Below the pieces are notes generated by a model. That model was not told where the DNA came from. It did no database searches and saw only the letters and a program-made list of their open reading frames with translations. Both the position numbers and the translations under genes were made by a program. A stretch of DNA of 64,000 nucleotides from an uncultured Candidatus Saccharibacteria bacterium. GTDB lineage: Bacteria; Patescibacteriota; Minisyncoccia; Phycocordibacterales; UBA918. This document shows, piece by piece, positions 1 through 64,000 of this stretch (positions are counted from its first letter, which is position 1; each line of letters starts with the position of its first letter). The stretch covers positions 208,621 through 272,620 of the forward strand of contig CAYGJY010000001.1 in assembly GCA_964350645.1 (NCBI GenBank), given 5' to 3'.

Positions 1-14
1 AGATAGTCAAATCA

Positions 15-215
15 ATGATTGGCTCTGTAATGGTTGGGATATTGGCCGCCTTAGCGATAAATACTCTTTTACTTCCACTAAGTATTTTTCAAATAGTTTC
101 TGTATTTAGAAACTCAAGAACTTACCATCGATGGATATTGTTACCAGCAGCATTTGTTGGACCGATATTTCTATGGCTTATCTATAGCAGCTTATCAAAT
201 GCTGTGTATATGTAA
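15..215 (+). CDS. hypothetical small membrane protein
   Basis: 66-aa ORF, hydrophobic; no recognisable motif. Confidence 0.3.
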   Translation: MIGSVMVGILAALAINTLLLPLSIFQIVSVFRNSRTYHRWILLPAAFVGPIFLWLIYSSLSNAVYM

Positions 216-249
216 CTGTAATTTTTTCAATATTTATCCAGTCTAGTGT

Positions 250-606
250 TTGAAATGCATCCAACTGGTGGAGCATTGTAAAGAAACGTCAAGTGAGAAA
301 TCGCTTGGCTTTTTTTGTTATACTGACGTTATGAATGAATTTATTATCCATGGGTGTGAGCAGGTATTACGATTTTCGTCAGTCGCCAATTGGGGCGACT
401 TGGCGGAAGACCGGCAAGTACAATTAGCTTTTAATATGGGAGTAGTGTCACTTGGCCTTAATCTAGCAAAAGAAGCCGGCTACGACTGGATTGCCGGAGC
501 GCGTGCTGGCACTGTTTCAATGCAAGCATTTCACGAGCATGTTCGGTCGCTTGTGATAACTTATGCAGTTTTAGTAAATGAAGAGAATGTACGCAAACCA
601 ATTTAG
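250..606 (+). CDS. hypothetical protein
   Basis: 118-aa ORF with a 30-nt spacer before the next gene; no motif recognised. Confidence 0.3.
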   Translation: MKCIQLVEHCKETSSEKSLGFFCYTDVMNEFIIHGCEQVLRFSSVANWGDLAEDRQVQLAFNMGVVSLGLNLAKEAGYDWIAGARAGTVSMQAFHEHVRSLVITYAVLVNEENVRKPI

Positions 607-639
607 TTTTCAAGAGTTTATTTAGTTTAATATATTTAT

Positions 640-1296
640 ATGATAGTTATAACTGGGGCAAGTGATGGGTTAGGATTGCAGGTGGCAAAATTATATAAAG
701 AAGCTGGTAAGACGGTGGTGAATATATCCCGAACAGAATGTGAGTACGCTGATGTGAATATTTGTTTGTCACTGCGCGAAGGATCAGAAATTAAAGAAGC
801 TGCAGAGCAGGTTTTAGCGCTCGAAGAACCATTGGAGGCGCTGATTAACTGTGCAGGAGTCTTGTCGATACAGAAATTAGGTGAGGTTACTGAAGATGAA
901 ATTAAGCGCCTCATGTCGACAAATATAAAACCGATGATTTTGCTAGTCTCTGGTATGGTTGGTCGTATCAGAAAAGACGAGACTGATATTGTAAATGTGG
1001 CATCAACTGTTGGACTAAAAGGGTACGTAGATCAAGCAGTGTACGGAGCCTCTAAGTGGGCAGTCAGAGGTTTTAGTAAAAATCTACAGGAAGAGTTCAA
1101 GGGAAGACCGAACCGTGTGATTAGTTTCTGTCCAGGTGGTTTTAAGAGTAAAATATTTGAGAAGGCAACCGGTACTGATATAACCGAAAATGAAGACCAG
1201 TGGATGCAAGCTGCAGATGTTGCTCTGGCACTGAAACAAACACTTGATCTGCCAAAAAACATGGAGGTGAGTGAGATTGTCATTAATCGTAAATAA
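640..1296 (+). CDS. short-chain dehydrogenase/reductase (SDR) family oxidoreductase
   Basis: N-terminal ITGASDGLG Rossmann motif and YGASK catalytic Yxxx K motif. Confidence 0.8.
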   Translation: MIVITGASDGLGLQVAKLYKEAGKTVVNISRTECEYADVNICLSLREGSEIKEAAEQVLALEEPLEALINCAGVLSIQKLGEVTEDEIKRLMSTNIKPMILLVSGMVGRIRKDETDIVNVASTVGLKGYVDQAVYGASKWAVRGFSKNLQEEFKGRPNRVISFCPGGFKSKIFEKATGTDITENEDQWMQAADVALALKQTLDLPKNMEVSEIVINRK

Positions 1297-1462
1297 AGAT
1301 TCTATTGTCTTGACCAGAAGATGAATAAAGAGGATTATTGATTGACAAAGGACAATATTGTGATATATTCTTAGGAATCAAATATGACTGGTTCTGAATC
1401 AAAGTCGAGTTTTGTAACTCAGTGTTAAGTGTTTGATATTAGAAACTAGTTTCACTATAGAA

Positions 1463-1663
1463 ATGCAAACAGGAAAAATCGCGAACATCAATGATCGTGG
1501 CTTCGGTTTCATCGCTCAAGAAGGGCAGGAGAAAGATCTTTTCTTCCACATGAACGAACTACAGAACGTTGAATTCGATGAGCTCCGAGAAGGAGACGAA
1601 GTTACCTTCGAAGTCGCACAAGGCGACAAAGGACCAAACGCTATCAAAGTTAGCAAGGTTTAA
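1463..1663 (+). CDS. cspA: cold-shock protein (CspA family)
   Basis: 66 aa, RGFGFI RNP motif; the longer ORF-track form (1433) has an unnatural leader. Confidence 0.85.
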   Translation: MQTGKIANINDRGFGFIAQEGQEKDLFFHMNELQNVEFDELREGDEVTFEVAQGDKGPNAIKVSKV

Positions 1664-1674
1664 GCCATCAAAAA

Positions 1675-1701
1675 CCCCTCGTCTTAGGACGAGGGGTTTT
1701 T
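1675..1701 (+). terminator. rho-independent terminator after csp
   Basis: cccctcgtc/gacgagggg stem followed by a TTTTT run. Confidence 0.8.
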
Positions 1702-1703
1702 GT

Positions 1704-2171
1704 ATGCCAGCTGACAGAAAAACTGCGACTTGGTACACTGTGTCTATGAGTGAGATACGCTATGAGTGGGCTCAGAGCAAAGAGTCTTTGGAGGTGATCG
1801 CAAACGATGCTGCCTATGAGTGGGAGCATAATCCCGAGTATTTTAGTGAGCTGCTGCACTTTAAGCGAGCGCTAGTGGCGTATGTTGGTGAGCAGCCAGT
1901 CGGGTATTTATTGTTTCAGGTTATTTGGGGAAATACTCCGTTCTTATCACAGGTTTGGATCCATGCATCAATGCAAGAAAAGGGGATTGGGCGGACAATG
2001 GTATCGATGCTGGAAGAGCGGCTTAAAACAGAAGGGTATAATTCACTAACTACGTCTAATGAGACTAAAAATACTGGAGCAATCCAGTTTGTTGAAAAGC
2101 TGGGCTTTGAAGAGATTGGCACATTGCAGATGGGTCACGGACCAGAGGTGTTTTCAATTAAGAAATTATAG
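1704..2171 (+). CDS. GNAT family N-acetyltransferase
   Basis: ATG at 1704 right after the csp terminator; acetyl-CoA-binding-like QEKGIGRTMV motif; the ORF-track 1569 start overlaps csp and is rejected. Confidence 0.7.
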   Translation: MPADRKTATWYTVSMSEIRYEWAQSKESLEVIANDAAYEWEHNPEYFSELLHFKRALVAYVGEQPVGYLLFQVIWGNTPFLSQVWIHASMQEKGIGRTMVSMLEERLKTEGYNSLTTSNETKNTGAIQFVEKLGFEEIGTLQMGHGPEVFSIKKL

Positions 2172-2173
2172 TC

Positions 2174-3037
2174 GTGCCTGAACTGCCAGAAGTAGAAACA
2201 GTACGGATTCAGCTGCGACGCAAAGTAGTCGGTAAGGTAATTAGTGGTGTGGAAGTATTTCATAATAAGACGGTGGGGTATGACGAGGCGATCGAAGATC
2301 GCCTCCTGCAGAAGGAGATCAGTGATATCGATCGGATCGGTAAGTTACTTATTTTTGGCTTCAAGGACGAAGACGATTTATTTTTATTGGCTCATCTGAA
2401 GATGACGGGGCAATTTTTTTATGTTGATGAGGAGGGTGATGTCAGTGGCGGCGGCCATTCCATGGCCGCCGCCGATCTTGACTTGCCAGGTCGACATACT
2501 CGCGTGACGTTTCATTTTACTGATAAGACGGCATTACATTTTAATGATATGCGCTTGTTTGGCTACGCCAAGTTGGCTGATGCCGCTGAGGTTGTGGGGG
2601 CACGGGCTGGCTTTGGTCCTGAGCCAATTGATCCTGAGTTTGATTGCACGTGGTTTTCAGATACGCTCCGCAAGAAAAATACGCCAGTAAAGGCCGCTCT
2701 GTTGAATCAAGCGTTTGTGGCCGGACTGGGCAATATTTATGTTGATGAAGCGCTCTGGCGGGCCAAAGTGCGCCCTATGCGTAAAGCTACTAAGGTTACG
2801 AAGTCAGAGGCGGCAGTGCTCTGCACTGCCGCCGGCGACGTCATGCGTGAATCAATTGAGGTCGGTGGTACCACCTTTCAGCACTTTAAAGACACTGGCG
2901 GGGAGAATGGTAATTTTACTGACTATCTAAAAGTGTTTGGTCAACAAGGAAAAGAGTGTTCACGCTGTGGAACTATTATCAAAAAAACCCGGTGTGCCGG
3001 GCGCGGGACGCATTATTGTCCAGGCTGTCAGAGTTAA
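2174..3037 (+). CDS. mutM: formamidopyrimidine-DNA glycosylase
   Basis: GTG start, N-terminal MPELPEVE, C-terminal CxxC-x-CPxCQ zinc finger. Confidence 0.85.
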   Translation: MPELPEVETVRIQLRRKVVGKVISGVEVFHNKTVGYDEAIEDRLLQKEISDIDRIGKLLIFGFKDEDDLFLLAHLKMTGQFFYVDEEGDVSGGGHSMAAADLDLPGRHTRVTFHFTDKTALHFNDMRLFGYAKLADAAEVVGARAGFGPEPIDPEFDCTWFSDTLRKKNTPVKAALLNQAFVAGLGNIYVDEALWRAKVRPMRKATKVTKSEAAVLCTAAGDVMRESIEVGGTTFQHFKDTGGENGNFTDYLKVFGQQGKECSRCGTIIKKTRCAGRGTHYCPGCQS

Positions 3038-3038
3038 T

Positions 3039-4388
3039 TCACTGACATTTTTTACCGACGTGATAGTGCATATAGAGTAGTGAGAGTATGGTTGCACTCC
3101 AGATAATGCCAAAGATACTCCACCACATTGCTGTAATGTGGTACTGAAGTACTACAACAAAGATATAAAATAGCGGTATCGGTAGGATGACTTGACGGAG
3201 TAGTCCAAGGACGAAAGGAAATGCTGGACGTTTAAGTCCACGCAAAACTGAATCTGTGACGAAAATAATTCCGTAAGCCCACGTCATTAGACCCGCGACG
3301 TATAAGTATTCTTTTCCAAAAGTAAGTACGGCTATATCGTCTGAAAAAAAGTTCATGACAAAACCTCCAGCGGTAAAAATAAGTAAGCTGGCGACTGTTG
3401 CAATTATCAGACTGTAGTGTAAACCAACCTTAACAATCTCTTTCACTCGGTCATATTTTTTAGCACCGTTATTTTGTCCGATAAGCGTGAGGACGGCAGT
3501 ATTGATACCAATTCCTGGGATTAAGACAATTTGTTCGACTCGTAGTGCTGCTCCATATCCAGCGACGGCAGCGCTGCCAAATGTACTAATAAAGTAGGTG
3601 ATAATAAATGAGCCAAGAGCAATCGTCATCATCGACAAACTAGCTGGTAATCCTTGCTCAGTAATGTCCCAGAAGAATTTTCGAATTGGATAAGTATGCT
3701 CCCGCAAATCAGCGAGAGATAGAATTTCTTTTTGATAGACACGGTAGGCAAGGTATATGACACCAATGGCATTGGTGCCAACAGTGGCTAGTGCGATTCC
3801 CATAACGCCAAGGGCTGGGAAGCCAAGCCAGCCAAAAGCAAACCAGGGACTAAACAATAGGTTAAGGAAGAAGCCAAGAATAAGGACATTACGGAAGGCT
3901 TTGGTGTCACCAATGGCGTTTAAAAGACCATTAAGTATAAAGGTCATGCTGAGGAAAATCGAACCAAAGAAAATTGGCTGCATGTAAGAGAGTGCAGTAG
4001 CTAGGTAGTCGCCTTCAGCGCCAAGGATTTTGAATAAGAAAGGGGAAGCCAAATAGCCTACGACAGATAAAAGTAGTGACATGATAATGCCGTAGGAGAT
4101 AGCTTGAGCGGCGTACTGACGGGCACCAATTTCGTCATCAGCCCCTAGTTGGTTCGACATTAGAGCAGTCACTCCGGTGCCAATTCCAGCAGATACAGCA
4201 ATAATGATAAAGAAGACCGGGAAGGAGATTGAGAGTGAAGCGAGTGATTCTGGTGATATCTGTCCGGCGATCCAGGTGTCGACTACGTTGTACATCGTGT
4301 TAAAGAAAAAGCCGATGGCAGCTGGAATAGCGAGCGCACGTAATAACTTTGGGATCGGTTCGGTTAACAGATGATGGTCGTGCGTCAT
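3039..4388 (-). CDS. MATE family efflux transporter
   Basis: 449 aa, 12-TM pattern, MATE N-terminal signature (ALAIPAAIG..., DTWIAGQIS). Confidence 0.8.
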   Translation of the reverse strand: MTHDHHLLTEPIPKLLRALAIPAAIGFFFNTMYNVVDTWIAGQISPESLASLSISFPVFFIIIAVSAGIGTGVTALMSNQLGADDEIGARQYAAQAISYGIIMSLLLSVVGYLASPFLFKILGAEGDYLATALSYMQPIFFGSIFLSMTFILNGLLNAIGDTKAFRNVLILGFFLNLLFSPWFAFGWLGFPALGVMGIALATVGTNAIGVIYLAYRVYQKEILSLADLREHTYPIRKFFWDITEQGLPASLSMMTIALGSFIITYFISTFGSAAVAGYGAALRVEQIVLIPGIGINTAVLTLIGQNNGAKKYDRVKEIVKVGLHYSLIIATVASLLIFTAGGFVMNFFSDDIAVLTFGKEYLYVAGLMTWAYGIIFVTDSVLRGLKRPAFPFVLGLLRQVILPIPLFYIFVVVLQYHITAMWWSIFGIIWSATILSLLYMHYHVGKKCQ

Positions 4389-4449
4389 GAAATGTCTTCA
4401 ACAATGAATCGTAGTATACTATAGAGGATTAACAATTAATCAATTCGTT

Positions 4450-4758
4450 ATGCTTACACTGTATTACAAACCAACCTGTCCTTTTTGTCAGCGAGTGTTG
4501 GGTGAAGCCGAAGATGTGGGAATTAAATTTAACTTAAAAGATATTGCTGCTGATGATGCGGTTGCTGCCGAACTGATAGAACGAGGGGGGAAGCGGATGG
4601 TACCATATCTAGTTGATGAAGACCGTGCTGTCGAAATGTACGAATCAGGCGATATTATTGATTATTTAAAAGAGCATTATCCAAACGGTTCTGGAGCAGA
4701 TACTCACAATGGTCTGCGAATTCATAAAAGCGACGAAGCGTGCGACACTTGCCAATAA
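4450..4758 (+). CDS. glutaredoxin-like protein
   Basis: CPFC active-site motif in a thioredoxin-fold-sized N-terminal domain. Confidence 0.6.
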   Translation: MLTLYYKPTCPFCQRVLGEAEDVGIKFNLKDIAADDAVAAELIERGGKRMVPYLVDEDRAVEMYESGDIIDYLKEHYPNGSGADTHNGLRIHKSDEACDTCQ

Positions 4759-4770
4759 TATTCACTATAT

Positions 4771-5136
4771 ATGTCATTTCCTACGATACAATTTAAATTT
4801 ACTAGTATTGATCAATCTGAAACACCACACGTGTTACTTGAAGATAAGTTTCAATCCCTCGGAAAATTTGTTGGTGAAGAAACTGACGTAAAGTGTGAAG
4901 TTGAATTTGAAAAAGTTACCAACAGCAAATCCGGCGAAGTTCATCGAGTCGAGGCTAACTTGTGGTTGCATGGCAAGATGTACCGGGCTGAAGCCACTGA
5001 AAACAGCTTTGAAGCAGCGACTGACGAAGTCCGCAATGAGCTCGATAAAGAATTGCGTCGCGCCAATGACAAGCGTCATAGTCTTATCAAGCGTGGCGGC
5101 CGAGCGATCAAGGAGATGCTTCGGTTTAGCAAGTAG
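4771..5136 (+). CDS. hpf: ribosome hibernation promoting factor (HPF/YfiA family)
   Basis: 121 aa; spacing and conserved pattern resemble YfiA/HPF (…VEANLWLHGKMYRAEATENSFEAATDEV…). Confidence 0.6.
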   Translation: MSFPTIQFKFTSIDQSETPHVLLEDKFQSLGKFVGEETDVKCEVEFEKVTNSKSGEVHRVEANLWLHGKMYRAEATENSFEAATDEVRNELDKELRRANDKRHSLIKRGGRAIKEMLRFSK

Positions 5137-5139
5137 CAT

Positions 5140-6075
5140 ATGGAACAGCCAAAGACACCCAAGGCAGCCACCAGGACCTTCTTAAATGATGCGAGATCTA
5201 GTATAGAGCCACAGATTGAGATTGACTTTGAAACGAGCAAGTCAGAGATGTACGCTCTGACGGCGTATTTTATTGAGCTTGCTATGGCTGATTTAGAAGC
5301 ATGGCAGGCAGCTAATCCGGGTATGGTGCAATATCGTGAAGTAACTCAGTATGATAGTGAAACAGATGAAATTAATACTTCACTACGTGTAACAAATGCC
5401 GCTGAATACTTAAATGAAACTGATACTGAAATCTTGCTGAAGAAAATTAGTAATGTCATTTGGGGATCGGTAGCAGATAGTGTACGAAAAGTAATGGAAA
5501 GTGCTGCAAATGAAACTTCAAACGACAATCCAGTCTTTAAGTACAAAGCCTATAGACGCCTCGCTCGTTTATTGGTCTCACGAGATGGGGGTCGCACTGA
5601 ATATGTCACAGACTTTATAGCTGACGCTGCTGCAGCCCCAGCTATGTCAATTCCGGCCGTATACTATGCTGGCTTACAAAAATTTAAACAAGCGTATGGT
5701 CACTATCCCACGTCTGATTCGGAGCTAGAGCAATTATCGCGCGCCCTAGAACCAGTTTTACTTCAAATTGCTCAGTTCAACAGAAAAGAGGTGGAGCTGC
5801 TAGCTGATCCGATCAGACCAGATGAGCCTACTGATCCACTGCGAGTGGACGGGTTGGTTGAATTAATTGAAATGCACCAAACTGATACTGGCTTTAGATT
5901 TACTGCTGAACGGACAAAAGATTTGATTAAGAATGCTGAGCCGAAATTAGTAGATGCGACTGTTGGGTGCCCATCACTGTATGCAATGCGCGATGGTAAA
6001 AATGTAGCTCGATTTTTATTTGAGTATGCTACGAGTTTGTTAAAGCAATCACCTTTATTTAAAAACGGGCAATAA
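5140..6075 (+). CDS. hypothetical protein
   Basis: 311-aa ORF, acidic; no motif recognised. Confidence 0.4.
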   Translation: MEQPKTPKAATRTFLNDARSSIEPQIEIDFETSKSEMYALTAYFIELAMADLEAWQAANPGMVQYREVTQYDSETDEINTSLRVTNAAEYLNETDTEILLKKISNVIWGSVADSVRKVMESAANETSNDNPVFKYKAYRRLARLLVSRDGGRTEYVTDFIADAAAAPAMSIPAVYYAGLQKFKQAYGHYPTSDSELEQLSRALEPVLLQIAQFNRKEVELLADPIRPDEPTDPLRVDGLVELIEMHQTDTGFRFTAERTKDLIKNAEPKLVDATVGCPSLYAMRDGKNVARFLFEYATSLLKQSPLFKNGQ

Positions 6076-6093
6076 TTTGAAATTAAACCTTCT

Positions 6094-6441
6094 ATGACTG
6101 AAGAACCGAGTTCTGAACCATCTGCACGACACGAACAGAATAAAATAAAACTTTCTACCATATATTCACTTGCAACAACTAAGTGGGGTAGCTTTCCTGT
6201 GGGTGAGCGGCAAGCGGCATTAAGTGAGGTCGGCAACTTTTCCTTTAACCAACTCTGTCAAAACATTTACTCTGATCTTGATTCAAGGTCAATGAGTGAG
6301 TTCCAAGATTATTTTGAACATTTATCACAAGATGCAAATGTTAAAAATGCTTTAGCAGCAGGTTTACAGCAAACGCACATATATTTAGCTTTTGCGCTGG
6401 TTATGGTGACAGAAGCAAAAGCTCGATACCATATTTATTAG
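6094..6441 (+). CDS. hypothetical protein
   Basis: 115-aa ORF. Confidence 0.3.
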   Translation: MTEEPSSEPSARHEQNKIKLSTIYSLATTKWGSFPVGERQAALSEVGNFSFNQLCQNIYSDLDSRSMSEFQDYFEHLSQDANVKNALAAGLQQTHIYLAFALVMVTEAKARYHIY

Positions 6442-6554
6442 AGCCAGCAGAAGACATAAAAGTTGCTTTTGAACTGCGTACTATTCATAGTGAGATTACA
6501 AGTAAAGGTATAGACCACGATGATTTTGAGTGGGAAAACCTCGAGTATATAAAG

Positions 6555-6827
6555 ATGGCTCATGAGATTTACGCTGACTTACAGTCTGAATTTGATAGTA
6601 AAATTAATGAAACTGATCCTGTTGACGTACCTGAAGATGGGCCGATCGGAGCTGACACTAGTCCGTTTGCAGGTTACTCAGTGTTTCAGTTACGCAATGT
6701 GATTGATGCCATTAGTCCCAATACTCCCGCGAAGACTTTGTTTTTACTTGAGGAATATTTGGCCACGAGCGTTGAGTCGCTGAGTAATACACTTGAAACT
6801 TACCGCCGGAGATCAACAGGCGATTAA
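6555..6827 (+). CDS. hypothetical protein
   Basis: 90-aa ORF; its reading frame is open upstream to 6345 (see noticed_but_rejected). Confidence 0.3.
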   Translation: MAHEIYADLQSEFDSKINETDPVDVPEDGPIGADTSPFAGYSVFQLRNVIDAISPNTPAKTLFLLEEYLATSVESLSNTLETYRRRSTGD

Positions 6828-6873
6828 TTACTAGGCCCACACAGGGAACAGGAATAGACCAATCTGCTTTACG

Positions 6874-7749
6874 CTACTGCCTCGCTACCCAGGTCTCAAA
6901 TGATGTTTCAGCCTTACCTTCAGGAATAATTTTTTCTATTACCAGACTTCCGTCTGAAGAAAGTGAAGCTTTAGTTATTTTGATGCGTTTGCCCTGGTGC
7001 ATAAAAAAGGTGCCGGGGAAGCCATCATAGGCGCGGATCTTGAGGAGGGTTTGGTAAGCCGTGTCACCAATTGGCAGGTTGTGAGGGTCTAGCTTTAGTT
7101 CACCGTCAGCTTTGGTCATTTTTTTGGTAAAGGTGGCCTGGTTGTGGTCTTGCTCCAGAGGGGTGATCTTGCCAGCTACCCAGAGTGGAATAGTGGCAGC
7201 TAAAAGCGCTCCACCCATGTGTGCTAAAGCAAGGTCAAGTTCTCGGCCTGGTATTGGCCAGTTTTCAGGAGTAATGTCCATCGGCATCTGCGCGACAATT
7301 GGGCCGTGATCCATCTTGGCATCAAGCTGCATGACGGTAACGCCGATAGTGTCTTTATCGTCAGCCAGAATTGCTTCCCGGATTGGATTACAGCCACGGT
7401 ATTTTGGCAGTAGTGAAGGATGAAGATTGAGGGTTTTATGGGTTGGTAGATCAAGAAGCCACTGGGGAAGAATGTGATTGTAGGCGACAACAACAAAAAG
7501 GTCATACTTGCTTAGCTTGACAGTGGCAGCCGACTGATCTTTCAGATCAGTCGGCTGCCACACATCGATACCATGTTCTTCCGCCCACTGTTTTACCGGA
7601 GGTGGCGTCAACTTGTTGCCGCGACCAGCCGGTCGGTCAGGATTGCAAACAATCAAACTAGGTACCAAGCCAACTGTCTTGAGTTCCTCAAGTGCCGGAA
7701 CCCCAAGTGGCTCACCGCCAAAATAGACAAAACGTAGATTATTCAACAT
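6874..7749 (-). CDS. fmt: methionyl-tRNA formyltransferase
   Basis: Formyltransferase N-terminus, NLHPSLLPKYRG motif; overlaps def in the conserved def-fmt arrangement. Confidence 0.85.
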   Translation of the reverse strand: MLNNLRFVYFGGEPLGVPALEELKTVGLVPSLIVCNPDRPAGRGNKLTPPPVKQWAEEHGIDVWQPTDLKDQSAATVKLSKYDLFVVVAYNHILPQWLLDLPTHKTLNLHPSLLPKYRGCNPIREAILADDKDTIGVTVMQLDAKMDHGPIVAQMPMDITPENWPIPGRELDLALAHMGGALLAATIPLWVAGKITPLEQDHNQATFTKKMTKADGELKLDPHNLPIGDTAYQTLLKIRAYDGFPGTFFMHQGKRIKITKASLSSDGSLVIEKIIPEGKAETSFETWVARQ

Positions 7750-8275
7750 CAGCTTCTTTTAGACTTTTATGTTTAAGTTCATCTTTGTGCCAAACTTTTT
7801 CGGCGCGGTCAGTAAAGAGGATGCCATCGAGATGATCGATTTCATGCTGGATGATTTGCGCTAAAAGACCGCCGGCGCCTCGCTCAAAGCTCGCGCCAGA
7901 CTCGTCGGTTGCGCGCATGGTGACGTTACGGTGTCGAAGAACTTCACCATAGTAGTCAGGGACTGATAAACAGCCTTCACCAACAACGTGTGATTTTTTT
8001 GATGATTTAGTGATGACTGGATTGATTGCGACCATAGTAGGAAGTGATTCGTCTCGGTCGCTACTTTGATCATTAATCAGGAAAAGTCGTTTACTTACAC
8101 CAATTTGTGGTGCAGCAATCGCTACCGCGACAAACCCGTCGACGTTGTAGGTTTTGAGGGCGGCTTTCATGTCTTTTACCAACTTAGCAACAAAACCACT
8201 CTCAATTTCTTCTTGAGTAATTTCTTCGGCAATCGAATGCAGGGCGGGGTGGTTTTCTGGGACTAAGGTAGCCAT
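7739..8275 (-). CDS. def: peptide deformylase
   Basis: GEGCLSVP and HEIDHLDG metal-binding motifs. Confidence 0.9.
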   Translation of the reverse strand: MATLVPENHPALHSIAEEITQEEIESGFVAKLVKDMKAALKTYNVDGFVAVAIAAPQIGVSKRLFLINDQSSDRDESLPTMVAINPVITKSSKKSHVVGEGCLSVPDYYGEVLRHRNVTMRATDESGASFERGAGGLLAQIIQHEIDHLDGILFTDRAEKVWHKDELKHKSLKEADVE

Positions 8276-8315
8276 AGGTCAACGTACTATAGCGTATTTG
8301 CTGGCAAAAATCACT

Positions 8316-10265
8316 CTAAATGATCCGGTCAGGATTGATCTCGATCTTGATTGACGGTGGCAGATTACGGAGAATATCGATGAGGCTTTTATCTGGCCAG
8401 GCTATTTTGGGTACGCGGATTAGACCGAAACGTTTGGTTTTTTGTACAAGTGATTGCGGTGCGGAATAAAACTTTGGTTTGTGGGCTGCCAATATTGTCG
8501 CTAGTTTTTCTTCAGTCACCATGACGCCGTCTTTGGTGTCTTGCCAGGATAACAAAACAAACGTGGAGAATGGTGGGTACGATAAGGATTCCCGGAGACT
8601 GAGTTCGTCATTATAAAATTGTTCCACTAGCCCTTGTGTTGCGTGCTCGATAAGTTGATCCGGTTCGGTACGCGTTTGCACGTAGACAGTTTCAGTGGTC
8701 TTTTCGCGAAGTTCTAAGAGAAGGCTAAAAAATTCCTCTTCAGCCCGCCAACTTGGTATAGCGCGGGCAGCATCATGTGAAGTTATTGCTGTCGTAGTAA
8801 CTGGTGAGTCAATGTACGGTAAGGCCATCTGGGTACCCAAGAGGATTGCACCACGCGTGTCATAAAATTTAGCCATCAGGACGCGAGCTTTTTTGATTGT
8901 TGTGGCAGTTGTATGGTCAAACAAAATAACTGGACACTCTGGCAAGAGGTGATGAAGTTCAGTGTGGATGTGCTGGATTCCAATACCTCGTTCGCGCAAT
9001 CGCCATGAACCGCAAGCAGTGCAGGTATCAGGAGCATGAATCCGTTTGCCTGATACTGGCGAGAGAAACCAACGTTGCTCCTCTCCGTTATGGGTGGTTT
9101 TAAATAATGAGTAGGGAGTACCAGAGTCAGGGCAGCGAAAAATATGTCCACAATCAATACAAACAACTACAGGAGCCAAACCACGACGGGCAGCATAGAT
9201 AAATGACTGGCCGCGGTTTTTGCTGGTAGTTGCAAGAGCGTTAGTTAGCTCATCGGAAAACAATGCGAACGGTTTTTCGGCCGAAGCGATGTTTTCTTGT
9301 TGGATGATCTGTAGTTTTGCAGTGAAGTTAATACGTTTCGGTTGCTCGGTTGTTGTGGCGTACAGTTCTTCACGTCGAAAGTATTCTTCTTCAGCGCGTG
9401 GCAAGAGATCGCCGAACGTGATAGTTCGATTCGTGACTTTAGCTAAAGTCTTCAGGACTTCACGATGGTCAAGATATGGCCGGTGACGGCTGTGGTAGTG
9501 CTTGTTACGTGATTCGTCCACAATGATGTGGGTGATGTCATGGCGATCAAGATACGCATGGGCAGGCGTGGTAATAATCAGTTTAGCGTTAGTGAGATCA
9601 TAGTATGAAGCGTAGGCAGCTTGGAGTTTTTTCTTAGTCAGGGTTGGAGAGAAGACGACTAGGCGTTTTTCGATGCCATGCGAAAGGGCTTCAACAGCAG
9701 CGTCAATATGTGCGCTGGTTGGTACTACAAATAACACCGAACCGCGATGCGCAAATACTTCACGGATCTTGCTGCGGTAAGCGATTAAGCGGTCAGCTTT
9801 GGTTGCTTCTAAAATATCGACTTCAGGTCGAATATCAGCGTGTGACACGGGCGTGGTGTATTGTACTTTTGTTTCACCTTCACGAACTTCAATTGGCAAT
9901 AAACTATATAAAATACTGCCAAGATGAGCTGGATAGAGTCGCTGGAGGGCTTTGGCCGTTTCGATGAGTGAAGGTGGTAAGGGGTTGGTTACCACTTGAT
10001 CAGGGAGTTTTTTGAGCGAGAAGGTAGCAGCGCGCACTGCCGTGCGCGCTGCAGACACCGGTGAGTTCTTCACTACAATTGCAGATACTGTTGATTTCCG
10101 TACGGGTACATCAAGAATTATTCCCGGGTCATAAGCCTTACTGGAATAATACGTGAGTGACTCAATGTTCGAGCCGCGCTTTAAGGGAATCACCTCAACA
10201 ATAAACATACCACCATGGTAGCAGAGTTTCTCTCTGGCAAAAAATCTCATAAAATAGCCCAACAT
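8316..10265 (-). CDS. priA: primosomal protein N' (PriA) homologue lacking Walker A and DEAH motifs
   Basis: Conserved priA-def-fmt position; Cys-rich zinc-binding region (CIDC…C…CTAC); colinear with PriA, but there is no GxxGxGK[ST] anywhere and DESR sits where DEEH is expected. Confidence 0.65.
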   Translation of the reverse strand: MLGYFMRFFAREKLCYHGGMFIVEVIPLKRGSNIESLTYYSSKAYDPGIILDVPVRKSTVSAIVVKNSPVSAARTAVRAATFSLKKLPDQVVTNPLPPSLIETAKALQRLYPAHLGSILYSLLPIEVREGETKVQYTTPVSHADIRPEVDILEATKADRLIAYRSKIREVFAHRGSVLFVVPTSAHIDAAVEALSHGIEKRLVVFSPTLTKKKLQAAYASYYDLTNAKLIITTPAHAYLDRHDITHIIVDESRNKHYHSRHRPYLDHREVLKTLAKVTNRTITFGDLLPRAEEEYFRREELYATTTEQPKRINFTAKLQIIQQENIASAEKPFALFSDELTNALATTSKNRGQSFIYAARRGLAPVVVCIDCGHIFRCPDSGTPYSLFKTTHNGEEQRWFLSPVSGKRIHAPDTCTACGSWRLRERGIGIQHIHTELHHLLPECPVILFDHTTATTIKKARVLMAKFYDTRGAILLGTQMALPYIDSPVTTTAITSHDAARAIPSWRAEEEFFSLLLELREKTTETVYVQTRTEPDQLIEHATQGLVEQFYNDELSLRESLSYPPFSTFVLLSWQDTKDGVMVTEEKLATILAAHKPKFYSAPQSLVQKTKRFGLIRVPKIAWPDKSLIDILRNLPPSIKIEINPDRII

Positions 10266-10355
10266 ATCTCTAAATCACAGTTGATTCGACCAATGAGGCT
10301 TGTAGTATGAGATAATACTAGGTATAACTATGTGGTCTATTTTTAGCCAATCTAC

Positions 10356-11921
10356 ATGATTTCCAAGCCATTACAGCAGTTGGTTGCATCCTTCTCACAA
10401 AGCCCTGCTCAGACTGATTGGTCTGAGTATACCGGTCCGCGCTTTGTGACCAACAAGCTAACGATCTCTGTTGGTTCGTTTTACGAGCGTATGCGGTATG
10501 CAGTAGATTACCAAGAAGAACACGTGCTGCGTCGGGCGGCTATCGAACGCATTATTCGACGCTTAGTGATGTTTACCTCAATGTCTGGTTGTGGACGGAC
10601 AGTACTTGAAGAACTCGTGCAAGCACGCTATGTCGAAAATGATTCAGTACCCGAAACCTTTGCTGATGACATTCAACTGATTTTAAATAAATATCAGGCT
10701 CTGTCAGAGCTGATTGAAAATGGCAATAAAGATATCCTTTGGTCATTTGCAGCGGTAGAGATTGAGCGGCATTTGTTCCCGGCCGTTATTGATGAGCGCA
10801 CCTTCACTGCTTTATTCCAGTCTGTGGTTGAGTACTTTAAGCCAAAAGAGCAAAACCTCATGAGCGACGCTGATTTCAATCTACGCGTGTACGTTGCCTG
10901 TCGGCGGATTTTCTTGCTTGAATCGCACGCAGCGCTCAATTTTGCGCTGTTTCGGATCATGGTGCCAGAGTGGAAACAAAGCCTTGGTCAGCCAGAGGAA
11001 GTGCTTCGCTCGGTAGCTGCACGATTTGAAAAAATTCAAGCTGAAGCTGATGTACTGATGAACGATCCAACACACTGGAAAATCACTTTTAGATTGAAAA
11101 ATGAAAGTATCTATTTTTCACTGATAAACGATATCGTTCGACGTTATGGCTCTACCTCAGAGACAGTGTTAGGTGATCCTGAACGCCTGAAGAGTGCCAT
11201 TATCCCGTTTCTGGAGCGCGCTTACGATACACATAAAGAAAAAATCAGTCACAGTGGTACACGAGCGATTATTTATGTGTTCATCACAAAGATTGTGATT
11301 GGGTTATCGATTGAGCTACCGTATGAGATCTTTATTCTCGGTGAGATCAACTATTATGCGCTTGGAGTTAATATTCTCTTCTTTCCGCTTCTTCTTATTG
11401 CGATGACTAAGACAGTGAAGTATCCAGGTGTCCAAAATACTGATGCGATCGTGCGCGGATTGCAGTCATATATTGAGGGTGATTTTCCGCAAACGCGTTT
11501 TATTACGCTAAAGACTCGGTCAGCTTTTCAGACCTTCATGAACACCATCTTCACGTTACTGTTTTTCTCTCTAACCTTTGGAGTGATTGTATACGTGCTT
11601 AATCTGCTGCACTTCAATATTGTTAGTATTGGCCTCTTCTTGTTCTTCCTTTGTATTGTGACCTATATGGGCTTGCGCATTCGCCACAAAGCACGAGAGT
11701 GGACTCTCGAAGATGAGGATGAATCTTTTGGTGGTTTACTCTGGTTCTTGCTCGTTGTGCCGGTTACGCGGACTGGTCGCTATATCTCAGAACAGCTTTC
11801 GAACGTGAATATCTTTGTCTTCATCATGGACTTCATTTTAGAGACACCATTTAAGATGATCCTCGGCTCGTTTGACTCGTTTGTGTCGTATGTTCGCGAA
11901 GCAAGACGAGATGGATTTTAA
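10356..11921 (+). CDS. hypothetical polytopic membrane protein
   Basis: 521 aa; soluble N-terminal half; at least 5 hydrophobic helices in the C-terminal half. Confidence 0.5.
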   Translation: MISKPLQQLVASFSQSPAQTDWSEYTGPRFVTNKLTISVGSFYERMRYAVDYQEEHVLRRAAIERIIRRLVMFTSMSGCGRTVLEELVQARYVENDSVPETFADDIQLILNKYQALSELIENGNKDILWSFAAVEIERHLFPAVIDERTFTALFQSVVEYFKPKEQNLMSDADFNLRVYVACRRIFLLESHAALNFALFRIMVPEWKQSLGQPEEVLRSVAARFEKIQAEADVLMNDPTHWKITFRLKNESIYFSLINDIVRRYGSTSETVLGDPERLKSAIIPFLERAYDTHKEKISHSGTRAIIYVFITKIVIGLSIELPYEIFILGEINYYALGVNILFFPLLLIAMTKTVKYPGVQNTDAIVRGLQSYIEGDFPQTRFITLKTRSAFQTFMNTIFTLLFFSLTFGVIVYVLNLLHFNIVSIGLFLFFLCIVTYMGLRIRHKAREWTLEDEDESFGGLLWFLLVVPVTRTGRYISEQLSNVNIFVFIMDFILETPFKMILGSFDSFVSYVREARRDGF

Positions 11922-11941
11922 TTAAAATTTTGAAAAACAAA

Positions 11942-11973
11942 ATGCGGTCGTTTTACGACCGCATGTTGTTTTG
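11942..11973. terminator. bidirectional rho-independent terminator
   Basis: atgcggtcgt/acgaccgcat perfect stem flanked by an A-run and a T-run, between convergent genes. Confidence 0.8.
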
Positions 11974-11975
11974 AT

Positions 11976-13475
11976 TTAAAACTCTTCGAGATATCGGACT
12001 TCTGCTCCTAGGCTGGTAAGGCGGTCTACCAAATTTTCGTAGCCGCGGTTGATGCTGTAGATGTTGCGTAAGACTGAGGTACCTTTAGCACCGAGCATAC
12101 CGATCAGAAGAATCGTTGCCGGTCGCAAGGCTGGTGGACAGATCATTTCGTTGGCATGCAGGGGTGTTGGCCCAGTGATGTAAATCCGGTGTGGATCAGC
12201 TAGCATTGTCTCGGCTCCAAGTTTGTCGAGCTCGGTGAAGTAGATAGCCCGTTTTTCGTAGACCCAGTCGTGGATCAGAGTTGCACCGGTGGCCTGGGTG
12301 GCGATTACTGCAAAGAAAGGCAGGTTGTCAATATTGAGGCCAGGGTAAGGGCGAGCGTAAATTTTCTCAGTCAGGGCTGTAAGTTTTGAGGGTTTGGTTT
12401 TGATATCAATCAGTCGGGTCAAGCCGTTGTGTGACAAATACTCTTTACTTTTTGTGTATTGGAAGCCCATTTTCTCCAGTTTCAAGAGTTCCAGTTCGAG
12501 GAAATCAATTGGACAACGGGTGATAGTTAGTGCTGAATTAGTCAGAATTGAAGCTGCTAAGAAGAACATGGAGTCAGTTGGGTCTTCTGACAAAGTGTAC
12601 TCGAGGTCGGTCTTTATTTGTTTTACGCCAGTTACGGTGAGGGTAGTAGTACCCACACCTTCAATGGTGACGCCACAAATGCGTAAGAAAGCACAGAGTT
12701 CCTGCACCATGTAGTTACTTGAAGCGTATTTGATGACAGTTGTACAGCCTGAGAGAGCGGCAGCCATGAGAGCATTCTCTGTTACGGTGTCGCCTGACTC
12801 GTAGAGAATAATTTCGGCCGGACACTTTGGTGCCATGTTGATTTTGAAGGCATCTGCGGTAGTGGTGATCCCGACGCCAAAATGCTCAAGGGCATAAAAG
12901 TGGGGGCGCACGGTACGGCTTCCAAGCTTGCAGCCACCAGACTGTGGTAGTGAAAACTGACGTAAGTGATGGATTAGTGGTCCAATAAACATCACAATAC
13001 TGCGGGTCTTCCGGGCCGCTTCAACATCAATTTTAGACAAATCAAATTTTTTTGGCGGTGTGATGATGACGTCGCTATCCTGCCACTCGATTTTCACACC
13101 GATACTCTCAAGCACTTCAATTAGTCGATGCACCTCTTCGATTCGCGGCATATGACGGAGTGTTGTTGTGCCTTTGTTTAAGAGTGAAGCGCAAAGGAGT
13201 ACGACGGCGCCGTTTTTTGAGGTGTTGGTTTGAATCGTTCCAGATAGTTTTTTACCGCCAATGATCTCGAGGTTCATGGAGCCAGGGTTTGGGGAGAGGA
13301 GGTTTTTGTTGAGTACTTTACTGATTTTACGCACCATATCGGTCGAGACGTTTTGTTTGCCGCTTTCGAGTCGTGCGACGGCACTTTGTGTTGTATTCAG
13401 CTTTTTTGCTAACGCAGCTTGGGTCATCTGCATACTCTCGCGCACAATGGCGATACGTTTTCCAATGTTTTCCAT
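11976..13475 (-). CDS. murA: UDP-N-acetylglucosamine 1-carboxyvinyltransferase fused to an N-terminal XRE-family HTH domain
   Basis: Residues 1-60 are an XRE HTH (MTQAALAKKLNTTQSAVARLESGKQN); the rest is full-length MurA with the catalytic Cys in GGCKLGSRTV and a NRGYENL C-terminus; ATG at 13475, whereas the ORF-track 13484 start is TTG. Confidence 0.75.
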   Translation of the reverse strand: MENIGKRIAIVRESMQMTQAALAKKLNTTQSAVARLESGKQNVSTDMVRKISKVLNKNLLSPNPGSMNLEIIGGKKLSGTIQTNTSKNGAVVLLCASLLNKGTTTLRHMPRIEEVHRLIEVLESIGVKIEWQDSDVIITPPKKFDLSKIDVEAARKTRSIVMFIGPLIHHLRQFSLPQSGGCKLGSRTVRPHFYALEHFGVGITTTADAFKINMAPKCPAEIILYESGDTVTENALMAAALSGCTTVIKYASSNYMVQELCAFLRICGVTIEGVGTTTLTVTGVKQIKTDLEYTLSEDPTDSMFFLAASILTNSALTITRCPIDFLELELLKLEKMGFQYTKSKEYLSHNGLTRLIDIKTKPSKLTALTEKIYARPYPGLNIDNLPFFAVIATQATGATLIHDWVYEKRAIYFTELDKLGAETMLADPHRIYITGPTPLHANEMICPPALRPATILLIGMLGAKGTSVLRNIYSINRGYENLVDRLTSLGAEVRYLEEF

Positions 13476-13486
13476 ATGCGCCAAAT

Positions 13487-13502
13487 ATAGCAGATATGCT
13501 AT
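13487..13502. promoter_or_regulatory. near-perfect 16-bp palindrome (ATAGCAGATATGCTAT) in the murA/mreB divergent region
   Basis: Read directly; 12 nt upstream of the HTH-murA ATG; candidate operator. Confidence 0.45.
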
Positions 13503-13549
13503 GTTTATTCAATTTGTGTATTGTGCAGAATCCGCTACACTAGTCCGAC

Positions 13550-14563
13550 ATGAGGCGTTCATTTATCCCCAAAGTTGGTATTGATTTAGGTACCACTAAT
13601 GTATTGGTATTTATTCCGGGAGAGGGAATAGTTCTGAATGAGCCGTCAGTGGTTGCAGTTTCAAATGACAGTCAAGTCCTTGCGGTTGGAACTGAGGCTA
13701 AGCGTATGATTGGCCGCACGCCTGATAGTATTCGAGCCTATCGCCCTATGAAAGATGGCGTTATTGCCGACTATCGAGTGACTGAAGCTATGCTCCGATA
13801 TTTTCTCAGGAAAGCATTGCCACGATTTAATATTCTAAAACCAGAAGTGATGGTTTCGGTGCCGGCTGGTGTGAGTTCGACCGAAAAACGAGCAGTGGTA
13901 GAGGCGGCGATCAAAGCTGGTGCTCGCAATGCGTACGTTGTGAAGGAGCCGATTTTAGCAGCGATTGGCGCCGGTGTGCCGATTTATGAACCACAAGGTC
14001 ATATGATCGTTGATATAGGTGGGGGAACGATCGATGTGGCGGTAATTAGTCTAGGCGGAATTGTAGCTGCCAACTCAGTGAAGTGTGCTGGTAACAAGAT
14101 AGATGCAGCGATCATTGATTATATTAAGAAGACGCGGAATTTATCGATTGGTGAGAAGACAGCTGAGGAAGTGAAGATCACCATCGGTTCAGCTTTGCCG
14201 CTTGAAGAAGAATTGGTTATGGATATTAAAGGACGCGATCTACTGTCTGGCCTGCCACGCACGACTGAGGTGCGGACAAATGAGATTGTTCGAGCAATTA
14301 CTCGTGAGTTGCGTGACATGGTGAAGGCAATTAAAGATGTGTTTCAAGATACACCACCTGAACTTGCAGCAGATATTATTGATGACGGGATTATTATGAC
14401 CGGAGGGACTTCACAGTTACGCAATTTCCCTGAGTTGATCAAGCGTCGTACGGGAGTAAAAGCGAAGCTCGCTGACCAGGCACTCTTTTGTGTTGCTAAA
14501 GGTACCGGGATTGCTCTTGAGCACCTCGATACCTATAAGCGCACAGTGATGACGAAGCGGTAG
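13550..14563 (+). CDS. mreB: rod shape-determining protein MreB (paralog 1, detached from mreCD)
   Basis: Actin-fold phosphate-1 motif VGIDLGTTNVLV and full MreB colinearity. Confidence 0.85.
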   Translation: MRRSFIPKVGIDLGTTNVLVFIPGEGIVLNEPSVVAVSNDSQVLAVGTEAKRMIGRTPDSIRAYRPMKDGVIADYRVTEAMLRYFLRKALPRFNILKPEVMVSVPAGVSSTEKRAVVEAAIKAGARNAYVVKEPILAAIGAGVPIYEPQGHMIVDIGGGTIDVAVISLGGIVAANSVKCAGNKIDAAIIDYIKKTRNLSIGEKTAEEVKITIGSALPLEEELVMDIKGRDLLSGLPRTTEVRTNEIVRAITRELRDMVKAIKDVFQDTPPELAADIIDDGIIMTGGTSQLRNFPELIKRRTGVKAKLADQALFCVAKGTGIALEHLDTYKRTVMTKR

Positions 14564-14578
14564 TTGTATGAGAAGTAA

Positions 14579-14610
14579 AGCGCGACGGGGGATTTATCCC
14601 CCGCCGCGCT
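14579..14610. other. GC-rich 13-bp-stem hairpin between mreB and the ATPase gene
   Basis: agcgcgacggggga-ttta-tcccccgccgcgct, with no clear U-tract. Confidence 0.5.
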
Positions 14611-14647
14611 TTACCGTGCCGTCCTAAAGAGCGGTACTATATAAGTA

Positions 14648-17425
14648 ATGCAGGAAACTGCTCCGAAACAGTTCTCTTCACCGGAAGAAGAAATCGCTTT
14701 TTTGCGTGAACAAATCGCTTCTAAAGAACGCGAACTACTTAATCGTGCTCCAGAGGCAGATGCACTGGAGTTCGAGACTGTGGCCAAGCAGGAGCTGCAC
14801 GAATACGGCACCTTCACTCCTAAAACAATCTTGAGCCAAGAACATCAAATGCTTCAAGAGGAAGTGGCTCACGCAGCGGCTAAAGTTGAAGTGTCCACCA
14901 ACCAACTCGACGAGATTATGCAGGTGGCCTTAGAAAAGGGAATACACAACGCTTTATCAGTAGTTGAAAAATGTAATGACCCACATTTGACCGATGAAGT
15001 GCATCGGCAGTTGATTGAACATATTAAGTCTGGTAAGCACGTTCAGGATTTAAAAGAAGATGTCCCGCCTTGGCATATTTTGCATATGAGTTTGTTCGAG
15101 GTGCAGTTGCCTGAATTTGTTGAATCCAATGGTAAAGAGTTAGCGCTGAGTGAAATGATGTCGATGATGTCACAGTTTTACGCGGGTATGCAGACGATTG
15201 GTCAGAATAAACGAGCGGAACACTATGTCCTTGAGGTGGCTGTTGAAGAAGATAGTGACGAGATTGTATTTTACGTTGCTGTCCCGAATCAATATATTGA
15301 TCTGTTTGAAAAACAAATCCTCTCTCTTTTTCATAATGCAGTCCTGATTGAGCGACAGCATGACTATAATATTTTTGATGATCACAGCGTAGCGCTCGCT
15401 TCTATTGCTAAGTTGCGTAAGCATCCGGTGTATCCACTGAAGACGGCCGACAAATTCGAAGCTGATCCTCTAACTGTCGTGTTGAACGCATTCTCAAAGA
15501 TTGAAAAAAAGGGTGGTGGAGCATCACTCCAGATTTGTATCAAGACGCCACCAGCCCGCTATCACCACGACTACGAGCAAGTCATGGATCGGATCAACGA
15601 CGGGATGTCGCCTCGGGATTCAATTAAGCGGATTTCATTGGCAGGCGATTTGTTCCATGCCTTTAAGGATATTGTTCTCAATAAAGATAGCGATGAACAC
15701 AAGACAATGTCGCAAGAGTACAGTGAGGATGTGGAGTTTATTAAGCAAAAAATTGAGTCACAGATTGTTGATACTAATATTCGTCTGGCGGTGGCTGCAT
15801 CATCAAAACAAAAAGCTAACCAAATTCTCGATGAGATAGAGGCGAGTTTCCATCAATTCGAAAATACCCACGCAAACAGTTTGAAATTTGAACGACCAAC
15901 GGGCACTAAACTGAAAGCTGCTTTGAAAGCCTATTCATTTCGTGAATTCAAAAAAAGCGAAGTGTTGCCGCTGTCTCTCAATGAATTAACCGGGTTACTT
16001 CATTTTCCAGGTCGAGGGATTGCGTCATCACCGCAGTTCCGACAGTCACGCTCTAAGACTGCCGCTGCACCAAGTGAGATGCCGCAGCTTGGTACATTGC
16101 TTGGAATCAATGATCACCGTGGTGTTAAGAAAGAAATTTACGTCACACCAGAAGATCGTCTGCGTCACTTCTACATCATTGGACAGACCGGTACCGGTAA
16201 GACCACCTTGATGAAAAATATGATCGTGCAAGATATCCAAGAGGGGGCAGGTGTGTGCATGATTGATCCACATGGTACTGATATTGAAGATGTGCTTGGG
16301 TCAGTACCGCCGGAGCGAGAGCAGGATGTTATTTACTTTGATCCTTCCAATCTCGATCGGGTGATTGGTCTCAATATGCTTGAGTACGACCGCAATAAGC
16401 CCGAACAGAAAACCTTCGTCGTTAACGAACTCTTTTCAATTTTCCAAAAACTCTACGGAGCAAACCCGGAATCAATGGGGCCGATGTTTGAACAATACTT
16501 CCGTAATGCAACGCTCTTGGTGATGGATGACCCTGACAGTGGTAATACCCTGATGGATATTTCTCGGGTGATGGCAGATGCAAAATATCGTCGAATGAAA
16601 CTTGAAAAAGCGACCAACCCGGTTGTGGTGCAATTCTGGCGTGAGATTGCGACCAAGGCTGGCGGGGAGGCTAGTCTCGAGAATATCGTGCCGTACATTG
16701 TGTCGAAGTTTGATGTATTCACTGCCAACGATTACATGCGCCCGATTATTGGTCAGCAACATAGTGCCTTTAATTTCCGCGAGATTATGGATCAAAAGAA
16801 AATTCTGCTGGTGAATTTATCTAAGGGACGGCTCGGGGAGATTAACGCCAACCTCATTGGTATGATTATTGTCGGCAAGCTTTTGATGGCGGCTCTTTCT
16901 CGGGTGGATGATTCAACCAAGGGCTTCCCACCGTTTTATCTGCATATGGACGAGTTTCAAAATGTCTCAACGCCGTCGATCTCAGCTATTTTGTCAGAAG
17001 CTCGTAAGTATAAACTTGGCCTCACGATTGCTCACCAATTCATCGCTCAGCTTGATGAAAAAATTAAAGATTCGGTTTTTGGTAACGTTGGTTCAATGGC
17101 GACGTTTCGGGTTGGGCCTGAAGATGCTAAATTCCTCGAACAGCAATACGAACCAACCTTCACTGACAGTGATCTGATGAACGTACCAAATCGCAATGCA
17201 TTCATGCGTATCTTGGCTAATGGTTCACCAACTAAGCCATTTAGTATGGCGACCATGGCACCGGCTGAGATCGATCTGGCTCGGGTACAGGAACTCGTGA
17301 CTGCCAGTGGTTTGATATATGGACGACCTCGGGCAGAGATTGAAGCAGAAATCGCTGAGCGCTACAAAAAAGAAGAGCCGAAAGCTTCAGACGGCGACGG
17401 TCTTTTAGGCGGATTTAGTTTATAG
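14648..17425 (+). CDS. VirD4/TraG/HerA-like P-loop NTPase with a 450-aa soluble N-terminal extension
   Basis: Walker A IIGQTGTGKTT, Walker B-like YLHMDEFQN, and TIAHQF; no N-terminal TM anchors. Confidence 0.6.
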   Translation: MQETAPKQFSSPEEEIAFLREQIASKERELLNRAPEADALEFETVAKQELHEYGTFTPKTILSQEHQMLQEEVAHAAAKVEVSTNQLDEIMQVALEKGIHNALSVVEKCNDPHLTDEVHRQLIEHIKSGKHVQDLKEDVPPWHILHMSLFEVQLPEFVESNGKELALSEMMSMMSQFYAGMQTIGQNKRAEHYVLEVAVEEDSDEIVFYVAVPNQYIDLFEKQILSLFHNAVLIERQHDYNIFDDHSVALASIAKLRKHPVYPLKTADKFEADPLTVVLNAFSKIEKKGGGASLQICIKTPPARYHHDYEQVMDRINDGMSPRDSIKRISLAGDLFHAFKDIVLNKDSDEHKTMSQEYSEDVEFIKQKIESQIVDTNIRLAVAASSKQKANQILDEIEASFHQFENTHANSLKFERPTGTKLKAALKAYSFREFKKSEVLPLSLNELTGLLHFPGRGIASSPQFRQSRSKTAAAPSEMPQLGTLLGINDHRGVKKEIYVTPEDRLRHFYIIGQTGTGKTTLMKNMIVQDIQEGAGVCMIDPHGTDIEDVLGSVPPEREQDVIYFDPSNLDRVIGLNMLEYDRNKPEQKTFVVNELFSIFQKLYGANPESMGPMFEQYFRNATLLVMDDPDSGNTLMDISRVMADAKYRRMKLEKATNPVVVQFWREIATKAGGEASLENIVPYIVSKFDVFTANDYMRPIIGQQHSAFNFREIMDQKKILLVNLSKGRLGEINANLIGMIIVGKLLMAALSRVDDSTKGFPPFYLHMDEFQNVSTPSISAILSEARKYKLGLTIAHQFIAQLDEKIKDSVFGNVGSMATFRVGPEDAKFLEQQYEPTFTDSDLMNVPNRNAFMRILANGSPTKPFSMATMAPAEIDLARVQELVTASGLIYGRPRAEIEAEIAERYKKEEPKASDGDGLLGGFSL

Positions 17426-17433
17426 TTTAGTGT

Positions 17434-19722
17434 ATGCCAAGGGAAAACGAACTTCATAGAGGCAATCAAGAGCGTGAACGATCGGATTACTCTATCGATG
17501 AAATGAAGAACATGATGCCGTATGACGAATTTTTCTGCTGGGTAGAAGAGGGGGACAGTAATGCTTTAAAGTACGGCGAAACCAATAATCAGTTTCGTAC
17601 ACCAGAGAACTTACGAGTGTATCTCACAGCTGCTTTTGGTCAGTTTATAAATAAACCAGAGGACGTTTATATTATAAGAAATGGTATCGCAACAGTCGAC
17701 GCTATTTTGCAAGGGCATAGAAATGCAGTAACCCAGAACGACAGAGACGTAATTAATGAGGCTGCGATGCGTCGATTGCAAGAATTTTGCCTGGAATTTG
17801 GCATTGTTGCTGAAGGATCTGAGGCAGTGGAAAACACACCAACCATTCCCGAGATACCAAAAGAGCCAGAAACGATTTCTCTCAAGGATTTTCAGTCAAT
17901 AGTTGAAGAAACAATTTGGAATATTGCTGTTGAAGAAGGTGGTCAGATAGATTTAAAACACCTGTCACAAACTCCGCTGTTTGTAAGACAAAAGGAAGCA
18001 CATCTAAACATTTTACAAGGTTTACTAAAACTTGGTGTCATTTCTTCCGTTGACCAGCCCGAAATCAATGCTGATGTTTTAGAAAAATTCAATACGAGAC
18101 TGGTAACTGAGTATTCCGAAAAAGATTCGTCACTCGAGGATGCATTGATAGAGATGACAGGAATTCAAGATGAGACAACTGTTCAGGCGGCTCATTCTGC
18201 CTGGCAAGAGTATTTTGCACAGTATTCTCACACACTCGAAGGTATTAATGGGCATATAGAAAAACACGCTGTGAACGTGGGTGCTGTGCGGTTTGAAGGA
18301 GAACCATACGTTAAAGACTGGGCTGATAAAGGTGAAATTGATGCGTTGCTACAATTTTATAAAACCAAAAAGAAAGAGGTAGTAAATAGAGCTAAACCAC
18401 AGAATATAGCAGTCTTTAAAAAAGGTACTCGGGTAGCCGGCATGGTAAAGAAAGTCGAAATGAATTTTGCCGACATTTCTTCAATTGAACCAGGTGCAAC
18501 TACTGAAGCTCGTCTAAAGCGTCTGTTTGGCAGTACTAATGAGTTGCTCAATGCTATAAGTATTGAATTTGAGAATCGAAAAGAAACTACAGCAGCTGTA
18601 AAAGAGATTTCAGATGAAACAGGAGACTTTACTGAAGCGTTTGATTTGCAAGTGAATCCTGAAACAAAAATCGGTGCCATTTATAAGCGGATGCGCGAGC
18701 TGCGTAAGCAAGTCAAGGTAGCGGCAGATACACTAGATATTGATACCTATTCTAAAGGAGCTAAGCGAATGAACAACAATGCATTGGATGGTATTAGATC
18801 TTTCCGAAAGAACTATGCTGAGCTGGCTGACTATTTAGCACATCGTGCAGCGGAATCTAATGATCGACAATTTGGACCACGAGAGACACCGCAATTTTCT
18901 GATGAACAAGTGGCGGAAATTCAAAAACGTTTAAATAAGCTGTTCGAATATGGTCAGCGTGTCATCGATGATGTTGATACAAAACTTGATAACCAAGCTC
19001 TTTCTGGTAGTTATGAACATTTCGTGTCTACATTTGATGATATCGAGGAAGACACTGGATCACCTTTTATTCCATATCAAGAAGAGTCTCAGGCGGAGAC
19101 AATCCCAAAAAATTCTGCCGAGATGCCGACCGCCAAGACGTTTGATGAGCAAAGGTTGTCACTACAATTACTTAACAACGAGCTATCTACTGTCTATGGG
19201 ACAGAAGTTGATTTTGAAAAAAAGATTGGTCCGCTATACCAAAAACAAACAAAAAGTTTTGGTCGCCAAGGGTCCAGTATTGCAGAGATGGATGTAAGAA
19301 CGTTTTTGAAGAAAAACTCGCCAGCTGATCCACTTGCTCAACTTATCCGCAAGTGGGAGCGCCAGACAGGTATTAATCCAGAGCAGGCAATAAGTGGTCG
19401 CTATGGAGGCTATACAACCCAGTCAGTAGAAGGATATTTACGAACAGCAGCTGGAGATATTACGTTAAGAGAAAGTGAAAATTTGAAGAGTGAAGGTTCA
19501 CAGCTAAAAATGAAAACAGCCGCTGAAGAGTTCAAAAAAATAAAAGTACCACCACTTATAAAAGAGAAGAAGAGGGATGTTGATTCAGAGGAATGGAGGA
19601 AAGAAGTTACAGTTCCTGCAGGAGTAAAAAATACTACTGCCTTTGCCTTAGGGAGGTTTGCAGCATTTGGTGCTAGTAAGATTCGTAATGCAGTAAAAAA
19701 TATTTTTGGTCGGACTAACTAA
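17434..19722 (+). CDS. hypothetical large acidic protein
   Basis: 762 aa, 8 nt after the ATPase gene; no motif recognised. Confidence 0.45.
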   Translation: MPRENELHRGNQERERSDYSIDEMKNMMPYDEFFCWVEEGDSNALKYGETNNQFRTPENLRVYLTAAFGQFINKPEDVYIIRNGIATVDAILQGHRNAVTQNDRDVINEAAMRRLQEFCLEFGIVAEGSEAVENTPTIPEIPKEPETISLKDFQSIVEETIWNIAVEEGGQIDLKHLSQTPLFVRQKEAHLNILQGLLKLGVISSVDQPEINADVLEKFNTRLVTEYSEKDSSLEDALIEMTGIQDETTVQAAHSAWQEYFAQYSHTLEGINGHIEKHAVNVGAVRFEGEPYVKDWADKGEIDALLQFYKTKKKEVVNRAKPQNIAVFKKGTRVAGMVKKVEMNFADISSIEPGATTEARLKRLFGSTNELLNAISIEFENRKETTAAVKEISDETGDFTEAFDLQVNPETKIGAIYKRMRELRKQVKVAADTLDIDTYSKGAKRMNNNALDGIRSFRKNYAELADYLAHRAAESNDRQFGPRETPQFSDEQVAEIQKRLNKLFEYGQRVIDDVDTKLDNQALSGSYEHFVSTFDDIEEDTGSPFIPYQEESQAETIPKNSAEMPTAKTFDEQRLSLQLLNNELSTVYGTEVDFEKKIGPLYQKQTKSFGRQGSSIAEMDVRTFLKKNSPADPLAQLIRKWERQTGINPEQAISGRYGGYTTQSVEGYLRTAAGDITLRESENLKSEGSQLKMKTAAEEFKKIKVPPLIKEKKRDVDSEEWRKEVTVPAGVKNTTAFALGRFAAFGASKIRNAVKNIFGRTN

Positions 19723-19761
19723 AGATACTCACAGTAATACGTACACTATATAAAACCAAAA

Positions 19762-21327
19762 GTGTTATTATTAAAGCAACGTATGGTGGATGCCCAGCAT
19801 AGTTCTTCAGGTGGTGGTTCTTCGGTGTCGATGACACGCTCTTTTGATGTGTCGGTCGAAGGCGATCTCTTAAAATTACTTCAGTTTATCCGTCGCGGAC
19901 CAGTGCCACAGATATTGCAAGCTGGTTTTCGTGATGCAGTCTTAGATTATTCTCAAACAAAAGATCCGACTCTGCTTGATGGATTAGTCGCTGAATTGAC
20001 AAAGCACAATGTAATAGTGCAGGCAGCTGGAGTAAATTTAGGACAACCAGTAATGGCAACACCAACACCTGTAACTGCTTCTTCAGCACAACCGATCGTC
20101 GCTAAGCAGCCGGCGATAGGTGCAAAACGCCCCCGACCAGTCTTTGGAGCCACTGCTCGAGTTAGCGATACTCAGGCTCCGTCTGAGTCAGTCAGCAAGC
20201 CGACCGCTGAACCTTCTGTGCCTGCACCGACACATACCGAAGTTAAAAAAGTTTCAGTAACTTCTGTTGAACCAGCTGTTCCCAATTCTGCTGCAGAAGA
20301 ACCTGTTGTTGTAGATGACACATCAGTCGCAGGTCAGACTGAGATTCGTAGTGAAGATGTAACTTTACCAGAAGCTCCCTCTGTTTCTGAAGTGGTGCCC
20401 GAAGTTTCATCCTCACCAGCAAATGCTGCTGATCCATTGACACGCATCAAAGAGATTAAGAAGTTGATTAATGAAAAGGTGGGTAATCCAGTTAATTTGA
20501 TTGATGCTAATAATGAAGTTGGACGCGAGTATATGAACGCTCTCCTGAATGCCATGAAAGTGATCAATGGCGGCACTCCTGATGAAGTAACACTTGCGAT
20601 GGATCGTCTTGAGAAGGCATTTGCAACTGTTGAAGAATCAATTTCTTCTGGTGAGACAGTAATTGGCAGTCTTCCTGCTACAACACCAGGCGTACCTCTT
20701 ACACCAGATGCACCTGCTGCGACAGCACCAGCAGCTGAACCGTCACCGGCTCCAGCAGTACCAGCGCAACCAGCCGATGCACCAATTTCAACTCCAGTCT
20801 CACCAGTATCTGCAACTCCTGCAGTGCCGCCAGTTCCTGTTGCACCACCTACTTCAGTGCCTCGGGCTGCTGCACGACCTACAACAACTCCAACGCAATC
20901 TGTAGCGGCTACATTAGCAGCGGATAATGCTTCAATCACATCACAAGCAGCCGCCAAAGCTGCAGAGCTTGCCAAAGCTGCAGAGTCAACCGCAAACGAT
21001 CCATTGCAGGCTGAGGCCATTACAGATGGGCTCAAGCAGCTTCTGGCTGAGTGGAAACTCTTTAAAGGTTCGGGTATTTTTGGTACTGGTCCAAGCGGAA
21101 TTGAAAGTGAACTGTACAAAACCTTGGCACCGCTCCCAATGGCTGCCGTGATAGCTAACCGTTTCGAAGGAGCAACACCTGAAGTTAAGCAGAGTATTGC
21201 CGACTATATGAACGGTTGGCGTTATGAACAAACGGTTGTTCACGAAATGAATGAAACTTTTGAACACTATCTCCGACGAGTAATTAAAGCCATTCTCGAT
21301 AGAAAAAATCCAACAACTGCGGCATAA
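19762..21327 (+). CDS. hypothetical protein with Pro/Ala/Thr-rich low-complexity linkers
   Basis: 521 aa; PAPAVPAQPADAP-type linkers between structured segments. Confidence 0.45.
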   Translation: MLLLKQRMVDAQHSSSGGGSSVSMTRSFDVSVEGDLLKLLQFIRRGPVPQILQAGFRDAVLDYSQTKDPTLLDGLVAELTKHNVIVQAAGVNLGQPVMATPTPVTASSAQPIVAKQPAIGAKRPRPVFGATARVSDTQAPSESVSKPTAEPSVPAPTHTEVKKVSVTSVEPAVPNSAAEEPVVVDDTSVAGQTEIRSEDVTLPEAPSVSEVVPEVSSSPANAADPLTRIKEIKKLINEKVGNPVNLIDANNEVGREYMNALLNAMKVINGGTPDEVTLAMDRLEKAFATVEESISSGETVIGSLPATTPGVPLTPDAPAATAPAAEPSPAPAVPAQPADAPISTPVSPVSATPAVPPVPVAPPTSVPRAAARPTTTPTQSVAATLAADNASITSQAAAKAAELAKAAESTANDPLQAEAITDGLKQLLAEWKLFKGSGIFGTGPSGIESELYKTLAPLPMAAVIANRFEGATPEVKQSIADYMNGWRYEQTVVHEMNETFEHYLRRVIKAILDRKNPTTAA

Positions 21328-21334
21328 TAAAGAC

Positions 21335-21952
21335 ATGACGCACGCGCGACTGTATATTGCTTCGACATATCAACTTGTACCAGAACTTGAATCACTCCTA
21401 CACCAGAGCACTGATGTAGAGCATTTTGTAGCAGAAAATTTTACTATTGCTGATGCCAGGATGTTATATAGTCGAGCTACTCTCCGGCCAGTTGAAGATT
21501 CATTACGGCAGTTTATTGTTTCTTTCGGCAGTATCACAAGCGAAGCGCAAAACGCACTATTAAAATTGTTTGAAGAGCCACCAGTAACGTCAGTATTTCA
21601 TATTGTTGTGGCTCGCGAAGATATGCTGTTGTCGACGGTGCGTTCACGATTGCAATTGGTCAGTACTGTCCACAGAGACCACGTGGTGTCTGACGTGTTT
21701 AAGGATTTTCAGCAAAGTACACTCAATGAACGTTTAGCAGCTGTCACTACGCGCACCAAGAATAAAGACCAGGCCTGGGCAGAAGCAATTGTTCTTGGTG
21801 CTGAACAAGTAATCCAGACTGATATCGCTAAGAAGGGTACAGAACTGCTCGAGACGGTTATATATATTCGACGCTATCTTGGTAAGCGGGGGGCCTCAAC
21901 TAAACTGTTATTAGAAGAATTAGCCCTTAGTATGCCGCCTGCGCAAGCCTAA
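21335..21952 (+). CDS. holB: DNA polymerase III delta' (HolB)-like, without P-loop
   Basis: NALLKLFEEPP and SRLQ (sensor) motifs; begins after the region where Walker A would lie. Confidence 0.5.
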   Translation: MTHARLYIASTYQLVPELESLLHQSTDVEHFVAENFTIADARMLYSRATLRPVEDSLRQFIVSFGSITSEAQNALLKLFEEPPVTSVFHIVVAREDMLLSTVRSRLQLVSTVHRDHVVSDVFKDFQQSTLNERLAAVTTRTKNKDQAWAEAIVLGAEQVIQTDIAKKGTELLETVIYIRRYLGKRGASTKLLLEELALSMPPAQA

Positions 21953-21979
21953 AAGGGTGTGGTACAATCACCACACTAA

Positions 21980-22531
21980 ATGCATATACATATGGATGAA
22001 CTAAAAACACGATTACAAGAATCAGTTTCCTGGCTGGGAGAGGCCTACGCAGGGATCAGGACTGGGCAAGCTGCTCCCGGACTGCTTGATGGTGTAAAGG
22101 TAGAAAATTATGGAACCCACATGCCAATCAACCAAGTGGGGAGTGTCGGGATTGAAGATGCCCGGACATTACGCATTTCGACCTGGGATGCTGGAGTCAT
22201 TCCGGCAGTTGAGAAAGCGATTCGCGACGCTGATCTTGGTGTGTCAGTTTCGACTGATTCAGCAGGTTTACGGATCTCATTTCCAGAATTGACTAGTGAA
22301 CGTCGAGGGCAGCTCTTAAAGCTCGCAAAGCAAAAACTAGAAGATGCTCGTGTCTCTGTTCGTAGTGCCCGAGACGAAATTATGAAAGATATCGATAAAG
22401 CAGAGAAAAGCGGCGACATTAGCGAAGATGAAAAATTTACGCAAAAAGAACAAGTACAGAAACTTGTTGATGACACTAATAAACAGCTGGAAGCAATTTT
22501 CACTAAAAAAGAGCAAGAACTTGCTGCTTAG
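21980..22531 (+). CDS. frr: ribosome recycling factor
   Basis: Full-length RRF colinearity. Confidence 0.9.
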   Translation: MHIHMDELKTRLQESVSWLGEAYAGIRTGQAAPGLLDGVKVENYGTHMPINQVGSVGIEDARTLRISTWDAGVIPAVEKAIRDADLGVSVSTDSAGLRISFPELTSERRGQLLKLAKQKLEDARVSVRSARDEIMKDIDKAEKSGDISEDEKFTQKEQVQKLVDDTNKQLEAIFTKKEQELAA

Positions 22532-22534
22532 CTT

Positions 22535-23632
22535 ATGACAGTTCTATTATTTCTTGGAGTTTTATTTGTCCTGATTTTGGTGCACGAATGGGGTCACTTT
22601 ATAGTCGCAAAGAAAAACGGTATCCGGGTTGATGAGTTTGGGATCGGTTTTCCACCAAAACTCTTTGGCATCAAAAAAGGTGAGACAGAGTATACCTTTA
22701 ACTTGTTACCCATTGGTGGCTTTGTAAAAATCTACGGTGAAAATGCCCAAGATGCCGCAGAAGATGCTGAGGGTGGGGAAGATATTTCTCGCTCATTTGT
22801 TGCCAAGTCAAAGTGGGCTCAAGCGGCGGTCTTGATTGCGGGTGTCACAATGAATATTTTGTTTGCCTGGTTTTTATTTATTCTAGTGTTTGCTATTGGT
22901 GTGCCAACCGCCGTTGATGAAGACGCTGCAGGGCCTGATGCTCGGTTGATTGTGTCAAACGTGTTGGCTGAAGGACCGGCAGCTGTAGCTGGTCTGCCTG
23001 CTGGAGCTGAGATTGTTTCGCTCACGAGTGGAGACGATAGCGATACTGATCTTACACCGTCATCCTTTAGTGACTTTACGACCAAACACGGAGAGCTCAC
23101 AATTGACTATAAGCTTGGAAATACTGTTGAAACTTTAGTACTTACTCCCGGTACTGGTGTACTTGAGTCTGATCCAGAGCGACCGGCGGTTGGAGTTGCT
23201 CTGGCACTTGTAGAAACCGTGCAGACACCGATTCATCTGGCAGTATACAAAGGACTGGTAACGACGCTTTCTGGTTTGAAAGACATTACGATTGGTCTTT
23301 CTTCATTGCTCTATGACACGGTGCGCGGTCAAGCAGATTTTTCCCAAGTCGCCGGGCCGGTCGGAATTGTTGGATTAGTGGGGGATGCGGCTGAATTTGG
23401 CTTTACCTCGCTCCTCATGTTTACTGCCTTTATCTCCCTCAACTTGGCAGTAATTAATATGCTTCCGTTCCCAGCCCTCGACGGTGGGCGGCTCGTGTTT
23501 GTAGCCGTCGAGAGCATTACTCGCCGCCCCATCAATCCAATCTGGGTTGCGCGTTTGAATCTTGTCGGGTTTGTGTTGTTAATTACTCTAATGTTGCTTG
23601 TCACCTACAACGACATCCTCAGAATCCTTTAA
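22535..23632 (+). CDS. rseP: RIP metalloprotease RseP (site-2 protease)
   Basis: HEWGH zinc motif in TM1, PDZ-like middle region, LDGG motif. Confidence 0.85.
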   Translation: MTVLLFLGVLFVLILVHEWGHFIVAKKNGIRVDEFGIGFPPKLFGIKKGETEYTFNLLPIGGFVKIYGENAQDAAEDAEGGEDISRSFVAKSKWAQAAVLIAGVTMNILFAWFLFILVFAIGVPTAVDEDAAGPDARLIVSNVLAEGPAAVAGLPAGAEIVSLTSGDDSDTDLTPSSFSDFTTKHGELTIDYKLGNTVETLVLTPGTGVLESDPERPAVGVALALVETVQTPIHLAVYKGLVTTLSGLKDITIGLSSLLYDTVRGQADFSQVAGPVGIVGLVGDAAEFGFTSLLMFTAFISLNLAVINMLPFPALDGGRLVFVAVESITRRPINPIWVARLNLVGFVLLITLMLLVTYNDILRIL

Positions 23633-23722
23633 AATAAAAAAGAAAACAGCCTCCACCACAGATTAGGTATATGGAACTTCGGCACAAGCCGTTTCCTTTC
23701 CTTATCTAAGTGAAAGCTGTTG

Positions 23723-23757
23723 CCCAGACGGAAGGTTTTTCCGTCTGGGGTATTTTT
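23723..23757. terminator. bidirectional terminator between rseP and the island
   Basis: cccagacggaagg-ttttt-ccgtctgggg followed by a T-run. Confidence 0.75.
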
Positions 23758-23770
23758 GTGGTTGGGATGA

Positions 23771-25846
23771 TCAGTCCCAGACCAGATTGGGCAGGTAGGA
23801 CCGGAACTCGTCGATCCACTCAAGCACCGACTCTGGCAGCCAACCCAGGTATACCAGGCCAGCCACCAAAACGACGATGCAGAGCGGGGCAACGAGCCAG
23901 GTCCAGCGCCGGTGCGTGACCAGGTTGCCTGTCTCGTCCCTCTTGTTGAGGGGGACGAGACAGGCGAACGCCAGAGCCAGGAACGCCGGGGAAAGATCGA
24001 GGACGATCTGCACCACGGCAATCATCGGCATCTCCTGCCAGTGCTTCAGGAGCGCGAAGAACGGATCCAGCGGGAAGAACTCGGGAACGATCCCTTGTTC
24101 CAGCGCCCGAAACTCGTCTCCACCACCCATGCGTTCGACTAAGGTCTCTCGCTGTTCTTTGGCACGGCTTTCGACACCTTCGATGATCCCCTGAAGCGAC
24201 GCCTGAAGCGACGCCACCTGAGCTCGAATCTGACCCCTCCTACCGGACTGACAGGATTGCCAGCCGGTGAAGAAGGCGTCGTCTTTGACCCCCTCTAGCT
24301 GTTGGTCCAGAATCCGTAGGACCGCCAGCGGTGAGTTGGCTTCGAGGGTGACGATCCGTTCGCGGAGTTGCTTGAACTCCACGCCGATCTGGCCCATATC
24401 GTCGATGAAGAGCACGCCGTCCGTCGGATTGGTGATCCGGTCACGAACCCGTTTGAGGTCCGCAATCAGGGACGGGTCCGAGAGGTTCTGGTTGCCCTCG
24501 ATGGTGGCGATGATCCGCAAGAGGTCACGCCTTTTCCCGCTGTAGAAGCGAGAGAGGTCGCCTTCACCCCGGCCGCAGACACTGCCTTGGCTGATCTCGA
24601 CGTTATAGAAGTCCTCAAAACCTCCAGCCAGGAAGCGCAGCTGATCAAGCGACGCCAGTTCTGCTTCACGCTGGGAGGCTGCCAGTTGGGCGGCCACGTC
24701 GAGCAGGTTGGTGTAGCGACGATGATCGATCTGCATCGCTTTTTCACCGCCGACACCGACTATGCCCAAGCCAGTCGAGAGGCCTATGGTGATGGGCACG
24801 ACGATGGCGAATCCGACTATGACCGCCCAGATACGCCAGAACACAGTGGTGGTGGTGATCATCAGCCGATATCCGGGGAGCCATAATCCCCAAATGATCA
24901 GCGACGCAGCCCCTGAGCAGAGAGATGAGATCGCCCATCGGTAGAACCACGAACGGTTGTCGTCCATGACCAGCCATTCAAAGCCGATCGCGGTGGTGAT
25001 CGTCGAGACGGTCATCGCCACCGCCGTGATCCAAATGAAGGTCGAAGCGAGGTCGGCTCCGGGGAGCGTGGACAGATATTCAGCCCTTGCAATCCGCCGG
25101 TCCAGAGTCCTGGCGTGGACGGCGGCTTTTTCATTTGACCGCCGTTCCCACCATTCCGCCACGCTCCGGCTGAACGCAGTCACCAGTCGCCCGCAGGCGA
25201 TCGCACTCAGGTAGATCAGATACACGATCACGCTGAGAACGATCGTCAGGAAGAGGGCGGCTAGCGCTTTGATCCACAGGTCATCAGGCAGCTGAAGCGC
25301 CGCCTTCAGACCGGTGAAGTCTTCGCCGAAGATGGTGAGGTAGGCCGTTAGGCCTCCGGTGATGACGCAGATCGTCCGCGCCCAACCGAAGCGATTGCTC
25401 GCCAGGTAGACGGCGACGGCGAAGATGATGAGACCGACCGTCCCCACCGTGAAGTGGAGCCAGTGCTGACCCGCTCCGGGCCAATTCCAGAACCACAGCG
25501 AGGCTGGGTCCTGGTGATCGAGCATCGCGCCCTGTAACGCCACTCCGCAGAGCAGCCAGACCAGGAGCGGCCCGACGACGATCCCGACATTCCGCCAGCC
25601 GAATCGGCCAGCGAAGGTCGCGAGCGCCAGGTAGGCCACTGCGAGGGCGGCAGAACCGCCCAGGAAGTAGAGCCAGTGTTCCCCGGCGCCCTCCCAGTTA
25701 AAGGGCCAGAACGACCCGTTGGTGGAATTGGTCCAGGCTCTTTGGATCATCAGGCCTGTGAAGGCCCATGCGGCAAAGATGCCGATGCCCGTCAGGGCGT
25801 GGGCGAGTGTATTGCGGCCGAAGCCGCCGTTTTGGTTCATGGACAT
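23771..25846 (-). CDS. hypothetical polytopic membrane protein, high-GC, with an internal Trp-rich duplication
   Basis: 691 aa at about 60% GC; repeated WxFNWxGAGxHWL…RFGW modules; central coiled-coil-like soluble part; C-terminal TM. Confidence 0.6.
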   Translation of the reverse strand: MSMNQNGGFGRNTLAHALTGIGIFAAWAFTGLMIQRAWTNSTNGSFWPFNWEGAGEHWLYFLGGSAALAVAYLALATFAGRFGWRNVGIVVGPLLVWLLCGVALQGAMLDHQDPASLWFWNWPGAGQHWLHFTVGTVGLIIFAVAVYLASNRFGWARTICVITGGLTAYLTIFGEDFTGLKAALQLPDDLWIKALAALFLTIVLSVIVYLIYLSAIACGRLVTAFSRSVAEWWERRSNEKAAVHARTLDRRIARAEYLSTLPGADLASTFIWITAVAMTVSTITTAIGFEWLVMDDNRSWFYRWAISSLCSGAASLIIWGLWLPGYRLMITTTTVFWRIWAVIVGFAIVVPITIGLSTGLGIVGVGGEKAMQIDHRRYTNLLDVAAQLAASQREAELASLDQLRFLAGGFEDFYNVEISQGSVCGRGEGDLSRFYSGKRRDLLRIIATIEGNQNLSDPSLIADLKRVRDRITNPTDGVLFIDDMGQIGVEFKQLRERIVTLEANSPLAVLRILDQQLEGVKDDAFFTGWQSCQSGRRGQIRAQVASLQASLQGIIEGVESRAKEQRETLVERMGGGDEFRALEQGIVPEFFPLDPFFALLKHWQEMPMIAVVQIVLDLSPAFLALAFACLVPLNKRDETGNLVTHRRWTWLVAPLCIVVLVAGLVYLGWLPESVLEWIDEFRSYLPNLVWD

Positions 25847-25874
25847 TATGTCCCTTTCTTTTACTGGGTTTAAT

Positions 25875-26117
25875 TTACTGGTTACGTCTGGTCGCGTTCA
25901 CCACGAAATTAGCGCGATTGCGGCCATTGATCTCCTTGATGTCACTCAGGAAAACCCGAGAACCCACTTTGGGCAGGTTGTTTGCAGTGCCTTTCCAGGC
26001 TGTAAGAGAGAAAGTGACTCCACTCCCATAGCCAACGGCACTGGTGACGAAATACATCTGCGGAGTTCCCGCCTGACATATTTTTGTCACCGTTGCGAGC
26101 ACCTGGTCAGTGCTCAT
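25875..26117 (-). CDS. hypothetical small protein (high-GC island)
   Basis: 81 aa from the ATG preceded by GGAGGA; the longer ORF-track form (26174) lacks an RBS. Confidence 0.4.
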   Translation of the reverse strand: MSTDQVLATVTKICQAGTPQMYFVTSAVGYGSGVTFSLTAWKGTANNLPKVGSRVFLSDIKEINGRNRANFVVNATRRNQ

Positions 26118-26162
26118 AGTTGATCCTCCGCTGTTATTTGTTGACAAAGAGCATACTTTAAA

Positions 26163-26191
26163 ATTATAACACAATTAATATAAAAAATCAA
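26163..26191 (-). promoter_or_regulatory. sigma70-like promoter (TTGATT-17-TGnTATAAT) inside the island
   Basis: Read on the minus strand in the AT-rich spacer upstream of 25875..26117. Confidence 0.45.
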
Positions 26192-26287
26192 GTATATAGT
26201 CTACTTTTAGCGCTTGCAATCTGTTCATTTTGCCAAAGGATAGTTTGGCGGACTGCGTCAGTATTTAGATACATATTTATATAGGGG

Positions 26288-26355
26288 CAGAAAAGAAGAA
26301 AGGCCTCGGCGTGGAGGAGGACAGGTCGAAACCTTTCCTCCCCACGGCTCGAGGC
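26288..26355 (-). terminator. rho-independent terminator of the 26363..26770 gene
   Basis: About 19-bp imperfect stem (gcctcggcgtggaggagga / tcctccccacggctcgaggc), then a U-rich tract on the minus strand. Confidence 0.6.
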
Positions 26356-26362
26356 CGAGGAC

Positions 26363-26770
26363 TCACCGCTTCATGGGCGGCGGCGAGGTTGTTCTCCACA
26401 ATGCCGCGACCATGACGGTCATCACCATGAAGAACGTGGATAACACCCCCCTGAACATTCCGCGCATCTCTGGCGGGACACCATCGAGCGGCGTCAGGAG
26501 GATCGCCAGAGTGGCGAGCGCGCAGAAGATCGTCCCCACGCCCCACGATCTCCCCTCATACCGGATCGGATTCTCGCAGAAAGCCCAGACCGGCCTGATG
26601 AAGATCAGGTACGTGATGTGGGCGATCCCGTAGATCGTCAGCGCGAGGTGACGGAACACCTCGCTGAAGTGGTAGGAGGTATTCTTGGCGGTGTCGATGA
26701 TCTTGTTCATTTTCAAAACCGATACGTTTTCACGCCCGGCTCCCTGATTTTGCGCGGCCCCAGTGGCCAC
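26363..26770 (-). CDS. hypothetical small membrane protein (high-GC island)
   Basis: 135-aa ORF with 3-4 hydrophobic helices; the start may be the internal Met (MNKIID…). Confidence 0.45.
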   Translation of the reverse strand: MATGAAQNQGAGRENVSVLKMNKIIDTAKNTSYHFSEVFRHLALTIYGIAHITYLIFIRPVWAFCENPIRYEGRSWGVGTIFCALATLAILLTPLDGVPPEMRGMFRGVLSTFFMVMTVMVAALWRTTSPPPMKR

Positions 26771-26964
26771 GCTCTACTTATCACTATAACACAAAATTAC
26801 TAAAAAAGCAAGTTTTGGCCTTGAATTATGGGCTGATTTTGTTTGCTAAAACAGCCAAATTCGTTAGAATAGCAGGACTATGAAGTCTTTCTACGCAACC
26901 TTGTTTCCCGTGTGGTATAGCTAATTTTCTCTCCCTTTTTATTAAAAAATCATTATTTTGAACT

Positions 26965-28218
26965 ATGCGACAATCACATTTATTTACCAAAACCCTCAAA
27001 GAAGCGCCGTCTGGCGAAGAAGCGAAGAATGCTCAGTTATTGATTCGAGCTGGCTATGTTCATAAAGAAATGGCCGGCGTCTATGCTTGGTTACCGCTAG
27101 GTCTGCGGGTACAAGAAAAGATTAAACAAATCGTCCGAGAAGAAATGAACGCCATTGGCTGTCAGGAACTCATCATGACCTCGCTGCAATCAAAAGAGCT
27201 CTGGGAGTCGACTGGTCGCTGGGATGACAGCGTAGTTGATATTTGGTTTAAGTCTGAACTGAAGGCTGGTGGGGAGGTTGCTCTGGCGTGGAGTCATGAA
27301 GAGCCGATCGGCAACATGATGAAACGGTACATCCAGAGTTATAAGGATTTACCGATCTACGTCTATCAATTTCAAAATAAACTCCGCAACGAAGTGCGCG
27401 CCAAGAGTGGCGTCATGCGTGGTCGGGAGTTTATTATGAAAGATGCGTATAGTTTTTGTATCGGCGAAGAAGATCATACCGCTATTTATGAAGCCATGAA
27501 AGTGGCGTACATGAAAGTATTCGAACGTTGTGGTATTGGCGATGACACATTCATTACCTTTGCGTCAGGGGGAGCGTTTACGAAGTTTTCTCATGAGTTT
27601 CAGACTATCTGTGAAGCGGGTGAGGATGTGAGCTTTATCAATCGAGACAAACATGTGGCCGTCAATGAGGAAGTGATGGGTGAAGAGGCCTTAGCTGAAC
27701 TGGGTGTAACAAAAGACGAACTAGAAGAAGTAAAAACTGCTGAGGTTGGGAATATCTTTAACTTCGGTCGACAGAAAGCCGAAGACCTTGGTTTGACTTT
27801 CAAAAATGAAGCTGGTGAAGACACCGCTGTTTGGATGGGTTCATACGGTATCGGGATCACTCGATTGCCAGGTGTGTTGGTGGAGAAGTTTGCTGACGAC
27901 AAAGGCATTGTCTGGCCGGAAGCGGTGGCGCCGTTTAAGGTGCACCTGGTGGCGCTTAATCTTGATGATGCAGTAATCAAAGATTATGCCGATGGCATCT
28001 ATAGCGCTATGAATAGCCGTGGAATCGAAGTTCTCTATGATGACCGGATTGAAGCTCGTCCGGGAGAAAAGTTCGCTGACTCAGATTTGATAGGCATGCC
28101 GTACCGCGTTGTAGTAAGTAAGAAGACTAAAGAGGAAGGGAAGTTTGAAGTGGTAGTACGAGCTACTGGAGAAGTGAAGTATTTGACAGAGGAGGAACTG
28201 TACGCAGATTTTGCTTAG
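26965..28218 (+). CDS. proS: prolyl-tRNA synthetase (short form)
   Basis: Class II aaRS motifs, ProRS colinearity, 417 aa. Confidence 0.85.
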   Translation: MRQSHLFTKTLKEAPSGEEAKNAQLLIRAGYVHKEMAGVYAWLPLGLRVQEKIKQIVREEMNAIGCQELIMTSLQSKELWESTGRWDDSVVDIWFKSELKAGGEVALAWSHEEPIGNMMKRYIQSYKDLPIYVYQFQNKLRNEVRAKSGVMRGREFIMKDAYSFCIGEEDHTAIYEAMKVAYMKVFERCGIGDDTFITFASGGAFTKFSHEFQTICEAGEDVSFINRDKHVAVNEEVMGEEALAELGVTKDELEEVKTAEVGNIFNFGRQKAEDLGLTFKNEAGEDTAVWMGSYGIGITRLPGVLVEKFADDKGIVWPEAVAPFKVHLVALNLDDAVIKDYADGIYSAMNSRGIEVLYDDRIEARPGEKFADSDLIGMPYRVVVSKKTKEEGKFEVVVRATGEVKYLTEEELYADFA

Positions 28219-28320
28219 TACAGTATGCACTTACTCACTTCGAGATAAACTAGAGATAAGTAAGTCGTGTTTGTGTAGAGGGGGGGGTTATAGAACAGCC
28301 GCCAAAATTCCGAAAGAATT

Positions 28321-29433
28321 TTGGCGGCTGTTTCCATTTGTAGTATGATACGAGGCACTATGTCGAGCTTCTCGCGCTATTTTGACAAATTTTTAGGAAC
28401 GATTTCGACCGATATCGGGATTGATCTTGGAACTGCCAATACTCTCGTCTATGTTAAAGGCCGGGGAATTGTTCTCTCGGAGCCAACTATCGTAGCGGTC
28501 AATAAGAAAACTGGTCAGTTAGTGGCAGTCGGCAATGAAGCTAAGTCGATGCTCGGTCGAACTCCTGGTCATATTGAAGTGATCAGGCCACTCGTCGAGG
28601 GTGTTATTTCAGACTTTGAAATTACTGAAGAAATGCTCGCATATCTCATTAACAAAGTGCGTAGCGAAATGCGGCAGATTATCTCACCACGAGTGTTAAT
28701 TGGGGTACCATGCGGCATTACCAATGTAGAAATGCGTGCTGCGCGTGATGCTGCTAAGAACGCCGGTGCCCGAGATGTGTTCTTGATTGAAGAACCCATG
28801 GCAGCAGCTATCGGAGCAAAGCTACCGATCCATAAAGCCGTTGGTAGTATGATTATTGATGTGGGTGGCGGTACGGCCAACATCGCCGTTATTTCACTTG
28901 GTGGAATTGTCACTTCAGAAAACTTACGCACTGCTGGAGATCATCTCAACAGTGCGATCGCAAGCTATATCCGCGATCAATTTAAAGTATTGGTGGGGGA
29001 GAAGACGGCCGAAGAAGCGAAGATTAAGCTTGCGTCAATCGTGCATCCCGATGAAGTAAAAGAATTGGTTGTGCGTGGTCGCGACGTTGTTACTGGTCTT
29101 CCGCGCGAAGTCGTCATTACTGATGCAGATATTCGGGAAGCTATCTCACCTTTGGTTGACTCAATTGTTGATACGGTTCGGTCCGTCCTCGAAAAAACCC
29201 CACCTGAAGTATTGGCAGATATTATGCAGCGGGGCATTCATCTTTCTGGAGGAGGCGCCCTTATCCCGGGCTTTGCGGCACTGTTAGAGGAGGTTTTGCA
29301 AGTACCGGTGATTATTGTGCCGGATCCACTTCGTGCAGTTGTGCGTGGAACTGGTATTGTATTAGAGAATCTTGATGACTATGTTGAAATTCTCATCGAC
29401 AACGAAGGTGAGCTCACGCCGCACCTCTCATAA
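28321..29433 (+). CDS. mreB: rod shape-determining protein MreB (paralog 2, in the mreBCD cluster)
   Basis: IGIDLGTANTLVYVKG; the true start is probably an internal Met (MSSFSRYF…). Confidence 0.85.
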   Translation: MAAVSICSMIRGTMSSFSRYFDKFLGTISTDIGIDLGTANTLVYVKGRGIVLSEPTIVAVNKKTGQLVAVGNEAKSMLGRTPGHIEVIRPLVEGVISDFEITEEMLAYLINKVRSEMRQIISPRVLIGVPCGITNVEMRAARDAAKNAGARDVFLIEEPMAAAIGAKLPIHKAVGSMIIDVGGGTANIAVISLGGIVTSENLRTAGDHLNSAIASYIRDQFKVLVGEKTAEEAKIKLASIVHPDEVKELVVRGRDVVTGLPREVVITDADIREAISPLVDSIVDTVRSVLEKTPPEVLADIMQRGIHLSGGGALIPGFAALLEEVLQVPVIIVPDPLRAVVRGTGIVLENLDDYVEILIDNEGELTPHLS

Positions 29434-30346
29434 GAAACGCTTGCGCTCTATTATTCTGCTTGGGGGAGGACTCCTGGTTGTCCTTTTGTTACTGCCACGT
29501 GTGTTTGGCTTTGTGTCGTCATTGGTATTTATGCCCCTGGCGATTACTGAGTCAGCCACGGCACGAATCAGTGCGCTGTTGCCAGCGTACTTCACTGATC
29601 GTCATGAGTTAATTACACAAATTAATCAACTGGAAGCTCGGATCGCTCAAGAATCAAGTGGTGCAAGTACGGTAGTAACATTGCAAAGAGAAAATCAAGC
29701 GCTGCGAGCTCTGCTTGGTGATGAAACAGATCAACGTATCGCTGCCGGAGTGATTGGACGACCGACGGTAACTCCTTATGATGTCTTGGTAATTGACCAG
29801 GGTAGTAGCTCCGGAATTGTCGAGGCAGCACCAGTGTATGTGGGTAGGGATCAGGTGATTGGCTTTGTCGAGCGAGTCTATGAACATAGCGCGGTTGTCG
29901 TCCTTGCGACGACTCCTGGGTATGCATCAACTGTGTATATTTATGGTCCAAACATCTATACAACCGCTCGCGGATTAGGCGGTGGTGTGCTTGAAGTTAG
30001 CGTGCCGCAAGGAATCGAGATTGCTGAGGATGATGTTGTGGTATTGCCATCACTTAGTTCTGGTGTGTATGGCACACTCAGTGTTATTGAATCAATCGCG
30101 TCAGAGCCAGAACAACGCGGCTACGTGACATCCCAAGTACCACTGCACAGTTTACGTTTTGTTAGTGTAGGTCGAAAGCCGCTTGAAGTGATCTCTTTTG
30201 ACAGCGCCCGTGAGGTGGTGGCTGAGGCACGTGAAGCATTATTACGAATCCCGGTGCCAGCGGGGGTGTTGGTCGATTTTCAAGAAGATACTGGCACTAC
30301 CACTGCCAGTACGACAGAAGCGGCTACTACTTCGCCTGCCGTATGA
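29372..30346 (+). CDS. mreC: rod shape-determining protein MreC
   Basis: N-terminal TM, coiled coil (QINQLEARIAQE…RENQALRALLG), then beta-domain; the start probably lies downstream of 29372. Confidence 0.7.
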   Translation: MMTMLKFSSTTKVSSRRTSHKKRLRSIILLGGGLLVVLLLLPRVFGFVSSLVFMPLAITESATARISALLPAYFTDRHELITQINQLEARIAQESSGASTVVTLQRENQALRALLGDETDQRIAAGVIGRPTVTPYDVLVIDQGSSSGIVEAAPVYVGRDQVIGFVERVYEHSAVVVLATTPGYASTVYIYGPNIYTTARGLGGGVLEVSVPQGIEIAEDDVVVLPSLSSGVYGTLSVIESIASEPEQRGYVTSQVPLHSLRFVSVGRKPLEVISFDSAREVVAEAREALLRIPVPAGVLVDFQEDTGTTTASTTEAATTSPAV

Positions 30347-30603
30347 GATTTTTATTATTTTGCATCTTGGTTATCTTGAGTACTTTGCTGCCTTGGCCGG
30401 GGCTATTGTTATTGGCAATAGGCTATGCGCTCTATGTTTCTGCAGCGTATGAGTTGATTGTCCTAGGAGGACTAATTGATGCGTACTATGGAGTAGCAGT
30501 TGTTGTGCCGTACTATACGCTCGTCGCTGTTGCAATCGTATTGTGTATTGAACTTATCAAACCACTCCTTAGTGTTTATACTGATGAGTACAGTCTTCGT
30601 TAA
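30343..30603 (+). CDS. mreD: MreD-like small membrane protein
   Basis: 86 aa, 3 TM, in the canonical position between mreC and PBP2; shorter than a typical MreD. Confidence 0.4.
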   Translation: MRFLLFCILVILSTLLPWPGLLLLAIGYALYVSAAYELIVLGGLIDAYYGVAVVVPYYTLVAVAIVLCIELIKPLLSVYTDEYSLR

Positions 30604-30605
30604 CT

Positions 30606-32309
30606 ATGTTTTTTCGCCGCAAATCAAAAAATCAGGTTGAGTTCGATGAGATTTTTCTTGATGCGTCCAATTTGCCTTCATTCAACCAGGGTCGTCTCGA
30701 AGGAAAAATGGAATTACCAATCACCAGGCGCAATGTACTTTTAATTGGAGGTCTGTTTGTTATTGTTGCACTATTGTTTTTGAGCAAATTATTTACTCTG
30801 CAAGTGATTCATGGGGCAACGTACCGGGAACAAAGTGAAGCCAATCGAATTAATGAAGGAGTGATCATCGCTGAACGGGGTGTGGTCTATGATCGAAATA
30901 ACGAATTAGTTGCTTGGAATGAACATGACTATACAGATGAATATGCGTTTCCCGTACGGGCGTATTCAGACCGCTTGGGTATTGGACAGCTGATTGGGTA
31001 TGTGAGTTATCCGCAGAAAGATAGTCGAGGTTTTTATTTCCGTACCGAGTACATCGGTCGTAACGGAGTCGAAGGGTCTTATCATGCTATGTTGAGTGGT
31101 CAAAACGGCCAGCGATTAGTTGAAGTTGATGCACATGGGTCAGTGGTGTCTGAACATGCGGTTGAAGAACCGGTGCCGGGAGGAGAGGTGCATTTGTCGA
31201 TCGATGCTGAGCTCTCAGAGGCGATGTACAACATCATTGCGACATCAACTGCTCAGTCAGGTTCGCGTAGTGGTGCCGGGGCAATTATGGACGTGCGAAC
31301 TGGTGAGATTATTGCAATGACTAGTTTTCCATCGTATGACCCGGAAGTGATGGCGGACGGTGATGACGTCGCTTTGATTAATCAATACAACGCTGATGAG
31401 CGATTTCCGTTTCTCAATAAAGTGATTGCAGGTGCCTATACACCCGGATCAATCGTGAAGCCATTTGTGGCGTACGGGGCATTGGCAGAAAACATTATTA
31501 GTCCAGAGAAAACCATTGTTAGTACTGGAGAAATCGTTATTCCAAACCCTTATAACCCATCTAACCCATCGATCTTCCGTGACTGGCGAGCTCATGGAAA
31601 AATGACCATGCGTGAAGCAATTGCATTCTCTTCAAACGTCTACTTTTATATTATCGGTGGTGGTTTTTTGGATCAGCCTGGGTTAGGGATTACTAAAATG
31701 CATGAGTATTTTAGTTTGTTTGGTTTTGGCAAAGAATCAGGCATCAATCTCGATAATGAACAAACGGGTACGGTGCCAAACCCTGAATGGAAGCGTGAAT
31801 TGTTCGATGATGACTGGCGTTTGGGGGATACGTATTTCACTGCTATTGGTCAATATGGTTTTCAGGTGACGCCACTTCAGATGCTGGTAGCCTATGGGGC
31901 GCTCGCCAATGGAGGGAAGTTATTTGTGCCACATATTGAAAAAGACGTCGTAGGAGAGTCGACAGATCTTGGTCTTGATCCAGCAAAGTTGTCCGTGGTG
32001 CAAGAGGGGATGCGTAAGACAGTTATTCTTGATGGTGGTACTGCCCGGTCACTTGAGAAACCCTATGTCAACATCGCGGCTAAGTCTGGTACTGCTGAGC
32101 TCGACTTCGCTAAGGCTCGGTTAAACACGTGGGCTGCTGGTTACTGGCCGTATGAAGACCCTCAGTATGCATTTATTATTCTGATGGAAAACGCACCGTA
32201 CGCTAATCGTTTAGGGGGTACGCGCGTGATGGGTGATGTAATGGATTGGATCAATGTACATAGACCTGAGTATTTAGGGGAAGATGTTGAAACAACAGAG
32301 CTCGAATAG
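30606..32309 (+). CDS. mrdA: penicillin-binding protein 2 (elongasome transpeptidase)
   Basis: SxxK (GSIVKPF), SxN (FSSNVYF), and KSGTA motifs. Confidence 0.8.
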   Translation: MFFRRKSKNQVEFDEIFLDASNLPSFNQGRLEGKMELPITRRNVLLIGGLFVIVALLFLSKLFTLQVIHGATYREQSEANRINEGVIIAERGVVYDRNNELVAWNEHDYTDEYAFPVRAYSDRLGIGQLIGYVSYPQKDSRGFYFRTEYIGRNGVEGSYHAMLSGQNGQRLVEVDAHGSVVSEHAVEEPVPGGEVHLSIDAELSEAMYNIIATSTAQSGSRSGAGAIMDVRTGEIIAMTSFPSYDPEVMADGDDVALINQYNADERFPFLNKVIAGAYTPGSIVKPFVAYGALAENIISPEKTIVSTGEIVIPNPYNPSNPSIFRDWRAHGKMTMREAIAFSSNVYFYIIGGGFLDQPGLGITKMHEYFSLFGFGKESGINLDNEQTGTVPNPEWKRELFDDDWRLGDTYFTAIGQYGFQVTPLQMLVAYGALANGGKLFVPHIEKDVVGESTDLGLDPAKLSVVQEGMRKTVILDGGTARSLEKPYVNIAAKSGTAELDFAKARLNTWAAGYWPYEDPQYAFIILMENAPYANRLGGTRVMGDVMDWINVHRPEYLGEDVETTELE

Positions 32310-32326
32310 GCATTTTTATACACACG

Positions 32327-32354
32327 TTGACCCGCTCGGCATTGTGCGTATAAT
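32327..32354 (+). promoter_or_regulatory. sigma70-like promoter TTGACC-16-TATAAT upstream of greA
   Basis: Read directly. Confidence 0.55.
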
Positions 32355-32851
32355 TGGACACACCAAATAAATCAGAATCTATGAATGACACACAAGCATA
32401 CCTAACCAAAGAGAAATTTGATGAATTGAAGAAAGAACTGGAACACCTCAAGACTGTTCGTCGTAAGGAAGTTGCAGAGTCACTCGAGTATGCTCGAAGC
32501 CTTGGAGACCTCTCAGAAAACGCTGAGTATCAGGAGGCACGCGATATGCAGGCAGCAATTGAAGAACGAATTAGTCACCTCGAACAAGTTATTAAGGAGG
32601 CCAAGATTGTTGCACACGACAAAAATGGCGATGTGATTGGTCTTGGGACTGAGGTAACTATTCAGAAGGATGGTGACTCAAAAGGCATTTCTTACACTAT
32701 TGTTGGTTCTGAAGAGGCTAACATTCACGATCATAAGCTGTCATATCTTTCACCACTTGGTGAAGCTTTGATGGGGAAGACAAAAGGCGAGACCTTTAGT
32801 TTTGAAACACCAAATGGTAAACAGTCATACAAAGTCTTAAAGGTTGGGTAA
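32354..32851 (+). CDS. greA: transcription elongation factor GreA
   Basis: GreA colinearity; the start may be MNDTQ at 32381. Confidence 0.85.
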   Translation: MDTPNKSESMNDTQAYLTKEKFDELKKELEHLKTVRRKEVAESLEYARSLGDLSENAEYQEARDMQAAIEERISHLEQVIKEAKIVAHDKNGDVIGLGTEVTIQKDGDSKGISYTIVGSEEANIHDHKLSYLSPLGEALMGKTKGETFSFETPNGKQSYKVLKVG

Positions 32852-32867
32852 GCGGTATATACATGAC

Positions 32868-32900
32868 AAAGGGCGGCTGTCTTCGACAGCCGCCCTTTGC
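32868..32900 (+). terminator. rho-independent terminator after greA
   Basis: aaagggcggctgtc-ttc-gacagccgcccttt. Confidence 0.75.
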
Positions 32901-32932
32901 ATTTCTCTCCCGAAACGCTAGTATAGAAACCT

Positions 32933-34387
32933 ATGTCATCAATTGAAGAAATTAGGGAAGAGAGAATTCGAAAGCGTGATCAATTGGTCGCAGCTGGGAT
33001 GAACCCCTATGCAGCGACGACCAGCCGTACGCATTCAATTGGTGCTGTTCTCAAAGAGTTTGATACGTTAGCTGATGATGAGACAGAGTTGGTAGTTGCT
33101 GGTCGGGTAATGGCGATGCGTCGCCACGGAGGGTCTGCTTTCGTAGATTTATATGATGGTACAGAACGCATGCAGGTTTTTTTCTCCAAAGATGCTATTG
33201 GTACTCGTTTATTCGAGTTGCTCAATGACACTGTCGATCCAAGCGATTTTATCGAGATTAAAGGAACGCCTTTTTTAACCAAGCGAGGTGCTGAAGCAAT
33301 CGCTGCATCAGACTGGCAAATTTTAACTAAAGCATTACAGGCCGTGCCGGCAGAACACTTTGGTATTAAAGACGAAGATGAGCGCTTGCGTAAGCGATAT
33401 CTGGACATCCTACTTGATCCTGAACTACGCGACTTGTTTATTCTCAAGGCTAAGTTTTGGGATACGACGCGGGCTTTTCTAAAAGAAAAAGGTTTTTTAG
33501 AAGTGGAAACACCAACTCTCGAGGTCACCACCGGTGGTGCTGAGGCTCGTCCGTTCGCTACTCGCCATCATGATTTTGATATGGATGTGTTTATGCGTAT
33601 TTCGGTTGGTGAATTATGGCAGAAACGTCTGATGGCAGCGGGTGTGCCAAAGACATTTGAAATTGGACGAGTCTATCGCAATGAAGGGTCGAGTCCGGAG
33701 CATCTCCAAGAATTCACTAATATGGAATTCTATTGGGCGTATGCCAACTATGAAGATGGCATGAATCTCGTGCGAGAGTTATACATTCGTATCGCTTCAG
33801 AAGTATTTGGTACAACCAAGTTCACTACCCGTGGCCATACGTTTGATTTGGCTGATGAATGGACTAAGATTGATTATGTAGAAGAGATCAAGCGACAGAT
33901 CAAAGTTGATGTCACTTCAGCCACTGAAGTTGAGATGGCGGCGACGGCTGCTGAATTAGGAATTACGTATGAAGGAGGTAACCGAGAACGTCTTATTGAT
34001 ACACTTTGGAAGTATTGCCGCAAGCATATCACCGGCCCTGCATTCTTAATACATCACCCACTTATTGTTGGCCCATTGGCTAAAAAAGTTCCAGGTAAAC
34101 AAGTGGTAGAAATGTTTCAGCCAATTATTGCAGGAAGTGAGGTAGGACGCGGATATAGCGAACTTAATGATCCAATTGACCAGGCGGCACGATTTGCTGT
34201 TCAGCAACGACTACTCGATGGAGGTGACGAAGAAGCTATGATGCCAGACCATGAGTTTGTTGACATGCTTGAATACGGTATGCCACCAACCTGTGGCTTT
34301 GGTTTTGGTGAACGTTTCTTTGCTTTTTTAGTGGATAAGCCACTACGTGAGACGCAACTCTTTCCACTTGTTAAGCCACGTGATTAA
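32933..34387 (+). CDS. lysS: lysyl-tRNA synthetase (class II)
   Basis: Full LysRS colinearity, 484 aa. Confidence 0.9.
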   Translation: MSSIEEIREERIRKRDQLVAAGMNPYAATTSRTHSIGAVLKEFDTLADDETELVVAGRVMAMRRHGGSAFVDLYDGTERMQVFFSKDAIGTRLFELLNDTVDPSDFIEIKGTPFLTKRGAEAIAASDWQILTKALQAVPAEHFGIKDEDERLRKRYLDILLDPELRDLFILKAKFWDTTRAFLKEKGFLEVETPTLEVTTGGAEARPFATRHHDFDMDVFMRISVGELWQKRLMAAGVPKTFEIGRVYRNEGSSPEHLQEFTNMEFYWAYANYEDGMNLVRELYIRIASEVFGTTKFTTRGHTFDLADEWTKIDYVEEIKRQIKVDVTSATEVEMAATAAELGITYEGGNRERLIDTLWKYCRKHITGPAFLIHHPLIVGPLAKKVPGKQVVEMFQPIIAGSEVGRGYSELNDPIDQAARFAVQQRLLDGGDEEAMMPDHEFVDMLEYGMPPTCGFGFGERFFAFLVDKPLRETQLFPLVKPRD

Positions 34388-34427
34388 TGTGTAACTTTTC
34401 TTCTCATGGTGGTGTTACAGGCCCATA

Positions 34428-35168
34428 ATGAGTACTTCAACCTATCACGTCGGCATTATTCTCGATGGTAATGGCCGTTGGGCAAAAGCGCAGGGAAAGC
34501 CACGTCTTTTCGGTCACACAGCTGGTTTTAAAAATGTTGAACCAGTCTTACAAGCGGCGCTCGACATGAACATCACCACGCTGACAGTGTATGCGTTTGC
34601 GATTGCAAACTGGAATCGAGATAAAGACGAGGTGGATGGGTTGTGGAATATTTTCCGATTATTTTTTACCTCTGAGCTGGAGAAAATCAAAAAAAACGAA
34701 GTGCGCGTTAAAGTGATCGGGAGACGAGATGAGATTGCCGACGATGTCGTAACCCTGATCGAAAAAGCTGAAGTTGAGACTGCACATTTCACCAAGGCCA
34801 CGTTCCAGATAGCTTTGAACTATGATGGGGTAGAAGAGGTCGTCAGAGCCACGAAGGCGATTGCTGAACAGGTGAGCACAGGTGCCCTCAACAGCGCTGA
34901 CATCACCCCAGAGCTCTTAGAACAACATTTAGATACATCGAGTACACCTGAGGTTGATGTAGTTATTAGAACCGGTATGCCGCCACTTGAGTCAGAAAAG
35001 GGTATGGGAGTCTGGCGCAGCTCATCTTTCTTACAGCTGCAATCTGCTCAGGCGGTATGCGTCTCAACCGAAACACTGTGGCCAGACTTTTCGGCCGCTG
35101 ATCTCAAGGCTGCCATGACCCTTGCTAAACCCGACGATCGATTGTTTGGTGGTCAACGCCAGCACTAA
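34428..35168 (+). CDS. uppS: undecaprenyl-diphosphate synthase
   Basis: GIILDGNGRWAK motif. Confidence 0.85.
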   Translation: MSTSTYHVGIILDGNGRWAKAQGKPRLFGHTAGFKNVEPVLQAALDMNITTLTVYAFAIANWNRDKDEVDGLWNIFRLFFTSELEKIKKNEVRVKVIGRRDEIADDVVTLIEKAEVETAHFTKATFQIALNYDGVEEVVRATKAIAEQVSTGALNSADITPELLEQHLDTSSTPEVDVVIRTGMPPLESEKGMGVWRSSSFLQLQSAQAVCVSTETLWPDFSAADLKAAMTLAKPDDRLFGGQRQH

Positions 35169-35248
35169 GATGTAACTTTTTTAAAGTTACATTGTTTTTA
35201 CATATGAGCACTATTAATGTGCACAACATGTTACTAGGAGGTGACAAA

Positions 35249-35441
35249 TATGTCTCTTGAATATTTTTTAGACGAGGGTGACAGATTAGGAAAGCCTGCT
35301 GGGGGGAAACGTGGAGCCATTGAAAAAGCTCGGCGCGCCGAAGAGAAAAGAAATGTTCTTTTTGCTCAGGGTCTATGGCCGATTCTGGAACCTGTGAATG
35401 GTCCTGAAGGTGATCCTCATCCTTTTTTTTCTGGGCTTTAA
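35249..35441 (+). CDS. hypothetical small protein with a strong SD
   Basis: 63 aa; AGGAGG lies 8 nt upstream of the ATG; GC hairpin downstream (35447..35466). Confidence 0.35.
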
Positions 35442-35557
35442 CAGTAGGGCGGCGAACGCGCCGCCCTGACCGCACCTGTGGTAAAGCACCATGGGTGTTT
35501 TTTGCTGCTTATATTTTGACACTGAGACTGGCCACGGTGTCTTTAGTTGGAAATTAT

Positions 35558-35585
35558 TTGCATAAATAAACTTTATCAGTATAAT
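35558..35585 (+). promoter_or_regulatory. sigma70-like promoter TTGCAT-16-TATAAT
   Basis: Read directly; drives the short unit that ends at the 35695..35730 terminator. Confidence 0.5.
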
Positions 35586-35596
35586 CAAAATACATT

Positions 35597-35674
35597 ATGA
35601 ATTTTATAACTGCACAAAAGATGCACCGGTGGATGAAGCCTTCTTCGGAAGTCGTCTTTTGTATGTGTGGATAA
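35597..35674 (+). other. 25-codon mini-ORF / candidate small RNA between the promoter and terminator
   Basis: MNFITAQKMHRWMKPSSEVVFCMCG; no SD. Confidence 0.3.
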
Positions 35675-35694
35675 TTATTCTCCTAATCATGTAA

Positions 35695-35730
35695 GCGGCC
35701 ACTTCCTTAGTACGGAAGTGGCCGCTTTTC
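35695..35730 (+). terminator. rho-independent terminator
   Basis: gcggccacttcc-ttagtac-ggaagtggccgc, then TTTTC. Confidence 0.75.
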
Positions 35731-35757
35731 TAATCTTTAATACGTAATTTATCTACT

Positions 35758-36204
35758 ATGAATTCAACACAACCAACCATAATAATTTTTGATTTTATGC
35801 GTACGCTGTATGATCCTGAGAGTGATTCATTAATCATGGGAGCTATAGAATTACTGGACGCTTGCAAGAAAAATCATCATGAACTTTATGTGCTTTCACG
35901 TAAAGAAGGTCAGCGGCGTACGCGAATAGATGAATTAGATATCGCACACTATTTTAAAGAGATTAGATTGGTTGAGGATAAACAAATAGACATGCAATTA
36001 TTTCGCAAGTTGCATCCAGATAAGACTATCTGGGTAATTGGGGACAGGGTTCGGGGTGAGATCCGGCATGGAAATGAGATTGGAGCAGTCACGGTTTGGT
36101 TCAAAAATGGTTTGTTTCAGGATGAAGAGCCCCAGACAGGTGAAGAAAAACCAGACTTTACAATCTCCAAACTTAGTGAATTTATAACAATTTTAGCTCA
36201 GTAG
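35758..36204 (+). CDS. HAD-superfamily hydrolase-like protein
   Basis: N-terminal DxD-like FDFMRTLYD and VIGDR motifs. Confidence 0.5.
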   Translation: MNSTQPTIIIFDFMRTLYDPESDSLIMGAIELLDACKKNHHELYVLSRKEGQRRTRIDELDIAHYFKEIRLVEDKQIDMQLFRKLHPDKTIWVIGDRVRGEIRHGNEIGAVTVWFKNGLFQDEEPQTGEEKPDFTISKLSEFITILAQ

Positions 36205-36284
36205 AAACGGTTGCATTATGTTGGCGGAGAGATCTACCCGCCAACACAGTTCGACAGTTTCACCAACAACTACAGGGGGCCATC

Positions 36285-37556
36285 ATGGCAGACGTTATAA
36301 AACTCCAGACTGCAATCGAGCAGCTGGGACTTTGGCAGGCAACTGGGGATGATGGGCGACACCGGTATCGGTACAAGCTCATCCCTGGCACGTTCAGGCT
36401 CACTGCTGATATGAGACAACAGCTGGGTGACATCGCGTCACTGACTACCGGTGGACTACAAGCTTCGGCTGCTCTGTCTGCTGCTCTGGGGAAAATTTCT
36501 CAGGCCGGCAAACAACTGACCGCAAAAGAGGCTGCTATCCTGAGGATGCTTAAGGCATCTTGTCAGGGATATCACTTTGCACCTGAAGTGCAGTCGTTGC
36601 CACCGATCGTCAAAGTTGATTTGGCGTGGGATGGTGAGCAGTTGCAGGTGCTAGAGATCGATACCTATAACCCCCGTGGGTTGGCGTACGCTTTCTGGTT
36701 GCGCCATGTTCATGTGCAGGCAGGGGATACTGAGGCAAAACACCCGGTCTTACTCCAGGCATTGCAGGCAGAGCTTGGAGGGGGTCAAGATTTGGTGTGG
36801 CTGTACTCCGAACGTGAACGCTATTACGCCCCAGTCCTGCGCGCTTTTGCGCAGGTTGTGGGCGAATACGGTATCAATGTGCGAGTGGTTGGGGAGCATC
36901 AGTTGCCCGATGACTTAAGCGATACTGCTGACGGCTTTCTCTCTGAGAACGAGAAACTGTTGATTGTCCCTGATCGTATGCACGATAAAATCGCTGCCAG
37001 GAATGCTTTGGTGCAGTTTGCTTTACAGTATCCTGAAAGGATGTTGACGCCGTATGTGCCACATTTGGGAGCCAAGGGTTTGCTGGCGTTCCTGACCAAC
37101 GGCAACAGTGATGCTGAGGTAGCTGCCTGGCAGGATTTGTATCTTTCGTCAGCGGTAAAATCGCTGGCTGGTCGGTACATTCCTAGTGCTGCAATTTTGG
37201 GTAAGCAGTTCACTCGCCGTGATCTGCCGGACTTCGTGGCTGATGGTCAGTCAGTACTGAAAGCAATCAACAGTTCTGGTGCGAAAGGTGTGTATATGCC
37301 AGACGCATCAGAGCATGGATCAGTATTGGCAACTGCTCGAAACCAACGCAATATAAATTTTATTGCGCAAAAACTGATCCGACAGTCACCGTTGCTTCTT
37401 GAGGGATGTGTAGCAGAGGAGTCGCACCTGGTGCGGATCACAGCCTACGTTGATACACGTACAAGCAGGTGCTTGGACGCTGAGTTGACGGGGACGGGCT
37501 CTGATCCGCTTGTACATGGCGGCTCTAGCTGTGTACAGTTACCGGCCATCTTCTGA
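36285..37556 (+). CDS. hypothetical protein (GC-elevated)
   Basis: 423-aa ORF at about 56% GC versus about 33-45% in flanking genes. Confidence 0.45.
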   Translation: MADVIKLQTAIEQLGLWQATGDDGRHRYRYKLIPGTFRLTADMRQQLGDIASLTTGGLQASAALSAALGKISQAGKQLTAKEAAILRMLKASCQGYHFAPEVQSLPPIVKVDLAWDGEQLQVLEIDTYNPRGLAYAFWLRHVHVQAGDTEAKHPVLLQALQAELGGGQDLVWLYSERERYYAPVLRAFAQVVGEYGINVRVVGEHQLPDDLSDTADGFLSENEKLLIVPDRMHDKIAARNALVQFALQYPERMLTPYVPHLGAKGLLAFLTNGNSDAEVAAWQDLYLSSAVKSLAGRYIPSAAILGKQFTRRDLPDFVADGQSVLKAINSSGAKGVYMPDASEHGSVLATARNQRNINFIAQKLIRQSPLLLEGCVAEESHLVRITAYVDTRTSRCLDAELTGTGSDPLVHGGSSCVQLPAIF

Positions 37557-37584
37557 GTACCTGATCAGAAGACGAAAACATAAA

Positions 37585-37617
37585 CCGGGCGCGTGAGCGC
37601 GCCCGGTTTTTCTTTTT
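37585..37617 (+). terminator. rho-independent terminator
   Basis: ccgggcgcg-tgag-cgcgcccgg, then TTTTTCTTTTT. Confidence 0.85.
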
Positions 37618-37747
37618 GTCGAAGGTTTGTGTTGCCTGGTTGTCCACAGGAAAGTGTGCCGAGGTGGTTGTCGGTGGGTTGAAGTGGTGTATAGTGTAGG
37701 AGTGGTGGGAGATAGTGGTATACTTTAGAAATAAAGTATATGAAGAC

Positions 37748-37809
37748 GATCTGATCTGAATACCCGCTGCCACGGCTCCACCCGTAGTGGCAGGTCTTCA
37801 GATCAGATC
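37748..37809. repeat. 62-nt composite inverted repeat directly upstream of mraZ
   Basis: Outer 12-bp perfect arms gatctgatctga/tcagatcagatc, inner 7-bp ctgccac/gtggcag. Confidence 0.7.
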
Positions 37810-37821
37810 AGAATTATCAAT

Positions 37822-38256
37822 ATGTTGATTGGCGAATACAAGCACACGTTGGATCCCAAGAAACGGCTGTCCATGCCGTCCAAGTGGCGGAAGGAACTTG
37901 GGAAAAAGCTTGTTGTCACTCGCGGACTTGATAACTGTCTCTTCGTATATCCGCTGAAGGAGTGGCAAAAGATCACTGAAAAAATTGGTCAATTGCCACT
38001 CGGACAGTCGGATACAAGAAGCTTCAATCGATTCTTCTTAAGCGGAGCTGTTGAAGTGGAGGTAGATTCAGTAGGACGTATTCTCGTTCCAGATTTTTTG
38101 AAGGAATTCGGACATTTAGAAACCAAAGTGGTTCTTGCCGGAATTCATGATCGTGTAGAAATTTGGGATGAGAAGAAGTGGGAGGAATACAAACGTCGTA
38201 TCGAAGGGCAGGCTGATGCGTTAGCCGAAAAGCTTGGAGATATTGGCGTCCTCTAG
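37822..38256 (+). CDS. mraZ: transcriptional regulator MraZ
   Basis: Duplicated MraZ halves, 144 aa, first gene of the dcw cluster. Confidence 0.9.
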   Translation: MLIGEYKHTLDPKKRLSMPSKWRKELGKKLVVTRGLDNCLFVYPLKEWQKITEKIGQLPLGQSDTRSFNRFFLSGAVEVEVDSVGRILVPDFLKEFGHLETKVVLAGIHDRVEIWDEKKWEEYKRRIEGQADALAEKLGDIGVL

Positions 38257-38288
38257 ATCTACCGGGCATCACATAGTAATACCGCGCC

Positions 38289-39182
38289 ATGAAACACATT
38301 ACCGTGCTACAAGCGGAAGCCGTCGATGCTCTGGATCTAAGTCCAGGGTCAATTGTCGTTGATGCGACTTTTGGCGGCGGGGGACATGCACGCGAAATCT
38401 TGAGTCGACTCGATGCAACTGGGACGTACATTGGTATTGATGCTGATGGCACTGCGTTTAGTGAGTCAATTCGTGAAGAGTTTGCTGCCTACCCAGCCAG
38501 TACCCACTTAGTCACTGATAATTTTAGAAATGTCAGTGACATCTTAATGAGATTAGATATCCCACAGGTTGATGCCATTCTGGCTGACTTTGGTTGGCGT
38601 TCAGAACAGTTTCAGGATAACCAAAAAGGTTTTTCCTTCAACGATTCATCAACGCCGCTCATGACCTACGGTGATCCTGAACAGTATCTCTTTACAGCCT
38701 ATGACATTGTCAACGACTGGGAGGAGGAAAATATTGCAGACATCATCTACGGATATGGGGAGGAGCGAGGTAGTCGACGTATTGCTAAGGCAATTGTCGA
38801 AGCACGAGATATCGAACCAATCTCCTCGAGTACACACTTGGCAGAAATAGTTAAGGAAGCATTGCCAAGCTTTCTAGCCAAGAAGCGAGTACACCCGGCA
38901 ACCAAGACTTTTCAGGCATTGCGCATAGCGGTTAATGATGAACTTGGTGCGATTGAGTCTCTGATTTTGAATGGCTTTGCTCGCCTAAAGCCAGACGGAA
39001 CTATGGCTGTTATCACCTTCCATAGTATCGAAGACCGGTTAGTTAAAAACCTCTTCAAAGCATTTACACGCGATCAACACGCTGAGTTATACAGCAAAAA
39101 ACCACTCGTCCCGAGTGATGAGGAACAAAAGACAAATCCCCGCTCACGGAGCGCCAAACTACGAGCATTAAAAAAAGTATGA
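38289..39182 (+). CDS. rsmH: 16S rRNA (cytosine1402-N4)-methyltransferase
   Basis: DATFGGGGH SAM-binding motif. Confidence 0.9.
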   Translation: MKHITVLQAEAVDALDLSPGSIVVDATFGGGGHAREILSRLDATGTYIGIDADGTAFSESIREEFAAYPASTHLVTDNFRNVSDILMRLDIPQVDAILADFGWRSEQFQDNQKGFSFNDSSTPLMTYGDPEQYLFTAYDIVNDWEEENIADIIYGYGEERGSRRIAKAIVEARDIEPISSSTHLAEIVKEALPSFLAKKRVHPATKTFQALRIAVNDELGAIESLILNGFARLKPDGTMAVITFHSIEDRLVKNLFKAFTRDQHAELYSKKPLVPSDEEQKTNPRSRSAKLRALKKV

Positions 39183-39505
39183 ATGTAACAACACTACAGA
39201 ATGTACACTTTGAGGCACAGCGCAGCCATGTAGCGGCAGCTTTTACGTTAGTGTTAGTATTGATGGGCCTCTATATGTACTTTGTTAGTGCCTCGGTTGT
39301 GCATGTTGTGATTCGACAAGAAGTGCAGCAGGAAATCAACCGGTTAAACTCTGAAATTAGTCAATTGGAAGCAGCTTATATCGAGGTACAACACTCTGTC
39401 AGTGCTGAGATAGCATCACTTGATGGCTATCAAGAAACACAAGCTAAGATATTTATCGACCGCATTGATGATACTTTGGTATTATCAGCAAGTGCTGATC
39501 GATAA
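39179..39505 (+). CDS. ftsL: FtsL-like cell division protein
   Basis: 108 aa, single TM plus coiled coil, in the canonical position between rsmH and ftsI. Confidence 0.5.
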   Translation: MNVTTLQNVHFEAQRSHVAAAFTLVLVLMGLYMYFVSASVVHVVIRQEVQQEINRLNSEISQLEAAYIEVQHSVSAEIASLDGYQETQAKIFIDRIDDTLVLSASADR

Positions 39506-39507
39506 GT

Positions 39508-41223
39508 ATGCGTAAAAAAGCAATTTTCCGAATACGGGTAATTACTGGGGTGGTGCTGTGTTTGGCACTTATCTTAGTTGCTCGACTGTATCAGATTCAA
39601 GTGTTACAGCACGATGTCTATCTTGAACGTGGTGAACAACAATACGTGCACACGGTGAGAGATTTATATACTCGAGGGAGTATTTATTTGACGACTAAAG
39701 ATGGTGAAAGAGTATCTGGTGCGACAATAAAATCTGGTTTTGTTCTTGCGATTGATCCCAATCGAATCAGTGATAGCGAGGTGGCTTATGAAGCGCTAGC
39801 TGCAGTGTTAGATATAGACCGCGAATATTTTCTTACTCAAGCTGCTAACAAGAAACGAAAATACATAGAAATTGAACAGCGTTTAGATGCAGAGTCAGCA
39901 TCAGAGATTGATGCTCTTGATGTCTCAGGTTTATATCTTTATAAAAATCAGTGGCGCTACTATCCTGGAGAAACACTCGGGGCACGTAGCATTGGTTTTG
40001 TTGGTTTTGCAAATAATGACGACGTGTTAGCTGGACGCTATGGTCTTGAGCGACAATATGATGATGTATTGTCACACGAGTACGAACACTTGTCAGTAAA
40101 TTTTTTCGCTGAGATTTTTAGCAATTTAGGTGAAATAGTCTTCGACAGCACTGAAAGTCGAACTGGTGATGTGGTGACATCGCTCGAACCAACAGTACTG
40201 CGGCTTTTGCAACAAGAGTTACAAAAGACCCAAGATATATGGAATAGTCAATTAACTGGTGGAATTATCATGAATCCTCAAACCGGTGAAATCTATGCTC
40301 TTGATGCAGTACCAACGTTTACACTTAATGACCGCACTGGAGTTGAGATTGATTCGTTTCGCAATCCAATTGTCGAAGATGTGTATGAATTTGGATCAAT
40401 TATTAAGGCGCTGACCATGGCATCAGGTCTAGACTCAGGGGCTGTCTCTGCTGGCACAACCTACTATGACTCTGGGAAACTTGAACTCGATACTTTTACA
40501 ATCGGCAACTTTGATGGCAAAGGGCGTGGAACAGTAGACATGCAAGAAGTGTTAAACCAATCACTCAACACAGGTGTTGCCTTTGTGGTTGATACAATGG
40601 GAAAAAATAAATTTCGAGATTACTTTTTAAATCTAAAATTGGGAAGTGAGACGGGGATTGATCTACCAAATGAAGCGTACGGTTTAGTCCAAAACTTAAA
40701 TTCACCCCGCGACATTGAATATGCCACAGCTTCGTTTGGTCAGGGAATTGCCTTCACACCGATTGCCGCAGCCCGGGCATTGGCCACTCTCGGTAATGGC
40801 GGCAAGTTGATTACGCCTCATATTGCAACTGCAATTGAATACCAAGATGGCCAAGTCAAAGAGGTCACGTATCCAGATGGCGAACAAATATTCACAGCGG
40901 CTACGAGTGAGGAAATCTCGCGGATGCTTACCAACGTGGTTGATGATGCCTTACGGGGCGGAACTGTCGCATTACCTAATTATTCGATCGCCGCAAAAAC
41001 GGGAACAGCTCAAGTAGCCGATAGTGCCAATGGTGGGTATTACGAAGATAGATATCTCCATTCGTTTTTCGGCTATTTCCCATCGTATGATCCCCAGTTT
41101 TTAGTGTTTCTCTATACAGTAGAACCTAAACAAGTCCGATATGCTTCAGAGACACTGACTGAGCCATTCATGAATATAGCCAAATTCTTAATCAACTATT
41201 ACAATATTCCTCCAGATCGCTAA
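39508..41223 (+). CDS. ftsI: penicillin-binding protein FtsI (PBP3-type transpeptidase)
   Basis: SxxK (GSIIKAL), SLN, and KTGTA motifs. Confidence 0.8.
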   Translation: MRKKAIFRIRVITGVVLCLALILVARLYQIQVLQHDVYLERGEQQYVHTVRDLYTRGSIYLTTKDGERVSGATIKSGFVLAIDPNRISDSEVAYEALAAVLDIDREYFLTQAANKKRKYIEIEQRLDAESASEIDALDVSGLYLYKNQWRYYPGETLGARSIGFVGFANNDDVLAGRYGLERQYDDVLSHEYEHLSVNFFAEIFSNLGEIVFDSTESRTGDVVTSLEPTVLRLLQQELQKTQDIWNSQLTGGIIMNPQTGEIYALDAVPTFTLNDRTGVEIDSFRNPIVEDVYEFGSIIKALTMASGLDSGAVSAGTTYYDSGKLELDTFTIGNFDGKGRGTVDMQEVLNQSLNTGVAFVVDTMGKNKFRDYFLNLKLGSETGIDLPNEAYGLVQNLNSPRDIEYATASFGQGIAFTPIAAARALATLGNGGKLITPHIATAIEYQDGQVKEVTYPDGEQIFTAATSEEISRMLTNVVDDALRGGTVALPNYSIAAKTGTAQVADSANGGYYEDRYLHSFFGYFPSYDPQFLVFLYTVEPKQVRYASETLTEPFMNIAKFLINYYNIPPDR

Positions 41224-41263
41224 ATTAGTAATGGTTAAGAAATGATATACTGCTAACTTACTT

Positions 41264-42571
41264 ATGAAAGATTTCTTTAAGGCCTGTATTGTTTATGTGC
41301 TAACACTTGAGGCAACTTTGCTCATAAAACGCGCGAATCCAACTATTGTTGGTGTGACAGGGAACGTTGGCAAAACGTCAACGAAAGATGCAATCTATGC
41401 TGTTCTGAAAGATGCTGTACATACGCGTAAAAATGAAAAATCATATAACACTGAATTAAGTGTGCCACTCACAGTATTGGGTCTTGATAGTGCCGAAACT
41501 AATCCATTGAAGTGGTTGAAAAATATTTTTGAAGGTTTCATTGTTGTATTACATCCTGGTAATTATCCAAAAGTATTAGTGCTAGAAATGGGAGTTGATA
41601 AACCAGGTGATATGCAACGTCTCACCCGATGGATTAAGCCTGATGTGTGCGTGATTACGCGATTACCCGATGTTCCGGTTCACGTAGAAAATTTTTCGTC
41701 ACCTGAGGCTGTTAGTGAAGAAAAGTTACAGCTTCTGGCTGCGCTGAAGTCTGACGGTGTTTTTGTGTATAACCACGATGATGAACGATTACGTTTGGCA
41801 GCAGAGAATGCCTACCAAAAATCAATTGGGTATAGTCGCTATTCGCCGTCGCACTTTACAGCTACTGGTGATCGGGTGGTCTACGATGGTGGCCGGCCAG
41901 TTGGTATGCGGTTTGATTTGATGCATCTCGACGTAGAAGCGTCGATGCTTGTTAAGGGCTCGCTTGGTGTGCAACATACTTACAACTACGCAGCAGCAGC
42001 AGCGGTGGGGTCAATTTTTGATGTACCACTTCCAATAGCCATGCAATCGTTAACAACTCTCGAATTACCACCGGGACGAATGAAACTACTTCGTGGTGTT
42101 AAAGACACGATTATTATCGATGATACGTATAACGCCTCGCCAACTGCGACTGAGCGCTCACTCCAAGCCCTTAAAGAACTTAAGGGTGTGAATCGCCGAG
42201 TGGCGATTCTGGGTGACATGCTTGAGCTTGGACGTTATTCGGTACGTGAGCATGAGCGGGTTGGTGAAGATGTAGCGAGTAGTGCTGATGCATTAGTCAC
42301 TATCGGTATTCGTTCTCGGAAAATAGCGGAAGGAGCTTTAGAATTTGGCATGAGTGAAAAACATATTTATCAGTTTGATACACTTGCCCGAGCCAAAAAA
42401 GATATTCTTGGTCTTTTACAAACTGGTGATGTGGTGTTGGTGAAGGCTTCACAGGGTATGCGACTTGAAGCATTAGTAGGGGATATTATGCAGGACACTG
42501 ACCGCAAATCAGAGTTACTTGTGCGTCAATCTGAAGGGTGGCTCAAACGACCGATTCAGACTCTTGTCTAA
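41264..42571 (+). CDS. murF: UDP-MurNAc-tripeptide--D-Ala-D-Ala ligase (MurF) lacking the N-terminal domain
   Basis: GVTGNVGKTSTKD P-loop; NTELSVPLTVLGL; DDTYNASP…AILGDMLELG, colinear with MurF. Confidence 0.65.
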   Translation: MKDFFKACIVYVLTLEATLLIKRANPTIVGVTGNVGKTSTKDAIYAVLKDAVHTRKNEKSYNTELSVPLTVLGLDSAETNPLKWLKNIFEGFIVVLHPGNYPKVLVLEMGVDKPGDMQRLTRWIKPDVCVITRLPDVPVHVENFSSPEAVSEEKLQLLAALKSDGVFVYNHDDERLRLAAENAYQKSIGYSRYSPSHFTATGDRVVYDGGRPVGMRFDLMHLDVEASMLVKGSLGVQHTYNYAAAAAVGSIFDVPLPIAMQSLTTLELPPGRMKLLRGVKDTIIIDDTYNASPTATERSLQALKELKGVNRRVAILGDMLELGRYSVREHERVGEDVASSADALVTIGIRSRKIAEGALEFGMSEKHIYQFDTLARAKKDILGLLQTGDVVLVKASQGMRLEALVGDIMQDTDRKSELLVRQSEGWLKRPIQTLV

Positions 42572-42626
42572 AATATAAAGTTGTTGTATAGTTCGAAAAC
42601 TGAACTAACTAAAGTACAGTATATCT

Positions 42627-43544
42627 ATGAAAAAACTTACTACTACATTAGGTGTCGGAGTGCTGCTAGCTTGTATGCTGGTACAACCAGCTGCAGCGCA
42701 AGTTGTTGTCACTTCGTATACACCACAAAGCCAAAGTGAAACTATCGCTTATTTGCAGGGAGTTATCGCTCAATTACAAGCACAGCTTCAGCTCCAGGGT
42801 AATTATCAAGTCAACTATCAACCAGTTGGCCAGGTGCAAGGGGCAACATTTTCAAACCAAAGTTACACCGTTCGAGTTGAGACAGACTTTGTTCGTGCGG
42901 GCAATGATGACGTCGAGCTTAATGGATCGATTGATCTTGGTAATGCTCGTTATGCCAACGTTTGGTTTGAGTATGGTGACAGTGCTCGATTCGGTAGTCA
43001 GACACGTCGAGAGTATGTAACCCGAGATAGTGACTTTGACTTTACACTTGATACTGATGATCTAGACCGCTTTGTCTATTACCGTGCTGTGGCTGAAGAT
43101 CCGTCTGGAAAAAAGATTAACGGGTATACACGTGCGATTATGGTCAATTCTCGCAGTAATCGTAACAATAATGATGATGAGCCAGAGGTGGATACTTTCT
43201 CAGCCCGAAATGTTGACGAAGATTCTGCTGAGTTACGTGGTGAGGTTGATATGAATGATTTCCGTAATGGTTTTGTATTCTTTGTGTACGGTGAAGATGA
43301 GAACGATGTTGAGGATGTTGAAGATGAAGATGAGTTCCGCGACATTGATGAACGAGGTGATGATCTACAAAAAATCTCTGTCGATAGCGACCTTGATGGC
43401 AGTGATGACTACGCTCGTCGTGTGAGTGGTCTTGATGACGATACTGAATATTTCTTCCGAATTTGTGTTGAGTATGAAGATGAAGATGATGATGAAACGC
43501 TAGAGTGTGGCCAAGTTGAAGACTTTGAGACTGATCGAAACTAA
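42627..43544 (+). CDS. secreted acidic protein
   Basis: Signal peptide MKKLTTTLGVGVLLACMLVQPAAAQ; Asp/Glu-rich C-terminal half. Confidence 0.5.
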   Translation: MKKLTTTLGVGVLLACMLVQPAAAQVVVTSYTPQSQSETIAYLQGVIAQLQAQLQLQGNYQVNYQPVGQVQGATFSNQSYTVRVETDFVRAGNDDVELNGSIDLGNARYANVWFEYGDSARFGSQTRREYVTRDSDFDFTLDTDDLDRFVYYRAVAEDPSGKKINGYTRAIMVNSRSNRNNNDDEPEVDTFSARNVDEDSAELRGEVDMNDFRNGFVFFVYGEDENDVEDVEDEDEFRDIDERGDDLQKISVDSDLDGSDDYARRVSGLDDDTEYFFRICVEYEDEDDDETLECGQVEDFETDRN

Positions 43545-43558
43545 CCGCTGCTTAGCAC

Positions 43559-43592
43559 AAAAGCCGGCGCCCTTCGGGCGCCGGCTTTTGTG
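43559..43592 (+). terminator. rho-independent terminator
   Basis: aaagccggcgcc-cttc-gggcgccggctttt. Confidence 0.8.
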
Positions 43593-43630
43593 CTACCATA
43601 GAACCATTATTGAGTAACACTTAATTTGTT

Positions 43631-44002
43631 ATGACTACAGCAGAAATCGCTAATCGTCTCGTCGAGTTAAACCGCGCCGGTAAGCACATGGAAATTTATG
43701 AAGAATTGTATTCACCAGAGGTGGTGAGTGTAGAAAACGCCGGTGAGCGCATGGAAAGTGTGGGTTTCGATGCCATTAAAGCTAAAGGAGAGCAGTGGTT
43801 TGGCATGGTAGCTGAGACGCATGAATTGCGTGTCGGTGAGCCACTTGTCGCTGATAAGAGCTTTGCAGTGACCTTTTATATGGATGTAACGTTTAATGAA
43901 AACGGTGGCCCCATGATGACTGGCCGAATGCAGTTTACTGAATTAGCGGTCTATAAAGTAAATGATGAAGGAAAGATTTATCACGAGGAGTTTTTGGGGT
44001 AA
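43631..44002 (+). CDS. SnoaL/NTF2-like fold protein (hypothetical)
   Basis: 123-aa ORF; size and hydrophobic pattern are typical of this fold. Confidence 0.35.
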   Translation: MTTAEIANRLVELNRAGKHMEIYEELYSPEVVSVENAGERMESVGFDAIKAKGEQWFGMVAETHELRVGEPLVADKSFAVTFYMDVTFNENGGPMMTGRMQFTELAVYKVNDEGKIYHEEFLG

Positions 44003-44168
44003 TTGCAGTCTCAACAGTACAAACGCCCAGTTATGTATAATTGGGAGTTTGCTGTGCTGAGGAAGCTTTTACAGGATAAATGAAATTTGCATACAGAATC
44101 AGTACACGGTTCGTCATCTTGATATTCCTTGTTGCGTCTGTTTTTGCTGTGCAACTTTATATAAAAAG

Positions 44169-44624
44169 TCAATTAATTTTGTTTAGGTATTTATAAATCA
44201 ACACTGGGGGCTGGATTAGTAATACCCAGCCAATGATCACGACGACATTGACACCGAAGACAGCGGTTTGGATGTAGGGAATCGTGTAGATCCAGTCTTG
44301 CGAGTAGACATTGGGGATTTCCCAGAACAGGATTCCGAGCACCATGGCGAGTAGAGTTGCCAGAGCGAGGTGGGGGATGAATGAATAGGCCCAATCATAA
44401 AGGCTCTTAAAGTGCATTAGAATAATTGGATACATCAGCCAGCCAAGTGCTGAGACGGGGTCTGCGTAATGTGCTGCCAGGATTGCATCGATGGTTGGTT
44501 GATAGTCAGCAATCTTATAGCTCCAAAGTTTGAGCCAGAGCGAACCAATGAGTTCAATTCCGATCGAGAGTACCGCTAGTGCTAGATAATATTTTCCAAA
44601 TTGTAGGTACTTTTTATCAAACAA
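44169..44624 (-). CDS. hypothetical membrane protein
   Basis: 151-aa ORF with 4 hydrophobic helices. Confidence 0.4.
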   Translation of the reverse strand: MFDKKYLQFGKYYLALAVLSIGIELIGSLWLKLWSYKIADYQPTIDAILAAHYADPVSALGWLMYPIILMHFKSLYDWAYSFIPHLALATLLAMVLGILFWEIPNVYSQDWIYTIPYIQTAVFGVNVVVIIGWVLLIQPPVLIYKYLNKIN

Positions 44625-44825
44625 TAATTGTAGCGCTGTTGGTATATTTCAATAATGGCAAAGTACATCAAAAAGCAGCCAGGCTCCTAAGGGAGCTGGA
44701 TAGTACCAGTAGGGATGCTCTAGAGTGTAAAGATACGTAGAAAAGAAAAGAATACCTATACTACAGATAAGTGCCAGATTGTATGTATAGTGTATTTGCA
44801 TACTTTGAGTATACCAAAACTTTTT

Positions 44826-45398
44826 TCAAGTAACTTGTAGAGAAGCGCGGTCGTAGCGCCAGCGGGCAATGAGGATTGAGCCGATGATGAAAATTTGCAG
44901 GAGTAACATTGGATGGGATTGAAAGAGTATGCCGTAGGGCATCCAGACAAAGGCAGATATGAGGACAACCAGCCGAACTCGACTCGGATCAGTCGACCAG
45001 AAGCCATAGGTTGCCACAAACGATCCAGCGATCGCAAATATACTTGGCCAACCAGCCCAGGTGAGTATCCCAGCACCCACAATTGTCACGAGTGTCCCGT
45101 AGTAGACTAGCGGGGAGGCCGCCCAAGGCCAGCGATCTTTTTGAGCAAAGATCAGATTTCTCAACATCAGGGTCACCATCATGGCTGCTCCAGTATAGGC
45201 AGCGATAAGAGCTAAGTGTGCACCTAGTAAACCGAGTGCCAGGACATGGAGGTAGAGGATCTGATTCCGGTTATTGCATTGAAATGAGCCAACCATCACG
45301 AGAAAACCTAAAAGACCTAAAATTTGTATTAGGTATTGGTTGGTGAGTAACGTCAGGATAGGTTCTGGCATAGGTATGTTTTGCTGTAATAGTAGCAC
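44826..45398 (-). CDS. YgjV-like inner membrane protein (paralog A)
   Basis: SFQxNNRxxIL, IRNLxF, and WxPY motifs shared with 48768..49391. Confidence 0.5.
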   Translation of the reverse strand: MLLLQQNIPMPEPILTLLTNQYLIQILGLLGFLVMVGSFQCNNRNQILYLHVLALGLLGAHLALIAAYTGAAMMVTLMLRNLIFAQKDRWPWAASPLVYYGTLVTIVGAGILTWAGWPSIFAIAGSFVATYGFWSTDPSRVRLVVLISAFVWMPYGILFQSHPMLLLQIFIIGSILIARWRYDRASLQVT

Positions 45399-45426
45399 TT
45401 TTCTAGTGTGCTACACTGATCCAAAA

Positions 45427-46134
45427 ATGAAGCAAACAATAACTATATTTACTGATGGGGCGTCAAAAGGAAATCCTGGCCGAGGTGGTTTTGGAGCGGT
45501 AATTTCTGATGGTGAGACAGTGACTGAGATTGGTGCATACAGTGAACGCACTACCAATAATGAAATGGAGCTTAAGGCTGTTGTGGAAGCCTTGAAAACA
45601 ATTGATCACGAGGTCGATACTGTAGCGATTTATACAGACTCCAAATATGTAGTTGAAGGTGCAAATGGTTGGATTTTTGGTTGGCTGAAAAATGGGTGGA
45701 AGACCAAAGCGGAGACAGATGTGTTAAATAAAGAACTTTGGAAAGAACTACTCCCGCTCTTAAACAAATTTGTCATTGATTGGCATAAGGTTCCGGGTCA
45801 CGTGGGGATTATAGGTAACGAACGGGCAGATACTATTGCGTCAGACTTTGCTGAGAAAGGACAGTTTGATTTGTACACTGGGTCACTGAGTGATTATGGG
45901 TTTGATATTTCTGACACATCGTACGATGAAGTTAAGGCTAAAGCTCGCAGCGATGCCCGTAAACGTTCAGCTCAAAAGGCGTATTCATATGTTAGTGCTC
46001 TTGATGGGGTAGTGCAAACACATACAACCTGGAGTGAATGTGAAGCACGTGTGAAAGGCAAAAAAGGAACACGGTTCAAGAAGTCTCTTGATGCTGCTAA
46101 TGAACGAGAAATCATCAAAGATTTTGGCGGTTAG
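45427..46134 (+). CDS. rnhA: ribonuclease HI with a C-terminal hybrid-binding (Cauli_VI-like) domain
   Basis: RNase H DGAS…E…D…HxGxxxNExADxxA core; C-terminal YSYVSALDGVVQTHTTWSECEARVKGKKGTRFKK motif. Confidence 0.8.
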   Translation: MKQTITIFTDGASKGNPGRGGFGAVISDGETVTEIGAYSERTTNNEMELKAVVEALKTIDHEVDTVAIYTDSKYVVEGANGWIFGWLKNGWKTKAETDVLNKELWKELLPLLNKFVIDWHKVPGHVGIIGNERADTIASDFAEKGQFDLYTGSLSDYGFDISDTSYDEVKAKARSDARKRSAQKAYSYVSALDGVVQTHTTWSECEARVKGKKGTRFKKSLDAANEREIIKDFGG

Positions 46135-46156
46135 AGGGCAGTAGAGATTACTACGT

Positions 46157-46768
46157 ATGAATGGGTTTAAAGATATTGAAGCAAAAATCGAAGACGCCAT
46201 AGCTTCTCCGTCTATTGAGAAAGCGCAGCGACTGATGCAGTCACGTCGTGGACTGTGGTTGATTGCTGTGGTGGCTTTTGTAGAATCAGCACTGCCCGTG
46301 CCGATTCTGACTGATCCTTTTCTAGCAGCAGCAGTGGTTTTAAATCGCTCAAAAGCAGTCATGCTGACCCTCCTCACGACGGTTTTTTCAGTCCTTGGCG
46401 GTGTGGTTGCCTACTATTCAGCAGCTCTATTCTTCGATGCAATTCTGAGTGCTATGCCTGCTAACTTACTACAAAAATATGAGATCATGGCTACCAATAC
46501 TGACACCAATATATTTTTCCTGACTATCATTGGCGCGGTGACACCGGTGCCGTATACAATCTCAGCTTGGGTGGCAGCAGCATTACAAGGTGGCATAGCA
46601 GTATTTATTCTGGCGTCACTAGTCGGGAGAGGGTTTCGGTACGGCATCGTAGCGTATTGTAGCTATCGCTTTGGGCCGGCAGCTTTGCAGTACGCTAAGC
46701 GCTATGTCGGACTCACATCGCTACTAGTCATTGCACTGGTGGTTGCATACGTTTGGTACAAGCTTTAA
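46157..46768 (+). CDS. DedA/YqaA-family membrane protein
   Basis: 203-aa ORF with the hydrophobic pattern typical of SNARE-associated/DedA proteins. Confidence 0.5.
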   Translation: MNGFKDIEAKIEDAIASPSIEKAQRLMQSRRGLWLIAVVAFVESALPVPILTDPFLAAAVVLNRSKAVMLTLLTTVFSVLGGVVAYYSAALFFDAILSAMPANLLQKYEIMATNTDTNIFFLTIIGAVTPVPYTISAWVAAALQGGIAVFILASLVGRGFRYGIVAYCSYRFGPAALQYAKRYVGLTSLLVIALVVAYVWYKL

Positions 46769-46777
46769 ACTGGCAAT

Positions 46778-47308
46778 ATGAAAATATTTCTGATCCGCCA
46801 TGGAGAAACAACCGGTGATATCGAAGACCGCTATGGTGGTGCGTATGATGATCATTTAACTGAGAGGGGGAGAAGCCAACTAGCAAAAACTGCGGAGTCA
46901 TTACGTGGCAGTGGTATTGAGATCATTTTCCATAGTCCGCTCATCCGCGCGCGAGAAAGTGCTGAGATTATCCAAGCCGAGATTGGTTGTGCGTTGCAGG
47001 TAGTTGATGGATTAAAAGAGCGTCATTATGGCATTCTCGGTGGTCTGACAAAGTCAGAAGCACTTCAGAAGTATCCTGAGGTAGTAGAAGCGCATAAAGA
47101 TCCGCTGAATACTGATCCAGAAGGAGAAAGCTATGTTGATTTCAACGGACGTGTTATTGCTTCGTATCAATCAATTATCACTGAACCATATAAGACGATC
47201 GTTATTCTTGCGCATGGTGGTTCGCTTAAGCGAATTTTGGATTTTTTAGGAGAACCAATTCCAGCCTCAATTGGCGATGGTGAGGTGATTGAGATTGAGA
47301 CACACTAA
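46778..47308 (+). CDS. histidine phosphatase family protein
   Basis: N-terminal LIRHGET motif. Confidence 0.7.
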   Translation: MKIFLIRHGETTGDIEDRYGGAYDDHLTERGRSQLAKTAESLRGSGIEIIFHSPLIRARESAEIIQAEIGCALQVVDGLKERHYGILGGLTKSEALQKYPEVVEAHKDPLNTDPEGESYVDFNGRVIASYQSIITEPYKTIVILAHGGSLKRILDFLGEPIPASIGDGEVIEIETH

Positions 47309-47322
47309 GTCAGCTATAGTAT

Positions 47323-48771
47323 TTGATGACAAAAAATAATCCAGAAAACTTACACTGGACCATTTGTACTAATTGCCAAGGGCAAGGGAAGATTGTTCGT
47401 GGACCGTCAAAAAGACGACGTCGCTTGCATGAGCTTGAGCTAGCGTTGTATGAAAAAACGGCCGGGAAGGGGATTGCGCCAAAGCCACTGACAGACAATC
47501 TCGACATTTGTCTGTCATGTGCTGGATCAGGGCTACAGTCTGCTGATGCTGACTCAAAAGTACCAAGAGATGTATTTCCTCATATCGCGATTGTTGGTGG
47601 GGGTATTAGCGGCACAGCGCTCGCAGTTGCTTGTCTGCATCGTGGTATTCCGTTTACCCTCTACGAACGAGACCAGAGTTTTGACGCTCGTTCGCAAGGC
47701 TATGGCCTGACGCTGCAGCAGGCCAGTAAGGCAATTGAAGCTTTAGGGGTTACGTCACTACCGGATAGTGTGGTCTCGACCCGACACGTTGTCCATAATC
47801 CTGAAGGAAAAATCATTGGCGAGTGGGGCTTGCGCAAATGGCGGCAAGGGCCGGTGCCGGAGACCTCAAGACGTAAGAATATTCATATAGCACGCCAGAC
47901 CTTGCGCTCGGCTTTGTTAGAACAACTACACGAAAGTGAGTCAGTGAAATGGGGACATGAACTGATCACCGTCGCAGAACAAGAATCTGGCAGTAGTGAG
48001 CTCACTTTTAAAGCTAATGATACAACTGAAGTGGTAACGGCCGACCTGGTGGTCGGAGCCGACGGTATTCGCAGTCGAGTGCGTGAGCTGTTGATTGATG
48101 AAAAGAAAAATCCATTGCAGTACCTCGGCTGCATCGTGATTTTAGGTATTTGTCCGCTTAAGGCATTGGCTGATACTCAAAGTCCACTCTTTGATTCAGC
48201 AACGGTGTTTCAGACAGTTAGCGGTCGTGAACGCATGTACGCCATGCCGTATGATCACGATACGATCATGTGGCAGGTGAGTTTTCCTGTGGATGAGGCA
48301 AAAGCAAGTGAATTGAGTACTCGGGGAAAGAAAGCGATGAAAGAAGAGGTGTGTCGCAGATTGGCCTGGCATGAACCAATTCCGCAGATTTTGGCCGCCA
48401 CAGCTGAATCAGATATTACAGGTTACCCAGTCTATGATCGGCCGTTGCTTGATCCAGCCCTTTTGCACGAAGCTGGAGCGATGACGCTACTTGGTGACGC
48501 TGCCCACCCGATGAGTCCCTTTAAAGGGCAGGGGGCCAACCAGGCTCTGCTTGATGCCCTTGCGCTCGCTCGTAGTATGTATGCAAAATGTGGCCCAGGC
48601 TCAGACTGGCGCGAAGCAGGTTTACGGAGAACTATATTGGATACATTTGAAGCTGACATGTTAAAACGCACCGCGTCTAAGGTACAAGACTCAGCTAAAG
48701 CAGTAGAACTTTTACATTCCGATGCAGTGCTGCATGAGGGTGATGAGCCAAGGGGGAGAGGGTTGGTTTGA
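47323..48771 (+). CDS. FAD-dependent monooxygenase with an N-terminal Cys-rich segment
   Basis: GGGISGxxLA dinucleotide fold; LLGDAAHPMSPFKGQGANQAL motif; N-terminal CTNCQGQG…CLSCAGSG. Confidence 0.7.
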   Translation: MMTKNNPENLHWTICTNCQGQGKIVRGPSKRRRRLHELELALYEKTAGKGIAPKPLTDNLDICLSCAGSGLQSADADSKVPRDVFPHIAIVGGGISGTALAVACLHRGIPFTLYERDQSFDARSQGYGLTLQQASKAIEALGVTSLPDSVVSTRHVVHNPEGKIIGEWGLRKWRQGPVPETSRRKNIHIARQTLRSALLEQLHESESVKWGHELITVAEQESGSSELTFKANDTTEVVTADLVVGADGIRSRVRELLIDEKKNPLQYLGCIVILGICPLKALADTQSPLFDSATVFQTVSGRERMYAMPYDHDTIMWQVSFPVDEAKASELSTRGKKAMKEEVCRRLAWHEPIPQILAATAESDITGYPVYDRPLLDPALLHEAGAMTLLGDAAHPMSPFKGQGANQALLDALALARSMYAKCGPGSDWREAGLRRTILDTFEADMLKRTASKVQDSAKAVELLHSDAVLHEGDEPRGRGLV

Positions 48772-49391
48772 ACACGCGTGGAAATGAGGAAATAGAGTCA
48801 GCTACCTCTCTTTCTCTGAACCTCCATTTACAGAAGCAAGGCCTAGGGAGGTATAATCTAGAGACGGATTACTTTGATTTAGATCTTACTACACAAGTTC
48901 TGGGTTATATTGCCGTAGTATTACTTTTTGTCTCGTTCCAGATAGACAATCGAAAAAGTATTTTAGGTTTTCTTATTGCGGGAATGGTATTTCTCGCTGC
49001 ACATCAGTTTTTGCTGGGGGCTCTGGCCGGTGCTATCGCCAATGCTTTGACCATCATACGCAACCTGGTTTTCCGGCATAAAAATGACACGGCTATTTTG
49101 CAACACGCTGCCTGGCCATATGTATTCTCTACTATCCTTGTCTGTACTGGTTTATTCTTTTGGCAAGGCTGGTACTCATTACTCCCGGCTTTAGCGGTAA
49201 CAGCTTCAACCTTTGCACTATGGGCAGATAATACAAAAACAATCAGAGTACTGAGTTTGATCGGGCCGTTGGTGTGGCTGCCGTACGCGTTTATCATTGA
49301 GTCAGTACCGACGGTTTTAATTCAGGTTGTGATTATTGCTTCAATTGTGATCGCGATGGTTCGGTTTGATTGGAAAGGGAAAGTACAGTGA
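48768..49391 (+). CDS. YgjV-like inner membrane protein (paralog B)
   Basis: Homologous to 44826..45398; the true start is likely a non-ATG codon downstream of 48768. Confidence 0.5.
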   Translation: MNTRGNEEIESATSLSLNLHLQKQGLGRYNLETDYFDLDLTTQVLGYIAVVLLFVSFQIDNRKSILGFLIAGMVFLAAHQFLLGALAGAIANALTIIRNLVFRHKNDTAILQHAAWPYVFSTILVCTGLFFWQGWYSLLPALAVTASTFALWADNTKTIRVLSLIGPLVWLPYAFIIESVPTVLIQVVIIASIVIAMVRFDWKGKVQ

Positions 49392-49737
49392 TTTAGAGGG
49401 GTAAGAGGTGGGGAGGAAAACTTAACGAGAGAATTTGTTTTATTTTTATAAGCATATGTTATATTGCGTACAATCTCTTTCGATCGCATCAAAAAGCTGT
49501 GGCCAGAACAGCGGTTTGGGGCCGAATTGAGATTTGTGCAGGACTACCATCAGTCAGGAGTTTTCTGGGCACGTTTTTTCTGACGTAAACGTGAAAACGT
49601 GCACCCGCTAGCGGTGAGCGAATCATCGATACCATCACGCTGGCCTGGGCCCTCCATAGCGGGGGGCTCTTTTTTTGTACTCGTGAGTCTTCTCGTGATT
49701 AACCAAGTAAATTCATTGCCCTGTAAAGAATTTCTGG

Positions 49738-50718
49738 TTACATAACCTCGCCTGACTTCGACCCTTTTCGAGAGATAGGAAAATGTTCCAATTTACAGTA
49801 CTCGCCTTCACACACCATAGTGTGTTTTGTGCCAAAATTTATATATTCTTGATTTAGCTTATTAAGCGCATTGTGGTTAATGTAAGTATTGATTCTACTT
49901 GCCATATCATCAATAAACTCATTTCCAAAATCAAACCAACAGTCTGAGCTTATAACTGCACTTATGTGCCTGTACTCTTTTTTATGGAAAAGTGCAGTTG
50001 GTACACGAACGTCTTTACCACCGCCAGTGTCTAATATTTCATCGTGAAAATATCTACCAGATTCACCTGTTTGTTTAATAAACGTTAGACCCATGCCGTA
50101 CAACACAAGCTCTTTTGCCATATCTGAGGGTTCATGATGGTTAATTAGCTCTGTATTTATTGCTAATATAAACTTATCATCATCTTTGAAATCAGGACTT
50201 CTCTTATAGGAATCAAGTTTATCAAATTTTGCTAACGTTGAACTTATTATCCTGGGTGCAGACAGTTGTAGCTCGTCAAATATATTCGAATTTCTTGTAT
50301 ATATTTGACCTGGTGTTATTTCTGGCTTTGCCCCTAATGGTCCCTGCTGAGGACATACTGCTTCAATCCATACTTTGGAACCATCAATTTGTTTTATGCA
50401 AAAGTCAGGTCTAGCTGACTGTTTTTTATTTCTTGGCGGCGGAATTAGTTCATAGCCTTTATGTAGAAGTATAGAACAAAGTTGTAATTCCCAAAGTCTA
50501 CTAAAGAAATTGCCTTTAATTTTTATCTGTTCTTTAAAGTTATCATCTAAAAATCTTTCTGAGAGCGTAAAAGCTTTTTCAATGCATTGCCTTCGATCTT
50601 TAGCCAATCCGTTAAAAACATATGTCGGATCATATTGTGAAAACTCTTCTTTGAACATCTCATACTGAGATTCATCTGAATCTATATCTAGTATGGGAAT
50701 ATCTTCGTCATATAGCAT
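49738..50718 (-). CDS. hypothetical protein, AT-rich gene next to tRNA-Glu
   Basis: 326-aa ORF at about 35% GC; no motif recognised. Confidence 0.5.
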   Translation of the reverse strand: MLYDEDIPILDIDSDESQYEMFKEEFSQYDPTYVFNGLAKDRRQCIEKAFTLSERFLDDNFKEQIKIKGNFFSRLWELQLCSILLHKGYELIPPPRNKKQSARPDFCIKQIDGSKVWIEAVCPQQGPLGAKPEITPGQIYTRNSNIFDELQLSAPRIISSTLAKFDKLDSYKRSPDFKDDDKFILAINTELINHHEPSDMAKELVLYGMGLTFIKQTGESGRYFHDEILDTGGGKDVRVPTALFHKKEYRHISAVISSDCWFDFGNEFIDDMASRINTYINHNALNKLNQEYINFGTKHTMVCEGEYCKLEHFPISRKGSKSGEVM

Positions 50719-50809
50719 TGTGGTAAATGTATCACAAAAACAACCAAAATGAGGCTATTTTCTCTTCCTTAATTCGAACCTTATCGAGTGCTCGAACTAG
50801 CTCTCTAAT

Positions 50810-50884
50810 TGGTGATCCCACGGGGAATCGAACCCCGATTACAAGAATGAGAATCTTGTGTCCTAGCCGTTAGACGATGGGACC
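50810..50884 (-). tRNA. tRNA-Glu (anticodon CUC)
   Basis: Cloverleaf folded by hand: 7-bp acceptor stem, D-arm, anticodon loop TTCTCAT, TTCGATT T-loop, encoded CCA. Confidence 0.85.
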
Positions 50885-51006
50885 AGTCTGGTAGACCTGC
50901 TGTCTCAAGTAGGTCGTGGGCCAAATAGTACCAAATACGGCAATAAACTCAATGTCGCTCGTGATACGATATGAGGGTAGTGGTGTTTTCGATAATTTTT
51001 TAAATA

Positions 51007-51441
51007 ATGTTTTCATTTGTACGACGATTGTTTGGTAAATCCAAAGCTAAAAAAGAGGCTGAGCCAGAGGTGGTGGAAGTGCCTGAAGGAGCGCCAACAT
51101 CATATTCTCTTGATTTTAAAGGTGCCGACGAGATCATGGTATCAGCTGCGGATTGTAGTCGTAAGAATGTAGTGGCGGTAAAGCATCAGATTGTTCGCCC
51201 AGAACGCATTGCTAAAATTGTGACGTTCCTAGCGGAGTTGCCAACTAAGGGAAAAAAACGGATTAACTCGAATCCGTGTACTGAGCACAGTCTGACCGCT
51301 CTCAAAGGGGGTAAGGCTTTTGCACAAGTGGTCTTTTATGAGGGAGCGTTGATGCTTGAGAATAAAGCGTTTATTGACAGTGATGACAAGGCACTAAAAA
51401 AGCAAGCCGAACTATTTGAGATCATTAAAATCGAGGTGTAG
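51007..51441 (+). CDS. hypothetical protein
   Basis: 144-aa ORF. Confidence 0.4.
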   Translation: MFSFVRRLFGKSKAKKEAEPEVVEVPEGAPTSYSLDFKGADEIMVSAADCSRKNVVAVKHQIVRPERIAKIVTFLAELPTKGKKRINSNPCTEHSLTALKGGKAFAQVVFYEGALMLENKAFIDSDDKALKKQAELFEIIKIEV

Positions 51442-51457
51442 CGTTTGGTGTATTCGA

Positions 51458-52084
51458 TTAGTCGTCTTTGTCACGGTCTTTCAGGGGATCTCTGCCTTTG
51501 CGCCGCAGGGCACTATCATGTGCAAACATGAGGTTTGCCAAGGTATGTTGTTCTTCAACAGGTGAATAAGACCCAAGTTCATTATAGTCAACGTCAGGGG
51601 GGATTGACATGGTGACAACTGGCATGTCAGGCCAGGCCAGGCTACTATCACGAAACATGTTTCGACACACTCGGCAGGGATGCAGCGTCGTACAGTTAAT
51701 TTGACTCGGATCATCTTGGTGTTCGGCGACTACTAGAATACCAACAATTTTATCGAAGCCACGTGCGGTAGCTTGGTCTAAAATACGACGTTCCGCGCAG
51801 TGTTTATCTGCATCTGGGGTTTCTTTGCTGTTCCAGCCAGTAAGTATTTCAAACTCATTAGTTTCAGTGTTTAAGACAACTGCAGCAGCTCCTACACCGA
51901 AATTTCGATAATTTAATTTCTCGTCTATTACTTTACGCTGCATGGCATAAGCAGACTGATATAAGGTAACTTTGTTATTCCAGAAATACTCCAGAGCGTC
52001 TTTTAGTTCTTTTGGTTCTTCGCCATAAAGACGTTTAGAATTTTCAATTACTGCTTTCGTTACATTTGTTGGCCTCTCAATCAT
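51458..52084 (-). CDS. dCMP/cytidine deaminase family protein
   Basis: HCAERRIL and PCRVCRNM zinc-binding motifs. Confidence 0.75.
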   Translation of the reverse strand: MIERPTNVTKAVIENSKRLYGEEPKELKDALEYFWNNKVTLYQSAYAMQRKVIDEKLNYRNFGVGAAAVVLNTETNEFEILTGWNSKETPDADKHCAERRILDQATARGFDKIVGILVVAEHQDDPSQINCTTLHPCRVCRNMFRDSSLAWPDMPVVTMSIPPDVDYNELGSYSPVEEQHTLANLMFAHDSALRRKGRDPLKDRDKDD

Positions 52085-52144
52085 TGTTGCTAGTATATCA
52101 AAGCTGGCTCGCGAAGCGAGACAGCGAAGAACGTATAATAGTAT

Positions 52145-54145
52145 CTAGTTCACCTTCCGCAACGAATCCTTGATATCAAATCGAGGATTTACTTTCTTTC
52201 CAGGATTGAAGATGTCGTCGGGATCGAAAGTGTGTTCGAGTTTTTTAAAGAGTTCTAGGGTGGCTTTGTTAAACATCTTCGAGAGGTGTGGGGTGCGAAT
52301 AATACCGTCGTTATGTTCACCACAGATGTTGCCATCGTACTTGACCGCCGTGGCAAAAAATTCCTCAGCCATTTTTTCTACCAAGTCAGGAGTGGTTTTG
52401 CTAGTGAAGTCGAGGAGGGGATAGAAGTGTAAGTGGCCGTTGCCGCCGTGGCCGTGGACTGCAGCCGTAACATTGTATTTTTTGAGGAGGCGCTTGATGT
52501 CAGTGAAGAACTTCGGCAGGTGCTTTGGTGGGACGGTCATGTCTTCAAGGAAGGCTGCCGGACGTTTGTGTTTGTCTTGGAACTTTGAAAGCGTGTAGCT
52601 GGCTCGGCGAATTTGCCAAAACATCTCGTGTTCGGTCGTGTTTGTGACTAAACGAGCCTTCGTGCCCGTAGCTTTCTTGATAGCGGTTACGGCTGCTGCA
52701 GGGTCAGTTACTTGGCTAGTATCGAGTGTGACCAGAAGTGTGAACTCAGGAGTTTTGCGCATATACCGGACGTGGTACAGGGTATACATGGCCAAAAGCA
52801 CTTTATAGTACTGAGCGCCAGAAAGACGGTCTTTGAAAAAAGATGGGTTCTTAAGTGCTAAATCGAATGTCAGGCCGTCAAATAGTTCGACATTGATTGG
52901 GTCGTATTCGAGGGCTTTGATGATTGTTTTACCTGCATCTTCAAGACTAAAGATTGGAATGGTGACCAAAACAGTGTCGTTCTTGATTGGCTCAGTGCGC
53001 ATAGTCATTTTGGTGATGACACCAATAGTGCCTTGGCTACCAGCGATCAGATGACAGAGGTTGAAAGTAGCTTTACCTTTCTCAAAGTCAGCTACCGAAC
53101 CGTTGATAACGTCCCAGAGTGGGTACCCGGCAGAGTTCTTTTTGGTTTTTGGTTCGGCATGGTCGACTGTGCTTTCGTGTTTTTTGATAAGTTCAAAAAC
53201 AGCTTTGGCGATTTGTCCGTGGGCGTTGTCTTTTTTGATAAGGGCTTTAAATTCCTTTAGTGTCAGTGCTTTGAAGGTATAGGTAACACCGTCATGCAGG
53301 GTGACATCTAGTGATTCAACCCAGTCAGCACAGTGACCAAAACGAAGCGAATCAGGACCGGCGGAATTATTAGCTACGGCGCCACCAACTGAGCAAATGT
53401 CTTTTGATGCTGGGAAGGAAGGTAAGTAGACATCTTTCTTCTTCAAGGCTTTTTCTAAGTCACGCCACATGAGACCTGGTTCACAGGTAAAGGTGGTCCC
53501 AGAACGACGTTCATCGACTGAGATGAGCTCGTGCATATGAGCACACATGTCGATTACGACAGAATCAGTTAGTGAGCCACCAGAGAGGCCCGTGCCTGCC
53601 GCACGGGGAGTGAGTGACAGTGAAGGAAATTCAGCGGTGTTTACGGCTATCACTTTTACTGCAGTTTCAACGTCTTTTTGGTTGTGCGGCTGGATGACAA
53701 TTTGTGGCTTTACTGAAAAAATACTTTCGTCATAACTGTAACGTTTGAGGTATTCCTCACTAGTGCTAATGCCACCCTTGAAGCCAGCAGCACGGAGTTT
53801 TTGTTCGATTAAAAGGTGTCCAAGGGGCTCTCGCTTTAGTGAGGCAAATGATTTTTTAGTATCGAGAGTGGCAGTTTTGTCGACTTTTGGGCCAGTAGCT
53901 TTGGCTGGAGCAGTTTTGATTACTTTTGTAGTAGATGTGCTCACAGTTTTGTTTGAGGCACCTTTTTTGACCACTGATTTTGTAGTAACAGCTTTTACAG
54001 ACTTCGCTGCGGCTACACGTTTAGTGGTTTTTTGGGTAGCTTTTTTAGCAATACTTTTTTTACGAGTAGTTTTTGCAGCTTTTTTAGCAGTGCGCTTTTT
54101 TGTGTCGGCGTCGACCACCGCAAGGGTGCGTGAAGAACTTGGCAT
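52145..54145 (-). CDS. FAD-linked oxidase (GlcD/D-lactate dehydrogenase-like) with an N-terminal histone H1-like Lys/Ala/Thr-rich tail
   Basis: FAD-binding AAGTGLSGGS motif; first ~110 aa are KKAAKTTRKK-type repeats. Confidence 0.75.
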   Translation of the reverse strand: MPSSSRTLAVVDADTKKRTAKKAAKTTRKKSIAKKATQKTTKRVAAAKSVKAVTTKSVVKKGASNKTVSTSTTKVIKTAPAKATGPKVDKTATLDTKKSFASLKREPLGHLLIEQKLRAAGFKGGISTSEEYLKRYSYDESIFSVKPQIVIQPHNQKDVETAVKVIAVNTAEFPSLSLTPRAAGTGLSGGSLTDSVVIDMCAHMHELISVDERRSGTTFTCEPGLMWRDLEKALKKKDVYLPSFPASKDICSVGGAVANNSAGPDSLRFGHCADWVESLDVTLHDGVTYTFKALTLKEFKALIKKDNAHGQIAKAVFELIKKHESTVDHAEPKTKKNSAGYPLWDVINGSVADFEKGKATFNLCHLIAGSQGTIGVITKMTMRTEPIKNDTVLVTIPIFSLEDAGKTIIKALEYDPINVELFDGLTFDLALKNPSFFKDRLSGAQYYKVLLAMYTLYHVRYMRKTPEFTLLVTLDTSQVTDPAAAVTAIKKATGTKARLVTNTTEHEMFWQIRRASYTLSKFQDKHKRPAAFLEDMTVPPKHLPKFFTDIKRLLKKYNVTAAVHGHGGNGHLHFYPLLDFTSKTTPDLVEKMAEEFFATAVKYDGNICGEHNDGIIRTPHLSKMFNKATLELFKKLEHTFDPDDIFNPGKKVNPRFDIKDSLRKVN

Positions 54146-54211
54146 TGCTTAGATTATAGCGCACTCTTACTTTTTAATTCTTGAGTTTCCACAAATGCTA
54201 TACTGACGCGC

Positions 54212-55900
54212 ATGACTCAATCACAAGCACTCGATATTCTTAAAACAGGTGGCAATGTCTTTCTGACCGGTGAGCCTGGTGCCGGGAAAACGTACGTGAT
54301 CAACCAGTACATCGCGTGGCTCGAAGCGGCAGGGATTAAGGTGGCGGTGACAGCTTCAACTGGGATCGCCGCAACGCATATTGGTGGTCTTACAATCCAC
54401 TCATGGAGCGGGATTGGGATTAAGGATTCACTTTCACCCTACGACCTCGACAAAATTCAGAGTAACGAAAAAATCTGTAACCGACTGAAGAAAACGAACG
54501 TACTGGTTATAGATGAGATATCGATGCTCGCCGGAGGCACACTCGATATGGTGGATCAAGTGTGCCGGAGTGTGCGACAAAAATCTGAGGCGTTTGGCGG
54601 ACTGCAGGTAATTTTTGTAGGCGATTTCTTTCAACTGCCGCCAATTGGCCGACCAGGTGATGAGTTGCGCTATGCTTTTGAAAGTCGTGCGTGGGAAGAT
54701 GCGAAGCCACTCGTTTGTTATATCACCGAACAATACCGTCAGGACGACGAACTGTTTTTGTCACTTTTGAAGTCGCTTCGTAGTGGCGACGTGGAAGAAG
54801 AACATTTTACGTTACTTTCGGAACAAACTGATATTGCTTTTACGGACATTGAACCAACCAAGCTGTACACCCACAACGCCGATGTCGATGCAGTCAACAT
54901 GACCAAGCTTCGTAGCCTGCCGGGTATGGTGCGGAAGTTCACCATGAGTGGTGAGGGGAATAAACAGCTTCAACAAAACTTGTCTAAAAATTGCCTTTCA
55001 CCTGAGCTCTTAGAGCTCAAAGAAGACGCCATGGTAATGTGCACTAAAAATAACTTTGAAGCGGGGTATGTTAACGGTACTTTGGCGCGAGTGACGGCTT
55101 TTGATGCTGATGGTCTACCGATTATTGAAACCTCAGACAAGCGCACCATTACTATTAAACCAGTTAGCTGGGAGATTAGGGACGAAAATAAAATCATGGC
55201 TGCAATCGAACAGCTACCTCTACGACTCGCGTGGGCAATAACGGTCCACAAAAGTCAGGGAATGAGCCTAGATGCAGCGGAGATTGATCTCTCAAAAGCC
55301 TTTGTATTTGGCCAGGGCTACGTGGCGTTGTCACGAGTGCGGACGCTCGCTGGTCTCAAGATGCTTGGCATGAGTCCAACAGCACTTCGGGTTGATCCAA
55401 AGGTAATCAAACATGACCATATATTTCATCAGCACAGCGATATGGCTGAGAAGGCATTTGCCGAGATGGAGGATGAAGAGGTCACAAAATTGCATCGCAA
55501 TTTTGTGACCTCTTCAGGTGGCAAAATGCCTGAGCCCGGAGCAGTTGTCGTGGCTGAAAAAGGCTTTGCTCGTGTGCAGAAAGAAAGTACCTACCAGCAA
55601 ACCAAAGTGCTTTTGGAAGAGAAAAAGACAGTTGCTGAAATAGCTAAAGAACGAAAGATCAGTCAAGCGACCGTCTGGTCACACTTAGAAAAATTAGTAG
55701 AGGCGGGTCATGTATCACGTAATCAGCTCGAACATCTTGAACCAGACGGCTGGAGTAAGATCTATTCAGCTATTGAGCTGGCGATTAATGAACATGGTTC
55801 AGAACTTCTCAAGCCACTCTATGAACACTGTAATGAGGAGTATGACTACGATCTCATTCGTCTAGCCCGTATGCAGTATAGTTTGACTGAGTTGAAGTAG
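54212..55900 (+). CDS. PIF1/RecD-like helicase with a C-terminal HTH-like domain
   Basis: Walker A GEPGAGKTY and Walker B VLVIDEISM; C-terminal TVAEIAKERKISQATVWSHL. Confidence 0.75.
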   Translation: MTQSQALDILKTGGNVFLTGEPGAGKTYVINQYIAWLEAAGIKVAVTASTGIAATHIGGLTIHSWSGIGIKDSLSPYDLDKIQSNEKICNRLKKTNVLVIDEISMLAGGTLDMVDQVCRSVRQKSEAFGGLQVIFVGDFFQLPPIGRPGDELRYAFESRAWEDAKPLVCYITEQYRQDDELFLSLLKSLRSGDVEEEHFTLLSEQTDIAFTDIEPTKLYTHNADVDAVNMTKLRSLPGMVRKFTMSGEGNKQLQQNLSKNCLSPELLELKEDAMVMCTKNNFEAGYVNGTLARVTAFDADGLPIIETSDKRTITIKPVSWEIRDENKIMAAIEQLPLRLAWAITVHKSQGMSLDAAEIDLSKAFVFGQGYVALSRVRTLAGLKMLGMSPTALRVDPKVIKHDHIFHQHSDMAEKAFAEMEDEEVTKLHRNFVTSSGGKMPEPGAVVVAEKGFARVQKESTYQQTKVLLEEKKTVAEIAKERKISQATVWSHLEKLVEAGHVSRNQLEHLEPDGWSKIYSAIELAINEHGSELLKPLYEHCNEEYDYDLIRLARMQYSLTELK

Positions 55901-55974
55901 CGACTGTGCACTAACGTGGTTGGCTGACTATTCGTGACGACGTATAATGAAAGAAGATTTATTAAAGTAACTAT

Positions 55975-57489
55975 TTGTTTATGAGCAAAAAACTCGGAGT
56001 ATTTTTAGGTATTATCACTTTTGTCCTGGTAGCAGGAGTTAATTCAGTGTCGGCTCAAGTCGCCAACACGGCAGATGTGGTCAAACGCATGCAAGAAATT
56101 TCAGAGCAAATGCAGACTCTCCAGACTGAATTTGCTGCATTGACCAAACAACTACAGGGTACGCCGACTCCAACAGTTCTCGGTGCCCAGACATCGACTC
56201 CTAATACTGACCTCGCTCCGGTCTTTACTGAAGATTTGAGTCCTGGGGTGACCAATGATGACATAAAGAAGATTCAGCGCTTATTGGCAGCTGATCCAGA
56301 AATTTATCCTTACGGTGTAGCCTCTGGTTTCTTTGGTCCGAAGACGGTAGAAGCAATCAATAATCTCCAGGTTCGTTTTGGCTATGATCCTGTTGGGGTG
56401 ATCGGTCCAGCGACCAAAGCACTCCTTGAAGGCTGGATCCGAGCGTATCCGAATGAAAACTATCCAGAGGGGGTTTTGACCAGTCGACCAACAGCAATTA
56501 TTAGTGGCGGCGGCTCAGAATCAAGCCAGCTCTTGGCACGACTCCAGTCGCAATTAGCGTCACTAACTAATCAAGGTGGTTCAGTAGATGAGGATGAAGA
56601 AGAGGATACTTCAGTTCCACGAGGAGTTTTGGATGACAATCCTGCTAAATCTATTGAAGTGTCGTTCTCAGGCAATACAGCTACAGTAGAAATTGAGTAT
56701 AACGATTCGGATGAATATGATGATGAAAAATTCAGCGTTAAGGCTAATTCTATACAGTCTGTTGCGCAGGAGCTTGAATTTTTGACATTTCTATCACGAG
56801 CAGAAATTGATGATTTAATCGTCGAAGTACAGAGTGGTAGCTCACGTGGGGGTGATAAAGGTGATGCCGATGACGCTATTGACGCTGCGGACGAAGCAAT
56901 CGCTGACGCTGACGATGAAATTGATGACGCTCGAAGAGATGACGAAGATACTGAATACGCTCGTGATTTGCTCGACGAAGCTGAGGACCTACTTAGAGAT
57001 GCTGAAGATGAATATGACGATAAAAACTATGACCGAGCCATCGTAAAAGCTCAAGAAGCTGAAGAAATGGCAAAAGACGCTGAAGATGCAATCGGTAAAG
57101 AGGAGCGCACAGCCCGAGACATTGATGTTATTGAAGTTGAAATTACCGATGACAACGAAGCTGAAGTGAAGGTTGAGTATGATGATGGCGATGATGAGCG
57201 TTTTGACCTTGACGAAGATGATCGTGAAGAATTGATTCAAGAAATTGCTGATGAACTTGATATTGACGAAGATGATGTTGAAGACTTAATTGAGTTTGAC
57301 TACGGTGATATAGATTCAATCACAGCTGAAGTTAATCGAAATGACACCGATGTAACGATTGAGTTTGAGAGTGGAGTAGAAGCTTCATTTGAAATTGATG
57401 AAACTGACGAGGATGAGATTATTGATGAGATTGCAAAACTCTATGACTTGCGAGCGCGGGACATTGAGGATGTAATTGACTTCGACTAG
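55975..57489 (+). CDS. secreted protein with a peptidoglycan-binding-like domain and a highly acidic repeat region
   Basis: Signal peptide; DIKKIQRLLA…GFFGPKTVEAINNLQ segment; Asp/Glu-rich C-terminal 250 aa. Confidence 0.6.
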   Translation: MFMSKKLGVFLGIITFVLVAGVNSVSAQVANTADVVKRMQEISEQMQTLQTEFAALTKQLQGTPTPTVLGAQTSTPNTDLAPVFTEDLSPGVTNDDIKKIQRLLAADPEIYPYGVASGFFGPKTVEAINNLQVRFGYDPVGVIGPATKALLEGWIRAYPNENYPEGVLTSRPTAIISGGGSESSQLLARLQSQLASLTNQGGSVDEDEEEDTSVPRGVLDDNPAKSIEVSFSGNTATVEIEYNDSDEYDDEKFSVKANSIQSVAQELEFLTFLSRAEIDDLIVEVQSGSSRGGDKGDADDAIDAADEAIADADDEIDDARRDDEDTEYARDLLDEAEDLLRDAEDEYDDKNYDRAIVKAQEAEEMAKDAEDAIGKEERTARDIDVIEVEITDDNEAEVKVEYDDGDDERFDLDEDDREELIQEIADELDIDEDDVEDLIEFDYGDIDSITAEVNRNDTDVTIEFESGVEASFEIDETDEDEIIDEIAKLYDLRARDIEDVIDFD

Positions 57490-57504
57490 ACGTGAGGGTT
57501 GGCA

Positions 57505-57532
57505 AAAGCCGGCGCCGAAGGCGCCGGCTTTT
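57505..57532 (+). terminator. rho-independent terminator
   Basis: aaaagccggcgcc-gaag-gcgccggctttt; near-identical to the terminator at 43559. Confidence 0.8.
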
Positions 57533-57546
57533 GTTATAATTAACCT

Positions 57547-57993
57547 ATGGCCTGGCGTTGGTATCGAGTACGAAGAAAACGAGCGAGTAGTGTGACTAAA
57601 CACTACCAAACTCATAAAGAGCTTGCACGAGAAGTGATTATCAAGAGACTTGAATATTGGAATCAATTTTACCAACTTACCTACAACCGGGTGGCGATCC
57701 GAAATCAGCGGCGCTGCTGGGGAAGCTGTACTAGCAAAGGAAACCTTAATTTCAGTTATAAGCTGATTTTCTTACCGCCAGCTCTCCTTGACTACATTGT
57801 AGTCCACGAACTCTGTCACTTGGCGGAGCTTAATCATGGAAAATCTTTTTGGGCGCTAGTTGAACGGACGTTGCCTGATTATCGAGATCGGGTGCAAGCC
57901 CTCAAGCACATTGAAACTGGCGGTACTTCAATTGTGCATCTCACCAAACATCAGCAGGCAGCACTGAAAGAAGTGAGTTTCTCTGGCGTATAA
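57547..57993 (+). CDS. YgjP/DUF45-like metal-dependent hydrolase
   Basis: HELCHLxExNH zinc motif. Confidence 0.6.
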   Translation: MAWRWYRVRRKRASSVTKHYQTHKELAREVIIKRLEYWNQFYQLTYNRVAIRNQRRCWGSCTSKGNLNFSYKLIFLPPALLDYIVVHELCHLAELNHGKSFWALVERTLPDYRDRVQALKHIETGGTSIVHLTKHQQAALKEVSFSGV

Positions 57994-58015
57994 GAAAGTA
58001 AGTTAAGTAATACAT

Positions 58016-59317
58016 ATGCAATTTTTTCAAAACCTACTAATGAGTATCGCAGCCTTTTTTGGTTTACAGGCAGAGGTACCAGCCCAAGAGCAGGTATCAG
58101 AATCAACTCCAAGCGAATTTGTTCAAATGGAGAACAATCAAGCTGAAATAACTGAACAAAGAGCTGATGGAGAAGAAATCAGTGCAGCCGATACGATGAT
58201 TGAGACGGATGAGCCTGACGACGCTGTGGTTGACACTGCGGTAGAAGAAGATGCAATGGTTGCTGTTGCGCCGGCGGTAGCCACTAATGTCCAAACTGAC
58301 ACTGTACTGGTGGCTGGCGGTTGTTTTTGGTGCGTTGAGGCTGACCTAGAAAAGCTTCCAGGTGTGATCGAAGTGGTATCTGGTTATGCTGGTGGTAGTA
58401 GCGCAAACCCAACCTACAAAGATTATAGTAAGAACGGTCATCGGGAAGTGGCTGAGGTTACTTTCAATCCAGCAGTAGTGTCGCTTGAAGAGATTATGAT
58501 TTATACCTTAAAGCATACTGATCCAACAGATGACGATGGAAGTTTCAACGATCGAGGAGACTATTATTCCTCAGCGCTTTATTATGAAACTGAAGCTGAG
58601 AAACAGCTGATTGAGAATCTGATTGCTGAAATTGATCAAAATGGACCGTATGATAAGCCGCTAGCTGTAGACGTTGAGCCGCGCCCGACGTTCTGGCCAG
58701 CAGAAGACTATCACCAAGATTATTACAAAGGTACGTTGTCACAACTCAAATACAAGTATTATCGCAACGCTTCTGGTCGCAGTGACTTTATTGAAAAGTA
58801 TTGGAGTGGTAACACTGACCCGTCATTGTTGTGGCGCGAGACGGTGAGTACTAGTGATGCTTCTTCGAGTTGGAACAATTTTATAAAGCCGACTGATGAC
58901 CAGCTCAAAGCTCGTTTGACTGACATCCAGTATAAAGTTACCCAAAAGAATGGTACCGAACGATCTTTTAGTAACGAATATTGGGATAATAAAGAAGCGG
59001 GTATTTACGTGGATATTGTGTCTGGTGAACCACTGTTTTCTTCAACAAACAAATTTGATTCTGGTACCGGATGGCCGAGTTTTACTCGTCCGATTGATTA
59101 TAGTTACGTGACTGAGCATGATGATTATGTTTTGCTACAAAAGCGAACTGAAATTCGCTCCAAGATTGCTGATTCGCATCTCGGGCATGTATTTAATGAT
59201 GCACCAAAGGAGCTGGGGGGTATTCGGTACTGTATGAATTCCGCCGCCCTTCGATTTGTCCCAGTGGCAAACATGGACGCGGAAGGGTATGGAGACTTTT
59301 TGTATCTGTTTAACTAA
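58016..59317 (+). CDS. msrAB: bifunctional peptide-methionine sulfoxide reductase MsrA-MsrB with a signal/acidic N-terminal extension
   Basis: GGCFWC (MsrA), then RYCMNSAAL and [10 protein letters not shown] (MsrB); N-terminal hydrophobic leader plus acidic linker. Confidence 0.85.
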
Positions 59318-59330
59318 GAGTTGTTTTTTG

Positions 59331-59371
59331 CAAACCAAAGCGGCGGGAGCTTCGCTCCCGCCGCTTTGGTT
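59331..59371 (+). terminator. terminator hairpin after msrAB
   Basis: caaaccaaagcggcgggagc-ttcg-ctcccgccgctttggtt. Confidence 0.7.
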
Positions 59372-59422
59372 ATCCTAGTCTGTCGCCACTGTTTTTGCTT
59401 TTGGTACGTTACAATTGTGGCA

Positions 59423-60421
59423 ATGATTGAATCTACCCTGGGGCAGCTTTTTTCTAGTGGTGTACCACTGTGGGCACTTATTAGCATTTGGTCTGTCTTT
59501 CTAGCCGCCGCTATTTTTCTACTCGTCCGAGGAGCTGATACGTTTGTAGTCGGAGCAACACAGATTGGCGCTAGTTTAGGTATGACACCTTTTGCGATCG
59601 GTGTACTGATTGTCGGATTTGGGACTTCATTCCCTGAATTAGCTTCTTCGATTGCTGCTGTCATTCAAAACTCTCCAGAAATAGTCGTCGCAAATGCCGT
59701 CGGCTCGAACATTACCAACATTCTTTTGGTCGTTGGTTTTATCGTAGTGATGGGAGGCAAGATTGTCATCAAACGTGACTTAATTAAGTCTGAACTACCG
59801 ATCTTCTTCATTGCTACAGCTCACTTTGTGGCGATGATTTATGATGGCGTAGTTGATCGCGTAGAGTCTATGTTACTTGTCGGAACCTTTGCTGCGTACA
59901 TTTGGTACTTGTTTGCTGATGCTCAGGACGAAGATAATGTTGATCTTCAAAAGGATAAGGGTCGCCGACCGCAGCTCCAAGCTCGGTCGTTAGCGTTTTT
60001 TGCCCTTGGTTTAATGGCAGTGCTCACTGGAGCTCATTTTGCTATTCAAATGGTGATTAATATTGGTAGTGCCTTGAGCATTCCAGTCGAAGTTATATCC
60101 ATTGCCGCAATTGCCCTCGGGACTTCATTGCCAGAGCTATTCGTTGCTATCAAGTCAGTCCAGCGTGGTGAGGGTGAGTTAGCGATTGGTAGTATTTTTG
60201 GCTCAAATGCATTTAATATTTTGATGGTGGTTGGTCTACCCGGATTGTTTGTTGCCCTCGAGGCTGGTCCAGTTGTCACTGGTCTTGGTTTGCCAGTACT
60301 ATTAGCTGCTTCAGCGATTTTCTTTGTGAATGGTTTGGCTCGTCAGATAAACCGTTGGGAAGGAGCTATGATGCTACTTTTCTTCGCTTTCTTTGCCATT
60401 AAACTCGTCGCATTTATTTAA
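59423..60421 (+). CDS. CaCA-family cation/Ca2+ antiporter
   Basis: Two alpha-repeats, GTSFPEL and GTSLPEL. Confidence 0.7.
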   Translation: MIESTLGQLFSSGVPLWALISIWSVFLAAAIFLLVRGADTFVVGATQIGASLGMTPFAIGVLIVGFGTSFPELASSIAAVIQNSPEIVVANAVGSNITNILLVVGFIVVMGGKIVIKRDLIKSELPIFFIATAHFVAMIYDGVVDRVESMLLVGTFAAYIWYLFADAQDEDNVDLQKDKGRRPQLQARSLAFFALGLMAVLTGAHFAIQMVINIGSALSIPVEVISIAAIALGTSLPELFVAIKSVQRGEGELAIGSIFGSNAFNILMVVGLPGLFVALEAGPVVTGLGLPVLLAASAIFFVNGLARQINRWEGAMMLLFFAFFAIKLVAFI

Positions 60422-60440
60422 TTTGCTATAGTGTGGGCCT

Positions 60441-61142
60441 ATGGATTGGCCAGAAATACTTCTTATAGATAAGCCGACTGGCATGACGTCATTTGATGTA
60501 ATCCGCCGACTACGTCGTGTTTATAGCGATGCAACAGGTGAGAAGGCACCGAAACTTGGCCATGCTGGGACGCTTGATCCGTCAGCCTCTGGCTTAATGG
60601 TCCTGGGTGTTGGCAAGGGTACCAAGCAATTAACTGAGCTTACTAAGCTCGATAAAGTGTATGAGGCGGAGGTACTGATTGGCCGCTCAACGACGACTGG
60701 TGATGTAGAAGGAGAGGCGATAGCTGAAAAACCTGTGGAGGACCTGACTAAAGAAGTGGTCGCTAAGGCTGTGTCTGAAATGACAGGCAGCCTGCGGCTG
60801 CCTGTCAGTGCCTACAGCGCTATCAAAAAAGACGGCGTCCCAATGTACAAGCGAGCGTATGCAGCGGCAAAAAAAGGTGAAGTGGTCGAAGATGTACCAG
60901 TTCGTGACATGACAGTCTATAGCGCTCGCCTAGAGGCCTTTGTAGTAGATCGTGGCGATGGCTTCGCCATCGCCACCATAACCTTCCACGTCGCCTCTGG
61001 TACCTACATTCGCAGTCTTGCCGAAGAGTTGGGTAAACGTATCGACTATCCAGCGTCACTGTGTAATCTGCGTCGTACCAAAGTAGGGGAGTTTGATATT
61101 GAAAATGCCAAGATCTTGGATGATCTAGAAACTAAGCAATGA
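60441..61142 (+). CDS. truB: tRNA pseudouridine(55) synthase
   Basis: GHAGTLDPSASG catalytic-Asp motif. Confidence 0.9.
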   Translation: MDWPEILLIDKPTGMTSFDVIRRLRRVYSDATGEKAPKLGHAGTLDPSASGLMVLGVGKGTKQLTELTKLDKVYEAEVLIGRSTTTGDVEGEAIAEKPVEDLTKEVVAKAVSEMTGSLRLPVSAYSAIKKDGVPMYKRAYAAAKKGEVVEDVPVRDMTVYSARLEAFVVDRGDGFAIATITFHVASGTYIRSLAEELGKRIDYPASLCNLRRTKVGEFDIENAKILDDLETKQ

Positions 61143-61145
61143 AAA

Positions 61146-61175
61146 ACGCCGCTTGCAACTGCAAAGCGGTCGTGG
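61146..61175 (-). terminator. rho-independent terminator of the minus-strand two-gene unit
   Basis: Hairpin ccgcttgca…tgcaaagcgg, with a U-run on the minus strand. Confidence 0.55.
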
Positions 61176-61247
61176 GGTGAGGGGTGGTTCCGCCAGGAGT
61201 AAGTCTTCTCTGCTTACTGATCGCCCCGGCGGTTCCTTGCGTCTGCC

Positions 61248-61484
61248 TCAGATGCGAGGGAGTTCAAGCGGGCGTTGTATAAAAAGCCCAAATCGCTCCA
61301 TCGTAACATCAAATGCACTTCTGTCCCCTTCATCATCAGAGGGGTATATTGCGATGCCCCCATCTTTTAGTCGGGTTATCATTATTGCACCAGGTGCAAT
61401 TTCATGGAGGGCTGCAAGTTCGCTGCAGCACAGGGCACCAGCCTTTTCAGGTGGGGCATACCATGCTCGTACGGTTTCCTTCAT
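61248..61484 (-). CDS. hypothetical small protein (GC-elevated patch)
   Basis: 78 aa from the ATG with GAGGAG 9 nt upstream. Confidence 0.3.
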   Translation of the reverse strand: MKETVRAWYAPPEKAGALCCSELAALHEIAPGAIMITRLKDGGIAIYPSDDEGDRSAFDVTMERFGLFIQRPLELPRI

Positions 61485-61681
61485 TTGTGGCTCCTCTGCC
61501 TCAAGTTTGACCGTCTCTGTGAACGGCTTGTATAAAACTATAATATAAAAATTAGAAAAAGCAAGGGTAAGTGTGGAAATTGTATTGAAAAACGCCCGTG
61601 AATCTGGCGATTCCTTCGGACGTATGTGTTGCACCTCGTGGGTGCGGCGGCGGGGCGGCGTCAGCCGCCCCGGGCAGACGG

Positions 61682-61894
61682 CTACGCGCCCTCGCCACTG
61701 GTTGGCAGTCCGTGCTTTTTCAGAAAAGCAGAAACATCACCACCTCCCCAGAGTATTTCGGTTGGCCTCCAGCCGTGGCGGACAGCTGTGAGGTGGTCTA
61801 TTGTTTCGGGCTGTTCCATGTAGGCTGCGTGGGCAGCAAGCTGTCTTGCCAAAACGGCATCGGGGTCTCCTGTCGGTATTTCTTTTGTGGGCAC
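61682..61894 (-). CDS. hypothetical small protein (GC-elevated patch)
   Basis: 71 aa from the GTG with GAGGAG 6 nt upstream; the ORF-track TTG start at 62023 is rejected. Confidence 0.3.
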   Translation of the reverse strand: MPTKEIPTGDPDAVLARQLAAHAAYMEQPETIDHLTAVRHGWRPTEILWGGGDVSAFLKKHGLPTSGEGA

Positions 61895-62189
61895 TTTTTT
61901 CTCCTCATCTCTCTCTCTCTGCTCGAGAGGTTGCGTATCGCCAGTTATCCGGCGACAAAAAAATAATACAACAATATCAAAAAAACACAAATAATTACTC
62001 GATGGATTATGAATTAAACCCAAGCTCTACATTCTTTAATGACGAGTGTTGTAAACACACCAGGGTCACTACTTTTATTGGTAATCTAAATGTCCGTGAA
62101 CATGGGATTAAAACTTTCAGTAATGATTACGCTAGTTTAGAAGAAAGCGTTGCTGTATTATTAAAAATAATTAAATCAGGATAGATACT

Positions 62190-62714
62190 ATGCGCATAAC
62201 AATAGGAACTGAAAATACATTAAAAGTTAGTGCAGTAAAAGAAGTGATGGATGAATTGTTAACTGAAGAATATGAGTTGTTGCCTATTTCAACTGACTCA
62301 GGTGTGACAGAAAATCCGCTTACCCATACTGAAGCAATATCTGGTGCCAGAAACAGAGCGCGAGGCAGTCTCTCGGGTACAAACGCAGCGTTTGGTGTGG
62401 GCATAGAAGGTAATCTTTTTCAAGAATCATCTCAGTGGTTTTTGACAACATGGGTTGTCATAATTAACTCTAGCAACAATAAAGAATATATCGCACAAGG
62501 GATCTCAGTTCAGATTACTGAACAGCTTGTTATTGATCAAATTGATAGTAATCAACCAGTTGGTCATGTGTTTAAGTCGCTACCGGCAAATCATGATTAT
62601 GAAAAATATGGCAATCCAATGAATTACTTGACTGGTGGCGTCTTTGACAGATCTGATGCCTTGAAAATTGCTGTAAGAGCTTGTTTTTCACAAGTGCTCA
62701 GAGATGTAAACTAA
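62190..62714 (+). CDS. YjjX-like inosine/xanthosine triphosphatase (non-canonical purine NTPase)
   Basis: Colinear with the YjjX family (…GARNRA…, W-V-I…, HVF…). Confidence 0.55.
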   Translation: MRITIGTENTLKVSAVKEVMDELLTEEYELLPISTDSGVTENPLTHTEAISGARNRARGSLSGTNAAFGVGIEGNLFQESSQWFLTTWVVIINSSNNKEYIAQGISVQITEQLVIDQIDSNQPVGHVFKSLPANHDYEKYGNPMNYLTGGVFDRSDALKIAVRACFSQVLRDVN

Positions 62715-62756
62715 TAGTTTCTACATAAAAGCAAAATTGCCTTGTATGTTTGTCAG

Positions 62757-63191
62757 TTAGAAATTGGCACTTTTGTTTTTAGAGCTTCTTGAATTCAGTT
62801 CCTCCTTTGCCAAGTTGAGTCGTTCTTCCAGTTCTGGAGCGTAACTCGGGTCAGTTAGTCGTGCTGCGGCGAGACCGATCTCTAGACTTTGTATCGTTTT
62901 TTTAAGTTTTTCATCATCACATCGTGAAAATTCATTTTGATTTTCTGAGACTCCCTCAGTATCAGCTCTTTCTGCAGTCGCTTGCTCGTCTTTTAAATAT
63001 TCATCTACAACAAAACTAAGCGTATCTCCGCTGAGATCAGGGTAAATTTTACCAATGGCAGCTTTCGCTTCATCTCTGGTAGGCAGGCGTTCGAGACTGC
63101 CAATTTTGCTTCGAACCGCCATAAAGAATGCCCGCCAGTCTTTGATGGGTACTTCTGTTTTTATAATAAAGCTACCTGTCCTTTCAAACAT
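62757..63191 (-). CDS. hypothetical protein
   Basis: 144-aa ORF. Confidence 0.4.
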   Translation of the reverse strand: MFERTGSFIIKTEVPIKDWRAFFMAVRSKIGSLERLPTRDEAKAAIGKIYPDLSGDTLSFVVDEYLKDEQATAERADTEGVSENQNEFSRCDDEKLKKTIQSLEIGLAAARLTDPSYAPELEERLNLAKEELNSRSSKNKSANF

Positions 63192-63202
63192 ATTGTCTTG
63201 AG

Positions 63203-63655
63203 TTAAAACAATCCCTCAACCACACTCTTTACATCGCCGCCGTCTGCCTTGCCGGCGAGTTCTTTCATGACTGCGCCAACCAACATACCCATTTTGGCTT
63301 TGTCGTCTATCCCGAGTTCGGCTTTCTTAGCTTCGGCGACTGGTTTGATCTCTTCAACTGACATCATTTGGGGTAGATAGGTTTCAAGGACGACGAGCTC
63401 TTCTTTTTCCGGTACTGCGAGTTCAGGACGATTAGCAGCTTCGTACTGGGTGATTGATTCTTTGCGTTGTTTAGCTTGTCGTTTGATGACTGTAATTACC
63501 TCGTCGTCTGTTAACTTATCTTGCGGAGTTCGATTCGTTGCAACAAGTTCATTGGTAAAGGCAGTAAGCAAGCTTCGTACTGTACGCAGCTTGATCGAAT
63601 CTTTTGCTTTCATCGCTTCTTTAAGTTGATTGTGGATATCTTCGTGTAGGGCCAT
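63203..63655 (-). CDS. GatB/YqeY domain protein
   Basis: Full YqeY colinearity, 150 aa. Confidence 0.8.
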   Translation of the reverse strand: MALHEDIHNQLKEAMKAKDSIKLRTVRSLLTAFTNELVATNRTPQDKLTDDEVITVIKRQAKQRKESITQYEAANRPELAVPEKEELVVLETYLPQMMSVEEIKPVAEAKKAELGIDDKAKMGMLVGAVMKELAGKADGGDVKSVVEGLF

Positions 63656-63688
63656 ACATTATTTAGTTATGTTGCTATACTATCATCA

Positions 63689-64000
63689 ATGAGCTCTTCA
63701 AAAAAGTCGCCTCCTCGGCGGCTCGTTCTACCCGAAGCACAACTCCAAACAAAATCCTATGCGTGGCATGCTCATGATGCTGGCGAGGTATTGGCTGTGC
63801 TCAGGATTACTGAAGATGGGCTTGATGGCCTCCAGGTAAACAAAAAACGCAAAGAACACGGACGTAATAGTTTTTCACAGCAGCCACGTGCAACTGTTTT
63901 TGATCGAGTCTGGGCGCAACTCAAAAGCCCACTGGTTTTTGTACTTCTCATAGCTTTTGTAATCACAGCAGCGCTTAGCGAATATGTAGATGCTGGAGTA
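63689..64000 (+). CDS. P-type cation-transporting ATPase, N-terminal fragment (runs off the window)
   Basis: Own translation: …GLQVNKKRKEHGRNSF…VFVLLIAFVITAALSEYVDAGV, the typical cation-ATPase N-terminal domain plus TM1. Confidence 0.6.
   Translation, partial: MSSSKKSPPRRLVLPEAQLQTKSYAWHAHDAGEVLAVLRITEDGLDGLQVNKKRKEHGRNSFSQQPRATVFDRVWAQLKSPLVFVLLIAFVITAALSEYVDAGV

Follow-up and report, generated by a model that had tools for sequence, protein, structure and literature searches.

Enzyme-repressors with a fused DNA-binding domain include BirA (a biotin ligase with a winged HTH), PutA (a proline dehydrogenase with a ribbon-helix-helix domain) and NadR (an NMN adenylyltransferase with an HTH). 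MurA catalyzes the committed, fosfomycin-targeted step of peptidoglycan synthesis, and most of what is known about how its level is controlled concerns model organisms, in which proteolysis and feedback inhibition are at work. The mechanisms described are post-translational, namely ClpCP/ReoM in Firmicutes and feedback by UDP-MurNAc, and do not involve self-repression. To our knowledge, few transcription regulators have been described for the bacteria considered here. In a 64-kb stretch of DNA (hereafter the window, meaning the whole stretch that was analyzed), we investigated a gene in which an XRE-type HTH is joined to MurA and which is preceded by a palindrome. No description of an HTH-MurA fusion was found in the literature searched, in which the operator sequence itself was also queried. 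We consider it quite likely that HTH-MurA is a bifunctional protein, both an enzyme and a repressor of its own gene, with DNA binding, dimerization, repression and enzymatic activity all being inferred.

The open frame on the minus strand runs uninterrupted from a TTG codon (11976..13484), and translation from the ATG at 13475 gives 499 aa and a stop codon. The TTG at 13484 was rejected as the start: it is part of the -10 box and precedes the predicted start of transcription, and the starts of the homologues align to the ATG. The single unbroken HTH-MurA frame described in the first-pass annotation was thereby confirmed, and both peptides quoted there, MTQAALAKKLNTTQSAVARLESGKQNVS and SGGCKLGSRTV, were found in the fusion protein. 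Pfam searches assigned HTH_3 to residues 9-59 (E 1.9e-12, 47.5 bits against a cutoff of 23) and EPSP_synthase (PF00275) to residues 73-486 (E 1.7e-41). In the AF2 model, the HTH helices span residues 4-14, 19-26, 30-38 and 45-55, and the MurA domain has a pLDDT above 90, while the linker between them has a pLDDT of about 65 that falls below 50 at residues 62-64. For the HTH, the model provides the four helices only; it is uninformative on a dimer interface and gives no indication that the HTH touches MurA. Ten HTH residues are invariant among 82 fusions (G5, R12, T18, Q19, Q30, S31, R35, E37, G39 and N42). The coordinates of all features are given in Table 1.

Table 1. Features of the HTH-MurA locus, in window coordinates.
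Feature	Position	Strand	Basis or remark
HTH-MurA coding sequence	11976..13475	-	499 aa + stop; homologues begin at the aligned ATG
XRE/Cro-C1-type HTH domain, residues 4-56, four predicted helices	13308..13466	-	Pfam HTH_3, AF2
Predicted recognition helix Q30-S38 (QSAVARLES), after T28-T29	13362..13388	-	AF2 and operator covariation
Flexible linker, residues 57-67 (NLLSPNPGSMN), ~11 residues	13275..13307	-	pLDDT, low identity
MurA (UDP-GlcNAc enolpyruvyl transferase) domain, residues 68-496	11988..13274	-	NF006873, PDB sequence matches, Foldseek
Cys182 codon, loop GGCKLGSR	12930..12932	-	Corresponds to Cys115 of E. coli MurA (catalytic, target of fosfomycin)
Predicted operator ATAGCA-N4-TGCTAT, ATAGCAGATATGCTAT	13487..13502		Half-site centres 10 bp apart
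Extended -10 of P_murA (TGcTATATT)	13484..13492	-	Promoter scan; overlaps the right arm of the operator
-35 of P_murA (TTGAAT)	13507..13512	-	Promoter scan; 17-nt spacer holds the operator
Bidirectional intrinsic terminator, common to the convergent ORF 10356-11921	11942..11964		Promoter/terminator scan
Putative divergent mreB promoter TTGTGT-N16-TACACT	13514..13541	+	Read by eye; below scan threshold, inferred

The MurA domain scored 307.7 bits against the NCBIfam MurA subfamily NF006873 (cutoff 297) and 293.4 bits against the equivalog TIGR01072, under its cutoff of 392.7. A Foldseek comparison with solved MurA structures gave TM values of 0.87-0.93, and a PDB sequence search also matched MurA. 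The earlier claim of a complete MurA with its catalytic cysteine was borne out by residue alignment, which placed Cys182 in the GGCKLGSR loop. The window protein keeps the equivalents of K22, N23, R91, C115, R120, D305, L370, R371 and R397, where the numbering follows what we take to be the E. coli MurA reference sequence. It has the fold, the Cys115 loop, K22, R120, D305 and R397 in common with the canonical MurA of E. coli and E. cloacae, from which it differs in its N-terminal HTH extension of ~67 residues, absent from every solved MurA in the PDB fold search, in its score below the TIGR01072 cutoff and in an Ala at the position equivalent to D369. This Ala (motif PPALRP) occurs in the whole clade, including the unfused relatives. 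Given that D369N has been found in E. coli clinical isolates (PMC4790336), D369 is not strictly essential. We found no second MurA in the 64-kb window, nor in the contexts around fusions with an intact Cys. Judging from its sequence, the window protein is most likely an active MurA enzyme.

We also analyzed homologues of the fusion. The first-pass annotation had left open a recent gene-fusion artefact and had suggested a search of relatives for the N-terminal extension. The HTH and EPSP_synthase architecture was present in 120 of the 120 metagenomic homologues listed, and a second set of homologues (n = 120, ~55-65% identity) was likewise fused. Relatives are encoded in 313 species-genome stretches, and the fused architecture occurs in hundreds of species genomes of the Paceibacteria (Parcubacteria), a large CPR group of ultra-small bacteria. 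From these 313 stretches, 80 species loci were fetched, 77 of which were complete, and in the complete loci the alignment runs from residues 1-4 onward. The in-frame XRE-HTH::MurA fusion is therefore genuine, and a recent fusion artefact can be rejected; the fused homologues in both sets and the species-genome relatives also rule out a frameshift or an assembly artefact. Mean pairwise identity was 0.60 in the HTH and 0.66 in MurA, against 0.37 in the linker; by this measure, the two domains are conserved to about the same degree. We infer from these alignments that the fusion is ancient and under selection.

Next, we considered the palindrome, which had been placed at 13487-13502 and 12 nt upstream of the ATG; the position was correct, and the gap is 11 nt rather than 12. 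Its 6-bp arms are perfect and its 4-bp centre is not self-complementary, so that 14 of the 16 positions are symmetric. The window alone gave no significance, with one match to ATAGCN6GCTAT (at most one mismatch) against 1.7 expected by chance. Exactly one ATAGCN6GCTAT was found in 70 of the 77 complete loci, or 70 of the 80 fetched (~9.5 kb each), in each case immediately before the fusion gene, and a chance palindrome was rejected only after this cross-species test. The distance from the palindrome to the ATG was 9-13 nt in 54 of 74 loci, and the flanks were unconserved, with an information content of 0.3-0.4 bit at most. A scan for other copies, proposed in the first-pass annotation, found no further motif in the 64-kb window and none beyond one per locus in ~700 kb of related loci; copies did occur upstream of XRE/toxin-antitoxin-like cassettes in metagenomes. 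A regulon of many sites was rejected for the window and the murA neighbourhoods sampled, in which no extra targets appeared. The motif scan covered only ~760 kb around murA genes, and for this reason the genome may hold further members of the regulon outside these neighbourhoods.

The only sigma70-like promoter found in 11850-13700 (TTGAAT-17-TG-TATATT, 13512-13484 on the minus strand) encloses the palindrome. The last base of its -10 lies 8 nt before the ATG; therefore, the murA mRNA is predicted to be leaderless. The genes of the window generally lack a Shine-Dalgarno sequence and have their -10 box 7-8 nt upstream of the ATG, and the dominance of leaderless, extended -10 promoters in this genome bears on gene calling in these organisms. 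Given its own promoter and the downstream terminator, murA is predicted to be monocistronic. The right arm of the palindrome, TGCTATA, also resembles extended -10 elements elsewhere in the genome, for example those at 54212 and 60441. The evidence that points specifically to a protein site is confined to the left arm and to the symmetry.

The possibility that mreB is controlled from the same site, also raised in the first-pass annotation, found no support as a feature that is conserved. The putative mreB promoter lies 8 nt from the mreB ATG at 13550, back-to-back with P_murA, and the operator does not overlap it. The divergent mreB-murA arrangement is very widely conserved. The distance between the palindrome and mreB varies from 43 to >1000 nt, and the palindrome stays with murA past insertions, both where mreB is displaced and where glyA or a pilin gene adjoins murA. 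On the basis of this variable spacing and of the displaced mreB genes, conserved co-regulation of mreB was rejected.

The HTH and the operator also vary together, in that residue 29 (T or S) covaries with base 4 of the operator. Fusions with T-T-Q-S pair with ATAGCA (~69 loci), whereas 13 of the 14 fusions with T-S-Q-S have ATATCA-type arms (ATATCA-N4-TGATAT), the one exception being locus L080. None of ~60 unrelated HTH proteins encoded beside exact ATAGCA palindromes has T-S-Q-S. Only one or two evolutionary events may lie behind this pattern. The locus offers a testable regulator-operator pair for an uncultivated lineage, with a predicted specificity code in which T29 goes with G and S29 goes with T.

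The same palindrome also occurs outside murA, in unrelated gene contexts. Among the 120 metagenomic loci listed with the exact 18-mer TATAGCATATATGCTATA, only nine were murA loci. In 77 of 120 metagenomic loci, an HTH of the same type was encoded no more than 700 nt from the palindrome, as compared with one of 60 control windows; these HTHs belong to small XRE proteins and to operons of a Gp49 toxin plus an XRE protein. The HTH of the fusion matches TIGR03070 (E 7e-9) and has in common with HigB/Gp49-HigA-type antitoxins and small XRE repressors an HTH_3 with a T-[TK]-Q-S-x-[IV]-[AS]-R-[LIM]-E recognition helix. These cassettes carry the same 18-bp palindrome in their promoters as the fusion gene does, and toxin-first operons repeat the geometry found at murA, which consists of a -35, a gap of 3-4 nt and the palindrome with its right arm serving as an extended -10. 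In contrast to the antitoxins, the fusion has no toxin gene adjacent to it, and its HTH is joined to a 430-aa enzyme and not to a short antitoxin tail. The fusion gene is flanked in the window by mreB (PF06723) and by a membrane ORF of 521 aa without a Pfam match; no adjacent cognate toxin gene was found. As far as can be judged from these likenesses, the operator-HTH module was probably captured from a Gp49/HigB-XRE toxin-antitoxin-like cassette, and the case would then document the domestication of a promoter-operator-HTH cassette of toxin-antitoxin type by an essential gene. The earlier suggestion that an XRE dimer binds the palindrome is strongly supported by footprinting across species, promoter position, covariation and the independent association with such HTHs. 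The palindrome is accordingly predicted to be an operator that the fused HTH binds as a dimer, where both DNA binding and dimerization are inferred.

In a sister clade, the catalytic residues of MurA have been lost but the HTH and the operator are retained, which means that HTH function is selected independently of catalysis. In four of four contexts, these degenerate genes form part of a mur cluster and have an intact, unfused MurA as neighbour. Several of the degenerate proteins also lack the substrate-binding residues R91, R120 and R397. The clade represents a MurA-derived pseudoenzyme family that probably regulates mur operons.

If HTH-MurA represses its own gene, two HTH domains would bind the two ATAGCA half-sites, both of which would be on one helix face, given that their centres are 10 bp apart. 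The bound protein would exclude RNA polymerase, because the operator fills the spacer and the extended -10 of the single murA promoter. A rising concentration of HTH-MurA would then lower murA transcription, a negative feedback by which the cell would set its amount of the enzyme that commits UDP-GlcNAc to peptidoglycan. We know of no evidence that MurA must dimerize.

It could be argued that the palindrome is promoter sequence only, whether as an extended -10 that is symmetric or bidirectional or as an inverted repeat that arose by chance, and that the HTH is a functionless relic of the fusion. The right arm does fit the TGnTATAnT consensus of other window genes, and the match is not above chance within one window. 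However, the left arm is kept in 70 of the 70 matching loci and persists where the upstream gene is co-directional, the '-10' on the opposite strand usually lacks its final T, the G-to-T change is symmetric in both arms although it falls at the free 'n' position of the extended -10, and the HTH is conserved as much as the enzyme. This explanation is therefore very improbable. We also considered the possibility that a separate XRE protein or antitoxin binds the palindrome in trans, and that the HTH of MurA serves, for example, in nucleoid tethering or protein-protein contact. Given that many small XRE and toxin-antitoxin-like cassettes in metagenomes use this palindrome, free proteins with such specificity exist. 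Nevertheless, it is with the recognition helix of the fused HTH that the operator variants covary, and neither the 64-kb window nor the surroundings of the 80 loci encode another HTH of this type. Retention of the operator beside the fusion in hundreds of species would, moreover, not be ensured by a mobile toxin-antitoxin regulator, and binding in trans seems improbable to us.

A further possibility is that the fusion is primarily a transcription factor for its neighbours (mreB, a VirD4-like gene or mur genes), with the MurA domain acting as a sensor and another MurA carrying out catalysis. This matches the situation of the degenerate clade exactly and would accord with the very wide conservation of the divergent layout, but the window protein retains its catalytic residues, no other MurA is encoded in the 64-kb window or around intact-Cys fusions, and the distance from the operator to mreB is not conserved, so that we regard it as unlikely for this protein. 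Self-repression by HTH-MurA could also be extended to a ligand-coupled trigger enzyme, in which HTH binding is set by the catalytic or conformational state of MurA (open or closed; UDP-GlcNAc, PEP or UDP-MurNAc) and transcription follows precursor flux in addition to protein concentration. The linker is short, at ~11 residues, and the MurA structures 3su9, 3swd, 3swe, 3swg and 8d84 are complexes with UDP-MurNAc and the covalent PEP adduct, which shows tight binding of a downstream metabolite. A degenerate HTH-MurA-like clade in mur clusters would also be expected if the MurA fold were a sensor or oligomerization domain. However, the AF2 model offers no evidence of HTH-MurA contact and has low confidence in the linker, the degenerate proteins without substrate-binding residues may not bind the same ligands, and plain concentration-dependent autorepression accounts for all the data. 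This extension is thus tentative.

It is also conceivable, though we would not presume it, that the MurA fold is a metabolite-sensing and oligomerizing effector domain of a transcription factor that converts the status of UDP-GlcNAc, PEP and UDP-MurNAc, sensed as the enzyme passes from its open to its closed state, directly into promoter occupancy, and that duplicates of it became pseudoenzyme regulators of whole mur operons. If this speculation is true, it would represent a previously unrecognized layer of transcriptional control for cell-wall precursor synthesis. A self-repressing MurA, if confirmed, would in itself be a new and very economical solution suited to the tiny genomes of CPR bacteria. 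Like BirA, PutA and NadR, HTH-MurA is a single chain that contains both an enzyme and a DNA-binding domain, and its operator is situated at the promoter of its own gene or pathway. It differs from them in the enzyme, in the pathway (peptidoglycan) and in the HTH class (Cro/C1 XRE), and ligand dependence has not been shown for it. In addition, and unlike in those three proteins, its DNA-binding module is shared with toxin-antitoxin-like cassettes, and a pseudoenzyme branch has arisen within its family.

The first-pass annotation had read an XRE-type HTH and a complete MurA in a single frame with a palindrome at its 5' end, and both readings were borne out. The minus-strand frame runs without interruption from TTG 13484 or ATG 13475 to the stop at 11976, contains both of the peptides that had been quoted, and encodes 499 residues from the ATG. 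The product, here called HTH-MurA, carries the two Pfam domains listed in the table. The top matches among HTH-only models were antitoxin and phage-repressor families (TIGR03070 Y4mF/HipB-like, RstR and HigA). The protein passed the NCBIfam MurA subfamily model NF006873 (307.7 bits; cutoff, 297) and missed the stricter equivalog TIGR01072 (293 bits, under the cutoff of 392.7). The palindrome, ATAGCAGATATGCTAT at 13487-13502, has perfect 6-bp arms around a 4-bp centre and lies 11 nt from the ATG; we refer to it as the operator. Convergent with murA is a 521-aa ORF (10356-11921, plus strand) that matches no Pfam family and has hydrophobic segments towards its C terminus; it has the bidirectional terminator in common with murA.

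Residue equivalence was assigned by alignment to E. coli MurA; the alignment to PDB 5ujs and 5u4h offers an independent check of the motifs. In E. coli numbering, the window protein keeps K22, N23, R91, C115 (Cys182, in the loop GGCKLGSR), R120, D305, L370, R371 and R397. The sole replacement among the residues compared was D369 to Ala, which is clade-wide and found in unfused relatives too. In E. coli, D369N is present in clinical isolates and has been associated with lower susceptibility to fosfomycin (PMC4790336). The AlphaFold2 model (pLDDT 89.6, pTM 0.85) showed an HTH of four helices (4-14, 19-26, 30-38 and 45-55), a linker of low confidence (56-67) and a confidently predicted MurA fold in which the Cys loop is flexible. 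Comparison with solved MurA structures by Foldseek gave TM scores of 0.87-0.93, and the N-terminal HTH was absent from every solved MurA that it matched. The 64-kb window encodes a class B PBP and no second MurA.

All 120 of the homologues listed in a first search were ~499 aa with both domains (77-100% identity). Scanning a single genome for each species gave 313 stretches encoding a relative, of which 80 were kept; in the 77 complete loci the alignment begins at residues 1-4, with 63-82% identity, and the MAG labels are Kaiserbacteria, Nomurabacteria, Taylorbacteria and Paceibacteria/Parcubacteria. The N-terminal extension thus recurs in the listed homologues and the species loci alike, which rules out the recent gene-fusion artefact that had been offered as an alternative. 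Additional fused clusters, down to 30-53% identity, were found among 50%-identity cluster representatives and in a second homologue search, whose listed matches included a large ~506-aa group (Colwell-, Lipton- and Taylorbacteria). Close relatives without the fusion also exist (proteins P0122, P0123, P0126 and P0131). Where database names were given for the listed homologues, they were mostly MurA, with the HTH unmentioned. We also considered whether the HTH is a relic domain. Among 82 aligned fusions, mean pairwise identity was 0.60 for the HTH, 0.66 for MurA and only 0.37 for the linker, and G5, R12, T18, Q19, Q30, S31, R35, E37, G39 and N42 were invariant. The relic idea was rejected, since the HTH and the enzyme are conserved to a similar degree.

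A consensus scan of 11850-13700 found only one sigma70-like promoter, that of murA. The operator fills its spacer and contributes the TG together with the opening bases of the -10 box. Between the end of this box and the ATG lie 8 nt; transcription is therefore expected to start 0-2 nt before the start codon, and the murA mRNA would be leaderless. With its own promoter and the terminator, murA is monocistronic. In 54 of 74 loci, the distance from the end of the palindrome to the ATG is 9-13 nt. A protein at the operator would occlude RNA polymerase, in the geometry of a classical autorepressor. At many other first genes in the window, a TAnnnT box, commonly TGnTATAnT, has its end 7-8 nt from the ATG, and a Shine-Dalgarno sequence is lacking (genes at 14648, 32933, 51458-52084(-), 52145-54145(-), 54212, 60441 and 13550). 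This genome thus seems, as a rule, to make leaderless mRNAs from extended -10 promoters; no paper in the library searched brings together leaderless transcripts, Patescibacteria and promoters.

Coordinates of features in the window and in contexts of more distant fusions (L201 onward)
Feature	Locus	Position	Strand	Residues	Remarks
HTH_3 domain	window			9-59	Pfam, E 1.9e-12
EPSP_synthase domain	window			73-486	Pfam, E 1.7e-41
D369-equivalent motif PPALRP	window	12102-12119	-	453-458	
murA promoter -35, TTGAAT	window	13512-13507	-		followed by 17-nt spacer
murA promoter -10, TATATT	window	13489-13484	-		TG just before; consensus scan
Bidirectional terminator	window	11942-11964			strong; 3' of murA stop
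Putative mreB promoter, TTGTGT-16-TACACT	window		+		by eye; 8 nt to ATG; back-to-back with murA promoter, outside operator
Degenerate HTH-MurA-like gene	L201	3498-5003			
Degenerate HTH-MurA-like gene	L202	6001-7518			
Degenerate HTH-MurA-like gene	L210	7001-8503			
Degenerate HTH-MurA-like gene	L211	5663-7180			
~185-aa HTH_19/HTH_31 protein	L203	82-627			
~185-aa HTH_19/HTH_31 protein	L205	720-1283			

The palindrome is above chance across species, though not within the single window, where ATAGCN6GCTAT gave 1 match at up to one mismatch versus 1.7 expected. Of the 80 species loci, 70 have exactly one copy, in each case directly 5' of the fusion gene, and no further copy was found elsewhere in the ~9.5 kb per locus of those 70. 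The first-pass annotation had proposed a scan for other copies; in the window and the species loci, this gave no copy beyond the one beside the fusion gene. Three of the other 10 loci are cut off at the 5' end; the rest have ATATCA on both arms (L072, L075 and L076) or on one (L078), a near variant (L070) or a copy with one mismatch (L073), and L079 alone shows no site in the 90 nt inspected. The consensus across loci is T-ATAGCA-TATA-TGCTAT-AcT, in which T at -1, position 6, the TATA centre, position 11, A at +17 and T at +19 are conserved without being forced; the information content of the flanking intergenic positions does not exceed 0.3-0.4 bit.

The recognition helix starts with T-T-Q-S or T-S-Q-S, which differ at residue 29. 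T-T-Q-S was found in 117 of the 120 homologues listed in the first search, and T-T-Q-S fusions have ATAGCA arms (~69 loci). T-S-Q-S was found in 108 of the 120 listed in the second, and 13 of 14 such fusions examined have an ATATCA-type arm on at least one side (L070, L072, L075, L076, L078, L201, L202, L203, L205, L206, L208, L210 and L211); the exception is L080. The G-to-T change is present in both arms. The base affected in the right arm is the free 'n' of the TGn extended -10, so promoter function cannot account for the change. The two states may go back to no more than one or two evolutionary events.

An exact metagenome search for the 18-mer consensus TATAGCATATATGCTATA gave at least 120 loci, and only nine of the 120 listed lie beside HTH-murA. 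The 18-mer is a widespread promoter-operator of ~95-aa XRE genes and of Gp49/HigB-XRE toxin-antitoxin-like operons, in two fixed geometries. In about 35 listed loci, a 15-nt gap separates TTGACA from the palindrome, and directly after it comes a ~95-aa XRE protein (MIKPKDRKHLDF...GTKQSVISRLESG; for example L088, L098 and L161). About 17 have TTGAC(A/T), a 3-4-nt gap and the palindrome, and most of these precede a Gp49/HigB-like toxin gene and then an XRE gene (L082, L133, L153 and L180 are toxin-XRE examples). The murA geometry is the latter. The fusion-HTH profile had a match no more than 700 nt from the palindrome at 77 of the 120 listed loci, versus one of 60 control windows taken from these contigs; therefore, the palindrome and this HTH type are a cognate pair, whatever gene is attached. 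Among the listed loci, HTHs near the 18-mer have T-K-Q-S (30) or T-T-Q-S (27) and never T-S-Q-S. The same profile had no match in the 64-kb window besides the MurA fusion. L160, on a 1.2-kb metagenome contig, has two exact 18-mers 33 bp apart plus partial copies (498-548) and looks like a tandem operator array. Judging from sequence, the murA operator-HTH module was most likely captured from an XRE or toxin-antitoxin-like cassette. The proposal that the palindrome is an XRE-dimer site is backed, in the absence of binding data, by the helix-operator covariation, the conservation, the promoter position and this shared module.

The first-pass annotation had also raised possible control of mreB. 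The divergent mreB-murA order is kept in nearly all loci, and a local effect of the operator on mreB cannot be excluded. However, mreB control is not a conserved feature: the operator-mreB distance varies from 43 to more than 1000 nt, the operator remains beside murA where a gene intervenes (L014, L020, L034, L055 and L057), and it is still present in more distant fusions, which have glyA or a pilin gene as neighbour. The site tracks murA, not mreB. In the T-S-Q-S clade with a glyA neighbour, a ~185-aa HTH_19/HTH_31 protein is encoded beside murB, ~3 kb upstream of the fusion. Directly 3' of mreB in the window is a 925-aa VirD4/TraG-like coupling-protein homologue (14648-17425, plus strand; DUF87, TrwB, T4SS-DNA_transf), a synteny kept in most of the 80 related loci; the ORFs at 17434-19722 and 19762-21327 had no Pfam match.

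A sister clade lacks the Cys loop, in the fusions P0132, P0133, P0143, P0146, P0147 and P0262 and in relatives P0271-P0274, and the HTH is kept in all. The six fusions have also lost several substrate-binding residues, including R91 and R120 in P0132 and P0133. In all four contexts retrieved (L201, L202, L210 and L211), the degenerate gene heads a mur-type operon with a Mur ligase, preceded by ddl in L210 and L211. The divergent operon holds an intact unfused MurA (GGC[VT]LG.R) with Mur ligases (L201, L202 and L211) or murB (L202 and L210), and each shared intergenic region has one ATATCA-N4-(T/C)GATAT site. The HTH and operator are kept without the Cys loop, and thus their function is maintained without catalysis. 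This pattern argues that regulation is a selected function of the HTH-MurA family and that the MurA fold can serve as a sensor or scaffold. The degenerate proteins are probably pseudoenzyme regulators of mur operons.

We propose a mechanism that builds on what was established (the architecture, its conservation, the site position, the covariation and the shared module) and adds enzyme activity, DNA binding, dimerisation and repression, all inferred. HTH-MurA would be both an active MurA and the repressor of its own leaderless promoter, with a dimer on the 6-4-6 palindrome, in which 10 bp separate the half-site centres. The outcome would be a concentration-dependent feedback that keeps the level of the first committed peptidoglycan enzyme steady. 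It is also possible, though not shown, that DNA binding is coupled to the ligand state of MurA; in favour of this, MurA is seen in solved structures to be locked with UDP-MurNAc and a PEP adduct, and the linker of HTH-MurA is short. A full-text literature search found no description of the fusion or of the operator sequence, and no published operator of sequence TATAGCATATATGCTATA was found. The nearest functional kind is that of the enzyme-repressor fusions BirA, PutA and NadR. The HTH-operator module of murA is related by descent to the XRE antitoxins of HigB/Gp49-type cassettes, but murA does not qualify as a member of a toxin-antitoxin system, as the adjacent toxin gene is absent.

Follow-up and report, generated by a model that had tools for sequence, protein, structure and literature searches.

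A soluble coupling-type ATPase beside a variable gene slot in a housekeeping gene run of a Patescibacterium

The closest described relatives of the ATPase considered here are the type IV coupling proteins (VirD4, TrwB, TraD, DotL), with which it shares the VirD4/TraG-type nucleotide-binding domain including Walker A and Walker B. The N-terminal transmembrane domain of these proteins is missing and is replaced by a domain of about 300 residues, DUF8128, together with a helical module. Unlike coupling proteins, the ATPase is adjoined neither by a type IV secretion system (T4SS) nor by a relaxase, and it is found in chromosomal, vertically inherited housekeeping operons. Patescibacteria represent a large share of bacterial diversity, and their one tested T4SS is essential. 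T4CP homologues were reported for 2,918 out of 3,035 genomes of Patescibacteria, and only 148 lay close to virB4 (PMC12102498). The essential T4SS of S. epibionticum has no recognisable coupling protein (PMC10633639), and the T4CP homologue of this organism was not essential, in contrast to the T4SS genes (PMC12102498).

VirB4 proteins (TrwK, TraB-type T4SS ATPases) differ in that the present ATPase is not encoded with VirB3, VirB6 and VirB8 or with TrsD and PrgI. None of these five, and no T4SS or relaxase gene of any kind, was detected among the window ORFs scanned (part of the window's ORFs) or in the related-locus neighbourhoods examined. A sequence-only reading of this DNA had also reported the lack of VirB4, VirB6 and relaxase, and none was seen in the same set of window ORFs. 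In comparison with HerA and the DndH/DptH-type DUF87 ATPases, no HAS-barrel was detected and a NurA, Sir2 or nuclease partner is missing; the HerA model NF040819 gave 14.5 bits where the cutoff is 970, and TrwB and DotL are matched better than HerA by the sequence profile. The FtsK motor with membrane anchor and gamma domain, characteristic of FtsK/SpoIIIE, was not recovered. The earlier reading of a P-loop of the FtsK/HerA/VirD4 coupling-protein type without N-terminal transmembrane anchors was supported in that the ATPase is of the VirB4/VirD4/HerA type and soluble.

Gene order and transcription units

The window, i.e. the whole stretch of 64,000 nucleotides that was analysed, belongs to the vertically inherited core chromosome of a Patescibacterium of the Paceibacteria type. 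The following features were located in it.

11976..13484, minus strand: HTH-murA, in which an Xre-type HTH is fused to the N-terminus of murA (Pfam EPSP_synthase and HTH_3; NCBIfam PRK09369 with 307.7 bits, above cutoff)
13550..14563, plus strand: mreB1, 337 aa (Pfam MreB_Mbl, E 2.6e-129)
14575..14614, plus strand: GC-rich hairpin in the mreB1-ATPase spacer (folding of a 91-nt stretch)
14648..17425, plus strand: ATPase, 925 aa
17434..19722, plus strand: P762, 762 aa, pI 5.2, after an 8-nt spacer
19762..21327, plus strand: P521, 521 aa, P/A-rich, after a 39-nt spacer
21335..23632, plus strand: holB, frr and rseP (holB by Pfam DNA_pol3_delta2; RRF and Peptidase_M50 annotated on the syntenic genes of relatives)
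23723..23749, plus strand: intrinsic terminator 3' of rseP (12-bp stem with 7 GC pairs, then a T-run)

All ORFs, motifs and spacers described in the sequence-only reading are present. The region consists of two adjacent, separable units, the first being mreB1 and the second the run ATPase-P762-P521-holB-frr-rseP, and this anatomy is well supported. All of the 12 informative related loci share one order: divergent HTH-murA, then mreB1, the ATPase gene, a variable slot, a P521-like gene, holB and frr, followed by rseP wherever the contig extends that far. The profile of the block across relatives is one of conserved order, with a variable slot and a separable mreB1. The product of holB is a short delta' of 205 aa, and the spacers from P521 through holB, frr and rseP measure 7, 27 and 3 nt. 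Tight spacing and the canonical terminator at the end are consistent with a single unit from the ATPase gene to rseP, of which holB, frr and rseP are the probable distal genes. The single transcription unit proposed earlier is compatible with this run and probably leaves out mreB1, and the continuation of the block into housekeeping genes does not support the proposed module. A divergent priA is located 4 kb upstream.

Architecture and distribution of the ATPase

Three parts were distinguished in the 925-aa protein: a helical module of about 135 aa, the α/β domain DUF8128 and a P-loop motor of the VirB4/VirD4/HerA clade.

14648..15052, plus strand: N-terminal helical module, aa 1 to ~135 (helices at aa 12-128 in the AF2 model)
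15080..16003, plus strand: α/β N-domain DUF8128, aa ~145-452 (PF26449 annotation of homologues; model)
16085..17425, plus strand: P-loop motor with a helical insertion at aa ~585-715

The first two parts replace the single coiled-coil-rich extension of 450 aa that had been read from the sequence. No transmembrane helix was found in mreB1, the ATPase, P762 or P521 using 19-residue Kyte-Doolittle windows; the maximum over the four proteins (1.84) lies within the motor core of the ATPase, whose N-terminus is hydrophilic and helical. In nine loci, separate ORFs of 112-144 aa directly 5' of the ATPase gene align to query aa ~11-134, and in 25 non-redundant loci a gene of ~139 aa occupies position -1. 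The helical module is thus fused here and encoded by a separate gene in other Patescibacteria. The DUF8128 region was modelled mostly with pLDDT 80-94. Its label (PF26449) is a precomputed annotation carried by homologues, and the profile of the domain gave no match in PDB sequences or Pfam.

The motor displays IIGQTGTGKTT (aa 510-520; Walker A at 16175-16207), FYLHMDEFQN (aa 763-772; Walker B at 16934-16963) and TIAHQF (aa 793-798). These catalytic motifs are invariant in the family and, as judged from sequence, the enzyme is catalytically intact. Pfam and NCBIfam matches belong to the VirD4/TraD/DUF87 families, with PF02534 at 24.9 bits (cutoff 20.1) and PF10412 at 25.6 bits (cutoff 20.5). 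The family profile matches TrwB (E 1.6e-5) and DotL, and 356 of 420 TrwB residues superpose on the ATPase model. The helical insertion at aa ~585-715 may correspond to the all-alpha domain that coupling proteins carry within the nucleotide-binding domain; the Pfam AAD model matched the Walker A stretch only. HerA, DndH and FtsK are close structural relatives. The best PADLOC match is mad8 (E 3.3e-13), followed by weaker matches to HerA and DndH.

The family is matched by 20,614 cluster representatives at E<=1e-3; of these, 5,208 still match at E<=1e-30, and the conserved core lies at aa ~145-907. Over 97-100% of its length, the protein shows 63-78% identity to more than 120 homologues, in which PF26449 and PF01935 are present in the same order. 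Related loci bear names from many Patescibacteria candidate phyla. The dN/dS ratio is 0.021 for the ATPase versus 0.37 for P762 and 0.30 for P521. The ATPase is thus the fused form of a soluble, strongly constrained family present across Patescibacteria, and is not lineage-specific as the module proposed from sequence alone would have it. In 15 of 20 genomes sampled from the table of PMC12102498 exactly one t4cp1 match is given, which suggests mostly one t4cp1-type copy per genome. This family is probably the one described in 2025 as T4CP homologues located at a distance from virB4. No functional study of DUF8128 or of the ATPase family in CPR was found in the literature.

Clamp-loader genes of the holB/dnaX type are the commonest neighbour (27 of 134 non-redundant loci, with ATPase identities of 37-78%). 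A group about 50% identical to the ATPase shows the order secY-adk-map-ATPase-ndk. Beside distant family members, a large protein and a DUF5663-like protein of ~100 aa recur; the small DUF5663-like gene is absent from the present block, its sole match being weak (E 0.002) and located at 6076-6438.

P521 and the variable slot

P521 is composed of three helical domains (aa 23-98, 222-298 and 380-515) predicted by AF2 with pLDDT >90, separated by disordered P/A/T linkers with values around 50. Its 565 homologues are all hypothetical and lack Pfam domains. No match to the fold was obtained at E<=0.001, Foldseek against PDB returning generic three-helix bundles with E >0.25, and phmmer against PDB sequences gave none either. 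With a P521-like gene downstream of the ATPase gene in 12 of 12 informative loci, P521 is a lineage-specific partner of the ATPase, syntenic and, within the lineage, fixed. The homologues begin at Met8; the true start is therefore very probably the ATG at 19783, which would give 514 aa and a 60-nt spacer.

In relatives, the slot between the ATPase gene and P521 contains 0, 1 or 2 genes; the two closest ones (L084 and L085) have none there. P762 is a species-specific acidic ORFan in this hypervariable slot. It is kept in the sister strain L166 with 95% amino acid identity and a dN/dS of 0.37, and is therefore considered a real gene. Among 5.8 billion proteins its sole match was P762 itself. Searches against PDB (phmmer) and against the syntenic large proteins (BLASTP) gave no match, and comparison with the slot-protein family and its C-terminal domain by jackhmmer, hmmsearch and hhalign was negative. 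A weak BLASTP link of 73 aa (E 9e-5) was set aside as coiled-coil noise. Horizontal transfer of P762 found no support, as its low GC (40.5%) and low GC3 (32%) still fall within the range of the neighbours (P521 GC3 30%).

The slot proteins all have a pI of 4.0-5.2 and neither signal peptide nor transmembrane segment, and all except P762 have in common a C-terminal domain of ~120 aa. Those tested showed no Pfam effector domain such as nuclease or Sir2, and no PADLOC model matched P762, P521 or two other slot proteins. When the slot C-terminal domain, the N-module, the DUF5663-like protein and the three domains of P521 were compared with one another by hhalign, no significant match resulted. The absence of a characterised family for the two proteins downstream of the ATPase, as claimed from the sequence, was confirmed by Pfam, NCBIfam, PDB, PADLOC, 5.8-billion-protein and fold searches. 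The earlier picture of four co-evolving parts was not, as P762 is missing from the two closest relatives.

Possible roles of the ATPase and the position of mreB1

At this locus the abundant "orphan" coupling-type ATPase is seen to be soluble and under strong constraint, and the architecture of its N-terminal part is new; it is accompanied by a separable helical module, a fixed lineage-specific partner and a slot of rapidly turning-over large acidic proteins. The helical module, P521 and the slot proteins are concrete candidates for what the motor binds. As a best guess, the ATPase would act as a cytoplasmic ring motor that uses ATP to grip a macromolecular substrate and thread it through. Docking or adaptor surfaces could be provided by the N-terminal modules and by P521, with its small helical domains on long flexible linkers, and the acidic slot proteins, devoid of signal peptide, may be clients of the motor or determine its specificity. 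Most likely, it would be a detached, anchor-less coupling-type ATPase in the service of envelope machinery whose genes lie elsewhere, such as the chromosomal T4SS of Patescibacteria, which has no recognisable coupling protein of its own. This setting combined with the two-unit anatomy is put forward tentatively, its chances as a whole being somewhat short of even. It is favoured by the VirD4/TraD/DUF87, TrwB and DotL matches, the solubility, breadth and constraint of the family, the synteny, the slot proteins and the limits of the operon given by hairpin, terminator and spacers. Counted against it are the missing membrane anchor, the lack of a T4SS gene among the window ORFs scanned, the non-essential T4CP homologue of S. 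epibionticum (PMC12102498), the missing C-terminal domain in P762 and the absence of the DUF5663-like gene from the block.

The housekeeping contexts (holB-frr-rseP, secY-adk-map-ATPase-ndk and clamp-loader neighbours) fit an internal housekeeping role at least equally. The ATPase could accordingly be a cytoplasmic DNA or RNA translocase for replication restart, clamp loading or segregation, with no secretion role; as its accessory or regulatory subunits, specific to the lineage, one would then consider P521 and the slot proteins. Such a motor would agree with the low dN/dS, with the near-universal presence in mostly one t4cp1-type copy per genome suggested by the literature, with the co-directional, tightly spaced holB-frr-rseP, with holB/dnaX-like genes as most widespread neighbour, with the divergent priA, with the structural proximity of the DNA-acting HerA, DndH and FtsK and with the lack of an anchor. 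However, the best relatives at sequence level are the coupling proteins TrwB, DotL and TraD rather than HerA or FtsK, no nuclease or NurA-like partner was seen, reduced genomes can keep gene order without functional link, and a replication factor would not readily account for the hypervariable acidic neighbours. A nucleic-acid motor of this type is thus rather unlikely; should the ATPase nevertheless function in replication or segregation, it would represent a novel DNA motor with a housekeeping role, restricted to the Patescibacteria radiation.

A narrower version of the detached coupling-type reading would take the ATPase, the slot proteins and the DUF5663-like protein as a receptor/effector/adaptor set feeding protein substrates to the essential Patescibacteria T4SS. 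T4SS effectors of the XVIPCD type are recognised via a conserved C-terminal domain, with small adaptor proteins, as also seen with the DotL adaptors. By analogy only, the large variable proteins of the relatives share no more than their C-terminal domain of ~120 aa, and a small acidic protein of ~100 aa is often found beside them. There is no sequence or fold kinship to these systems, and P762 lacks the shared domain. A set of this kind is improbable; if true, the first candidates for T4SS cargo in these epibionts would be the slot proteins, P762 among them.

It had further been proposed from the sequence that mreB1 heads the block and that mreB1, the ATPase, P762 and P521 form a lineage-specific module on one transcript, in which an actin-like filament and a translocase would serve secretion, DNA uptake or host attachment. 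In favour of this, all four genes are co-directional, mreB1 precedes the ATPase gene in 17 of 18 informative orthologue-group loci, and it is a distinct basic paralogue located apart from the mreBCD operon. Comparable to the MreB paralogues Mbl and MreBH of Bacillus, mreB1 is a full-length MreB and passes the family cutoffs (PF06723, 431 bits; PRK13927, 437.7, cutoff 293; TIGR00904, 426.8, cutoff 365.75). It stays below the MreBH-specific cutoff (357 versus 515 bits) and differs from these paralogues by its unusually basic pI of 9.3 and by its site beside murA instead of mreCD. The hairpin noted earlier behind mreB1 is real and strong: the 91-nt stretch folds at -44.9 kcal/mol (z -7.1), none of 200 shuffles being as stable. 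It is terminator-like but lacks a clean T-run. Direct adjacency to the ATPase gene was found in only 13 loci, and 1, 3 or 16 genes intervene in several relatives. Because of this hairpin and these insertions, mreB1 is not regarded as the head of the ATPase unit and probably forms its own transcription unit. Furthermore, the HTH-murA fusion gene adjoins mreB1 in relatives too, and keeping to a cell-wall gene is expected of an ordinary MreB role. The adjacency to the ATPase gene is confined to one clade, whereas the ATPase family spans Patescibacteria, and the nearest relatives lack P762. In summary, mreB1 is an old MreB paralogue that forms a divergent pair with HTH-murA, is bounded by the strong hairpin and neighbours the ATPase gene by ordinary synteny only; the four-gene module is very unlikely.

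A defence or conflict system, in which a HerA/DndH/mad8-like ATPase would act with rapidly diversifying effectors in a defence hotspot, is hardly credible, since the PADLOC matches and the presence/absence and size polymorphism of the slot with its raised dN/dS are set against a vertically inherited ATPase whose purifying selection is very strong and whose housekeeping context is fixed, in contrast to a defence island, against the lack of PADLOC matches for P521 and the slot proteins tested and of Pfam effector domains in the tested slot proteins, and against a block in which no integrase or transposase was seen.

A complete mreB-mreC-mreD-PBP2 operon had been annotated elsewhere in the window. 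Its mreD corresponds to a hydrophobic ORF of 86 aa at the expected position and has no family match, while mreB2 (28321-29433) was confirmed as a second mreB, 43% identical to mreB1 and adjoined by mreC and PBP2.

Gene order around the ATPase

The window is core chromosome of a Patescibacterium. Names carried by homologues include Kaiserbacteria, Nomurabacteria, Paceibacterota and Parcubacteria, among others. Outside the block of interest its genes are housekeeping: fmt, def, a divergent priA, HTH-murA, proS, mreBC-PBP2, greA, aspS, mraW, ftsI and a Mur ligase. Among the window ORFs scanned, neither a T4SS gene nor a relaxase was detected, in agreement with the sequence-only reading, which had reported no VirB4, VirB6 or relaxase. 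The ORF map also reproduced the layout of that reading, coordinates and spacers included:

13550-14563, + strand: mreB1, the detached mreB paralogue
14648-17425, + strand: ATPase gene, 925 aa
17434-19722, + strand: P762 gene, 762 aa, after an 8-nt spacer
19762-21327, + strand: P521 gene, 521 aa, after a 39-nt spacer
downstream of P521, + strand: holB, frr and rseP, after spacers of 7, 27 and 3 nt, respectively

The mreB1 product is a bona fide MreB (Pfam MreB, E 2.6e-129; cutoffs of two NCBIfam MreB models exceeded), sharing 43% identity with MreB2, the operonic copy at 28321-29433. The operon of the latter had been described as a complete mreB-mreC-mreD-PBP2 set; mreB2, mreC and PBP2 were recovered, while the mreD position, between mreC and PBP2, is occupied by an 86-aa hydrophobic ORF without any family match. 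The predicted pI of mreB1 is unusually basic (9.3, versus 5.2 for MreB2).

Synteny was examined in 167 related loci, 22 non-redundant ones forming the orthologue group of the window (ATPases at least ~58% identical). Of the 18 loci in this group whose sequence extends far enough upstream, 17 have mreB1 upstream of the ATPase gene, and just 13 have the two side by side; in the others one, three or sixteen genes intervene. The mreB-ATPase adjacency is thus clade-level synteny. A divergent HTH-murA always adjoins mreB1 in related loci, and comparison with the sister strain (L166) gave murA and mreB1 dN/dS values of 0.019 and about 0, respectively. The murA gene (11976-13484, - strand) carries an N-terminal Xre-type HTH fusion, kept in all related loci examined.

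The GC hairpin noticed 3' of mreB1 (14575-14614) is real and unusually strong (z -7.1). Because of this hairpin and of the genes inserted in relatives, we argue that mreB1 forms its own predicted transcription unit and does not head the block as had been proposed. From the ATPase gene to rseP, spacers measure 3-60 nt and the sole canonical terminator follows rseP (23723-23749), so that the simplest reading of the sequence is one operon, ATPase-P762-P521-holB-frr-rseP; the single tight unit postulated earlier would hold for this part, with mreB1 excluded. Downstream, the order of P521 homologue, holB, frr and, on contigs extending that far, rseP was found in 12 of 12 loci with enough sequence. 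The holB product (21335-21952, + strand) is a truncated DNA polymerase III delta' of just 205 aa, below every NCBIfam cutoff; this short form is kept in relatives.

A hypervariable gene slot adjoins the ATPase gene

The stretch between the ATPase and P521 genes (variable slot) was empty in two of 14 loci (71 and 150 nt), held one gene in seven and two genes in five, with a gap of up to 4.7 kb. It is empty in the two closest relatives (ATPase identity 78% and 71%). Its occupants elsewhere (272-1425 aa) have a ~120-aa C-terminal domain in common, to which the short forms add a common N-terminal region; they are very acidic (pI 4.0-5.2), and no signal peptide or TM segment was found in them. P762 resembles them in acidity, lack of signal peptide and TM segment, and position; it did not match the shared domain significantly and has no relatives among 5.8 billion proteins beyond its own cluster. 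A copy is present in L166 (95% amino-acid identity, dN/dS 0.37), and P762 is therefore a real, fast-evolving gene. It is a species-specific occupant of the slot. Its composition gives no mark of foreign origin.

P521 has at least 565 homologues, all unannotated and, where checked, sharing a contig with an ATPase orthologue; it was seen only in loci of the orthologue group (dN/dS 0.30). The structural model confidently predicts three small helical domains between disordered Pro/Ala/Thr linkers of ~120 and ~80 residues, and a fold search returned no significant match. Since homologues begin at its Met8, the true start is almost certainly the ATG at 19783. P521 is the sole fixed lineage-specific partner of the ATPase. 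The two large proteins are as orphan as first claimed.

The ATPase, its family and its possible role

Residues ~480-825 of the ATPase were assigned to the VirD4/TraD/DUF87 group by sequence models. When 28 diverse members of the family were combined into a profile for a search of solved structures, TrwB (E 1.6e-5) and DotL (3.2e-4) came out as best matches, which bears out the translocase-like P-loop type recognized earlier.

Comparison of the ATPase
VirB4 C-terminal domain: 28.9
DndH C-domain: 27.0
HerA: 25.0
TrwB: 24.9
DotL: 22.5
FtsK: 15.8

All three motif strings read from the sequence (Walker A, Walker B and TIAHQF) are present. The Walker A lysine, Walker B DE, SEARKY and AHQ motifs are invariant family-wide; therefore the enzyme is predicted to be catalytically intact and should be active. 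No TM-like stretch was found in the products of mreB1 or of the ATPase, P762 and P521 genes, which for the ATPase agrees with the lack of N-terminal TM anchors noted earlier. The N-terminal 450 aa of the ATPase, taken previously for one coiled-coil extension, consist of two modules. In other lineages the first ~135 residues (N-module) have a gene of their own, encoding 112-144 aa and immediately preceding the ATPase gene, and the window ATPase is therefore a fusion of a conserved two-gene pair. These results show a soluble VirB4/VirD4/HerA-clade enzyme with a novel N-terminal architecture.

Members of the family (conserved core, aa ~145-907) occur across Patescibacteria and are under strong constraint. 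When 1.84 billion cluster representatives were searched exhaustively with HMMER, 20,614 relatives reached E<=1e-3, and E<=1e-30 was reached by 5,208; the family is carried by loci of many candidate phyla, which contradicts a lineage-specific ATPase module. Full-length identity to the window ATPase is 63-78% for more than 120 proteins, and its dN/dS against L166 is 0.021. In a ~50% identical group (L005, L020, L025 and similar loci; another Paceibacteria group), the gene is flanked by rplO-secY-adk-map upstream and ndk downstream, where the ribosomal spc operon ends (neighbours named by reading their N-terminal sequences). More distant members have a separate N-module gene in front, often together with genes for a large protein and for a DUF5663-like protein of ~100 aa. 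Overall, a clamp-loader gene of the holB/dnaX type is the commonest neighbour, present in 27 of 134 non-redundant loci.

In Patescibacteria, 5,713 T4CP homologues were reported in 2,918 of 3,035 genomes, only 148 of them near virB4, and exaptation was suggested as possible (Quiñonero-Coronel et al., 2025, PMC12102498). A 20-genome sample of the table in that study showed exactly one hit of the t4cp1 class in 15 genomes, and we infer that these hits represent the present family. The essential T4SS of S. epibionticum has no recognisable coupling protein (Wang et al., 2023, PMC10633639). The family is already flagged in the literature, yet uncharacterised: no functional study was found in the literature searched.

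The ATPase may be a ring motor engaging macromolecular clients via N-modules and P521. The reading ranked first, tentatively and with the anatomy included, is that it serves an envelope machine in the manner of a detached coupling protein; the missing membrane anchor and the housekeeping neighbourhoods weigh most against it. They would suit a housekeeping DNA or RNA motor, ranked second and rather unlikely; here the coupling-protein affinity of the sequence and the rapidly changing acidic neighbours are the main counter-argument. The four-gene, mreB-headed module proposed earlier is improbable, as the P762 gene is species-specific and the slot is empty in the two closest relatives; a defence system is about as improbable. 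The earlier observation is real and its framing is altered: here, the ATPase and a lineage-specific partner belong to one predicted housekeeping operon.

Further ORFs of the window

A stretch at 6076-6438 (+ strand), just 3' of an orphan 311-aa ORF (5140-6075), weakly matched the HMM of the DUF5663-like protein (E 0.002). Upstream of def-fmt, a 649-aa ORF (8316-10265, - strand) is a divergent PriA: it had no Pfam match at E<=0.001, scored below cutoff on NCBIfam TIGR00595 (165 versus 230 bits) and matched PriA in the PDB (E 1.7e-18). Between priA and murA, an orphan 521-aa ORF (10356-11921, + strand) without Pfam or NCBIfam match has a same-position homologue in L084 and L166 (dN/dS against the latter, 0.018); in most other related loci none was seen. 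Located between the rseP terminator and proS, a 691-aa ORF for a polytopic membrane protein (23771-25846, - strand) had no Pfam or NCBIfam match either. Its GC content is 61% (GC3 77%) versus a window average of ~45%, and relatives carry a gene of ~213-218 aa at this spot, with a weak Y1 transposase match in L166; the ORF probably represents foreign DNA at a variable site.

Follow-up and report, generated by a model that had tools for sequence, protein, structure and literature searches.

The stretch of DNA analyzed here, which we call the window, is 64,000 nucleotides long, and its host is a Paceibacteria/Kaiserbacteria-like CPR lineage. Within it, the core genes rseP and proS are separated by a strain-specific segment that holds three genes on the minus strand, here named A, B, and C. 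The features of the locus, in order of position, are as follows.

22535 to 23632, plus strand: rseP, encoding a site-2 protease (Pfam Peptidase_M50, E 1.4e-58); left core flank
23617 to 26951, no strand: variable segment, strain-specific; blastn blocks stop at window position 23616 and restart at 26952
23723 to 23749, plus strand: terminator hairpin after rseP, a 12-bp stem and then GTATTTTTGT; directly adjoins the gene A stop codon
23771 to 25846, minus strand: gene A, polytopic membrane protein of 691 aa (689 aa from the second ATG, as in the database call)
23927 to 23965, no strand: inverted repeat inside gene A, 17 nt, 16/17 complementary, 5-nt loop
25875 to 26117, minus strand: gene B, soluble protein of 80 aa without a hydrophobic span; GGAGGA 6 bases before the ATG
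26163 to 26191, minus strand: promoter of the B-A unit, TTGATT, 17 nt, TATAAT, with an upstream TG; 10/12 consensus matches
26290 to 26360 (about), minus strand: terminator after gene C, a long GC-rich hairpin and then a T-rich tail, read from the sequence
26363 to 26710 (ATG, 115 aa) or to 26770 (GTG, 135 aa), minus strand: gene C, small membrane protein
26783 to 26813, minus strand: promoter of gene C, TTGCTT, 17 nt, TATAGT, with an upstream TG
26843 to 26870, plus strand: candidate proS promoter, TTGCTA, 16 nt, TAGAAT; divergent from the gene C promoter
26965 to 28218, plus strand: proS, encoding prolyl-tRNA synthetase (Pfam tRNA-synt_2b and HGTP_anticodon); right core flank

An earlier note on this DNA had reported a high-GC island of roughly 3 kb at 23.76 to 26.78 kb. 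We confirmed this: GC content is 0.582 in that interval compared to 0.448 in the remaining window (58% vs 45%). In 1-kb bins, GC is 0.59 to 0.61 at 24 to 26 kb and 0.37 to 0.51 in every other bin, and a 200-nt profile places the edges of the island at approximately 23.75 and 26.75 kb and shows GC falling to 0.345 in an AT-rich dip from 26.1 to 26.3 kb. The GC3 values of A (0.770), B (0.585), and C (0.862 in the 115-aa form, 0.816 in the 135-aa form) all lie above those of the 60 other window ORFs of at least 100 aa (0.27 to 0.53). The tetranucleotide deviation, normalized for base composition, is 0.286 for the island vs 0.186 ± 0.025 for 3-kb windows, approximately 4 SD above the mean. In GC, GC3, and tetranucleotides alike, the signatures differ from those of the flanks, and the composition of the islet is alien to the genome, as the note had proposed.

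The same note had taken the three minus-strand genes to be real and the long plus-strand ORFs to be spurious, and our data agree. Codon-position GC follows the order GC3 > GC1 > GC2 in A, and GC3 is far above GC1 and GC2 in C; the minus-strand frames of both genes are supported because of these patterns. Six alternative-frame ORFs of the islet, five on the plus strand and one on the minus strand, had no match in a Pfam search. The spacers within the islet are AT-rich (32 to 41% GC), and with their strong low-GC-style promoters they are unlike a freshly imported high-GC fragment.

The abrupt change in composition at both edges is what would be expected of an assembly or binning chimera, in which a foreign high-GC fragment is joined into the contig. 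We compared the window to two Logan contigs, which are independent assemblies of separate runs, although they may share reads with the deposited genome and are not samples of a different population. A contig from run ERR3534981 (13.2 kb of a 29-kb contig) corresponds to window 13771-26999, and a 3.5-kb contig from run ERR3534985 corresponds to window 23467-26999, each with 0 mismatches. Because two single-run assemblies cross both joins without a mismatch, one of them extending through 10 kb of the left flank, the islet is not a chimera but physically real, and both of the junctions that the note had wanted checked are reproduced. Both contigs end at window 26999, and one also at 23467, near the edges, which could be read in favor of a chimera; however, these ends fall where co-occurring strains regain identity, as expected when a polymorphic allele forms a bubble in the assembly graph. 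In addition, the islet's promoters have the style of those in neighboring lineages, and gene C and the cargo of L102, a conspecific contig, have homologous promoters. We consider the probability of a chimera to be minimal.

The earlier note had also described host-style signals in the AT-rich spacers, and both the TTGATT-17-TGnTATAAT promoter and an intrinsic terminator were located. The gene C promoter resembles the B-A promoter (72% identity over 36 nt). The terminator after gene C is absent from the list produced by a simple scanner, as its stem-loop is longer than the scanner limits. The candidate proS promoter aligns with a similar element in L102, and a TAGAAT-type element also lies upstream of proS in cargo-free relatives. 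The islet consists of two self-contained transcription units, promoter-C-terminator and promoter-B-A, opposite in strand to the core operon. Because the insert interrupts the rseP-proS run, rseP would stop at its own terminator and proS would be read from the promoter that diverges from that of gene C.

Gene A encodes the 691-aa polytopic protein with a tandem Trp-rich duplication that had been described from the sequence. We found at least nine hydrophobic spans, and the internal duplication of the N-terminal Trp-rich module aligns with a score of 125 vs 30 ± 6 for shuffles. Arginine (6.4%) is fourfold more frequent than lysine (1.6%). Neither A nor 15 homologues matched Pfam-A, NCBIfam, or PDB sequences at curated cut-offs, and a search of 1.84 billion representatives yielded 17 remote homologues (18 at E <= 0.001 counting A). 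Judged from these homologues, A is a member of a rare, unnamed family rather than an orphan. The inverted repeat at 23927 to 23965 marks the point where, in the family alignment, the C-terminus of A diverges from the family.

An AlphaFold2 model of A, built with the family alignment, has a pLDDT of 76, with a core of approximately 90. A helical-bundle domain at approximately aa 368-605 is predicted to be extracytoplasmic, because a consistent topology follows from the two positively charged loops (aa 226-268 and aa 635-646). Two cysteines, C424 and C532, are conserved in 12 of the 16 aligned sequences; both are gone in the two most distant members, and the remaining two exceptions have a truncation or frameshift near C532. 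Fold searches returned only generic helical-bundle matches, and Foldseek gave no match at E <= 0.001, with designed helical bundles scoring equally. We tentatively picture A as a multi-span membrane protein that may display a disulfide-stabilized helical bundle outside the cell.

Gene B lies 28 nt upstream of A, and the two are probably cotranscribed. The perfect GGAGGA ribosome-binding site noted earlier for B is present, although the protein has 80 aa rather than the 81 aa first given. The nearest homologue of A (37% identity) is found in L094, on a contig of 51% GC, and the 84-aa product of the gene immediately upstream of it shares 33% identity with B (blastp E 3e-5; phmmer E 3.7e-4). Going by this match, B is a conserved partner of A, and we would cautiously regard it as small and cytoplasmic. 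Gene C, a singleton cluster with two or three hydrophobic spans, had no match in Pfam, PADLOC, PHROGs, NCBIfam, viral contigs, or plasmids. Its earlier description as a membrane protein stands, if with low confidence, whereas a length of 115 aa is more likely than the 135 aa then given; the start is uncertain.

Relatives of A also bear on its origin. At seven metagenome loci, A homologues lie on contigs of 60 to 64% GC and have the GC3 of their neighbors, although these high-GC homologues are only 25 to 28% identical to A. Their neighbors include genes for FabI, FabB/F, Fur, a KdsB-type cytidylyltransferase, prephenate dehydratase, and cytochrome c, and distant members of the family sit in conserved housekeeping neighborhoods beside a TMEM43-family gene. 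Because A homologues adjoin genes for FabI, the KdsB-type cytidylyltransferase, and cytochrome c, we take these chromosomes to be those of probable diderms, most likely proteobacteria. The actinobacterial host that the note had suggested as donor is therefore unsupported: the native high-GC homologues lie in a diderm-like context, at 25 to 28% identity.

We compared the rseP-proS interval across relatives. The two genes are adjacent in L083 (RseP 77% identical, 22-nt gap), L088 (69%), and L090 (68%), and probably in a fourth relative locus. Unrelated cargo occupies the gap in six other lineages (L084, L085, L086/L087, L089, and L091-L093). A, B, and C are missing from every relative examined, including the conspecific L102, and blastp and phmmer found no similarity between them and the cargo of L084-L086 and L102 (L089 and L091 lay outside this sequence comparison). 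The claim that the insert splits an ancestral rseP-proS adjacency is supported, but the locus is a recurrent variable slot rather than the site of a single insertion. Five separate lineages carry GC-rich cargo (the window, L102, L086, L089, and L091), and that of L084 and L085 has no GC enrichment. N-terminal or multiple hydrophobic spans were found in eight of 10 cargo proteins scanned in relatives, a set composed of nine proteins from the rseP-proS junction (7/9 positive) and one GC-rich L094 gene from another locus; the proteins without such spans are an AAA_33 protein of L085 and a transposase-like protein of L102.

The conspecific contig L102 allowed a comparison at close range. Its flanks are 97.3% and 96.9% identical to those of the window over 8.1 and 5.4 kb, and between them window 23617-26951 and L102 8083-9723 have no BLAST-detectable similarity except for a promoter region of approximately 90 nt that is approximately 75% identical. 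The slot of L102 holds a transposase-like gene and a different GC-rich membrane gene. Within 300 nt of the junction, identity of the flanks drops to 91% and 87%. Codons 301-366 of rseP carry 20 synonymous and two nonsynonymous changes (10 and 0 in the last 16 codons), compared to two changes in total in codons 151-300. Similarly, codons 1-100 of proS carry 23 synonymous and three nonsynonymous changes, compared to six changes in codons 101-250. The diverged tract, which would be the recombined one, covers ~66 codons at the end of rseP and ~100 at the start of proS. According to the abstract of PMC4033161, boundary peaks of mostly synonymous substitutions are a signature of replacement flexible genomic islands exchanged by homologous recombination. 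Because the synonymous peak at the rseP and proS edges matches that pattern, the latest event looks like the replacement of one allele by another via homologous recombination in rseP and proS.

Direct insertion of a mobile element (IS200/IS605-like or a REP-associated tyrosine transposase) into the rseP-proS spacer, without allele replacement, would instead leave the coding ends of rseP and proS free of such synonymous divergence. Mobile DNA does visit the slot, as the sister allele shows: L102 encodes a 213-aa Y1 transposase-like protein (Pfam PF01797, E 3e-8; best NCBIfam model REP-associated tyrosine transposase, 29 bits vs a cut-off of 80), and the gene is bracketed by two identical 19-nt palindromes. 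The window islet has neither; a tblastn search of the window with the Y1 protein returned no hit below E 1, and a search for the palindrome with up to three mismatches found no copy in the window. Pfam and NCBIfam searches detected no integrase or transposase domain in A, B, or C, a repeat scan found no direct or inverted repeats bracketing the islet, and the single tRNA gene of the window, at 50.8 kb, is away from it. Integron hallmarks are likewise absent, with no integrase domain in the islet proteins, RseP, or ProS and no imperfect-palindrome sites common to the unit ends, each unit having its own promoter. We think that direct insertion is unlikely.

A further alternative is that A, B, and C are old residents that relatives have repeatedly lost, their GC content being raised by a local effect, for instance GC-biased gene conversion at a recombination hotspot. 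The locus clearly recombines, and GC-rich cargo in five lineages could indicate a locus-specific force; however, the lack of enrichment in L084 and L085 and the ordinary overall GC3 of the adjoining rseP and proS (0.43 to 0.47) argue against one. The cargo sets that were compared (window, L102, and L084-L086) are mutually unrelated and so are not the remnants of one ancestral set, and A has the amino-acid make-up of a high-GC proteome and relatives in high-GC genomes. This alternative is highly improbable.

We favor, with good though not full confidence, the explanation that the rseP-proS interval is a strain-variable cargo slot and that the window allele is a 3.3-kb foreign islet brought in by recombination. 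The allele would have entered via both conserved flanks by homologous recombination, with a diverged relative as its source; the islet genes would have come earlier, from outside the lineage, with A drawn from a family otherwise native to high-GC chromosomes. As to the original capture mechanism, the islet offers no mobility gene, tRNA gene, or bracketing repeat as a clue. A point against this explanation is that a GC3 of 0.77 should have decayed, but has not, if the B-A module has long resided in mid-GC genomes.

There is a small chance that the gap instead works as a slot dedicated to expression, equipped with a resident divergent promoter, and repeatedly captures GC-rich envelope genes from one type of high-GC partner. 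That reading draws on the cargo of five lineages, which is far more GC-rich than the genome, with the compared sets unrelated in sequence. If the cargo genes come from the hosts of the epibiont, the slot would be a record of gene flow from host to epibiont and could help to work out which hosts uncultivated CPR lineages live on. On this reading, the B-A pair would be a new two-protein surface module.

Regarding function, topology prediction and cargo statistics are our guides. Because nearly all slot cargo in relatives is predicted to be membrane-bound or secreted, the slot may serve to diversify the surface from strain to strain, for instance with respect to phages or a partner cell, rather than confer a metabolic trait; we hold this view only loosely. 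Strain-variable slots often hold defense genes, and a self-promoted small operon that varies between strains and combines a membrane protein with a small partner could be an antiphage defense or toxin-immunity module. We regard this as quite improbable, given that searches of PADLOC, PHROGs, and Pfam returned no match for A, B, or C (none at E <= 1 in PADLOC-DB 2.0), that no nuclease, ATPase, or toxin-like domain was found in the islet proteins, and that distant members of the A family lie in housekeeping neighborhoods rather than defense islands.

Several known proteins resemble A in shape only: Tweety homologues, in which an extracellular helical bundle continues the transmembrane helices, and the four-helix-bundle sensor domains of TorS, PilJ, and McpZ. 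Sequence identity to these proteins is 4 to 10%, and A has no kinase or signaling output domain. The Y1 gene of L102, lying between identical palindromes, has the arrangement typical of a RAYT with REP palindromes; however, the L102 protein falls under the NCBIfam cut-off, only two copies of the palindrome were observed, and the window holds no such element. Classical tRNA-linked integrase islands share with the islet an atypical composition and codon use, a sporadic distribution, and accessory genes. Unlike them, the islet lacks an integrase, a tRNA target, direct repeats, and mobility genes, and its GC content lies above rather than below that of the host genome.

Because the slot holds different cargo in nearly identical strains, the islet is ordinary as a kind of island and unusual in its content. 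The description of replacement flexible genomic islands by Lopez-Perez, Martin-Cuadrado and Rodriguez-Valera (2014, PMC4033161) includes a fixed position between core genes with non-homologous cargo in conspecifics and boundary peaks of mostly synonymous substitutions, both of which are also found here, the latter in rseP and proS. Such islands also have cargo for exposed cell structures; here, hydrophobic spans or signal-like N-termini would predict envelope proteins for A, C, and most of the scanned cargo of relatives. The present islet is very small (1 to 3 genes, 0.3 to 3.3 kb) beside the multi-gene glycosylation or flagellar clusters known as flexible islands. The cargo here is orphan-like and GC-rich and includes no recognizable surface-polysaccharide or surface-structure genes. 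The species-wide presence of slot cargo is represented by two conspecific alleles only (window and L102), and distant relatives include empty slots. Since the slot is empty in some relatives, it also acts as an additive site, which sets it apart from replacement flexible islands.

We examined base composition along the window in 1-kb bins and in a 200-nt profile. The GC content of the 1-kb bins ranged from 0.37 to 0.51, except at 24-26 kb, where it reached 0.59 to 0.61; the 200-nt profile placed the rise at ~23.75 kb and the fall at ~26.75 kb, with an AT-rich dip inside the islet (GC 0.345 at 26.1-26.3 kb). The islet had a tetranucleotide deviation, corrected for base composition, of 0.286, compared to 0.186 ± 0.025 in 3-kb windows. 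The islet is flanked by rseP (Peptidase_M50) and proS, and its genes and transcription signals are as follows.

23723-23749: terminator hairpin after rseP
23771-25846, minus strand: gene A, 691 aa
25875-26117, minus strand: gene B, 80 aa
26191-26163, minus strand: promoter TTGATT-17-TATAAT with TG
About 26360-26290: terminator hairpin after gene C
26363-26710, minus strand: gene C, 115 aa, or 135 aa if an upstream GTG extends it to 26770
26813-26783, minus strand: second promoter of similar style, upstream of gene C

GC3 was 0.770 for A, 0.585 for B, and 0.862 or 0.816 for C (115-aa and 135-aa forms), and the reference set of 60 other ORFs, each at least 100 aa, spanned 0.27 to 0.53. The codon positions of A follow the order GC3 > GC1 > GC2, which matches real coding frames of GC-rich DNA, and in C, GC3 lies far above GC1 and GC2. 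Six alternative-frame ORFs in the islet, five of them plus-strand and one minus-strand, all lacked a Pfam match. The GC-rich island described in the earlier note is thus borne out by the bins, the profile, GC3, and tetranucleotide deviation; its three minus-strand genes stand as well, with B shortened from 81 to 80 aa and C given as 115 or 135 aa. Exact records of the B and C proteins come from Logan gene calls alone and not from the NCBI source, and both genes may be unannotated in the deposited genome.

A chimeric join could in principle produce such an islet. The exact protein A is present on two Logan contigs, each assembled from a single sequencing run, which correspond to window positions 13771-26999 (ERR3534981) and 23467-26999 (ERR3534985) with zero mismatches. 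Each contig crosses both junctions, and an assembly artefact is very unlikely. The contig ends coincide with points at which co-occurring strains become identical again, as expected for an assembly-graph bubble around a polymorphic allele.

To place the islet in its lineage, we compared contigs carrying RseP homologues, the nearest of which are 66 to 77% identical to RseP of the window. Those with names are labelled Candidatus Paceibacterota or Kaiserbacteria, and one is labelled Acidimicrobiales. ProS was rejected as a synteny query, the matches listed being only 34 to 45% identical and from unrelated phyla. The gene order common to the relatives' contigs is holB, frr, rseP, proS, mreB, mreC, and PBP2, and the gap between rseP and proS varies.

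Occupancy of the rseP-proS gap in relatives (contig, RseP identity, content)
L083, 77%: empty, 22 nt
P0007 contig, 73%: probably empty
L084, 71%: 218-aa gene, minus strand
L085, 71%: AAA_33 gene
L089, 71%: 266-aa gene
L086/L087, 70%: two paralogous genes (290 and 282 aa) and a 58-aa gene
L088, 69%: empty, 116 nt
L090, 68%: empty, 131 nt
L091-L093, 66%: 94-aa gene

By blastp and phmmer, the cargo of L084-L086 and of L102, a conspecific-strain contig, showed no resemblance to A, B, or C. Given the gap states and the unrelated cargo tested, rseP and proS were ancestrally adjacent, and the gap between them is a slot that recurrently takes up cargo; its occupancy can be traced across relatives sharing from 66% to over 90% RseP identity. 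The earlier reading of the islet as an insertion between the two genes is therefore supported, with refinements: in relatives the gap is empty or otherwise filled, and no tested cargo is like that of the window.

L102 (run ERR3534979) was reached through a second RseP of the same 90% cluster. It is 97.3% identical to the window over 15552-23616 and 96.9% identical over 26952-32331, and between these homologous blocks 1.6 kb of unrelated DNA replaces 3.3 kb. The replacement carries a minus-strand Y1 transposase-like gene at 8133-8774 of L102 (213 aa; Pfam PF01797, E 3e-8), the best NCBIfam match of which is a REP-associated tyrosine transposase model, below cut-off. Two copies of a 19-nt palindrome, TTGGGGGTCAGACCCCCAA, flank this gene, one at 8108-8126 and the other at 8795-8813. 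The other cargo gene encodes a 155-aa multi-span membrane protein (GC3 0.72). Within the variable interval only about 90 nt align between the two strains, at roughly 75% identity, a by-eye estimate from the 74% mean column identity of a 273-column alignment; the aligned segment contains the minus-strand cargo promoter and a divergent candidate proS promoter.

Identity between the two strains declines toward the slot, reaching 91% over the final 300 nt of rseP and 87% around the proS start. The changes are mostly silent: the final 16 codons of rseP differ by 10 synonymous changes and no nonsynonymous one, and the first 100 codons of proS by 23 and 3, respectively. We conclude that the latest event was replacement of one allele by another via conserved flanks, rather than site-specific insertion; the alleles have probably been exchanged by homologous recombination. 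The islet is a real, strain-specific, compositionally foreign allele of a recurrent slot, with recombination signatures at its edges. Because genomes of candidate-phyla-radiation (CPR) bacteria are mostly single metagenome bins, little is documented about their gene flux at strain level; the two alleles, with flanks 97% identical and a recombination signature at the boundaries, provide a clean example.

The islet comprises two self-promoted transcription units oriented opposite to the core operon, and the TTGATT-17-TATAAT promoter with TG proposed in the earlier note was located on the minus strand at 26191-26163. Promoters of the TTGAC/T-TTTTT ... TGTTATAAT style precede cargo and non-cargo genes alike in several relatives, which identifies this style as the consensus promoter of the lineage and rules it out as the mark of a common mobile cassette. 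Positional homology was found only between the promoter of gene C and the L102 promoter. We also compared the proS leader (26871-26964; ~100 nt) with those of L085, L086, L088, L089, L090, L091, and L102. Three short elements are kept in most relatives: TATGAA, a small hairpin (CCC-N4-5-GGG) that lies about 60 to 70 nt ahead of the ATG, and TAATTATT close to the start. The leader had no Rfam match, and RNAalifold predicted no consensus structure from the poor alignment. For the islet, a permissive Rfam threshold yielded nothing beyond hairpins that match animal microRNA models by chance.

Word-indexed homologue searches with A and B returned only the proteins themselves; however, when 1.84 billion representatives were searched exhaustively with HMMER, A proved to have 17 remote homologues (best 37% identity, E 3e-89), so it is not a true orphan. 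The family shares a core at about aa 260-640 of A, with the motifs TTAIGF..DP, SLIIW, FGxIGVGGTE, CGxGxGxL..FY, FFxGWxxCQ, and PxFxPLxPFWAV..Y..PGYxALQxALDxSP. The islet proteins had no significant match in Pfam, NCBIfam, PADLOC, PHROGs, or PDB sequences, and searches of phages, plasmids (tblastn/blastn), and viral contigs returned no match to A, C, or the whole islet, and thus no tie to mobile elements. The closest homologue of A lies on a 51% GC contig, L094, directly downstream of an 84-aa gene 33% identical to B, which makes B-A a conserved module, somewhat GC-enriched compared to its L094 neighbours. The locus thus reveals a membrane-protein family that is rare, unnamed, and accompanied by a conserved small partner.

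For locus scans, the 16-sequence family alignment was too divergent as a query, and an 8-sequence subset worked. More distant members were found at seven metagenome loci on contigs of 60 to 64% GC; they are 25 to 28% identical to A, apart from one short partial match at 34%, and their GC3 equals that of neighbours on the same contigs. On one of these contigs, L099, the neighbours include FabI, FabB/F, Fur, a KdsB-type cytidylyltransferase, prephenate dehydratase, and cytochrome c, a set that in our reading places the A-family gene natively in a diderm of high GC, probably a proteobacterium, the taxonomic call being ours. A TMEM43-family gene (L099:6162-7355; PF07787, E 5e-74) is divergent from the A-family gene, and L096 and L097 have an equivalent ~400-aa gene recognised by sequence similarity only. 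This divergent gene adjoins the A-family gene in three of the four longer high-GC loci, which suggests a functional link. The arginine-to-lysine ratio of A is 4, which fits a long history at high GC. A high-GC gene pool outside the lineage is the probable ultimate origin of A; the actinobacterial donor speculated on earlier is not supported, since the high-GC relatives read as diderm.

At least nine hydrophobic spans were counted in A, two or three in C, and none in B. The duplication of the Trp-rich module in A is genuine: the copies align with a score of 125, compared to 30 ± 6 for shuffles, and their 53% nucleotide identity indicates an old event. AlphaFold2 gave an unusable model of A from the single sequence (pLDDT 44.7) and an all-helical one with the 16-sequence alignment (pLDDT 76; about 90 over aa 270-640), in which a 64-residue helix (335-398) extends out of the membrane. 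Loops 226-268 and 635-646 are strongly positive, and the positive-inside rule gives a self-consistent topology that would place aa 368-605 outside the cell. Of the 16 aligned sequences, 12 retain C424 and C532, and the two most distant members have lost both; the other two exceptions are truncated or frame-shifted near C532. This pattern suggests a disulfide and fits a location outside the cell. A 17-nt inverted repeat within the A coding sequence (23927-23965; 16 of 17 positions complementary, 5-nt loop) marks where the C-terminus leaves the family, with an extra hydrophobic span from about aa 647.

A membrane-bound or secreted location is predicted for eight of the 10 cargo proteins of relatives that were scanned (seven of nine at the rseP-proS junction, plus one GC-rich L094 gene from another locus). 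The slot might vary cell-surface proteins between strains, perhaps under phage or partner-cell pressure. GC-rich cargo occurs in five lineages: the window, L102, L089 (GC3 0.77 vs 0.48), L091 (0.74 vs 0.42 to 0.51), and L086 (0.69 and 0.56 vs 0.37 to 0.45). The spacers and promoters remain AT-rich. GC-biased gene conversion seems an unlikely cause of this enrichment, given that overall GC3 is ordinary at the recombining ends of rseP and proS. Long residence of the cargo should have let its GC3 decay. L094 (2622-3062 and 4948-7006) carries, besides the closest homologue of A, a 146-aa signal-peptide orphan (GC3 0.71 vs 0.43 to 0.55 in neighbours) with a promoter of the same TTGACTTTTT ... TGTTATAAT style, so GC-rich, self-promoted envelope genes also occur outside the slot. 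The repeated GC-richness of the cargo could bear on where these reduced genomes acquire new surface genes.

Outside the islet, the lowest composition in the window (GC 0.352, GC3 0.272) is that of a 326-aa minus-strand ORF, which adjoins the only tRNA gene, tRNA-Glu(CTC), at 50810-50884; the region 49738-50884 may be a second, AT-rich accessory region. The gene at 19762-21327 encodes a Pro-, Ala-, and Ser-rich protein of 521 aa that has no Pfam match; its GC3 of 0.297 is third-lowest among the 62 ORFs listed, the protein ranges from 469 to 636 aa among relatives, and identity between the two conspecific strains drops to 88% at 20652-20933. The block at 13550-19722, conserved upstream of holB in several relatives, comprises a second MreB-like gene (337 aa) and, after it, genes for a 925-aa DUF87/DUF8128 protein that faintly matches type-IV-secretion ATPases and for a 762-aa protein without a Pfam match.

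As a class, the feature is a known and ordinary one, a small horizontally acquired flexible genomic island; its content, a rare unnamed protein family and a recurrent compositional bias, is unusual. The L102 allele, with its Y1 gene between palindromes, shows the arrangement typical of REP-associated tyrosine transposases, here in a CPR genome.
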